The notes below the pieces were generated by a model, which was given only the letters and a program-made list of their open reading frames with translations, made no database searches and was not told where the DNA came from. Below are positions 1 to 32,000 of a DNA stretch of 32,000 nucleotides, in pieces. The translations under genes and the position numbers were made by a program. Position 1 is the first letter of the stretch; every line of letters starts with the position of its first letter. The DNA is from Candidatus Nanosynbacter sp. BB002 (GTDB taxonomy: Bacteria > Patescibacteriota > Saccharimonadia > Saccharimonadales > Saccharimonadaceae), in the NCBI RefSeq assembly GCF_037013405.1, contig NZ_CP146064.1, forward strand, positions 690,001-722,000, written 5' to 3'.

Positions 1-158
1 GCGTACACCGCTTCACGACGTTCCACCATGCCAACATTATTGAGCCGCAGGAATGTTGCTGTGATGAAAGCAAACATGACAAACAAAATCAACAGCTGCC
101 ATGTTTTGATCTGCTCGAGTCGACGAATTTTGAATCGGACGTTGCGTTTATCTGTCAT
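1..158 (-). CDS. hypothetical membrane protein, N-terminal 52 codons only (gene runs off the left edge)
   Basis: ATG at 158-156 preceded by AAGGGGTGG (160-168, minus strand). Translation MTDKRNVRFKIRRLEQIKTWQLLILFVMFAFITATFLRLNNVGMVERREAVY has a basic N-terminus followed by one hydrophobic helix. Below the ORF-track length cutoff. Confidence 0.4.
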   Translation of the reverse strand, partial: MTDKRNVRFKIRRLEQIKTWQLLILFVMFAFITATFLRLNNVGMVERREAVY

Positions 159-215
159 TCCACCCCTTCTTGATCTAGTTTTAGTATAGCACACATGCCG
201 AGCGGCGGGCGAGAG

Positions 216-224
216 TGGTATAAT
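216..224 (+). promoter_or_regulatory. extended -10 promoter TGgTATAAT, 6 nt upstream of ATG 231 (leaderless murC-like mRNA)
   Basis: Read directly: tgg tataat aaagcc ATG. No Shine-Dalgarno sequence fits in the 6-nt gap. Confidence 0.5.
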
Positions 225-230
225 AAAGCC

Positions 231-1493
231 ATGCGAATTTATTTTTCAGGAATCGGTGGCGTCGGTATAGGACCATTGGCTGAGATTGCTCATGACGCAG
301 GGTATGACGTCTGTGGCTCAGACCGATCAGCCAGTCCACTGACCGCGGCTTTGATGGAACGCGGCATTCACGTTGCCCTTGATCAATCAGGGACTTTTTT
401 GCAGGAAGAGCATGACAAACAGCCGTTTGATTGGTTTGTCTATACCGCAGCGCTGCCAGCAGATCACCCTGAGTTAGTACTTGCTCACCAGCTCGGCATC
501 AAAACCGGCAAACGCGATGAATTATTGGCACACATCATATCTGATAAAAACCTAAAGCTCGTGGCTGTCGCTGGTACCCACGGCAAAACCACTACCACTA
601 GTATGATTGTGTGGACACTGCAACAGTTAGGGATTCCAGTCAGTTATTCGATCGGCTCAACCTTGAGCTTTGGACCAAGTGGCAAGTTTGACCCAACTAG
701 TCAATTTTTTATTTACGAGTGTGACGAATTTGACCGGAACTTCTTGAATTTCAAACCATGGCTGAGCCTCATCACTTCAGTTGACTATGACCACCCTGAC
801 ACCTACCCAACGGAAGCTGATTATCTGGCAGCTTTCCGCACCTTTGGTAGGCAGTCTGAAAGTGTCGTCACCTGGCAGGAAGCTGCTGCGTTTTTTGATG
901 ATGGCAATGTACAAGTGCTGACCGAATATCACCCAGATATCCACTTGACTGGTGAGCACAATCGGCGCAACGGTATGCTGGCCTTAGAAGCAGTCAAGCA
1001 CATGACAGAAATTGATGAAGTAACCATCATCACCAGCATCAACCAATTCCCTGGCGCTGGTCGCAGATTTGAGAAATTGGCCGAGGGGCTGTATTCAGAT
1101 TATGGTCACCACCCAGTGGAAATCAAAGCTACCCTGCAACTGGCGCAAGAACTATCGGACCACGTGGTACTAGTGTATCAACCGCATCAAAATGTTCGTC
1201 AGCACGAAATCATGACGCAATATACGGCAGATGTCTTTGAGGCCGCTGAGACGATCTATTGGCTACCAACCTATTTGACCCGCGAAAATCCAGACTTGCC
1301 AGTTTTAACACCGCAAGAATTAACACGCCACATCGTTGCTTCGCGCCCTGACGTTGTAACGTTTGCCGAGCTGGATGATGCGCTGTGGGATCACATCACT
1401 GCTTCGCTCGATACTGGAAAATTAGTCTTATGTATGGGCGCCGGAACTATTGATCATTGGGTGCGACAACGCGCCACCACGCTGGACGCTTAG
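231..1493 (+). CDS. murC: Mur ligase family, most like UDP-N-acetylmuramate--L-alanine ligase
   Basis: N-terminal Rossmann MRIYFSGIGGVGIGPLA, P-loop AGTHGKTTTTSM, DYGHHPVEI motif. Start moved to M13 of the track ORF because of the -10 box and the typical MurC N-terminus. Confidence 0.7.
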   Translation: MRIYFSGIGGVGIGPLAEIAHDAGYDVCGSDRSASPLTAALMERGIHVALDQSGTFLQEEHDKQPFDWFVYTAALPADHPELVLAHQLGIKTGKRDELLAHIISDKNLKLVAVAGTHGKTTTTSMIVWTLQQLGIPVSYSIGSTLSFGPSGKFDPTSQFFIYECDEFDRNFLNFKPWLSLITSVDYDHPDTYPTEADYLAAFRTFGRQSESVVTWQEAAAFFDDGNVQVLTEYHPDIHLTGEHNRRNGMLALEAVKHMTEIDEVTIITSINQFPGAGRRFEKLAEGLYSDYGHHPVEIKATLQLAQELSDHVVLVYQPHQNVRQHEIMTQYTADVFEAAETIYWLPTYLTRENPDLPVLTPQELTRHIVASRPDVVTFAELDDALWDHITASLDTGKLVLCMGAGTIDHWVRQRATTLDA

Positions 1494-1849
1494 CGATTAT
1501 CACCGCTGCCGTGTAGCTGATGACGCTGCTTGCGGCTCAACAGTTTCTCGTTGTTCATCCGCGCTACGTCTTCCAGACTCGAGCCCAACAAATGCGCTAC
1601 CGCATTGACATACCACAAGATATCCCCCAACTCTTTGAGGATATCTACCTTGTCTGACTCCTCAAGGCTTCCCTGCTTGTCACGCAGTAACTTTTTGATT
1701 TTTTCAACTACCTCACCAGATTCACCAGCTAGCCCCAATACCTGACCCATTAATTGCGGGCTGATGTCACCGTATGCGTAGTTATCTGATAATGTGGTGA
1801 TGGCCTGATCTGCATAGTCTTGTATATTCATCATCTCTCCTCCTATCAT
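1490..1849 (-). CDS. MazG-like nucleoside triphosphate pyrophosphohydrolase (small all-alpha type)
   Basis: LAGESGEVVEKIKK and ELGDILWYV metal-binding helices. 4-nt overlap with the upstream NUDIX gene. Confidence 0.7.
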   Translation of the reverse strand: MIGGEMMNIQDYADQAITTLSDNYAYGDISPQLMGQVLGLAGESGEVVEKIKKLLRDKQGSLEESDKVDILKELGDILWYVNAVAHLLGSSLEDVARMNNEKLLSRKQRHQLHGSGDNR

Positions 1850-2391
1850 TTGCCTGCCGAAAACTCACTCGCAGGTACTAATTCCCATTCGTCTAAAAAC
1901 CTGTCAAACAATGACAAATAGCTCGCTCGTGTATTATCCCAGATTTGTTCAGACGGTAGCGCCGCTATGTCGTCTCGTGTCAGCCACCGCACATCCGTCG
2001 ATTCGCCCGCGGCTAATTCATGGCGTGGATCTTCCCGAACTACCAGTGCGTAGCAGGTGTCTGAATGGTAATGCTCAGGTGTAATGTTGTGGGTGTTCAT
2101 GAGCAGCGGCTGCGGGTGAAGTGTTACTTCTGGCATTGCCGCTTGATACATGCGCAAGGTTGGTTGCAAAACCAACAATTGCCCAGCGTCATAGCCAGCT
2201 TCCTCGCGCAGTTCATGCAACATCGCTGCCCATGGCGTTTCGTCCAGTTCTATGTGTCCACCCGGTGGCAGTAATTTTCCTAGTTTTTTATGCACATGCA
2301 GCAACGCCCGCGGTTGATCGCCATCGGTACGAATGACATATCCAGTAACGGTGTGGTCGTGTTGGTTGGGTGCGATGTGAATGTGTGGCAT
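1846..2391 (-). CDS. NUDIX hydrolase
   Basis: Nudix box GGHIELDETPWAAMLHELREEAGY. Start set at MPHIHIA (ATG 2391), 1 nt after the trmB stop; the longer track ORF would overlap trmB. Confidence 0.8.
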   Translation of the reverse strand: MPHIHIAPNQHDHTVTGYVIRTDGDQPRALLHVHKKLGKLLPPGGHIELDETPWAAMLHELREEAGYDAGQLLVLQPTLRMYQAAMPEVTLHPQPLLMNTHNITPEHYHSDTCYALVVREDPRHELAAGESTDVRWLTRDDIAALPSEQIWDNTRASYLSLFDRFLDEWELVPASEFSAGK

Positions 2392-2392
2392 A

Positions 2393-3076
2393 TTAGTTCC
2401 TTCTCCCATTTGCTTTAGCATTAACAAACTTTGTGATTCTCCCTTCGTCCAGCCAGCGCTGCTCATAGGATGTGAGGATCTTATAGTCATCAGCCAGCTC
2501 AGACTCATGCAAATCAAAGGTCAACTCCTGCAAAGACCACCCTTGGCTAACCAGCTGTTCCAAGCTCCAACAAAAAAAATCGGTGTTGTCGTGTTTGATG
2601 AGCAACACACCCTCTGACGATAATAGGCTGCGGTACACTTTCAGGAAATGCGGATGGGTTAGTCGCCGGCCAGCCGAATGTTTTCGAGGAAATGGGTCAG
2701 AAAATGTTAGCCAAATGGTCTCGAGTGATGCCGGAGCAACCAATTGATCAATTTGATCAGCCCGCGCTCGCACAAAAAAGATATTTGCCAGTCCGCGTGC
2801 CTCAGCCTCTCGGGCACCCTTTTGCAGGCGATCACCTTTGACATCAAGCGCCACAACGGTTTGTTCTGGATGACGCGCTGCCTGCTCGACCGCGAACAAG
2901 CCATTGCCCGCACCTATCTCCATCACCGTCGGCTGTTTATCTAACTGATCTTTTACCGCCAACCATTCGTCATACTCAAAACACAGTGGCGAATTAGCAA
3001 ACAGTGCAAATTTATATTTCTTGCGTTTACGGGTGATGATGAACTGATTCGGATCGACAAAACTCATATTATTCAT
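2393..3076 (-). CDS. trmB: tRNA (guanine-N7)-methyltransferase
   Basis: SAM motif MEIGAGNGLF, and the TFSDPFPRKHSAGRRL motif typical of TrmB. Confidence 0.85.
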   Translation of the reverse strand: MNNMSFVDPNQFIITRKRKKYKFALFANSPLCFEYDEWLAVKDQLDKQPTVMEIGAGNGLFAVEQAARHPEQTVVALDVKGDRLQKGAREAEARGLANIFFVRARADQIDQLVAPASLETIWLTFSDPFPRKHSAGRRLTHPHFLKVYRSLLSSEGVLLIKHDNTDFFCWSLEQLVSQGWSLQELTFDLHESELADDYKILTSYEQRWLDEGRITKFVNAKANGRRN

Positions 3077-3091
3077 TATACTAAATCTATT

Positions 3092-3997
3092 ATGGATACG
3101 CTTACTAAGTATATTTTAGATTCCTCCAATTTCGATGAGTGGCTGAAGCAAAATGGTCTGGGTTGGCTGATGGAGCAGCGTTTCATCGAGGCATGGAGTA
3201 CGGTTATCGGCGCCATCATCGCTTACTATATTGGCCGCGTGCTGCTAAAATGGGGCATCAAAAGCGTGGTCAGGTCGACAGCCAAACATCGAGATTGGCA
3301 CAAAAAAGATATCGAGAAACGTCAGGAGACCTTGATCCAGCTGCTCCGCAGCTTCTGGCGAATTTTGATGATTGCCTATGCGTTGGCAGTGGTTGCAAAT
3401 AAACTCTTTTTAGTCGATCTATCACCGCTGTTTGCCAGCGCCGGAATCATCGGTGTGGCGTTGGGTTTTGGCGCCCAGTCACTAGTCAAGGACTTCCTGG
3501 CTGGTATCTTCATCATCGCTGAGAACCAATACCGCGTTGGTGATGTTGTCGACATCATGGGTGCGGTCGGTAAAGTGGAGCGTGTCGGTACCCGCTCGAC
3601 AGTCGTGCGTGACACTGATGGTAATGTCCATTACATTCCAAACGGTACCATCCAGCAGGTCATCAACAAAACCATGGGCTACAGTATCTCTCGGTTTATC
3701 CTACAGCTCGATCCGTCAGTTGACATCTCAGCCGCCACCGAAATTATCAATGACATTGGCTATAAATTATCCTTGGAAAAATCCTGGAAACGAAAAATCA
3801 TCGACCCACCAAAGTTTACTTCCCTGGGCGATATCACCGGACATTCAGTGGAAGTGATCATTGCCGGTAAAACTCAGCCCTCAGACCAATGGAGTGTCAC
3901 TTCAGAAATGCGGCGGCGACTGCTGCGTGAGTTCGAAAATAACGACATCAAACTAGCCACGCTACCGCTCACCACCAATGGACCATTGAAAAAATAG
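3092..3997 (+). CDS. small-conductance mechanosensitive channel (MscS family)
   Basis: GFGAQSLVKDFLAGIFIIAENQYRVGDVV ... GTRSTVVRDTDGNVHYIPNG, with N-terminal TM helices. A TATACT box (3077-3082) lies 9 nt upstream of the ATG. Confidence 0.85.
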   Translation: MDTLTKYILDSSNFDEWLKQNGLGWLMEQRFIEAWSTVIGAIIAYYIGRVLLKWGIKSVVRSTAKHRDWHKKDIEKRQETLIQLLRSFWRILMIAYALAVVANKLFLVDLSPLFASAGIIGVALGFGAQSLVKDFLAGIFIIAENQYRVGDVVDIMGAVGKVERVGTRSTVVRDTDGNVHYIPNGTIQQVINKTMGYSISRFILQLDPSVDISAATEIINDIGYKLSLEKSWKRKIIDPPKFTSLGDITGHSVEVIIAGKTQPSDQWSVTSEMRRRLLREFENNDIKLATLPLTTNGPLKK

Positions 3998-4345
3998 TTA
4001 TTGATTTGACTGACTTTGGGTAATTCCTAGACTAGCGTCACTTAGCGCATCAACTGAAAAATTCTGCGAGCTTGTAGTTTTTTCAGCCTCTGCTTTGTAC
4101 AGCTTCATAAATTCGTCTATGGTTGATTTGGTGATTTCACCCTGCGCCGAAAATCCCTCGTCTAGCGCCTTGCCCTGATCGATCTTTGAGCGCATCGACT
4201 TGTACTCTGGGCGACTCAAATCCAACCGCGAAGCTCCTGACGCATAGTAGATAAACATCGACAAAGTCACTAAGATCGCAGCTAGCAACACCGAACCTAC
4301 AATAAATGCCGGCAATTTATGCTCCATTATTTGCTGGTGTATCAC
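3998..4345 (-). CDS. hypothetical single-pass membrane protein
   Basis: One TM helix (LPAFIVGSVLLAAILVTLSMFIYY). 4-nt overlap with the upstream gene. No recognised domain. Confidence 0.5.
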   Translation of the reverse strand: MIHQQIMEHKLPAFIVGSVLLAAILVTLSMFIYYASGASRLDLSRPEYKSMRSKIDQGKALDEGFSAQGEITKSTIDEFMKLYKAEAEKTTSSQNFSVDALSDASLGITQSQSNQ

Positions 4346-4905
4346 TTGAGTTTTTCCTTTATCTTTTCGACTTTAGTACCATACTCAGCGATAATGTCGT
4401 TGAGCTCGCGAACTGATGATGACAATTTGAGCCGTGCATCACGAGCAATGTTGAACTGAGCATAAAAATCAGTTGGCTGATTTTTGCAATCAATCTTCAG
4501 AAGTGCTGCCAAGGCAGATTCATATTCATTATACCGAGAGGAGAACAATGACCGACCCTTTTCGAACCGACTCGTCAAAGAAACAAGGTCTGCAGCATCA
4601 ATCTTGTTCACTGCTAAGCGACCGTTCAGGCGTGCCATCAGGCGCGAAGAAATATCATTGTACGCTTGACCGGTGTTTACTCGTAAAATTGCGTCACTAT
4701 AATGCAGTCGACTGAGATTTCCACGAATATCCTGGCAATTGGCTTTGATGGCATCAATTCCATTTGCAGATTCGGCTTGACCATCAAGCGCTTTCACGAC
4801 AACCGAGGACCCGACAATTACACCAGCAATAACCATCAAAAACGCGAGACTTGTAACAGCTTGTTTCATCTGTTCCATTGTCCCGCGTTTTTGGATTGTT
4901 GTCAA
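4342..4905 (-). CDS. hypothetical membrane-anchored or secreted helical protein
   Basis: N-terminal hydrophobic segment SLAFLMVIAGVIVGSSVVV followed by a helical body containing two Cys. The start could also be M10 or M13. Confidence 0.5.
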   Translation of the reverse strand: MTTIQKRGTMEQMKQAVTSLAFLMVIAGVIVGSSVVVKALDGQAESANGIDAIKANCQDIRGNLSRLHYSDAILRVNTGQAYNDISSRLMARLNGRLAVNKIDAADLVSLTSRFEKGRSLFSSRYNEYESALAALLKIDCKNQPTDFYAQFNIARDARLKLSSSVRELNDIIAEYGTKVEKIKEKLK

Positions 4906-4906
4906 A

Positions 4907-5176
4907 TTATTTCAGGCTTTTTTCAACATCACCTTTAACATCGTGAGCCGCTTCGGTGGTAGCTTTACCTACTTTTTGCGCACCAGACTTCAGAGAAGCA
5001 GCGGTGTCTTTTGCCACTGTTTTTGCCTTTGCTGCACACTTGTCAGCATCTTTTTTCAACTCGTTAGCTTTTTTCTTTAAGTCTTTGCGAGTTTCCTTAC
5101 CACTTTTTGGTGCAGTCAATACACCAGCCGCAAAACCAGCTACCGCAGCACCTAAGACAGTTAATACTTTTTTCAT
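4907..5176 (-). CDS. YtxH-like protein
   Basis: MKKVLTVLGAAVAGFAAGVLTAPKSGKETRKDLKKKANELKKDA is the typical YtxH N-terminus plus a Lys-rich helix. Confidence 0.7.
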   Translation of the reverse strand: MKKVLTVLGAAVAGFAAGVLTAPKSGKETRKDLKKKANELKKDADKCAAKAKTVAKDTAASLKSGAQKVGKATTEAAHDVKGDVEKSLK

Positions 5177-5224
5177 AGTTTCTCCTTTGTTTGTTTATTG
5201 TTGGGTCTTACTGACGAATCCTTG

Positions 5225-5446
5225 CTACTTCCGCCGAAAAAGCCGAGAAGCTTCAGTAAAGACTTTTCTTGGTGACAGCCATTCTGTAGCTTGTGCAATA
5301 TTGTGCGCTGCTGTTTCAGCTTGGCTGGCAATACGTTTGAGTTTTACCAAGAGCGAGATTATTATACTGAACAAGATGATGATCGCCACTGAGTGGACCA
5401 CAATCACCGCAGTCATCAGTATAATAACTGTTTGCATATCTTCCAT
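5225..5446 (-). CDS. small membrane protein, DUF948-like (tentative)
   Basis: N-terminal TM helix then a helical tail. AAAGGAAAGG ribosome-binding site directly upstream. Adjacent to YtxH, as in Firmicutes ytx clusters. Confidence 0.5.
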   Translation of the reverse strand: MEDMQTVIILMTAVIVVHSVAIIILFSIIISLLVKLKRIASQAETAAHNIAQATEWLSPRKVFTEASRLFRRK

Positions 5447-5494
5447 ACCTTTCCTTTGATTTGTTGTTTATATTTGTCGTATCGACTGGTTATT

Positions 5495-5523
5495 ATGATA
5501 GCATAGACGGTTTAAAATGTCAA
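5495..5523 (-). promoter_or_regulatory. sigma70-type promoter TTGACA-N17-(TGc)TATCAT for the DUF948/YtxH operon
   Basis: Minus strand reads TTGACA (5523-5518), a 17-nt spacer ending in TGc, then TATCAT (5500-5495). An SD-containing leader follows. Confidence 0.6.
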
Positions 5524-5533
5524 TACCGTATCG

Positions 5534-6292
5534 TTAAGCAATGAGGCCGTCCCGTCGCAAGCCATCCAGTGCCGTCGCAAATCGCGGGTCATCCTGTAAT
5601 TCAGCGGTGATTTCAGCGAGTGGCTGCCCGCCAACATACCGACGCAAAATCTCACCACGCATCTGGCGGAGACTGCCGGTGAATTGCGATTGTTTGGTGT
5701 AGTGGCGACTAGCGGACAATTTACCCTTGCCCTGAGCTTTCAATTCATTGCCATAATCCATCAGCGCCCAAAACCACTGGCGCGGATTTGCCCGGTCCAT
5801 CGTCTGCTCAACAACAGTCAGTATGTCGCGATCCGCTACCGCTTCCTGGCCCGCAAAGAAATGATTGAGATAGACGGTACGAATATTTGTCTCAATGAAC
5901 GGTGTTGGCACTTGATAGGCATAATTCATGATGGCACCAGCGGTATTGACGCCAATACCCGGCAATGCAACGAGGTCATCTAGCGTAGTCACCGGGACGC
6001 CGGCGGCGATGGCTTGTGCTGCGCGGTGAAGATACTGGGCGCGGCGATTATAGCCCAGCCCCTGCCACGCACGCAGCACCTCGGTCAACTCGGCCGCTGC
6101 CAGCGACTTAATGTCCGGAAACGCTGCGGTAAACTCCATGAACTTCGTCAATACGCGAGCAACTTGTGTTTGTTGCAACATCAGCTCACTCACCAGCACA
6201 TAGTACAAGGTCGGCTGATCACGCCACGGCATCGACCGGTAGAGCTCACGGCCTTTTTGATAGATCAGCGCCTGGAAATCATCAGTCGTCAT
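5534..6292 (-). CDS. MutY-like HhH-GPD DNA glycosylase (short, cysteine-free form)
   Basis: LVSELMLQQTQVARV (MutY catalytic-Glu helix) and HhH LPGIGVNTAGAIMNYAY. Start set at ATG 6292 (M11 of the track ORF, whose own start is TTG) because TATACT lies 6 nt upstream. Confidence 0.7.
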   Translation of the reverse strand: MTTDDFQALIYQKGRELYRSMPWRDQPTLYYVLVSELMLQQTQVARVLTKFMEFTAAFPDIKSLAAAELTEVLRAWQGLGYNRRAQYLHRAAQAIAAGVPVTTLDDLVALPGIGVNTAGAIMNYAYQVPTPFIETNIRTVYLNHFFAGQEAVADRDILTVVEQTMDRANPRQWFWALMDYGNELKAQGKGKLSASRHYTKQSQFTGSLRQMRGEILRRYVGGQPLAEITAELQDDPRFATALDGLRRDGLIA

Positions 6293-6298
6293 TGCTTT

Positions 6299-6304
6299 AG
6301 TATA
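6299..6304 (-). promoter_or_regulatory. -10 box TATACT, 6 nt upstream of ATG 6292 (leaderless)
   Basis: Minus strand reads TATACT aaagca ATG. Confidence 0.4.
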
Positions 6305-6332
6305 CGCGAATAGGCCTGACAACGCCTAATTG

Positions 6333-6341
6333 TGCTATAAT
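6333..6341 (+). promoter_or_regulatory. extended -10 TGcTATAAT, 9 nt upstream of ATG 6351
   Basis: Read directly: tgc tataat ggcacggtt ATG. Confidence 0.5.
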
Positions 6342-6350
6342 GGCACGGTT

Positions 6351-6884
6351 ATGAACATATTTTTTAGACGATACATTTCAGAATTTGTGTACGGTGCGGT
6401 TGACGGCACCGTGACAACCTTTGCCGTCGTGGCAGCTTCGGCCGGAGCCGGCATCTCCAGCGCGGTTATCCTCATTTTAGGCATTGCAAACCTCATCGCC
6501 GATGGCTTCTCGATGGGTGCCAGTGCCTACCTGGCAGCCAGCGCTGAGCATGAATATTCGGCCCGCGATACCCAAAAACGAGCTTCGCCAAAAATCATCG
6601 GCGCAGTTACATTTTTGGCCTTTGTCGCCGTGGGTAGCGTGCCAGTATTGCCGTACTTGATTGACGTCATTGCAGGCTCAAAAGTACCAAGCACTACCTT
6701 GTTTTATATCAGCTCCGTGCTAACAGCGGCCGCCTTCCTGACGATTGGCTTCATCAAAGGTAAAGTCGGCAAGCAATCGCCATGGCGAGAAGCCGCCATT
6801 ACCCTACTCCTCGGCGCAGTTGCCGCTGGGCTGGCCTACTTTGCTGGTGATGTATTGGCGGCGTGGTTGGGTGTTCAGTTATAA
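6351..6884 (+). CDS. VIT1/CCC1-family iron/manganese transporter
   Basis: EFVYGAVDGTVTTFAVVAASAGAG and IANLIADGFSMGASAYL motifs, with C-terminal TM helices. Confidence 0.8.
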   Translation: MNIFFRRYISEFVYGAVDGTVTTFAVVAASAGAGISSAVILILGIANLIADGFSMGASAYLAASAEHEYSARDTQKRASPKIIGAVTFLAFVAVGSVPVLPYLIDVIAGSKVPSTTLFYISSVLTAAAFLTIGFIKGKVGKQSPWREAAITLLLGAVAAGLAYFAGDVLAAWLGVQL

Positions 6885-7457
6885 TCCTGTGAGCATTCTG
6901 TCCTCGACAGTTGAATTGAATGTTAACTCTAGTATTTTCTCAATATCTATACCAACATCCTGATATAACTCGGTAGTATTTTTCGTCGTCAAATCATTTT
7001 TGGTATAGCCCAAAAGTTTCGCAGTGTTTATCACTTCCTCTACGCTATTACCTTCTATCTCAATGTAAGGTTTTAGTTTCGGCCAGTAGTCAATGACGAC
7101 CTGGACGCCGCCAAGGTTATATTCTTGCCGTTTGTTTTCTTGATAGCCACGTGGTTTAATGCCAATCTTTGCTAAGATCTCTAGTGTCGTTTCTAGGTCA
7201 GAGACTTCAACTTCCCATTCGTGAGTACCATCAATAGCGTCAGTGGTTATTTCTTTGACAGTCAGAGTAGCGTGTTGCCCATCGGAGCGCAACCGTACCC
7301 AGCGATTTGGTGTCGCCGGAATTGTATCAAATACATAACGATGGAAATTATAATTACCAATCTCTTTAGCACCAAGTTTTGCCAATTTCCCAGCGATATC
7401 GGCTGGATCAATATCATATATTTTTGCTTCGTATTCTATATTCGATATTGATTGCAT
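6879..7457 (-). CDS. CYTH-domain protein (CyaB-like class IV adenylate cyclase / triphosphate tunnel metalloenzyme)
   Basis: N-terminal EYEAK (ExExK) signature, WVRLRSDG ... TLTVKE beta strands, about 190 aa. Confidence 0.7.
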   Translation of the reverse strand: MQSISNIEYEAKIYDIDPADIAGKLAKLGAKEIGNYNFHRYVFDTIPATPNRWVRLRSDGQHATLTVKEITTDAIDGTHEWEVEVSDLETTLEILAKIGIKPRGYQENKRQEYNLGGVQVVIDYWPKLKPYIEIEGNSVEEVINTAKLLGYTKNDLTTKNTTELYQDVGIDIEKILELTFNSTVEDRMLTGL

Positions 7458-7491
7458 AGCCTTTTATCATCTCCTGCTGTGTTACCTTAAT

Positions 7492-7902
7492 TTACGGCCA
7501 CCACTTCAGCAAAAAATCCCGGTAGCCTGGCGCGATTTTGTCGGCAGTCTCAACTTCTGCCCGCGTCAGCCAGACGGGACCTGCTTCGCTACCATCACAG
7601 GCCTGGTCCGGCAGCTCAATATCACCGTCAATTGTGGCTGTATAGCCAAGGATGATTTTATGGTTTTTAGCAGTGGTATCATATGGGTCGCGCACATAAA
7701 AGTCAGCCGGCGTCGCATCAATGGTGATACCTAGTTCCTCGCGCAACTCCCGCTCCAGCGCTTCATCTGGCATTTCGCCAGCGTCGATATGCCCGCCCGG
7801 CAGACCAAACCCCGCATCACCCCAATGCCGCATCAACAAGGTGCGTTTGCTGTCGCTGCTATACAGCGCCACTTTTACACTGACTTCATGTCGATCATAC
7901 AT
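7492..7902 (-). CDS. NUDIX hydrolase
   Basis: Nudix box GGHIDAGEMPDEALERELREELGI. Start placed at MYDRHEV (ATG 7902) because TATACT lies 7 nt upstream. ATG 7947 is an alternative start. Confidence 0.7.
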   Translation of the reverse strand: MYDRHEVSVKVALYSSDSKRTLLMRHWGDAGFGLPGGHIDAGEMPDEALERELREELGITIDATPADFYVRDPYDTTAKNHKIILGYTATIDGDIELPDQACDGSEAGPVWLTRAEVETADKIAPGYRDFLLKWWP

Positions 7903-7909
7903 TACTTTC

Positions 7910-7915
7910 AGTATA
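7910..7915 (-). promoter_or_regulatory. -10 box TATACT, 7 nt upstream of ATG 7902
   Basis: Minus strand reads TATACT gaaagta ATG. Confidence 0.35.
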
Positions 7916-7946
7916 GCCGTTTCGCTATGATTCGGCAATATATTCA

Positions 7947-7955
7947 TGCTACAGT
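7947..7955 (+). promoter_or_regulatory. extended -10 TGcTACAGT, 6 nt upstream of ATG 7962
   Basis: Read directly: tgc tacagt agaacc ATG. Confidence 0.45.
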
Positions 7956-7961
7956 AGAACC

Positions 7962-8963
7962 ATGAGTCGTCATTCTTCCTCACCTGCCATGCCCGGTGTC
8001 AATCTGGGTGGCTGGCTAGTGCTCGAACGATGGATGACGCCAAGCGTATTCACTGGAACGGACGCGACCAATGAATATGAATTATCTAAAACCGCAGATG
8101 GTCGAGCGCGCATCCAGCAGCATCGACAAACATTCATTCAGGAAGCTGACATCAAATGGCTGGCGCAAGCTGGTATACGACTACTACGGCTGCCAATTGG
8201 TTATTGGGCACTCGAGGATCAGCCACCGTATATATCAGCAAAGCCGCAGATTGATTGGCTGGTGGACATGGCTCGGCACTATAACTTACAGGTTCTGCTT
8301 GACCTCCACGCCGCACCTGGTGCTCAAAATACCAGCGACCATAGCGGTAGTGGCAACACTGGTAGAGTTCAATGGTATCAACGCGCCAATCAGCAAAAGA
8401 CCACACAGATACTGCTGGATATCGCTAGTGAATACGGTGAGCATCCAGCCCTATGGGGCATCGAACTACTCAATGAACCACTAGTAACGACACGACGCGA
8501 ACGGTGGCGACTGTGGTGGTGGACACACAAAACGAGCCGGAAATTGCGTAGTAAATTGCCGCCTCATGTGCACATCGTGGCGTCTGACTGCTACCAGCCA
8601 GCCTGGTGGTCGGGACGCGTCGACTCTAACACGCTGGATATACACCATTACCAGTGCTTTTCCGATGCGGATAATCAAGCGACATCGCTAACTCACCACC
8701 GTCAGGTACTTGACCAACGGTCTGGCGAGTACCGCAATTATGCCCAGCAGCAGCCACTGATCATCGGCGAGTGGAGCGCTGCCCTGCCGCCAGGCATTGC
8801 CAGCGATAGTACCGAATACGCCCACTGCCAATCGCAACTTGCCGTACCAGCAAATGTCGATGCCTGGTTCTACTGGAGTTACAAAACCGAAAGCCCCGGG
8901 GCCTGGAACTTTCGCGATTGCCATGCTAAGGGGTGGTTTGACGGTATGCTTAGCTCGCGGTAG
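7962..8963 (+). CDS. glycoside hydrolase family 5 (exo-beta-1,3-glucanase/cellulase-like)
   Basis: GVNLGGWLVLERWMTPSVF N-terminus, acid/base IELLNEP, nucleophile IIGEWSAA. No signal peptide visible. Confidence 0.8.
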   Translation: MSRHSSSPAMPGVNLGGWLVLERWMTPSVFTGTDATNEYELSKTADGRARIQQHRQTFIQEADIKWLAQAGIRLLRLPIGYWALEDQPPYISAKPQIDWLVDMARHYNLQVLLDLHAAPGAQNTSDHSGSGNTGRVQWYQRANQQKTTQILLDIASEYGEHPALWGIELLNEPLVTTRRERWRLWWWTHKTSRKLRSKLPPHVHIVASDCYQPAWWSGRVDSNTLDIHHYQCFSDADNQATSLTHHRQVLDQRSGEYRNYAQQQPLIIGEWSAALPPGIASDSTEYAHCQSQLAVPANVDAWFYWSYKTESPGAWNFRDCHAKGWFDGMLSSR

Positions 8964-8964
8964 A

Positions 8965-8973
8965 TGGTATAAT
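8965..8973 (+). promoter_or_regulatory. extended -10 TGgTATAAT, 6 nt upstream of ATG 8980
   Basis: Read directly: tgg tataat gaatat ATG, starting 2 nt after the GH5 stop. Confidence 0.5.
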
Positions 8974-8979
8974 GAATAT

Positions 8980-9156
8980 ATGTCTTTTCCTAAATTAATT
9001 TACAGCATTGCAGTCCTGGTTATCATCGCTTGGGTATTGAGCATGGTGTTTCGCCTTGCCGCCTGGTTGATTAACGGGTTGCTTTACGTTGCAGTTCTGG
9101 TTGTTATCATCGGTCTTATTGCACAATTTATCAGCCAGAAAAAGCAGCGAAAATAA
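8980..9156 (+). CDS. 58-aa two-helix membrane protein
   Basis: MSFPKLIYSIAVLVIIAWVLSMVFRLAAWLINGLLYVAVLVVIIGLIAQFISQKKQRK. It is the in-frame tail of track ORF 8797..9156, with a leaderless-type promoter directly upstream. Confidence 0.5.
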   Translation: MSFPKLIYSIAVLVIIAWVLSMVFRLAAWLINGLLYVAVLVVIIGLIAQFISQKKQRK

Positions 9157-9177
9157 CTCGCCTGTCACTATAGAATA

Positions 9178-9204
9178 ATCACGGCAGATTTACGCCGCCG
9201 TGAT
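9178..9204. terminator. hairpin between convergent genes (possible bidirectional terminator)
   Basis: Perfect 8-bp stem ATCACGGC / GCCGTGAT with an 11-nt loop. The flanking T-runs are weak. Confidence 0.35.
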
Positions 9205-9209
9205 GTATC

Positions 9210-10988
9210 TTATAGCCCTAATTCTTGTAGCTGTGCTGGATCAACCGTTGATGGCGAATCCATCATCACGTCAACGCCTGAGCCGTTCTTTGGAAAAGCT
9301 AAAGTCTCGCGAACATTTGTTTCGTCGATGAGTTCCATGAGGATGCGGTCAACACCAAAGGCACAGCCAGCGTGCGGCGGTGCACCGTATTTGAAGGCGT
9401 TGAGCATGGCGCCAAACTTTTCCTCCACATAGCTTTCGCTAAAGCCAAGTAGGTCAAACACTTTGTATAGTACCGCTGGGTTGTGGTTGCGCACACCGCC
9501 GGAGCAAATTTCGTAGCCGTTCATCACCATGTCAAATTGATCGGCAACGATGGCAAGCTTGTCGGCGTCAGTCGTTGCTGACTCCAGCGCCTCTAGGCCG
9601 CCCTTTGGCATGCCAAATGGGTTGTGGCCAAAATCAAGCTTCTTGCCGTGGTCATCCCATTCATAGAATGGAAAATCGATGATCCAGGCAAACGCTACCA
9701 CGCTCGGGTCTTTCAGGTCGAAGTGAGCAGCAAATTCGTTTCGCAGACGACCAAGCACGGCGTTGACGACCGGGCGAGCGTCGGCGCCGAAGAAGACTGC
9801 ATCGCCATCAACTGCACCGATTTTTTGCTGAATCGCCGTGAGCTCTGCTTCGCTCAAGAACTTGGCAATTGGCGATTTTGCCTCGCCATCTTGGTAAGTG
9901 ATGTAAGCTAAACCGCCCGCCCCCTCGCTCTTGGCAATGTCAGTGAATTGGTCGATTTGCTTGCGGCTGAGACTGGCGCCATTTTTGACGCAAATCGCCT
10001 TGATACACTCAGCGTTTTTGAACACGCCAAATTCAGTTTCGGCAAATACGTCGGTCAATTCAATCAGCTTCATACCAAAACGTAGGTCTGGCTTGTCCGA
10101 GCCATATGTCTCCATGGCGTCGCGGTAGGAAATGCGCGGAATTGGACTGCCATCACCAACAGGCAGGTCGCTCAAATCCAGCAACTTTTTGCCGGCAAAC
10201 TCGGTCGCGAGCTGCCGCATCAGCGGCTCAACTTCCTGGCGAACTTCCTCGCCGTCCTCAACGAAACTCATCTCCAGGTCCAGCTGGTAAAACTCACCGT
10301 ACAATCGATCGGCCCGCGGATCTTCATCGCGAAAACACGCCGCCAACTGGTAATATCGCGGCACACCGCCAACCATCAGCAGCTGCTTGAACTGCTGCGG
10401 CGCTTGCGGTAGAGCGTAAAACTTATCTTCCTGCAACCGGCTGGGGATCAGAAAATCACGCGCGCCCTCGGGGCTGGAATTTGCCAAAATCGGCGTCTGA
10501 ATCTCGATGAAGTCCCGAGTATCCATATACTGATGCATCCGTCGGTACATCTCAGCGCGTTTTTTCAGCATCTCCTGCATCTTCGGGCGGCGCAGATCGA
10601 GGTAGCGATACTTAAAACGTAAGTCCTCGCCCGCCTGATTTTCCTCGGCAAATGGTTGGATTGGCAAGGTTTCAGCACGATTGAGAATTTCCAGATTTTC
10701 CACCACAATTTCCACATCACCGCTGGCGATATTTGGATTTTTCAAACCTTCGCCGCGCTCCGTCACCACACCACTAGCACGAATCACAAACTCATCGCGC
10801 AGGCTTTCCGCCAAACGAAACGCTTCCGCCTGCTCAGGATTAATCACCAGCTGCACCAGCCCAGTATGGTCGCGCAGGTCAATAAAAATCAGCCCACCGT
10901 GATCACGCCGGGAGTGTACCCAGCCCGCCACGGTAATCATTTCCCCAACTTTTGTTGGTGTATCAATTGCAAAAGTCCTCTGTTTCAT
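9210..10988 (-). CDS. aspS: aspartate--tRNA ligase
   Basis: GWVHSRRDHGGLIFIDLRDHTG OB-fold N-terminus, class II motifs FRDEDPRADR and GVDRILM, 592 aa. Confidence 0.95.
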   Translation of the reverse strand: MKQRTFAIDTPTKVGEMITVAGWVHSRRDHGGLIFIDLRDHTGLVQLVINPEQAEAFRLAESLRDEFVIRASGVVTERGEGLKNPNIASGDVEIVVENLEILNRAETLPIQPFAEENQAGEDLRFKYRYLDLRRPKMQEMLKKRAEMYRRMHQYMDTRDFIEIQTPILANSSPEGARDFLIPSRLQEDKFYALPQAPQQFKQLLMVGGVPRYYQLAACFRDEDPRADRLYGEFYQLDLEMSFVEDGEEVRQEVEPLMRQLATEFAGKKLLDLSDLPVGDGSPIPRISYRDAMETYGSDKPDLRFGMKLIELTDVFAETEFGVFKNAECIKAICVKNGASLSRKQIDQFTDIAKSEGAGGLAYITYQDGEAKSPIAKFLSEAELTAIQQKIGAVDGDAVFFGADARPVVNAVLGRLRNEFAAHFDLKDPSVVAFAWIIDFPFYEWDDHGKKLDFGHNPFGMPKGGLEALESATTDADKLAIVADQFDMVMNGYEICSGGVRNHNPAVLYKVFDLLGFSESYVEEKFGAMLNAFKYGAPPHAGCAFGVDRILMELIDETNVRETLAFPKNGSGVDVMMDSPSTVDPAQLQELGL

Positions 10989-10995
10989 ATCTGTT

Positions 10996-11004
10996 ATTAT
11001 ACCA
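10996..11004 (-). promoter_or_regulatory. extended -10 TGgTATAAT, 7 nt upstream of aspS ATG 10988
   Basis: Minus strand reads tgg tataat aacagat ATG. Confidence 0.5.
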
Positions 11005-11021
11005 CAGCGGCAACAGTTTTA

Positions 11022-11030
11022 TGCTATAAT
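11022..11030 (+). promoter_or_regulatory. extended -10 TGcTATAAT, 6 nt upstream of ATG 11037
   Basis: Read directly: tgc tataat cgccct ATG. Confidence 0.5.
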
Positions 11031-11036
11031 CGCCCT

Positions 11037-11843
11037 ATGGATAGCTATACGGTGGGCACTGTAGTCATCTTTTGTTCAATTACGTGGATCATCGCCAGTC
11101 CTTTTGTAGTGTTTTATTATCATAAACGATATATCACAGCCTACCGGGAGCTAGAGGAATTACGCCGGGAAGTATCGCCCGCAGTAGATATCCAGTCAAC
11201 CCAAATGTCTGCTTCGGAAGGGGCACAATCAACGAATAAGCAGCCCATTACCGAGAACAGGTCTAATCCAGTCACACCACTCAGCGACCATGAACTGCTC
11301 ACCAAAATTCGCTCCATGTCGCCGTATGATTTCGAAAAATACATCGCTCAATTATTTGAACATTTTGGCTATTCGGCTGCAACCACTCCGTATAAACGCG
11401 ACGGTGGCATCGACATTGTATTATACAAAAACGGCGTCCAAAGTTATGTCCAATGTAAAAAGTATATTAAACAAATTGTCAAAGTATCCGAAGTGCGTGA
11501 TTTTTATGGTGCAGTTGTTGATCATTTACACGGCGGCGAGGCATTCTTTGTCACAACAAACATCTTCTCATCGGACGCACGAAGATTTGTAAAATATTCT
11601 ACCAATGGCAACAAAATACGGCTTATTGATAACACAGGACTACTTACCATCATTCGCGCCCTTGAAGATAAAGGTGTCGTAGTACCAATTCCTGACGTAT
11701 CAGACATATCTCAAAAAATTAAACCATGCCCACGCTGTCGTGGCGGTCATCTGGTGATAAGACACAGCAAAAATAATCATTCACCATTCTACGGATGCTC
11801 GAATTATCCCGAATGTCGATATATGCAAAAGATAAATTCTTAG
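11037..11843 (+). CDS. membrane-anchored Mrr-like restriction endonuclease domain protein with C-terminal topoisomerase-type C4 zinc ribbon
   Basis: N-terminal TM helix VGTVVIFCSITWIIASPFVVFYY. Mrr_cat-like core YDFEKYIAQLFEHFGY ... DGGIDIVLYK ... VQCKKY. C-terminal CPRCRGGHLV ... YGCSNYPECRY. The first 127 codons of track ORF 10656..11843 are antisense to aspS and were discarded. Confidence 0.75.
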   Translation: MDSYTVGTVVIFCSITWIIASPFVVFYYHKRYITAYRELEELRREVSPAVDIQSTQMSASEGAQSTNKQPITENRSNPVTPLSDHELLTKIRSMSPYDFEKYIAQLFEHFGYSAATTPYKRDGGIDIVLYKNGVQSYVQCKKYIKQIVKVSEVRDFYGAVVDHLHGGEAFFVTTNIFSSDARRFVKYSTNGNKIRLIDNTGLLTIIRALEDKGVVVPIPDVSDISQKIKPCPRCRGGHLVIRHSKNNHSPFYGCSNYPECRYMQKINS

Positions 11844-12871
11844 ATAGTTTCGGTAGTTTTTGGGCTATTATTACCGCGTGGATTGCGCTCAGCTACTTTG
11901 CGCAGATCTTCATGGGTATCAAATTCATCATTAATTTTCTTTCCTAAAAGCGCTTCCAAAGCATCTTCCAGGCTTAACAGTCCAACTGTTTCACGGTACT
12001 GGTTGATCACGATGAATAGATGGTGTCTGGTTTTGATAAAGGCAGCCAAAGCTTGCTGCAACGATTGGTCTTCTCGAATGTAAAACACAGCGTGCTCCAT
12101 AGCATCAGTAACGTGGTGCGCTTTTTGCGACTTTTTGGCGTTACCAATGGTCACCAAATCTTGCACATATAACATACCCACAACATGATCAATATCCCCA
12201 TCAATCACCGGAAAACGGCTGTGCCCTGTTTGATACAGCCCATCCAGAACGATGGGACCTAGTACTTCATCTTTACCTATGCTATCAATCATAGTACGTG
12301 GAATCATGGCGTCAGTGACTTTCATGTCCTTGAACTTGAGACTATTGGTGATAAGCTTTTTTTCGTCCTTGGACAATGCATCACCAGCGTTCTTGACTAT
12401 CTCGAGCAGCTCCTCACGCGATTCAACATCCAATTCACTACTTTGTGACGGTACAACAGAACGGATCGCCCAAAATACAACTGAATACTTTTCAATGCAG
12501 CGAATGATTGCTCCTTCATACCGTTCATAGATGCGCTGTGAAAATTTTTGTAGCGGCGACAAGCGAGCCACGGCGCCCGAATAAAGCGCGATGACTAACG
12601 ACACCAAAAAACCAACTAGCCAGTGAAACAACTCCACACCGATGACACTGAGCGACACCAATAATAATGCCGTGATCACCCGCTGCAACGAAAATAAATC
12701 AGCCAAGTAGGTGCGGCGTTTCAGTAGTAATTTTGCTTCCTCGTCACCCTGGTGCGCCCGACGTTTCAATTCAAATTGGCTATGTGACGAGAGCTGTGGA
12801 TGCACCCCTAGTACCAATATCAAAATGACGATAATCAATCCATATATAACACTTAACAGCAATACACTCAT
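11840..12871 (-). CDS. CNNM/HlyC-CorC-family protein (DUF21 membrane domain plus CBS pair)
   Basis: Four N-terminal TM helices and a CBS pair (VTDAMIPRT ... HSRFPVIDGDIDHVVGMLYVQDL ... LFIVINQYRETVGLLSLEDALEALLG). It ends right after the CBS pair, so the usual C-terminal CorC_HlyC domain appears to be absent. Confidence 0.75.
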   Translation of the reverse strand: MSVLLLSVIYGLIIVILILVLGVHPQLSSHSQFELKRRAHQGDEEAKLLLKRRTYLADLFSLQRVITALLLVSLSVIGVELFHWLVGFLVSLVIALYSGAVARLSPLQKFSQRIYERYEGAIIRCIEKYSVVFWAIRSVVPSQSSELDVESREELLEIVKNAGDALSKDEKKLITNSLKFKDMKVTDAMIPRTMIDSIGKDEVLGPIVLDGLYQTGHSRFPVIDGDIDHVVGMLYVQDLVTIGNAKKSQKAHHVTDAMEHAVFYIREDQSLQQALAAFIKTRHHLFIVINQYRETVGLLSLEDALEALLGKKINDEFDTHEDLRKVAERNPRGNNSPKTTETI

Positions 12872-12877
12872 GGTTTT

Positions 12878-12883
12878 ATTTTA
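12878..12883 (-). promoter_or_regulatory. -10 box TAAAAT, 6 nt upstream of ATG 12871
   Basis: Minus strand reads TAAAAT aaaacc ATG. Confidence 0.4.
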
Positions 12884-12893
12884 CCTGATTTTA

Positions 12894-12902
12894 TGCTATT
12901 AT
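12894..12902 (+). promoter_or_regulatory. extended -10 TGcTATTAT driving a leadered mRNA (GGAGGA SD at 12918-12923)
   Basis: Read directly. The SD lies 5 nt upstream of ATG 12929. Confidence 0.45.
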
Positions 12903-12928
12903 TGCTAGAGTTAATTTGGAGGACAAGA

Positions 12929-13624
12929 ATGAACGGAAAAACCTGGGGCGTATTTATCGCAATCGTGGTGACGATACTTGGTGGCATGGTATACCTGTCA
13001 GTAACACACCGCTTAGATATTAGCGATATCGCCAAAGATCAACTCACAAAAATCATCCCTGCTGAAAAGCGCAATGGTGACATTCAGGAGCACACTTTTG
13101 GGGCTGACAAGCCTAAAGTTACGATTATTGAGTACGGTGATTATCAATGCCCAGGTTGTCGCACTGTTGCACCACGTATTAAATCAGCTGTCGAAAAGCA
13201 CAAAGATAATGTGCAATTGATCTTCCGCAACTTCCCACTGTCTGGTCACACTCACGCTCGCCTAGCAGCGTCAGTGGCTGAGGCGGCAGGCTTGCAAGGT
13301 AAATACTGGGAAATGCACGATTTGCTGTACGAAAACCAAGACGCATGGAGCAACGCCCAAAATCACAAACGCAACGATATCTTCATGGGCTATGCCAAGC
13401 AGCTTAAACTCGATGAATCACGCTTTGCCAATGACCTAACAAGCGACCGCGTATTGCAAAAAATTAGTTTCGACACTGCCGTTAGCCGTGCACACGAAAT
13501 TACTGCTACACCAACCATATTCATCAATGGCAAAAAGGTAGAAGACCTCAACAGTATTGACGCTGAGGTAGAAAACGCGCTCAAAGCAGCAGGTGTTTCT
13601 ACTGAGGAAAAGAAGGCTGAGTAG
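12929..13624 (+). CDS. DsbA-family thiol:disulfide oxidoreductase, membrane-anchored
   Basis: N-terminal TM helix, thioredoxin active site YQCPGCR, cis-Pro region TATPTIFING. Start placed at MNGKTW, behind the GGAGGA SD. Confidence 0.8.
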   Translation: MNGKTWGVFIAIVVTILGGMVYLSVTHRLDISDIAKDQLTKIIPAEKRNGDIQEHTFGADKPKVTIIEYGDYQCPGCRTVAPRIKSAVEKHKDNVQLIFRNFPLSGHTHARLAASVAEAAGLQGKYWEMHDLLYENQDAWSNAQNHKRNDIFMGYAKQLKLDESRFANDLTSDRVLQKISFDTAVSRAHEITATPTIFINGKKVEDLNSIDAEVENALKAAGVSTEEKKAE

Positions 13625-13640
13625 ATTACCGTAAATCAAT

Positions 13641-13677
13641 CTAAAACCGCCCGGGTTTAGCGCTCGGGCGGTTTTAG
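13641..13677. terminator. bidirectional rho-independent terminator
   Basis: Perfect 13-bp stem CTAAAACCGCCCG / CGGGCGGTTTTAG with an 11-nt loop. GC-rich core flanked by an A-tract and a T-tract. Confidence 0.7.
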
Positions 13678-13682
13678 ATATG

Positions 13683-13775
13683 TTATTGTGCTATGTATGT
13701 TTGCCATTCGGCAGGCACTACATCCACTGCGATCTTTTTGCGTCGTGATGACACAAAATTGATTGCTATCGGCAT
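13683..13775 (-). CDS. candidate 30-aa small protein (MPIAINFVSSRRKKIAVDVVPAEWQTYIAQ)
   Basis: ATG 13775 preceded by AAGGAG with an 8-nt spacer. It has its own promoter upstream and the terminator downstream. No recognisable homology. Confidence 0.3.
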   Translation of the reverse strand: MPIAINFVSSRRKKIAVDVVPAEWQTYIAQ

Positions 13776-13868
13776 GTATTTGTACTCCTTCGTACTAAAT
13801 GCAGCCTCACGCGCTTCGACCTTTATTACAAACCGCAACTCAATGCTTCGGCGCGAGACACGTCAACC

Positions 13869-13897
13869 ATAGTACCAAAGGAAATATAGCACGTCAA
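13869..13897 (-). promoter_or_regulatory. sigma70-type promoter TTGACG-N17-TACTAT
   Basis: Minus strand reads TTGACG (13897-13892), a 17-nt spacer, then TACTAT (13874-13869). It starts 32 nt after the CorA stop. Confidence 0.5.
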
Positions 13898-13928
13898 GTG
13901 CTTACTCCCTACTTTATTACTTTTAATT

Positions 13929-14852
13929 TTAGAATAAGCGGAATCGCTTGGCAAGTAGTAATGTTAGTAAAATTAACAACAGTGTAATACCCATGATGGC
14001 AGCGTACGCCCACCACTCGCCCTGAAATGGCAATCCGATATTCATGCCATACATACCGTAAAACACATTTGGCACCGCTAGTAGAATAGTGATAGTCGTG
14101 AGTACCTTCATGCGCTGGTTCAAGGTGTTATTGGCAATGGTTGAATAAGCGTTTTGAATACTGTCAATCGTTTGGGCACTCGAACCAATAGCCACTAATA
14201 ATTGGCGGGCATGCAATATGATATCACCAAAGGCTTCAATATCACGCAGATTAAACAACTGCCGACGATTTGCTTCCAATTGCCCAACAACCGTGACCAA
14301 GCCCTCTAAACCACTTCGATATTCATTGAGGCTATCTTCAATAGCGACGAACTCAACAAAGTCCTCGTTTTGGACATCAAAATGTGTGAGCCGCTTGCGA
14401 GCGCTGGTAATTTTGGTCGATAGCGCATATAGTCGCTGCTCGTACTCGGTGATGATGGAGGCGATGACGGCTGACACTACCGCAGAGGGCTGACGCGTGT
14501 CAGTGGTCATGAAAGCATCAGTGTCTAACGGCGAAAAAGAAGTGTGCGGACTAGCAGTTACCAGCCGATCACGCGACACTGCGATGAGTATCGGGGCGGT
14601 TTTGGCGGCATCAGCCGGACCAACTGGTAAACGCAAGAAAATGTATTCCACGCCATTGCTAAACTCTGCTCGTGACAACTCACGGACATCACAAACGTCA
14701 CGCAGGATATTTGCATTCAACAGGAGCTTATCTGACAAGTCGTCCATATCCAGCAATTTACCAGATATATGCACCCACGCGTGAGAGCGAGGACGACTTA
14801 CCTTTTCTAGACGCTCACCCGCCGCTGATCGCTCAAAGTATTCCACCACCAT
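13929..14852 (-). CDS. corA: CorA-family divalent cation transporter (paralog 1)
   Basis: C-terminal YGMYGMNIGLPF (GMN motif) between two TM helices, 307 aa. Confidence 0.8.
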   Translation of the reverse strand: MVVEYFERSAAGERLEKVSRPRSHAWVHISGKLLDMDDLSDKLLLNANILRDVCDVRELSRAEFSNGVEYIFLRLPVGPADAAKTAPILIAVSRDRLVTASPHTSFSPLDTDAFMTTDTRQPSAVVSAVIASIITEYEQRLYALSTKITSARKRLTHFDVQNEDFVEFVAIEDSLNEYRSGLEGLVTVVGQLEANRRQLFNLRDIEAFGDIILHARQLLVAIGSSAQTIDSIQNAYSTIANNTLNQRMKVLTTITILLAVPNVFYGMYGMNIGLPFQGEWWAYAAIMGITLLLILLTLLLAKRFRLF

Positions 14853-14860
14853 ATACTTTG

Positions 14861-14866
14861 ATTATA
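14861..14866 (-). promoter_or_regulatory. -10 box TATAAT, 8 nt upstream of ATG 14852
   Basis: Minus strand reads TATAAT caaagtat ATG. Confidence 0.4.
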
Positions 14867-14899
14867 CGAAAAAAGGCTATGTTTTGCTACTAGCAGTAG

Positions 14900-16015
14900 T
14901 TATTCCCAGCGGAACAGTTTAATAGCCAAGGTGTAGACGATGACGATACACAACAGAACTCCACCAAACTGCGGCAGAACTTCTGTCAGGCTTGCGTGTT
15001 CTGTTGATATCAATCGAAGACCGTCAACGACAGGGGTCATCGGGATACATTGACTAATAGACCTGAGCCACTCTGGGAACAAGAATGATGGGAAGAAAGC
15101 ACCAGACAAGAACATCATCGGGAAAGAGATAATATTTGAGAGTGGCGCTGACTGATTTTCGTTTTTAGCCCACGCACCAACAATCAATCCAAGGCCAACC
15201 ATCATCACGGCAGCCAATGTCAAGAATGGCACAAACAACAACCAGTCGCCACGCATCGTAAATTTAAACAGTAGCATACTGACAACCAGCATCAAGACAG
15301 CACTTGCCAAAGACACCAAGGTGTAGACGATAGCCGTAGAAATAATGAGCTGACCAGAAGTAAACGGTGCAGCCCGCAGGCGACGATAGTTGCCTTTTTG
15401 CTTTTCGGTTGGCATTTGGTTTGCCAGACCAAAGATACCCATGCTCATCAAACTAAACGCTAATAGCCCAGTGAAGGTGTAATCAAACGTCTTCAGAGCT
15501 TCATCGCCAACTGCCTGTGAAGCTACCTTAAACGGCGGTTCTGGCTGACCCATGGCTTTGTTGATACTACCAACAATCTGACCCATCACAGCGGTCAGTG
15601 CACTGGCAGCCTGATCTTGCCCTTTAGCATGCAGCACGTTCAGCGTGCCAGACGGTCGAGCTTGTGCGCCTTCACCTTTGACTTCACCAAACTCTTTTGG
15701 TAGCTCAATGATACCGTCAATTTCCGAGCGCTTCATCTTTTCTTTGGCATCATCAATGTTTTTCACGTCCTGAACTTGTAGTAATTTTGACTTGTCATTT
15801 TTTGCACCATCGACAAATTGCTTGGCGAACTCAGTGTTGGAGTGGTTAATGATGGCAACCTTGAAATTGGTCGTCTGATTATTAAAAATTGAACCAAACA
15901 CAAACAAGAAAATCAGCGGGAACAAAAAGGTGAAAAACAATGCCATTTTGTCGCGCAGCAAACGCTTAAGACCAGCTACGACCTGACCAATGATACCTAT
16001 CCAATATTTTTTCAT
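14900..16015 (-). CDS. ABC-2-type transporter permease
   Basis: One N-terminal TM helix, a soluble loop of about 150 aa, then 5 TM helices. Start at MKKYWIG (ATG 16015), 4 nt after the ATPase stop; the track's longer ORF overlaps the ATPase gene. Confidence 0.8.
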   Translation of the reverse strand: MKKYWIGIIGQVVAGLKRLLRDKMALFFTFLFPLIFLFVFGSIFNNQTTNFKVAIINHSNTEFAKQFVDGAKNDKSKLLQVQDVKNIDDAKEKMKRSEIDGIIELPKEFGEVKGEGAQARPSGTLNVLHAKGQDQAASALTAVMGQIVGSINKAMGQPEPPFKVASQAVGDEALKTFDYTFTGLLAFSLMSMGIFGLANQMPTEKQKGNYRRLRAAPFTSGQLIISTAIVYTLVSLASAVLMLVVSMLLFKFTMRGDWLLFVPFLTLAAVMMVGLGLIVGAWAKNENQSAPLSNIISFPMMFLSGAFFPSFLFPEWLRSISQCIPMTPVVDGLRLISTEHASLTEVLPQFGGVLLCIVIVYTLAIKLFRWE

Positions 16016-16019
16016 ACTA

Positions 16020-16775
16020 CTAATCCCGTATCGCCTTTCCTGTAAGATCGATGAAAACGTCTTCCAAATTTGCTTGTTCAACCACCTGCTTTTTCTTAAA
16101 GCCGCGCTTGAGTAACTGTTGAATCAAGTTATGTGGCGAATCGGTGGTGATGATTTGACCGTTGTCCATGATTGCCAGCCGGTCGCACAGCAATTCAGCC
16201 TCATCCATGTAGTGTGTTGTCAGCACGATAGTAACGCCCTCTTCGCGTATTTGCTTGATCAGCTCCCATAAGTTGCGACGCGCTTGTGGATCCAAACCAG
16301 TGGTTGGCTCGTCCAGAAACAAAACTTTTGGACTATTGACCAAGGTCGAAGCGATGGCGAAGCGCTGTTTTTGTCCGCCAGACAACTGTTCGACATAGTT
16401 TCTAGCTTTTTCTGTGAGTTGGACTTTAGCTAGTAGCGCAGCCACGTCAGTCTTGCTACCATACAAACTGGCAAACATTCTCAATTGCTCAGTTAATGTC
16501 AAGTGGTCATAAAAGTTGGTCGACTGCAGCTGAATACCAATGATGTCTTTGATCTTCTTGGGATGTTTAGCTACGTCAACACCATCAATGACAGCTGTAC
16601 CACCGTCGATAGTGCGCAATGCCTCCAGCATTTCTAGCGTTGTTGTTTTACCAGCGCCATTGGGACCCAAAATACCGAATATTTCGCCCTTTTCGACACT
16701 GAAATCTATGCCTTTTACCACTGTTTGATCGCCGTAGCGTTTGGTCAAACCGTGGACGTCAATAATGTTACTCAT
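16020..16775 (-). CDS. ABC transporter ATP-binding protein (ABC-2/DrrA-like)
   Basis: Walker A GPNGAGKTT, signature LSGGQKQR, Walker B LFLDEPTTGLD. Confidence 0.9.
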   Translation of the reverse strand: MSNIIDVHGLTKRYGDQTVVKGIDFSVEKGEIFGILGPNGAGKTTTLEMLEALRTIDGGTAVIDGVDVAKHPKKIKDIIGIQLQSTNFYDHLTLTEQLRMFASLYGSKTDVAALLAKVQLTEKARNYVEQLSGGQKQRFAIASTLVNSPKVLFLDEPTTGLDPQARRNLWELIKQIREEGVTIVLTTHYMDEAELLCDRLAIMDNGQIITTDSPHNLIQQLLKRGFKKKQVVEQANLEDVFIDLTGKAIRD

Positions 16776-16781
16776 ACTTCT

Positions 16782-16790
16782 AGTATAGCA
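16782..16790 (-). promoter_or_regulatory. extended -10 TGcTATACT, 6 nt upstream of ATG 16775
   Basis: Minus strand reads tgc tatact agaagt ATG. Confidence 0.5.
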
Positions 16791-16827
16791 TTAGTCAAGA
16801 AATAGGGTTATTTGGTTCTGTGTACCG

Positions 16828-17739
16828 CTAGCGGCGGCGCAAGAAATAATAGCCAATCAACAATGCCGCCACAGCGCTGACGCCGGTGATTTTCCAGAAC
16901 ATTGCCGGGTCATCCCCACCAGGAACTGGCACATTCATACCAAACAAGCCAGCGATCATGGTCGGTATAGTGAGCGCCAATGTGATGACGGTCAGCAACC
17001 GAATGGTTTCGTTCAGGCGCGTATCCATCACCGCCCGATAGCTATCGCGCACGTTGGTGATGGTACGCAGCAATGATTTACAGCGACTAATCACCTGCTC
17101 CAGATCAATGGAAATATCTTCAACGTCTTCCTTGGCATCCGACCGAAGCATCAATGCTTTATGCGCAATCATCCGCTCCACTGACAAGTTCATCGGCACC
17201 AAGGCATCCATATAATCATTCAGTTTGCGCTCATATTCAGCTAATGTGGCAATATCGCGCGCTCGCAATGTTCGAATATCGCCAGTCGCCGCCCGCATTT
17301 GACGGTTGATGGCAGCCACCCGGCGCTGATATTGCGTTGCTAACGCATCAATCATGTCAACCAGCAGGGTAATTCGACTTGACGTGGATACCACATGTTT
17401 ATCAATAAACGGCTGCCACAATCTACCTAGGCTATCTCGCGAAATGGTGATGATATAATCCGCATGAATCACAAACAAAATTGGTGTAGTAAAGTCATTA
17501 AAATCATCGTCAGTATCCGGCAATCGGGCAATCAAATATGTCCGCTCATTGTCCGCGTCCAAGCGAGGAACCTCGTGGGGGTCCAATGCGTCGGTGATGA
17601 TATCAGCATCAATCCCCAGTGACAATAACTGGGAAATCTCCTCTTCATTTGGCCGCTCACAACGAATCCAAGAGCCCTTAACTAAGTTCTCTCTGATGGT
17701 AAGCTTGCCAGAATCGTCAGATTTAAGATACTGCAACAT
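16828..17739 (-). CDS. corA: CorA-family divalent cation transporter (paralog 2)
   Basis: C-terminal GLFGMNVPVPG (GMN motif) between two TM helices, 303 aa. Confidence 0.8.
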   Translation of the reverse strand: MLQYLKSDDSGKLTIRENLVKGSWIRCERPNEEEISQLLSLGIDADIITDALDPHEVPRLDADNERTYLIARLPDTDDDFNDFTTPILFVIHADYIITISRDSLGRLWQPFIDKHVVSTSSRITLLVDMIDALATQYQRRVAAINRQMRAATGDIRTLRARDIATLAEYERKLNDYMDALVPMNLSVERMIAHKALMLRSDAKEDVEDISIDLEQVISRCKSLLRTITNVRDSYRAVMDTRLNETIRLLTVITLALTIPTMIAGLFGMNVPVPGGDDPAMFWKITGVSAVAALLIGYYFLRRR

Positions 17740-17747
17740 ACCTGTTA

Positions 17748-17756
17748 TTTATATCA
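17748..17756 (-). promoter_or_regulatory. extended -10 TGaTATAAA, 8 nt upstream of ATG 17739
   Basis: Minus strand reads tga tataaa taacaggt ATG. Confidence 0.4.
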
Positions 17757-17784
17757 TGAAAATTAGATAAAAGCAATGCTTTGG

Positions 17785-18738
17785 CTATGAAACAATCCGC
17801 GTGCCCGCCGTCCCGTCGATAGCCTCAGTAGTTTTTTCCAATGAGGTAATGACCGCGGTACGACCCTCGCCACCTGACACAAATTGCAAGGCTGCTTGCG
17901 CTTTTGGCAGCATGGATCCAGCGGCAAACTGACCATCATCAATGTGTTTTTGCATCTCTACTGCAGAGATTTGCCCCAAAGCTTCTTCATTTGGTTGGTT
18001 GAAATTGACCTTGGCGGCATCAACCGAAGTTAAAATCAGCAGAGTGTCTGCGTGCAGCAAATTAGCCAAGGTTGCCGCTCCAAAGTCTTTATCGATGACT
18101 GCTTCAACACCCTTGAGCGTGCCGTCTTCCTGACGCAATACGGGGATGCCGCCACCACCAGTTGACACCACCAGAACACCCGCTTCAACCAAGGCTTTGA
18201 TGATCGGCGCCTCGACAATTTCCACTGGTTTTGGTGATGGCACCACACGGCGCCAACCACGACCAGCATCTTCCTTAACAACATAGCCACGCTCAGCCTG
18301 CACCGCCTTCGCTTCTTCTTCTGAATAAAATGGACCAATTGGTTTGGTTGGGTTTTGGAACGCTGCATCATCCCCAGAGACAATGGTCTGCGTCACCAAA
18401 CTAACAGCGTGCTTATCAGTCATCTGATGAGCCCTGAAGCTGTCTTGAAAGGCTTGCTGCAACCAAAAGCCGATCAGACCTTGACTCATAGCCCCACAAT
18501 CATCTAGTGGTAAGCTCGGTACATCATCAGTATTAACAGCCTCTTCATGCAAGACAATGTTTCCCACCTGGGGACCGTTGCCATGAACGATAGCTATTCT
18601 ATGTCCTGCTTGAACAAGTGGTAATAACTGTCGTATCGTCTCAGCCGCTACTCGGCGCTGTGCTTCTGAAGAGGCTTCGCCCTGCTTCTGCAGGGCGTTA
18701 CCTCCAAGAGCAACGACAATAGTTCGCTGCTTATCCAT
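17785..18738 (-). CDS. arcC: carbamate kinase
   Basis: IVVALGGNAL N-terminus, HGNGPQVG, about 317 aa. Last gene of the ADI operon. Confidence 0.9.
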   Translation of the reverse strand: MDKQRTIVVALGGNALQKQGEASSEAQRRVAAETIRQLLPLVQAGHRIAIVHGNGPQVGNIVLHEEAVNTDDVPSLPLDDCGAMSQGLIGFWLQQAFQDSFRAHQMTDKHAVSLVTQTIVSGDDAAFQNPTKPIGPFYSEEEAKAVQAERGYVVKEDAGRGWRRVVPSPKPVEIVEAPIIKALVEAGVLVVSTGGGGIPVLRQEDGTLKGVEAVIDKDFGAATLANLLHADTLLILTSVDAAKVNFNQPNEEALGQISAVEMQKHIDDGQFAAGSMLPKAQAALQFVSGGEGRTAVITSLEKTTEAIDGTAGTRIVS

Positions 18739-18741
18739 AGG

Positions 18742-20289
18742 CTATCCTAATACTCCAAAGGCAGCGATGACCGCAACGCTGATGATTGCGAAAACTGCCA
18801 TGATTGGTGCTGAACGTCGCAGCCATGCGCGGTATGAGACACCAGCCAGTGCCAAACCGCCCATCAAGGAAGCGATGGTTGGTGCCATCATGTTAAGCAA
18901 ACCTGATGCTGTAGCAAAGGCTGCCACCATGACTTCTTTGCTTGAGCCAACCAGATCAGCAATCGGCGCAATAACTGGCATAGTTGCTGCTGCCAAACCT
19001 GATGATGACGGCACGATGAAGGACATTGGCAAGTAGAACAGATACGCCAGCACACCAACAACGCCACCGCCAGCATCTTTCAGAAGCGCTTCGCCCCAGC
19101 TAATGATAGTATCTTGGATTTCACCGTTAGTCATCACGACAGAGACGCCGGTTGCCACTGCGATAATCAAAGCAACTGGTAAGATATCTTTCACGCCGTC
19201 AATGAAGGTGTCAACTGGGAAAATACCTTCTTTTTTAAACTCTTTATAGTAAATTGCGGTAATAACAATTGTTGAGATTAAGAATAGTGCGGTAATTTCA
19301 TTAAAGTACCAATCACCAAAGGCCGCACTGTGCACTACGCCAAATACTGCACCGATAATTGGCAACTCTGAAGCCCACTTAAATAGGTCAGTGAATACTG
19401 TAATCTCCCAACTTCCCCAAGGAATCAGCGAAAGGACCATCAAGACAAACGTAATAGCGAAGACGCCCATGACGACTTTTCGTGGACCAGTAAATTTTGG
19501 TACGTTCGTCATATCCAAGGCTGCTGTGACTGGCTTATAACGAACATCTTCCTTATACTTGCCTGCTTTTACCTTTGCTGCGTAACGCATAGTAAAGATG
19601 ATTGCCGCGATCAAACATAGCACCAAAATGATAGACATTATTGGGATAACATTGCCCAATTTAACATCAGCAGTCTTTGCGGCAACACCGGTGGAGAATG
19701 GGTTAATAGTCGAACCAAGCACACCAGCACCAGCACCCAGTACAATCACCATCACACCAGTCATTGCGTTATAGCCGGCAGCGATCATCATCGGAATAAC
19801 TAGCGCGTAAAACGCCACAGTTTCTTCCTGCATACCGTAAGTTGTACCACCGATAGCAAACAACGTCATTAAGATTGGAATGAGCCATTTTTCTTTGCCC
19901 TTCATCTTACGAAGTAGCGCACCGAGTGAAGCATCCAGGGCGCCAGTCTTCATGGTAACGCCCAAGAATCCACCAAGTACCATAACGAAGACTATAACGT
20001 CTAGCTTATCGGACATACCTTTAATGGGTGCTGTGAAGACGTCCCATAAGCCTTGCCGGTCATGCTTGTCAACTTTCTCTTCTTTACCGTCCTTTTCTTC
20101 AGTGACGGTGCGGTCTTTTTCAACCACATGATACGATCCCGCAACACGGTTACCATCGTCATCAGTCTTATAGACGCCCGACGGAATAATCCATGTCAAC
20201 GCTGCCATGATTGCGATCACGACAAACAAAATCGTAAACGCCGATGGCGATCGAAGCTTCTGCTTTGCTTTTTTAATTTTTTCTACCAT
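18742..20289 (-). CDS. YfcC/DcuC-type anaerobic carrier family permease (putative arginine/ornithine exchanger of the ADI operon)
   Basis: 515 aa, polytopic, with the overall look of YfcC-family proteins. GAAGGAGG SD upstream. Embedded between arcB and arcC. Confidence 0.7.
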   Translation of the reverse strand: MVEKIKKAKQKLRSPSAFTILFVVIAIMAALTWIIPSGVYKTDDDGNRVAGSYHVVEKDRTVTEEKDGKEEKVDKHDRQGLWDVFTAPIKGMSDKLDVIVFVMVLGGFLGVTMKTGALDASLGALLRKMKGKEKWLIPILMTLFAIGGTTYGMQEETVAFYALVIPMMIAAGYNAMTGVMVIVLGAGAGVLGSTINPFSTGVAAKTADVKLGNVIPIMSIILVLCLIAAIIFTMRYAAKVKAGKYKEDVRYKPVTAALDMTNVPKFTGPRKVVMGVFAITFVLMVLSLIPWGSWEITVFTDLFKWASELPIIGAVFGVVHSAAFGDWYFNEITALFLISTIVITAIYYKEFKKEGIFPVDTFIDGVKDILPVALIIAVATGVSVVMTNGEIQDTIISWGEALLKDAGGGVVGVLAYLFYLPMSFIVPSSSGLAAATMPVIAPIADLVGSSKEVMVAAFATASGLLNMMAPTIASLMGGLALAGVSYRAWLRRSAPIMAVFAIISVAVIAAFGVLG

Positions 20290-20328
20290 TGCCTCGGAGC
20301 CTCCTTCACTCCCTTATTACGACAACTA

Positions 20329-21318
20329 CTACAATGTCAAAGCCATGACAGCTTTGATTGTATGCATACGATTTTCCGCTTGGTCAAATACAACTGAATG
20401 TGGTGAGCGGAACACCTCATCAGTCACCTCCATTGATTCTAATCCAAAATCTTCCTGAACTTTTTTGCCAGTGATAGTCAATGCGTCATGGAATGCTGGC
20501 AAGCAGTGCATGAATTTTACTTCAGGATTGCCTGTCAGGTTGATCATGTCACGGTTAACCTGGAAGTTGCGTAATTGGTTGATACGCTCAGCGAACTTGT
20601 CTTCCTCACCCATCGACACCCAAACGTCAGTGTAAATCACGTCAGCATCACGCAGAGCTTCCTCAAAATTATCAGTGATAGTGATGCGCGCGTGGCTTGA
20701 TCGTGCTAAGTGATGCGCCCGGTCTACCAGCGACTGCTCGGGATGTAGTTCACGTGGTGCCAAGATACGGAAATCAACGCCCATAATGGCTGAACCAATC
20801 ATCAGCGAATTTGCCATGTTATTGCGGCCATCACCAACGAACACCAGCTTGGTGCCTTTGAGCTTGCCGACATGCTCCTCGATAGTCATGAAATCAGCCA
20901 AAATCTGTGTCGGGTGGAATTTGTCGGTCAGGCCGTTCCAGACCGGAACACCAGCATGACGAGCCAATTCCTCAACTGTCCCGTGATCAAACCCGCGAAA
21001 TTCAATACCATCAAACATGCGGCCCAGCACCTTAGCAGTGTCTTCAACTGTCTCTTTTTTGCCCAGCTGAATGTCGTCTTTGCCGAGGTATTCTGGCGCG
21101 ACACCCAGGTCATTAGCCGCCACGGTAAAGGCGCAGCGCGTGCGAGTTGAGGTTTTCTCAAACAACAGCGCCACGTTTTTGCCTTCATGAATTCGGTGCG
21201 GTACACCAGTGTATTTCAAGCGCTTGTATTCACGTGCCGTGTCCAGCAACAGGCGGATTTCTCCAGCAGTATAATCATTCAGCGTCAGGAATGATCGTCC
21301 TTTCAAGCTCAACGCCAT
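20329..21318 (-). CDS. arcB: ornithine carbamoyltransferase (catabolic context)
   Basis: [12 protein letters not shown] carbamoyl-phosphate site and HCLPAFH ornithine site. 1-nt TAATG-type overlap with arcA. Confidence 0.9.
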
Positions 21319-22553
21319 TACACATCCTCCCTCACGATTGGCATACTCATACAGCGTGGACCACCGCGACCGCGTCCAAGCTCTGATCCATTGACCTCAA
21401 TCACTTCAACGCCGGCATCACGCAGTTTTTGGTTGGTAACATAGTTACGGTCATACGTCACCACAACGCCTGGTGCAATAGCCAGGGTGTTGGAGCCGTC
21501 ATTCCACTGCTCACGGGCTGCAGCAATTCGGTCGCCACCACCACACTCGATCAACGTGACTGCTGGCAAGCCCAAGGCGACTCGCAAGACATGTTCCAAG
21601 TCGGTCTCACGCGTGATGCGCGGGAATGGCTGACCTTCAACCTTCTCCAAAATAAAGCAGTTGATTTTACCACCGTGGTCGCGAATTTCTGGGTGAATGG
21701 TAAACTTATCATAGTCAATCATGGTAAACACCGTGTCGAGGTGCATGAACGCATGCGACTTTGGAATTTCCATGGCGATAACCTTTTTGAAATCAGAACC
21801 AGCAAACAGTTTGGTTGCCATTTTTTCAATTGCTTCAGCAGAAGTTCGCTCGCTGATACCAATCGCCATCACTTCTCGATTCAGCACCAACTCGTCACCA
21901 CCTTCGATAGAATATTTCTCATGGCGGTCATACCATACTGGTACGTTTTTGCCAGCAAACCGTGGGTGATGGTCGATGATATAGCGCATGAACAATGACT
22001 CGCGACGGCGAGCTGGCCAGTGCATCTTGTTAATTGTCAGGCCTTGACCAATTGCCGCAGCCGGATCACGCGTAAAGTACAAGTTTGGCATTGGGTCAAG
22101 ATAAAATGGATAGTAATCTTTCTCGACCATGTCATGTAGCTGCTGATGGTGCTCTGGTGGCAAAGTGATTTCATCTTTACGAACACCAGCCATCAACTTG
22201 CGAACCATGGCGTGGGTTGGCAAGTCTAGCAAAAATTGACGCAACGTTTCAGTGACACGACGAGTGCCTTGCTTGGAGTTAGCAAGCATGTCGTCGACAA
22301 ACTGCTCACGCAACGCATCAGTCGCCAAGGCTTCTGTCGCCAATTGATCCAAGTACAACACTTCTACGCCACGCTCACGTAAAACTTGCGCAAAAGCGTC
22401 ATGTTCTTCTTGTGCTTTTTTAAGATATGGGATGTCGTCAAATAAAAGGTCGGTCAGATAATCCGGAGTCAAATTTTCCAACTCCTCACCTGGCCGATGC
22501 AAGACAACTACTTTTAATTTCCCGATTTCCGATGTAATATGTATTGGATCCAT
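21318..22553 (-). CDS. arcA: arginine deiminase
   Basis: N-terminal [15 protein letters not shown] and C-terminal GGPRCMSMP (catalytic Cys), 411 aa. Confidence 0.95.
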
Positions 22554-22588
22554 ACCCCCGTCCCCTTTTTGTTTATGGTTATACTAAT

Positions 22589-22597
22589 AATATAGCA
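22589..22597 (-). promoter_or_regulatory. extended -10 TGcTATATT for the arc operon (leadered, G-rich SD before ATG 22553)
   Basis: Minus strand reads tgc tatatt, then a leader of about 35 nt ending in aaaaggggacgggggt ATG. Confidence 0.45.
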
Positions 22598-22635
22598 TAT
22601 ACCAAATAGAACACAAGCATCATTCAGAGGTTAGC

Positions 22636-23250
22636 TCATCGCCGAATGATGGCCAATGATGACTCGACTGCCACCCGAGCTGGATGACGCTTCAGCCATG
22701 CATCAACCGCCCGTGCTGCGCCTGGCAGCGCTTCATTGGCGTAGTCATCGACGATGATAGTCGCCGTTTTCTGAAACTTGCCGTCGCACACGCGAAACGA
22801 GTCAACGATTGATTCATAAAAATCGCCATCAAAAAACGCAAAGATGATACTTTCCGGCACGTCGTCAGGAACAAAATCAGCAAACCAGCCTTTGTGGATG
22901 ATCGGCAGTTTCAAGCCAGCCTTTTTGAAGTTTTGGATGAAGGTTTTGCGTGGTGCGAGCAGTTCACCGGCCTTGAACTGCTCGCCGGCAGCGCTGGCGT
23001 CGGCTTGGGTTTTTTCTGGCAAGCCCATAAACGAATCGTAAACATGAAACTCGCCGGTAAAATCATAGGCGTCCAACAGCCGCCGGATGAACAAACTCGT
23101 CGTGCCGACATAACAGCCAAACTCGACGATGTTGCCAGTCGCACCACTTCGTAGCACTGTTTCCAGTTCCCGCAACAACACGCCGAGTTCTTTGGTGTCA
23201 ACTTGGTCGGAAATGATGGGATGTTTGGTGAGGAGTTGGTCGGTGATCAT
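22636..23250 (-). CDS. TylF/macrocin-O-methyltransferase-family SAM-dependent methyltransferase
   Basis: GNIVEFGCYVGTTSLFI (SAM site) and FFDGDFYESIVDSF (metal-binding DGD.YES motif of the TylF family). Start at MITDQLL (ATG 23250). Confidence 0.7.
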   Translation of the reverse strand: MITDQLLTKHPIISDQVDTKELGVLLRELETVLRSGATGNIVEFGCYVGTTSLFIRRLLDAYDFTGEFHVYDSFMGLPEKTQADASAAGEQFKAGELLAPRKTFIQNFKKAGLKLPIIHKGWFADFVPDDVPESIIFAFFDGDFYESIVDSFRVCDGKFQKTATIIVDDYANEALPGAARAVDAWLKRHPARVAVESSLAIIRR

Positions 23251-23258
23251 TATGAACT

Positions 23259-23447
23259 TTAACGAGCCTCCGACAGTCCAGTAATGGCAATGATGATGGT
23301 ACTGACGGCGAGGCATCCCACCAAAAACTCAAGCGGCACATCTGGCTTAAGATAGGCAAAAATCGCCGTGCCAATCCACATAACTACAATGATTCCCGCG
23401 GCATATGGATAGCGGACTTGCATCACCCATTGTTGTAATTGCTTCAT
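23259..23447 (-). CDS. 62-aa two-TM membrane protein
   Basis: Two hydrophobic helices. ATGA overlap with the ABC1 kinase stop. Confidence 0.5.
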   Translation of the reverse strand: MKQLQQWVMQVRYPYAAGIIVVMWIGTAIFAYLKPDVPLEFLVGCLAVSTIIIAITGLSEAR

Positions 23448-24895
23448 GCTAATTCTCCTTTTTGTAGCAACATAGTGTAAGCGGTCCTGTCACGTTCCGC
23501 AACCTTACTCATCCAGTCCATCACTATCTCTTGTGCCAACTCAATACTCATCGGCGACGAGTGCACCACCTCGCTCACTCCATGACTATTGGCATGAACC
23601 TCGGCCAACTCCAGTGCATCATGAACAATCTGCCAATAGCGCGTCCGTCGGTACGCATCACCACACGCCAGCCGCGCTGCCGCCAAATAATGATACAAAC
23701 CGCGCTGTAACATAATATTAGCGCTGTCCACCTTGATGGCAAAACGATTGCCAGCATTCAACTCACTGAGAAACAGCTGAGTTATTTGTCGATTAGCAGC
23801 GAATGTACTGGTTGTCGATTGGATTAACGTATGAGCGTATTCATAAATACCCCGAGCTAAGCTGCGATCTTTGGCGATCACATCCAGCGCTTGATACAAG
23901 GTATGGTCATAAAACGCCAGCATCGCCAGCGCCAACAAACCCATGTCAGCTCGATCTTCATACAGCGCTCGGTACTGCACAATCACATGGTAAAACGAAG
24001 CGCGATGTCGCGGAGCTGCCACTGCCAAGCCAAAGTCGATCAGCGCAACTTTGTTGTCTCTCAGTAAATAAATATTGCCTGGATGCGGATCAGCCATGAT
24101 GACGTCTGCTCGTAAAATTGCAATTAAAAACTCACTGCCAACCGTAACCAATTGCTGCTGCATATCAGAGCCAAGCTGGTCTTTGACAAACCGGTAAGTA
24201 TCACCTCCTGTTTGCGCCTGTTCCACCACCTCAGTCAGCGGCAGCCCTTCTATACATTCCTGAACCAATATCCGCCGCGTTGAGTACTCAACCAGCGTCT
24301 CTGGCACCACAACTTTGTCAGTGCGGTGCGCAAAATATTCACGAATTGCCTGGGCTGTAATTAGCTCGCGCTGATAATCAGTTTCGCGCTTGGTGGTTTT
24401 GATAAACTCATCAGCAATCTTAACCAGTGGGAAAATATCGTTCTTTAGCATGAACTGTCCGACCCAACAGCAAAAATGCAGCACGGCAAGGTCAAAATTC
24501 AGATGGCGGACCACGCTGGAACGAAGGATTTTGAGAATATATCGATTACTTGGGCAGTCAACCAGACAGCAGTGATAGACCTGGGCGAATGAACCCGTAG
24601 CGAACGGCTGATCTTCCTCGACGACTATTTGACTCGCTTTGTTGCCAAGCTCTTGCCGCAAAATCTCAGCAACGTCAATTGGCTCAACTGCCACATTATC
24701 AAAAGCATCCAGCCGATATCCAGACGCAGCATACACCTGAGCCATCAGTTCAGTCGACGCCAAATGCTGCAAAAACTTGACATACACGCCACCTAATCTG
24801 TGACACTCATCTGACAAAACTTTGAGCCACAACTGGTCACTGCGCCACGCGCGCCATACTCGAACTAACGCCCGGATGACAAACAGTAAACGCAC
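23444..24895 (-). CDS. ABC1/UbiB-family atypical protein kinase-like protein
   Basis: FATGSFAQVYHC ... ILKILR ... IMADPHPGNIYLL ... LIDFGLAV. GTG start abutting the upstream TAA. No TM helices of its own. Confidence 0.8.
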   Translation of the reverse strand: MRLLFVIRALVRVWRAWRSDQLWLKVLSDECHRLGGVYVKFLQHLASTELMAQVYAASGYRLDAFDNVAVEPIDVAEILRQELGNKASQIVVEEDQPFATGSFAQVYHCCLVDCPSNRYILKILRSSVVRHLNFDLAVLHFCCWVGQFMLKNDIFPLVKIADEFIKTTKRETDYQRELITAQAIREYFAHRTDKVVVPETLVEYSTRRILVQECIEGLPLTEVVEQAQTGGDTYRFVKDQLGSDMQQQLVTVGSEFLIAILRADVIMADPHPGNIYLLRDNKVALIDFGLAVAAPRHRASFYHVIVQYRALYEDRADMGLLALAMLAFYDHTLYQALDVIAKDRSLARGIYEYAHTLIQSTTSTFAANRQITQLFLSELNAGNRFAIKVDSANIMLQRGLYHYLAAARLACGDAYRRTRYWQIVHDALELAEVHANSHGVSEVVHSSPMSIELAQEIVMDWMSKVAERDRTAYTMLLQKGELA

Positions 24896-25048
24896 TTACC
24901 TGGCCCTCCGAAACCCAATGAAGTATAACACCAGCGTCAAAATCAACACGCAAACGTACAAAAACAAGGGGTCAATGCTCGTATTTACCAACAGCAGCAT
25001 AGCCAGCCAAATCGCCACTATACTCACAAACACAAAAGCATATCTCAC
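24896..25048 (-). CDS. candidate 50-aa two-TM membrane protein (first gene of the ABC1 operon)
   Basis: GTG 25048 lies 6 nt downstream of TGtTACAAT. Translation VRYAFVFVSIVAIWLAMLLLVNTSIDPLFLYVCVLILTLVLYFIGFRRAR. Its TAA is immediately followed by the kinase GTG. Below the ORF-track length cutoff. Confidence 0.45.
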   Translation of the reverse strand: MRYAFVFVSIVAIWLAMLLLVNTSIDPLFLYVCVLILTLVLYFIGFRRAR

Positions 25049-25054
25049 AGGTTT

Positions 25055-25063
25055 ATTGTAACA
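25055..25063 (-). promoter_or_regulatory. extended -10 TGtTACAAT, 6 nt upstream of GTG 25048
   Basis: Minus strand reads tgt tacaat aaacct GTG. Confidence 0.45.
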
Positions 25064-25192
25064 TATCGCCTGGTGGCTCTCCAGGGGTTGCTTGGTAAAT
25101 CAGCTATCACGGGCATCTAATTTACCACAGTGAGTTTTACCCTGTTCTGCGGTCTCATGTTTTACCGCAGCCTACAACAGACAACGCCGGAG

Positions 25193-25201
25193 TGATACAA
25201 T
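25193..25201 (+). promoter_or_regulatory. extended -10 TGaTACAAT, 6 nt upstream of ATG 25208
   Basis: Read directly: tga tacaat tacacc ATG. Confidence 0.5.
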
Positions 25202-25207
25202 TACACC

Positions 25208-25669
25208 ATGAAGATATCTAGCTCTGCGTTCGCCGAAAACGCTAAAATACCAAAAATTTACGCCAAGCTTGGCGGCAACCAATGCCCGCCACTCGAAGTC
25301 AGCGGCGTACCGGCAGACGCCAAAAGTCTGGTGGTTGTCTGCCACGACCCTGATGCGCCTGGGCGCGATGGATTCTACCATTGGACGGTTTGGAATCTGC
25401 CAGCAGAAACTACTGAAATCACTGGCGAGTCATTACCCGCGGGCGCTGTCGAGGGGGTTACCAGCTGGGGCCATCCCGGCTGGGGTGGGCCGCAGCCGCC
25501 GTTTGGCACGCACCGCTATCAATTTTACGTGTACGCGCTGGACACGACGTTGGATTCACCAAGCGACACTAAACCAAAAGAGCTCATCGCTGCCCTCACA
25601 TCGCACATCATTGACCAAGCCGTGCTGACTGGAAAGTTTGGCGTGTTGGATATTTTGCGGCGGGATTAA
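25208..25669 (+). CDS. YbhB/YbcL-family PEBP (Raf kinase inhibitor-like) protein
   Basis: CHDPDAPGRDGFYHW and GPQPPFGTHRYQFYVYALD motifs. Confidence 0.85.
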   Translation: MKISSSAFAENAKIPKIYAKLGGNQCPPLEVSGVPADAKSLVVVCHDPDAPGRDGFYHWTVWNLPAETTEITGESLPAGAVEGVTSWGHPGWGGPQPPFGTHRYQFYVYALDTTLDSPSDTKPKELIAALTSHIIDQAVLTGKFGVLDILRRD

Positions 25670-25748
25670 GCATCACTTTCTCTGGGCGAAAGTCTACAGA
25701 CCATTAAACGACACCACCAACCCTATTCTGTCATCTATATTTTTTAAT

Positions 25749-28295
25749 TTATAACAGTTCACGCACTAGGTTAATATACATTAACGAGATACCTTCTTCG
25801 CGCATGATTTTTAAGAAAGAAGTCTTATCAGTGCACACAGGACTTTCTTGATCAATTAAGATAAGTTCCCTCAGATTACTATTTTCGTGAATTATTTTTG
25901 CTAAACTACAATCAATCCCCGCTCTAATAAGAGCAATTTTAAAGTCATTATCAGTGCCATACTTTATACGTTTATAAAACGATTCATCGACTACACCAAA
26001 ATCATTTAATATCTCAAGAAATGGAATAATATAATGGTCAACATTATCAAGATTCTCCTTAGCTAAAGCAGCCGCATAGCTTGGCATTAAATTTTGGGTC
26101 TGCTGCTGAAATATATGATATTTATTCCACAATCCGGTTTTACCATCGATACCACAACTTCCTATATCGCCAACATATACTGGGTTTCCGATTTCACCAC
26201 GCCATATAGAAACGTACCTTGCAATTAGTGTAGAAAAGCTGGATTCATTATCAGCTTTTTCGTCAATAATTCTTATATAAATATCCCTTATAAACGGCTT
26301 TGTGTATAGTAAATATATCCAATTCCCATACTTATGTTTGTCGATTCTGAGATCTGTCTGATATGTCACCTCAAGAAAAACACTGATAATCGTATTTAAT
26401 AACTTATCACCATTATCAATTATTTGAGTATCCAAGAGGCGCTCCACCTTTTTAGAGATGATTTGTTCATATTTCACAATATCAAATATTTTCACGTTAT
26501 GGGCATAACACTTAGCACCTAGTTTAGTCTGCGCTAATAATGGTTTTAGGTTGTTAATTTGCGAATACATACCTCCTCTTGTTTTGTCTATATTTGCAAG
26601 TATGTTAACTTCATCAACAATTCTAGACTCCTTATCGCTTCCTTTATAAGAAGCAAGGAGCGGGTTATTGATACTGTCCTCAACCATGACTCCTTCCTTG
26701 GCATGCTCCGATAAGAATTTACTAGCATTTGCCCTCTTCGCCATATAATCGTCATTCTTAATTATATATATTTCTGGTGTTAATAATTCCATTCTTGGGT
26801 TTGTCAAATCAAAGATTATGTTATAACGACCCACCCTGCCCACTAAATTTCTGAAGTCAGGAATATCCAAGCATTTAGCCCCCTTGGAATAGTTCATTAA
26901 GAATAATTTACTTGCAGGAATATTCACACCTTCGAGTAACGTACTCGTAGTAACAATGAATCTAATCTCAGGAATATTACGATACAAGAACTCCACATAT
27001 TCCTTAATAGTGTCCGGTATCTTACCGTGACTGATAACTATGCCGTGTTTAACGAGCTTTATTAGATTATAGGAAGGATGGACATAACTTGATAATATAT
27101 TACATGCATCATCAATTATAACTTGACTTTCGGGGCTGTATTTAATTTCTGGCGCCCTAGCAGCTAGCGCATCGGCGAGTTTTTCAACTCCGCTTGGCTT
27201 ATTAATATAAATAATATTTTTATCCCCACCTCTACTAAATAATATTTGGTAATAATCTGTAGACGATTCAGTTACTTCGTAAAAATTTGCCGTAAACTGA
27301 TCAAATAGAGCCAACCGTTGACTATTATTATCCCAAAGAAAATAACGTGGTATTTTCATATACTCAGTAATTTTTCTTGACTGTATTTCTTCTGAATTCT
27401 GCCCATCGCCTACAAGGCGTAGACTTGATATTGGATCTACAATAAAAGGAGAATAGTAATCGATATCCACGCTTGATTTTCTATTACTAGCAATAATAAT
27501 CGCCCTTGAGAGAGTTAAGAATCTATCATCATCTTTAAATAAATTATGAGATTCATCAATAAATAGATAGTCTATTATTAACTCATCATGTTTCGCCAAT
27601 AATGCCATTAGTCGCTCCTGCGTTAACACAGCAATGAATTGGCTATGTTTGTATTTTTCAACATACATATCAGGATGAGTTATAACATCGGTTCGATTTC
27701 CTTTTATATTTAACACCATCGATACCGTTTGATTTATCAATGATTTAGTGGGCACAACTATACAAACAGACAAGCCGTCATTGAATTTTTCAACAGATTT
27801 AGACACCATCAAATGAGATTTGCCATAAGAAGTTGGCGCGACAACAGCAAGATTAGAGAAGTTTCTAACGCTACGACCCAGTCTAAATTGTTGCTCTGAT
27901 TTATAATATTCCTCCTTGTACGATTCTGCTAGCGACTTATTGAATAGGCTATCCATGTCATCTATAGTCTCCGATTCTGTTATGTAATTATGCTGCGTAG
28001 CTTTTATGAGCATAAGAACAGGATAGTATCGTAATAAGCTAGCAAAATCAGATAACACATAAAAATCCTTGCTAAGAAGCCCGTAGTTTAGGGCCATTGA
28101 ATATGCCATTTTTTGCACATCCTCATCACCATAAAGTGAAAAATAGTTTAGGATTCTATACGTAAATTGCATCTCATCCCAAGTTAGACGTTGTCTCAAT
28201 ATTATTTTTTTGTATACTTTAGCAAATAAGAAATTATGATCCTTAGATTTTCTTGTTAATACCGACCTTAAAGAGCTAAGGGTAATCTTATACAT
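25749..28295 (-). CDS. superfamily-2 DExH helicase, Ski2/Hel308-like core; HamB-like candidate
   Basis: Motif I VVAPTSYGKS (27816-27839), Ia VVPTKSLINQ, II FIDESH (DESH at 27546-27557), IVa/V SHGKIPDTIKEYVEFLY ... VTTSTLLEGVNIPA, VI NLVGRVGR. Start at ATG 28295, 5 nt after AGGAGG (28301-28306); the track start is an upstream TTG. Confidence 0.8.
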   Translation of the reverse strand: MYKITLSSLRSVLTRKSKDHNFLFAKVYKKIILRQRLTWDEMQFTYRILNYFSLYGDEDVQKMAYSMALNYGLLSKDFYVLSDFASLLRYYPVLMLIKATQHNYITESETIDDMDSLFNKSLAESYKEEYYKSEQQFRLGRSVRNFSNLAVVAPTSYGKSHLMVSKSVEKFNDGLSVCIVVPTKSLINQTVSMVLNIKGNRTDVITHPDMYVEKYKHSQFIAVLTQERLMALLAKHDELIIDYLFIDESHNLFKDDDRFLTLSRAIIIASNRKSSVDIDYYSPFIVDPISSLRLVGDGQNSEEIQSRKITEYMKIPRYFLWDNNSQRLALFDQFTANFYEVTESSTDYYQILFSRGGDKNIIYINKPSGVEKLADALAARAPEIKYSPESQVIIDDACNILSSYVHPSYNLIKLVKHGIVISHGKIPDTIKEYVEFLYRNIPEIRFIVTTSTLLEGVNIPASKLFLMNYSKGAKCLDIPDFRNLVGRVGRYNIIFDLTNPRMELLTPEIYIIKNDDYMAKRANASKFLSEHAKEGVMVEDSINNPLLASYKGSDKESRIVDEVNILANIDKTRGGMYSQINNLKPLLAQTKLGAKCYAHNVKIFDIVKYEQIISKKVERLLDTQIIDNGDKLLNTIISVFLEVTYQTDLRIDKHKYGNWIYLLYTKPFIRDIYIRIIDEKADNESSFSTLIARYVSIWRGEIGNPVYVGDIGSCGIDGKTGLWNKYHIFQQQTQNLMPSYAAALAKENLDNVDHYIIPFLEILNDFGVVDESFYKRIKYGTDNDFKIALIRAGIDCSLAKIIHENSNLRELILIDQESPVCTDKTSFLKIMREEGISLMYINLVRELL

Positions 28296-29118
28296 CAGAC
28301 CCTCCTTCAATTCCTAAGAAATCGATAATATCATCAAACATCTTACGATGAATACAGATAATTATAAAATTGTCAAAACACTCTGTCTTCTTTATGTCAT
28401 CAATTTTCCTAATAATATCTTTCGCATCTGTTATATCATAAGCAAAATCCCCAAAATTAACTGCCATAAGAATTGCGTTACGGTTAGTCCCCTCCCGTTG
28501 ATAAACCATACTTCTACTGTTAGACAGTAACTTGGTCAACTCTATTTTTTTCTCCGACGCAAATATTACCGCCACCTCTGCCTTAGCAGCCTCCCATCTA
28601 TATCGAGTGGATGCCTTTCCTTCCGACATAATATTATCAAAGTAGTTCTTAAGGCCCTTGCTCGCCCTATTAATTAGCTCTTCGCGATTAGTTTTTTCAA
28701 CTAACCCAGATTTTACCTCGCCATACCATATTTTTTTACGGTCCTTGTCATAAAAATTTAAATCAAAACCTGGCTTTATATTCCGATTTTGAAGTGCAAA
28801 TATTCTACTCATGCTTTCAGCTGAAAAATCTAAATAGTTTGAAGCTAGAATATGCATCAATAACTCACCAATAACCCCGTACTTGCCTTCTTCGTCTTTA
28901 CGACTCATTAGATTTTCATACATCTGCCTACAAGCAGCTTGGTAGGTATATTCATCAGGCTCAATAGCAATAGGCTCTGTGCCATAGCAGACCTCTGCCA
29001 ATTTAACCCTTATCATTTCTTTAAGGTCTTCAAAATGATGATCATTAATATTTAGTATTCTATACTTTACATGACCGTATTCATCTTTCACACACAATAT
29101 ATCGTCAGATAAAGACAT
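28288..29118 (-). CDS. PD-(D/E)xK nuclease-like protein; HamA (DUF1837)-like candidate
   Basis: GE85LLMH helix, GFD119, then YGE134VK136SG (28711-28764) gives an E...D...ExK constellation. 276 aa, sits directly upstream of and overlaps the helicase gene. No other domain recognised. Confidence 0.6.
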   Translation of the reverse strand: MSLSDDILCVKDEYGHVKYRILNINDHHFEDLKEMIRVKLAEVCYGTEPIAIEPDEYTYQAACRQMYENLMSRKDEEGKYGVIGELLMHILASNYLDFSAESMSRIFALQNRNIKPGFDLNFYDKDRKKIWYGEVKSGLVEKTNREELINRASKGLKNYFDNIMSEGKASTRYRWEAAKAEVAVIFASEKKIELTKLLSNSRSMVYQREGTNRNAILMAVNFGDFAYDITDAKDIIRKIDDIKKTECFDNFIIICIHRKMFDDIIDFLGIEGGSDV

Positions 29119-29125
29119 TCTACTG

Positions 29126-29195
29126 AATATACTCCATATATAATCTTTTTATCTAAAATAAAAGATTTAATTCAATTATATGACTTATTATATCA
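29126..29195 (-). promoter_or_regulatory. promoter region of the island operon: TATATT 7 nt upstream of ATG 29118, and/or an upstream extended -10 TGaTATAAT (29187-29195)
   Basis: Minus strand reads TATATT cagtaga ATG (29131-29116). Further upstream is TTGTAC-N15-TATAAT, with the spacer ending in the extended -10 TGa. Which one is used cannot be decided from sequence. Confidence 0.4.
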
Positions 29196-29240
29196 TTTTA
29201 GTGATTAGTACAACTGAATGCTAACTTTGTCAGCGTACAC

Positions 29241-31238
29241 TCACTCAGCAAACTGACTATTATACAGCTCGGCATAAAAGCCATTTTTCTTCAGCAGTTC
29301 GTCGTGCTTGCCTTGCTCGATGATGTTGCCGTCGCGGACGACCAAGATCAAATCAGCGTCGCGGATGGTACTCAGGCGGTGGGCGATGACGAAGCTAGTC
29401 TTACCCTGCATCAACTTGTCCATGGCTTTTTGGATGAGCACTTCAGTGCGGGTGTCGACCGAGCTGGTGGCTTCGTCCAAAATCAGCATTGGCGTGCGCG
29501 CCAGCATCGCCCGGGCAATCGTCAGCAGCTGCTTTTCGCCCTGTGAAATGTTCGTTGCTTCCTCGCCCAGCACCATATCGTAGCCGCCCGGCAGCGACCG
29601 CACGAAGTGGTCGACATGCGCCTCCTTGGCGGTAGCGACCATCTCTTCTTCGCTGGCCGTTGGATTGCCGTAGAGCAAATTTTGGCGAATCGTGCCGTTG
29701 AATAGCCAAGTATCCTGCAGCACCATGCCAAACATTTGCCGCACGTCGCTGCGCTTCATGTTGGCGATATTGACGCCATCAATTTTGATCGCGCCGCTGT
29801 TAATTTCATAAAATCGCATCAGCAAATTAACCAGCGTCGTTTTGCCTGCGCCCGTCGGACCGACGATCGCCACGCGCTGACCTGGCTTGATGTGCGCCGA
29901 CAAACCTTTGATGATGGTTTGGTCGGGTTGGTAGCCAAAGACTACGTTGTCAAATTCGACTTCGCCCTTGACGTGCGTCAATTTTACCAAATCCCTACTC
30001 TCCGCCTTTTCTTCCAGCTCGTCCAAAAATTCAAACACGCGCTCGGCGGCAGCGGCGGTCGATTGCAGCACATTGGCGATATTAGCAACTTGCACCAGCG
30101 GCTGGTTAAATTGGTCGATGTACTGGATGAATGCCTGAATGTCACCGATTTTCAGCCGGCCGTTAATCGCCAGCCAACCGCCCAAAATCGCCATGATGAC
30201 GTAGCCGATGTTGCCGATGAAATTCATGATCGGATAAATCAGCCCCGACAAAAATTGGGCTTTCCAGGCGCTTTCCTGTAACTGATCATTCACCCGCGAA
30301 AACTTAGCCAGCGACTTTTTCTGGCCGTTGAATACGCGCATCACTTGATGGCCGCCGTACATTTCTTCGATGTGGCCATTCAATTCACCCAGCTGCGTCT
30401 GTTGACGGAGGAATTGTTTTTGCGAGCTTTTGGCGATCAGCGTCACTGCGCCGCCAGCCAGCGGCAACACCAGTAGCGCTACCAGCGACATTTGCCAGCT
30501 GATGGAAAACATCATCACCAAAATCCCCAGCACCATCACCGTTGAGGAGACGATTTGCGATAGGCTTTGATTGAGCGTCTGGCTGATAGTGTCAACATCG
30601 TTAGTGACGCGGCTGAGAACTTCGCCGTAGGTTTGCTTGTCAAAATAACTCAGCGGCAGGCGGTTGATTTTCTCGGACAATTGCCGGCGCATTCTGAAAG
30701 TAACTGTCTGCGTCACTTGGGTCATCAGCCAGGTTTGGATGTAGCGAAAAATGGCGCTAAGTATGTACAGACCGATCAGCAAACTGACGACCTGCCAAAC
30801 GGCATCAAAGTGAAATTCTGGACGCCGGCTGAGATCCAGCTTTTTGATGGTCTCGAGCTGGTTGGATGGAATTTGGCTTTCAATTTCCGACTTGTTCGGC
30901 AGACGCTTCAAAATATCAGCACCAGTCGTGCCAGCCGGCAATGAAGCACCCTTTGGCAGCTTGCTGGTGATGGTCTCATACGCCTTCATGCTGACATAAT
31001 CTTCGACGATTTGGTTGGTAGCGCCGCCCAAAATTTTCGGACTGATAATCGCGAAAGTCGTACTACCGACTGCAAAGATCGCCACCATGAGCATGTGCCA
31101 GCGGAATTCTGCCAAATATTTAGCTAACTTCTTGACCGTGCCTTTGAAATCTTTGGCTTTTTCGCCCGCGCCCATACCGCCGCCCATTGGACCGCCCATC
31201 TTCACTGGCTGGCGTTTTTTCATGCTTTGTTGAGCCAT
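29241..31238 (-). CDS. ABC exporter fused permease/ATPase, subunit with the consensus catalytic site
   Basis: Six-TM exporter domain, Walker A GPTGAGKTT, Walker B LILDEATSSVD (catalytic Glu present), atypical signature ISQGEKQ. Start at MAQQSMKK (ATG 31238), sharing one base with the upstream TAA. Confidence 0.85.
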   Translation of the reverse strand: MAQQSMKKRQPVKMGGPMGGGMGAGEKAKDFKGTVKKLAKYLAEFRWHMLMVAIFAVGSTTFAIISPKILGGATNQIVEDYVSMKAYETITSKLPKGASLPAGTTGADILKRLPNKSEIESQIPSNQLETIKKLDLSRRPEFHFDAVWQVVSLLIGLYILSAIFRYIQTWLMTQVTQTVTFRMRRQLSEKINRLPLSYFDKQTYGEVLSRVTNDVDTISQTLNQSLSQIVSSTVMVLGILVMMFSISWQMSLVALLVLPLAGGAVTLIAKSSQKQFLRQQTQLGELNGHIEEMYGGHQVMRVFNGQKKSLAKFSRVNDQLQESAWKAQFLSGLIYPIMNFIGNIGYVIMAILGGWLAINGRLKIGDIQAFIQYIDQFNQPLVQVANIANVLQSTAAAAERVFEFLDELEEKAESRDLVKLTHVKGEVEFDNVVFGYQPDQTIIKGLSAHIKPGQRVAIVGPTGAGKTTLVNLLMRFYEINSGAIKIDGVNIANMKRSDVRQMFGMVLQDTWLFNGTIRQNLLYGNPTASEEEMVATAKEAHVDHFVRSLPGGYDMVLGEEATNISQGEKQLLTIARAMLARTPMLILDEATSSVDTRTEVLIQKAMDKLMQGKTSFVIAHRLSTIRDADLILVVRDGNIIEQGKHDELLKKNGFYAELYNSQFAE

Positions 31239-32000
31239 TACGCCGCTCCTTTCGCGGTCGTCACCGACATTTTCTGCAGGTCGTCTTCTGAGAGCTGGGA
31301 AGCAGCAATTTCTTGATAGACTTGGCAATTTTTCATCAATTCCTGGTGAGTGCCCTGACCGACAATTTTACCTTCGTCCAGCACGATGATTTTGTCAGCG
31401 TTCATGATGGTATTGATGCGCTGACCGACGATGAGCACAGTTTTATGCTTGGTTTCTTTTGCCAGTGCCGAGCGTAATTTAGCGTCAGTCTTGAAATCCA
31501 GCGCCGAGAACGAATCGTCAAAAATGTAGACATTCGGCTCCACAGCAATCGCCCGGGCAATCGACAAACGCTGCCGTTGACCACCGGAAACATTGCTGCC
31601 GCCTTGAGCGATGTCATTTTTGTAACCGTTTTTTAGCTCGCTGATGAACTCGGTAGCTTGCGCGATTTTAGCGGATTTTTCGACCAATTTTTGGCTGGCT
31701 TTGGCGTTGCCGTACTTGATATTGCTGGCGATCGTCCCGCTAAACAACACACCCTTTTGCGGTACGTAGCCGATTTGATCGTACAAATCTTCCAACTTGA
31801 GCTGGCGAATATCCACGCCATCCAGCAAAATCTGCCCCGCCGACACATCGTAAAAGCGCGGGATCAAATTGATCAACGTCGATTTGCCCGAGCCAGTACT
31901 GCCAATGAACGCTGTGGTTTGCCCTGGTTCGGCCGTGAAATTGATACTTGAGAGCACCGGCAAGTCAGCGTCTGGATAGGTAAAAGTGACGTCTTTGAAT
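31238..32000 (-). CDS. ABC exporter fused permease/ATPase, partner subunit (NBD only; gene continues beyond the right edge)
   Basis: The reading frame stays open to the window edge (FKDVTFTYPDADLPVLSS...). Walker A GSTGSGKST, signature VSGGQRQR, Walker B YIFDDSFSALD with Asp in place of the catalytic Glu. Confidence 0.85.
   Translation of the reverse strand, partial: FKDVTFTYPDADLPVLSSINFTAEPGQTTAFIGSTGSGKSTLINLIPRFYDVSAGQILLDGVDIRQLKLEDLYDQIGYVPQKGVLFSGTIASNIKYGNAKASQKLVEKSAKIAQATEFISELKNGYKNDIAQGGSNVSGGQRQRLSIARAIAVEPNVYIFDDSFSALDFKTDAKLRSALAKETKHKTVLIVGQRINTIMNADKIIVLDEGKIVGQGTHQELMKNCQVYQEIAASQLSEDDLQKMSVTTAKGAA

Follow-up and report, generated by a model that had tools for sequence, protein, structure and literature searches.

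The locus analysed here raises the question of what a pair of low-G+C genes, set between two conserved genes of a very small genome, does for its host, and how it came to lie there. The window, i.e. the whole 32,000-nucleotide stretch of DNA that was analysed, belongs to a Nanosynbacter-like episymbiont of the human mouth (Candidatus Saccharibacteria) whose genome is smaller than about 0.85 Mb; a first-pass annotation had correctly supposed a reduced-genome episymbiont. We consider it highly probable that the island encodes an intact and standard Hachiman system with an anti-phage role, made up of two genes and belonging to the HamA1/HamB1 kind (type I of PADLOC), a judgement that applies to the explanation as a whole, including the mechanism and cargo swapping described below.

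Composition, boundaries and genes of the island

The G+C content is 0.344 between positions 25670 and 29240, compared with 0.484 across the remainder of the window. Within the island, 500-bp windows range from 0.326 to 0.400, whereas the two adjoining windows stand at 0.536 and 0.546. This is the deepest dip in the window, the next-lowest 500-bp windows lying at approximately 0.41. The drop described in the first-pass annotation is real, although its figures (about 30% in the island, flanks of 55% and above) were slightly exaggerated. The proposed limits of 25670-29240 proved exact, since the PEBP stop codon ends at 25669 and that of the ABC exporter begins at 29241. Identical junctions are present in more than 15 independent metagenome contigs and therefore the island is not an assembly artefact. 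The features are as follows:

25208..25669, plus strand: PEBP/YbhB-family gene (Pfam PBP, 1.7e-35), the right-hand anchor, outside the system
25670..29240, minus strand: HamAB cassette, the entire variable interval (3,571 bp), stop to stop, between the convergent PEBP and ABC-exporter genes
25675..25693, no strand assigned: short hairpin with arms ACTTTC and GAAAGT around a 7-nt loop, lying between the stop codons of hamB and PEBP
25749..28295, minus strand: hamB, 848 aa from ATG, Ski2/Hel308-like SF2 DExH helicase (predicted sensor)
28288..28305, minus strand: translational-coupling junction, with GGAGG at 28305-28301, the hamB ATG at 28295-28293 and the hamA stop codon TAA at 28290-28288
28288..29118, minus strand: hamA, 276 aa, DUF1837 effector nuclease of predicted PD-(D/E)xK type with predicted catalytic residues E85, D119, E134 and K136
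29119..29240, minus strand: cassette-borne 5' region, with TTGTAY at 29213-29208, a 15-nt spacing and an extended -10 TGATATAAT at 29195-29187
29241..31238, minus strand: ABC exporter gene, 665 aa from ATG (Pfam ABC_membrane and ABC_tran), the left-hand anchor

Only two substantial ORFs occupy the island, hamA and hamB. Both lie on the minus strand and they overlap by 8 nt, in agreement with the earlier count of exactly two co-oriented, overlapping genes. One other ORF of at least 60 aa exists (60 aa, antisense within hamA), and an upstream TTG at 28310 offers an alternative hamB start that would give 853 aa. The GGAGG sits 5 nt ahead of the hamB ATG and the overlap recurs at every homologous locus examined; as read from the sequence, this arrangement shows hamA and hamB to be translationally coupled.

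Upstream of hamA, a Shine-Dalgarno GGAG is found at 29135-29132. The TTGTAY, -10 and Shine-Dalgarno blocks are invariant in a leader alignment of four lineages with three different left neighbours, and we infer that the conserved blocks of this region form a promoter. A generic promoter scan returned 18 candidates against 15.2 expected, i.e. not above chance. At the opposite end, the hairpin might possibly act as a shared terminator; it was not called by the terminator scan.

Assignment of the two proteins to Hachiman

The larger protein had been described as an 848-aa Ski2/Hel308-type DExH helicase, and this description holds. HamB matches 20 PADLOC HamB models, HamB1 at 4e-69, as well as Pfam DEAD and ResIII, and the SF2 motifs are intact: Walker A at A153-S160 (GKS158-160), motif II at D247-E-S-H250 and motif VI at G486-R487..R490. 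Walker A, DESH and motif VI (R487/R490) are invariant in 63 HamB homologues. Sequence matches in the PDB include 9wh1_B (1.5e-26), AbpB (8zue_B, 6e-12) and HamB of E. coli ECOR31 (8vx9_B, 1.2e-8). The AlphaFold2 model of HamB (pLDDT 88.5, pTM 0.87) aligns along its entire length with AbpB, with solved HamB structures, 8vxa_A among them, at E values of 3e-16 to 1e-14, and with the Pol-theta helicase and Hel308 at E ~1e-17 over 800-870 columns with ~14-16% identity. The best template-normalised structural match is AbpB 8zue_B (TMq 0.53, TMt 0.67).

HamA matches Pfam PF08878 (HamA/DUF1837) at 29.1 bits, above the curated cutoff of 25, so that the DUF1837 family suggested earlier is confirmed by Pfam; the match runs from residue 31 to 239 on profile positions 2-198 of 230. 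The PADLOC HamA1 match is weak (1.5e-4, 19 bits, residues 69-156). The subfamily comprises 263 cluster representatives at E values up to 0.001, and Pfam HamA was matched by 41 of 79 members (best 2e-13). A relative of 80% identity carries the NCBI label 'DUF1837 domain-containing'. PDB sequence and profile searches with the window HamA found no HamA chain; its AlphaFold2 model is poor (pLDDT 64) and Foldseek gave nothing meaningful. Therefore, the predicted nuclease fold draws on the Pfam match, the motif and the order of secondary-structure elements. Across 79 sequences sharing 19-80% identity with the window HamA, residues E85, D119, E134 and K136 never vary, which upholds the D119/E134/K136 triad picked out in the first reading. 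The counterparts of these three residues in S. thermophilus HamA are D127/E147/K149, and those of E134/K136 in ECOR31 HamA are E138/K140, all of which are required for defence in those proteins. By sequence, HamA is a divergent member of its family.

The layout of a small DUF1837 nuclease followed by a large SF2 helicase had been taken as that of Hachiman, and the two principal matches (Pfam HamA, 29.1 bits; PADLOC HamB1, 4e-69) agree; together the profile evidence supports placing both proteins in the Hachiman families. Moreover, hamA lies directly upstream of, and overlaps, every homologous hamB examined (from 41% to 97% HamB identity), and these pairs often adjoin restriction-modification genes. 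Compared with the L025 copy, dN/dS is 0.30 for hamA and 0.16 for hamB, indicating that both genes are under purifying selection.

A housekeeping role in DNA repair or replication, as a Hel308/RecQ-like helicase-nuclease pair, is largely refuted and is the least probable of the readings considered. Hel308 and the helicase domain of Pol-theta are indeed among the nearest solved folds to HamB, and published work reports that Hachiman responds to DNA damage. However, HamB scores 26 bits against the NCBIfam Hel308 equivalog NF002654, whose cutoff is 887, and is therefore not a housekeeping orthologue, while HamB-specific models reach 4e-69. Furthermore, hamB was always paired with a DUF1837 gene in the loci examined, the G+C content of the island is 14 points below that of the genome, and only 1 of 24 related species carries the pair at this site, others having Avs2, IetAS or restriction-modification genes.

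It had also been suggested that ~135 aa at the N-terminus and ~350 aa at the C-terminus of HamB might mark a divergent or new subtype. The PADLOC and Pfam profile alignments do cover chiefly residues 95-533, HamA is distant from every HamA chain of solved structure, and its subfamily numbers only 263 cluster representatives. Nevertheless, it is very unlikely that the pair is of AbpAB type or represents some other, new subtype of Hachiman with added domains. Both HamB end regions recur in conserved form in about 1,100 full-length homologues, with conserved columns reaching each end (F24, Y28 and Y65; W698, G712, K746, E747 and K778-T781). Homologues of 815-850 aa from Gammaproteobacteria, Firmicutes and Paceibacterota align over 92-100% of their length at 30-35% identity, and the nearest relatives (58-71% identity) are all Saccharibacteria. 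The HamB1 profiles that match best in PADLOC are 845-866 positions long, and the confident HamB model aligns end to end with Hel308 and Pol-theta. Since the ends are conserved and fold like Hel308/Pol-theta accessory domains, the suggestion of a new subtype is unsupported. A HamA of 276 aa is also too short for the Cap4-like N-terminal fusion of AbpA; with its DUF1837 match at 31-239 and an intact E-D-ExK, an AbpA-type fusion was ruled out.

For the Hachiman reading, a mechanism may be proposed by analogy with HamAB of E. coli and S. thermophilus (PMC12278908, PMC11914072, PMC13064477); phage protection, complex formation and nuclease activity are here predictions from the genes. HamA and HamB would form a heterodimer in which HamB restrains HamA during DNA surveillance (PMC12278908). 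HamB would load onto 3' single-stranded or damaged DNA arising from phage infection, and its ATP-driven helicase activity would then turn HamA on. HamA would degrade DNA indiscriminately, so that the infection is aborted and the cell sacrificed.

Cargo exchange between the exporter and PEBP genes

The gap between the exporter and PEBP stop codons was surveyed in 24 related species. A CN-hydrolase gene fills it in 15 species and Avs2 in five (1e-249). Single species carry IetAS (IetS 4e-61, IetA 1e-41), an MmeI-type restriction-modification cluster (type IIG enzyme, 7e-300, with a C5 methyltransferase), a DUF4238 protein, two small membrane proteins and, besides the window, HamAB. Looking for presence or absence of the pair at this junction, as had been proposed, thus revealed HamAB in one of the 24 other species and its lack in 23. 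Homology with relatives bearing other cargo breaks 0-3 nt from both stop codons. The PEBP gene adjoins the variable site in 24/24 species regardless of cargo, and also adjoins HamAB in lineages devoid of exporter genes; the exporter protein is 95-97% identical across species. Judged from these gene contents, the gap is a cargo-swapping defence hotspot with at least seven alternative occupants, HamAB among them. The first-pass annotation missed the multi-cargo character of the site. In the closest species, the Avs2 that fills the slot is split.

No integrase or mobile-element genes were found at the site in the window, where the island consists of hamA and hamB only; nor were there direct or inverted repeats bracketing the island, a tRNA within the window or a close relative of the cassette among viral contigs. 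An integrative mobile element (prophage, ICE or transposon) was rejected, there being no integrase, att site, terminal repeats or tRNA target.

Across 9 distinct assemblies the cassette shows 0 substitutions in 3,571 bp, whereas the other overlapping sequence of the same assemblies is 2.3-4.9% different; the set of strain contigs, retrieved through an exact match of the PEBP or HamA protein, is biased towards a shared haplotype. Other Saccharibacteria lineages carry the cassette at 89-93% identity over nearly its full length. Depending on the strain, blocks of ~7% divergence in the ABC exporter begin at 29283, 29593, 29604, 29778 or 30867, i.e. at five different recombination breakpoints, with the proviso that metagenome assemblies may join sequence from different co-occurring strains. 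In the comparison of the window with L025, dS is lower for hamA (0.09) and hamB (0.33) than for ABC1 (0.73) and PEBP (0.56). In lineages devoid of the exporter gene, truncated 3' remnants of it (nucleotide matches of 243 and 64 bp) stand ahead of the cassette. The mosaic flanks and the exporter fragments travelling with the cassette point to a recombination step and, in the absence of an integrase, att site or terminal repeat, the most likely route is homologous recombination in the flanking core genes following DNA uptake.

Two lesions were located within the otherwise identical cassettes:

27093..27117, minus strand: 25-bp hamB segment deleted in L001 (= L011), splitting HamB into 399 and 415 aa
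28692..28697, minus strand: A6 run in hamA that is A7 in L007 and L009 (two independent assemblies), causing a frameshift after residue ~142

Inactivating indels thus affect 3/9 distinct assemblies, the window copy and the other 6/9 being intact, and hamB is split in a more distant copy (L062). It follows that the system is not always kept functional. Such independent lesions, and likewise the split Avs2, would fit a decaying or selfish passenger that spreads by recombination, or acts as an addiction-like toxic module, while offering the cell little real protection from phages. Abortive-infection nucleases are costly, a fitness cost of Hachiman has been reported, and the first experimental phage-Saccharibacteria interaction was published only in September 2026. 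Against this stand the intact copies in the window and most assemblies, the dN/dS of 0.16-0.30, the retention of all catalytic and ATPase residues, and the recognised defence systems that make up nearly all other occupants of the slot, which argue for selection for immunity; we regard the passenger explanation as unlikely. Returning to Hachiman as an immune system, we tentatively suggest, at somewhat short of an even chance, that the slot swaps single defence systems by homologous recombination and that one HamAB allele, free of substitutions, has spread very recently among strains up to 5% different elsewhere and been repeatedly inactivated by frameshifts. If true, this would be direct population-genomic evidence of strong, fluctuating phage pressure on CPR episymbionts that share a pool of immune genes, and the HamA clade would be divergent enough that standard defence finders may under-call it.

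The system is of a known kind in a noteworthy setting, a defence hotspot in a tiny oral Saccharibacteria genome. Little is gained for Hachiman biology, this being a canonical two-gene system with all catalytic residues present. For CPR biology, a genome of <1 Mb commits ~0.4% of its DNA to a predicted abortive-infection nuclease-helicase. The presence of five different recognised defence systems in one slot of a few kb among sister species supports the view that episymbionts undergo real phage attack, the first experimental evidence of which, for Saccharibacteria, dates from September 2026. With the help of the two conserved anchor genes, the slot could be amplified or mined in oral metagenomes, both to catalogue the defence cargo of Saccharibacteria and to find new systems, for which the DUF4238 protein and the two small membrane proteins are candidates. 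Intact and frameshifted alleles occur side by side, a natural experiment on what Hachiman costs its host and what it brings.

Likeness to known systems

The closest counterpart is Hachiman type I, first described from Bacillus. The window system shares its hamA-then-hamB operon, a DUF1837 HamA with D-ExK, and a HamB of ~850 aa with DExH motifs, to which the best PADLOC HamB1 profiles are equal in length. It differs in its HamA, which comes from a divergent subfamily (29 bits in Pfam, 19 bits in PADLOC), and in its host, a CPR episymbiont.

HamAB of E. coli ECOR31 (PDB 8VX9/8VXA/8VXY; Tuck et al., Cell 2024, PMC12278908) is likewise a nuclease-helicase pair with a catalytic ExK and a Ski2/Hel308-like HamB, whose fold aligns with that of the window HamB (E 3e-16 to 1e-14). 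However, ECOR31 HamB has 1,174 aa compared with 848, and sequence similarity is confined to RecA2 (1.2e-8). ECOR31 HamA was not detected by the HamA profile built in this analysis. ECOR31 HamAB has been assigned to 'type III-A'; an OB-fold domain is reported for that type only. AbpAB of E. coli K-12 (PDB 8ZUE), which is activated by DNA damage or phage SSB (PMC11914072, PMC10732053), resembles the window pair in its helicase partner AbpB, as the structural and sequence matches given above indicate. In contrast, the HamA-like domain of AbpA is inactive and is preceded by an additional, Cap4-like nuclease at the N-terminus, whereas the window HamA stands alone with its active site intact.

The helicase domains of Hel308/Hjm and Pol-theta share the full-length fold of HamB (RecA1, RecA2 and C-terminal helical domains). 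Unlike these, the window HamB has an extra helical N-terminal domain of ~130 aa, and its gene is variable in presence, low in G+C and paired with DUF1837.

Defence hotspots flanked by core genes exist in other bacteria, for example E. coli and Pseudomonas aeruginosa. The Saccharibacteria slot resembles them in having a fixed site between conserved core genes, with mutually exclusive, low-G+C defence cargo from genome to genome. However, it is tiny (0.9-7.2 kb, usually one system), lies in a host of <1 Mb, has boundaries exactly at two stop codons and most often holds a CN-hydrolase gene.

The Hachiman-type cassette and its surroundings

Window positions 25670-29240 (minus strand, 3,571 bp) have a G+C content of 34.4%, the deepest dip in the window, whose remaining 28.4 kb have 48.4%. 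Windows of 500 bp gave values of 0.326-0.400 within this island, and 0.536 and 0.546 in the adjoining windows. The first-pass annotation had described a fall to 30% from at least 55%; the drop itself stands, whilst the figures were slightly overstated. The boundaries proved exact, with 25669 ending the stop codon of the PEBP gene and 29241 starting that of an ABC exporter, and two overlapping minus-strand ORFs do indeed lie between these stop codons. The genes are as follows:

25208-25669, plus strand: PEBP gene
25749-28295, minus strand: hamB, 848 aa from its ATG
28288-29118, minus strand: hamA, 276-aa ORF
29241-31238, minus strand: ABC exporter gene

The two ham genes overlap by 8 nt. Because a GGAGG within the 3′ end of hamA precedes the hamB ATG by 5 nt, they are probably translationally coupled.

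The 276-aa protein matches Pfam HamA/DUF1837 over residues 31-239 (29.1 bits, curated cutoff 25), with weak matches to the PADLOC HamA1 models (1.5e-4). When 1.84 billion cluster representatives were searched with a profile, 263 relatives came back at E values up to 0.001, and 79 of these (19-80% identity to the query) were aligned. Pfam HamA was matched by 41/79, and the sole invariant residues were G46, E85, D119, E134, K136 and W175. The D/ExK triad predicted from the sequence was invariant across all 79 and is the counterpart of residues proven essential in the HamA proteins of ECOR31 and S. thermophilus. The PDB, searched by sequence with the HamA protein alone and with two profiles, yielded no HamA match; the structure model was poor (pLDDT 64) and Foldseek searches with it returned noise. 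In this low-confidence model E85 sits in a helix, D119 starts a strand and E134/K136 end the next, an order expected for a PD-(D/E)xK core and weakly suggestive of one.

For the 848-aa protein, 20 PADLOC HamB models gave matches (best HamB1, 4e-69), as did Pfam DEAD and ResIII, whilst it fell well short of the Hel308 equivalog model (26 bits vs a cutoff of 887). Its best PDB sequence match was the 853-aa chain of 9wh1 (1.5e-26), labelled 'DNA polymerase theta (helicase domain only)'; AbpB (8zue, 6e-12) and HamB (8vx9, 1.2e-8) were also matched. A literature search on 9wh1, which may or may not be a Hachiman complex, gave no relevant paper. We found 1,159 homologues, and those among the matches listed were 815-850 aa long and 30-35% identical, with 92-100% of the query aligned. 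Conservation was read from an alignment of 63 sequences. All of the helicase motifs are conserved (Q136, APTSYGKS153-160, DESH247-250, motif V 451-460, G486/R487/R490), and invariant or near-invariant columns occur in both the N-terminal region (F24, Y28, Y65, L81, P92) and the C-terminal region (W698, G712, A741, K746, E747, E761, Y774, K778-T781). AlphaFold2 gave a confident model (pLDDT 88.5, pTM 0.87). Foldseek matched this model over 800-870 columns to Hel308/Hjm and to the helicase domain of Pol-theta (E about 1e-17), as well as to HamB 8vxa_A and AbpB 8zue_B (TM 0.53/0.67). Given these conserved end columns, the confident model and the Foldseek alignment, we read the C-terminal ~350 aa as accessory domains of the Hel308 type; a helical domain makes up the N-terminal ~130 aa. 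It had been proposed that these then unassigned ends could denote a new subtype. Since both are shared across the whole HamB family, as the conserved columns and full-length model alignment reveal, neither marks one.

The remainder of the window is housekeeping, with genes for a Mur ligase, AspRS, TrmB-like and TylF-like methyltransferases, MscS, CorA and ABC-2 transporters, a DsbA-like protein, an arginine deiminase (ADI) operon, an ABC1 kinase, PEBP and two ABC exporters. The ADI operon is complete (16828-22553; ADI, OTCase, DcuC-type antiporter and carbamate kinase) and lies <3 kb from the cassette. A preprint reports more defence systems in oral CPR bacteria without ADI; in this Nanosynbacter the operon and a defence cassette sit side by side. 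The second-lowest G+C in the window (0.41-0.45) is found at 4342-5459, where two divergent ORFs of 187 aa (minus strand) and 167 aa (plus strand) have no Pfam match. A scan of species-representative genomes for the ABC1 kinase gave 35 loci. Every one bears the label Candidatus Saccharibacteria, Saccharimonas or Nanosynbacter, and several are marked as oral. Exact-protein look-ups placed the window's locus in metagenome assemblies, those of HMP among them, and Logan contig SRR29249473_5 is identical to the window across the 11.3 kb compared (20670-32000).

Probable recent exchange of the cassette

The 3,571-bp cassette carries 0 substitutions across 9 distinct assemblies besides the window's own (an indel is carried by 3/9), while the remaining sequence shared with the window differs by 2.3-4.9% in these contigs. 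Strain differences are clustered in blocks with 6-12% divergence, and the stretches between these blocks are identical. Three strain contigs (L002, L006 and L008) are near-identical to the window from about 23150 to 29600-30870, a stretch that takes in most of ABC1, PEBP, HamAB and a portion of the exporter; no other near-identical stretch in the 17 kb compared comes close to it in length. Towards the exporter, strains begin to diverge at different points (29283, 29593, 29604, 29778 or 30867).

Between species, synonymous divergence from L025, the other species locus carrying HamAB, was 0.09 for hamA and 0.33 for hamB vs 0.56 for PEBP and 0.73 for ABC1. Cassette copies in other lineages are 89-93% identical at the nucleotide level from within 13-28 nt of the left end onward, and all have a G+C of 0.34. 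Some lineages, among them that of the complete genome CP040002.1, have no exporter genes; in these the cassette still adjoins PEBP, and nucleotide matching detected a truncated exporter 3′ remnant of 243 bp or 64 bp directly upstream of the cassette. These remnants (L061:6663-6905, the '56 aa' ORF of 243 bp, and L065:6816-6879, 64 bp) are 90-93% identical; they may have come along as donor flank when the cassette moved, or be what a later deletion of the exporter genes left behind. Taken together, an identical cassette in differing backgrounds, its lower divergence between species and the exporter remnants indicate that it most likely moved by homologous recombination with donor flanks attached. 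Because exact identity of the PEBP or HamA protein was the basis for retrieving the strain contigs, and because metagenome assemblies may mix strains into chimeras, we describe the cassette as a recently shared block with multiple breakpoints and do not claim a selective sweep as proven.

Sharply bounded blocks of 6-12% divergence from strain contigs L001-L010 are also seen at 21000-23000 (the ADI/TylF region) and 29283-30500 (the exporter 3′ half). Such blocks are separated by identical stretches, a pattern that points to DNA of between-species divergence being imported often in this population.

With regard to a donor, no genes other than hamA and hamB and no bracketing repeats were found at the island, no tRNA or Rfam family was found in the window, and IMG/VR viral contigs contained no close HamB; a prophage, ICE or transposon origin was rejected on these grounds. 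A plasmid donor is unsupported because the plasmid search returned distant HamB homologues only (up to 32% identity).

A cargo-swapping hotspot

The gap from exporter stop to PEBP stop, hereafter the slot, was surveyed in 24 species genomes with both anchor genes on one contig.

Occupants of the slot by number of species
CN-hydrolase gene: 15 species; gap 0.9 kb, G+C 0.42-0.44; 278-280 aa (234-aa ORF in one species); Pfam 7.5e-43
Avs2, ~1,333 aa: 5 species; gap 4.2-4.3 kb; PADLOC 1e-249; split in L021
HamAB: 1 species (L025); gap 3.6 kb; 95% HamA and 89% HamB identity
IetA/IetS: 1 species; gap 4.0 kb; 1e-41 and 4e-61
MmeI-like type IIG enzyme, SF2 helicase, T5orf172 protein and C5 methyltransferase: 1 species; 7.2 kb; type IIG enzyme 7e-300
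DUF4238 protein, 423 aa: 1 species; gap 1.4 kb; Pfam 1.2e-12
Two small membrane proteins: 1 species; gap 1.5 kb; no family match

All cargoes other than the CN-hydrolase have a G+C of 0.34-0.40 vs 0.49-0.51 in the flanks, and between genomes with differing cargo homology ends 0-3 nt from each stop codon. In a tree built from ABC1 alone, the species nearest to the window (97% nucleotide identity) is an Avs2 carrier, and the other HamAB carrier is placed among carriers of the CN-hydrolase. The slot is a hotspot at which cargo is swapped.

The commonest occupant is a CN-hydrolase gene (L023:8362-9204 and 14 other species loci) and not empty DNA. Its G+C is also below that of the flanks (0.49), and each defence cargo substitutes for it, none being added beside it; it may be ancestral or simply another cargo. 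Two occupants are without defence annotation, namely the DUF4238 protein (L042:7898-9169) and the membrane-protein pair (L050:7935-9061; 195 and 178 aa, of which the PADLOC scan took in the 178-aa one only). Since the slot is otherwise occupied by recognised defence systems, both are candidates for uncharacterised ones. PEBP was considered as a third component of the system and rejected because it is present whichever cargo occupies the slot.

A ~30-nt motif, roughly AAATTATCTCTAGAACAATTAAATCACGAG, adjoins the PEBP stop (about 30 nt before the stop codon) in L021, L029, L033, L042, L043 and L050. Cargoes that are unrelated to one another (Avs2, the type IIG cluster, DUF4238 and the small membrane proteins) have it in common, and right junctions beside HamAB or the CN-hydrolase lack it. 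It could be a terminator or a relic of an older junction.

Function and relation to known systems

Relative to L025, dN/dS was 0.30 for hamA and 0.16 for hamB, and both genes are under purifying selection. The window's copy has no lesions. Elsewhere, an A6 to A7 frameshift in hamA (run 28692-28697) is present in two assemblies, a 25-bp hamB deletion (27093-27117) in one, and a split hamB in one more-distant copy; such recurrent loss fits the fitness cost reported for Hachiman. In the window's closest species-level relative (L021:5031-9034) the slot's Avs2 is split into ORFs of 114 aa and 1,158 aa and is probably frameshifted, a second instance of a disabled defence gene in the slot.

In the leader, TTGTAY is followed after 15 nt by TGATATAAT; both of these and a GGAG are invariant across four lineages with three different left neighbours. 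From this conservation across cassette copies we infer that TTGTAY and TGATATAAT may be the cassette's own promoter. Generic scans of promoters (18 promoter-like sites vs 15.2 expected) and terminators (3 vs 3.1 expected) were not above chance.

Our analysis shows a gene pair, probably coupled and under purifying selection, with intact catalytic and ATPase residues, a Hel308-like HamB fold and membership of a defence slot. Going by published work (PMC12278908, PMC11914072, PMC13064477), HamA and HamB would form a heterodimer in which HamB holds HamA in check on intact double-stranded DNA. HamB would load onto infection-derived 3′ single-stranded or damaged DNA, its ATP-driven helicase activity would render HamA active, and non-specific DNA degradation by HamA would then abort the infection.

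Hachiman is already well characterised, and CPR and oral genomes have already been surveyed for defence systems. In Saccharibacteria relatives the NCBI labels read 'DUF1837 domain-containing protein' and 'DEAD/DEAH box helicase', and our literature search found no paper tying Hachiman to Saccharibacteria or describing the slot. An integrase-free defence slot running from stop codon to stop codon in a genome of <1 Mb is a more interesting by-product than the Hachiman pair.
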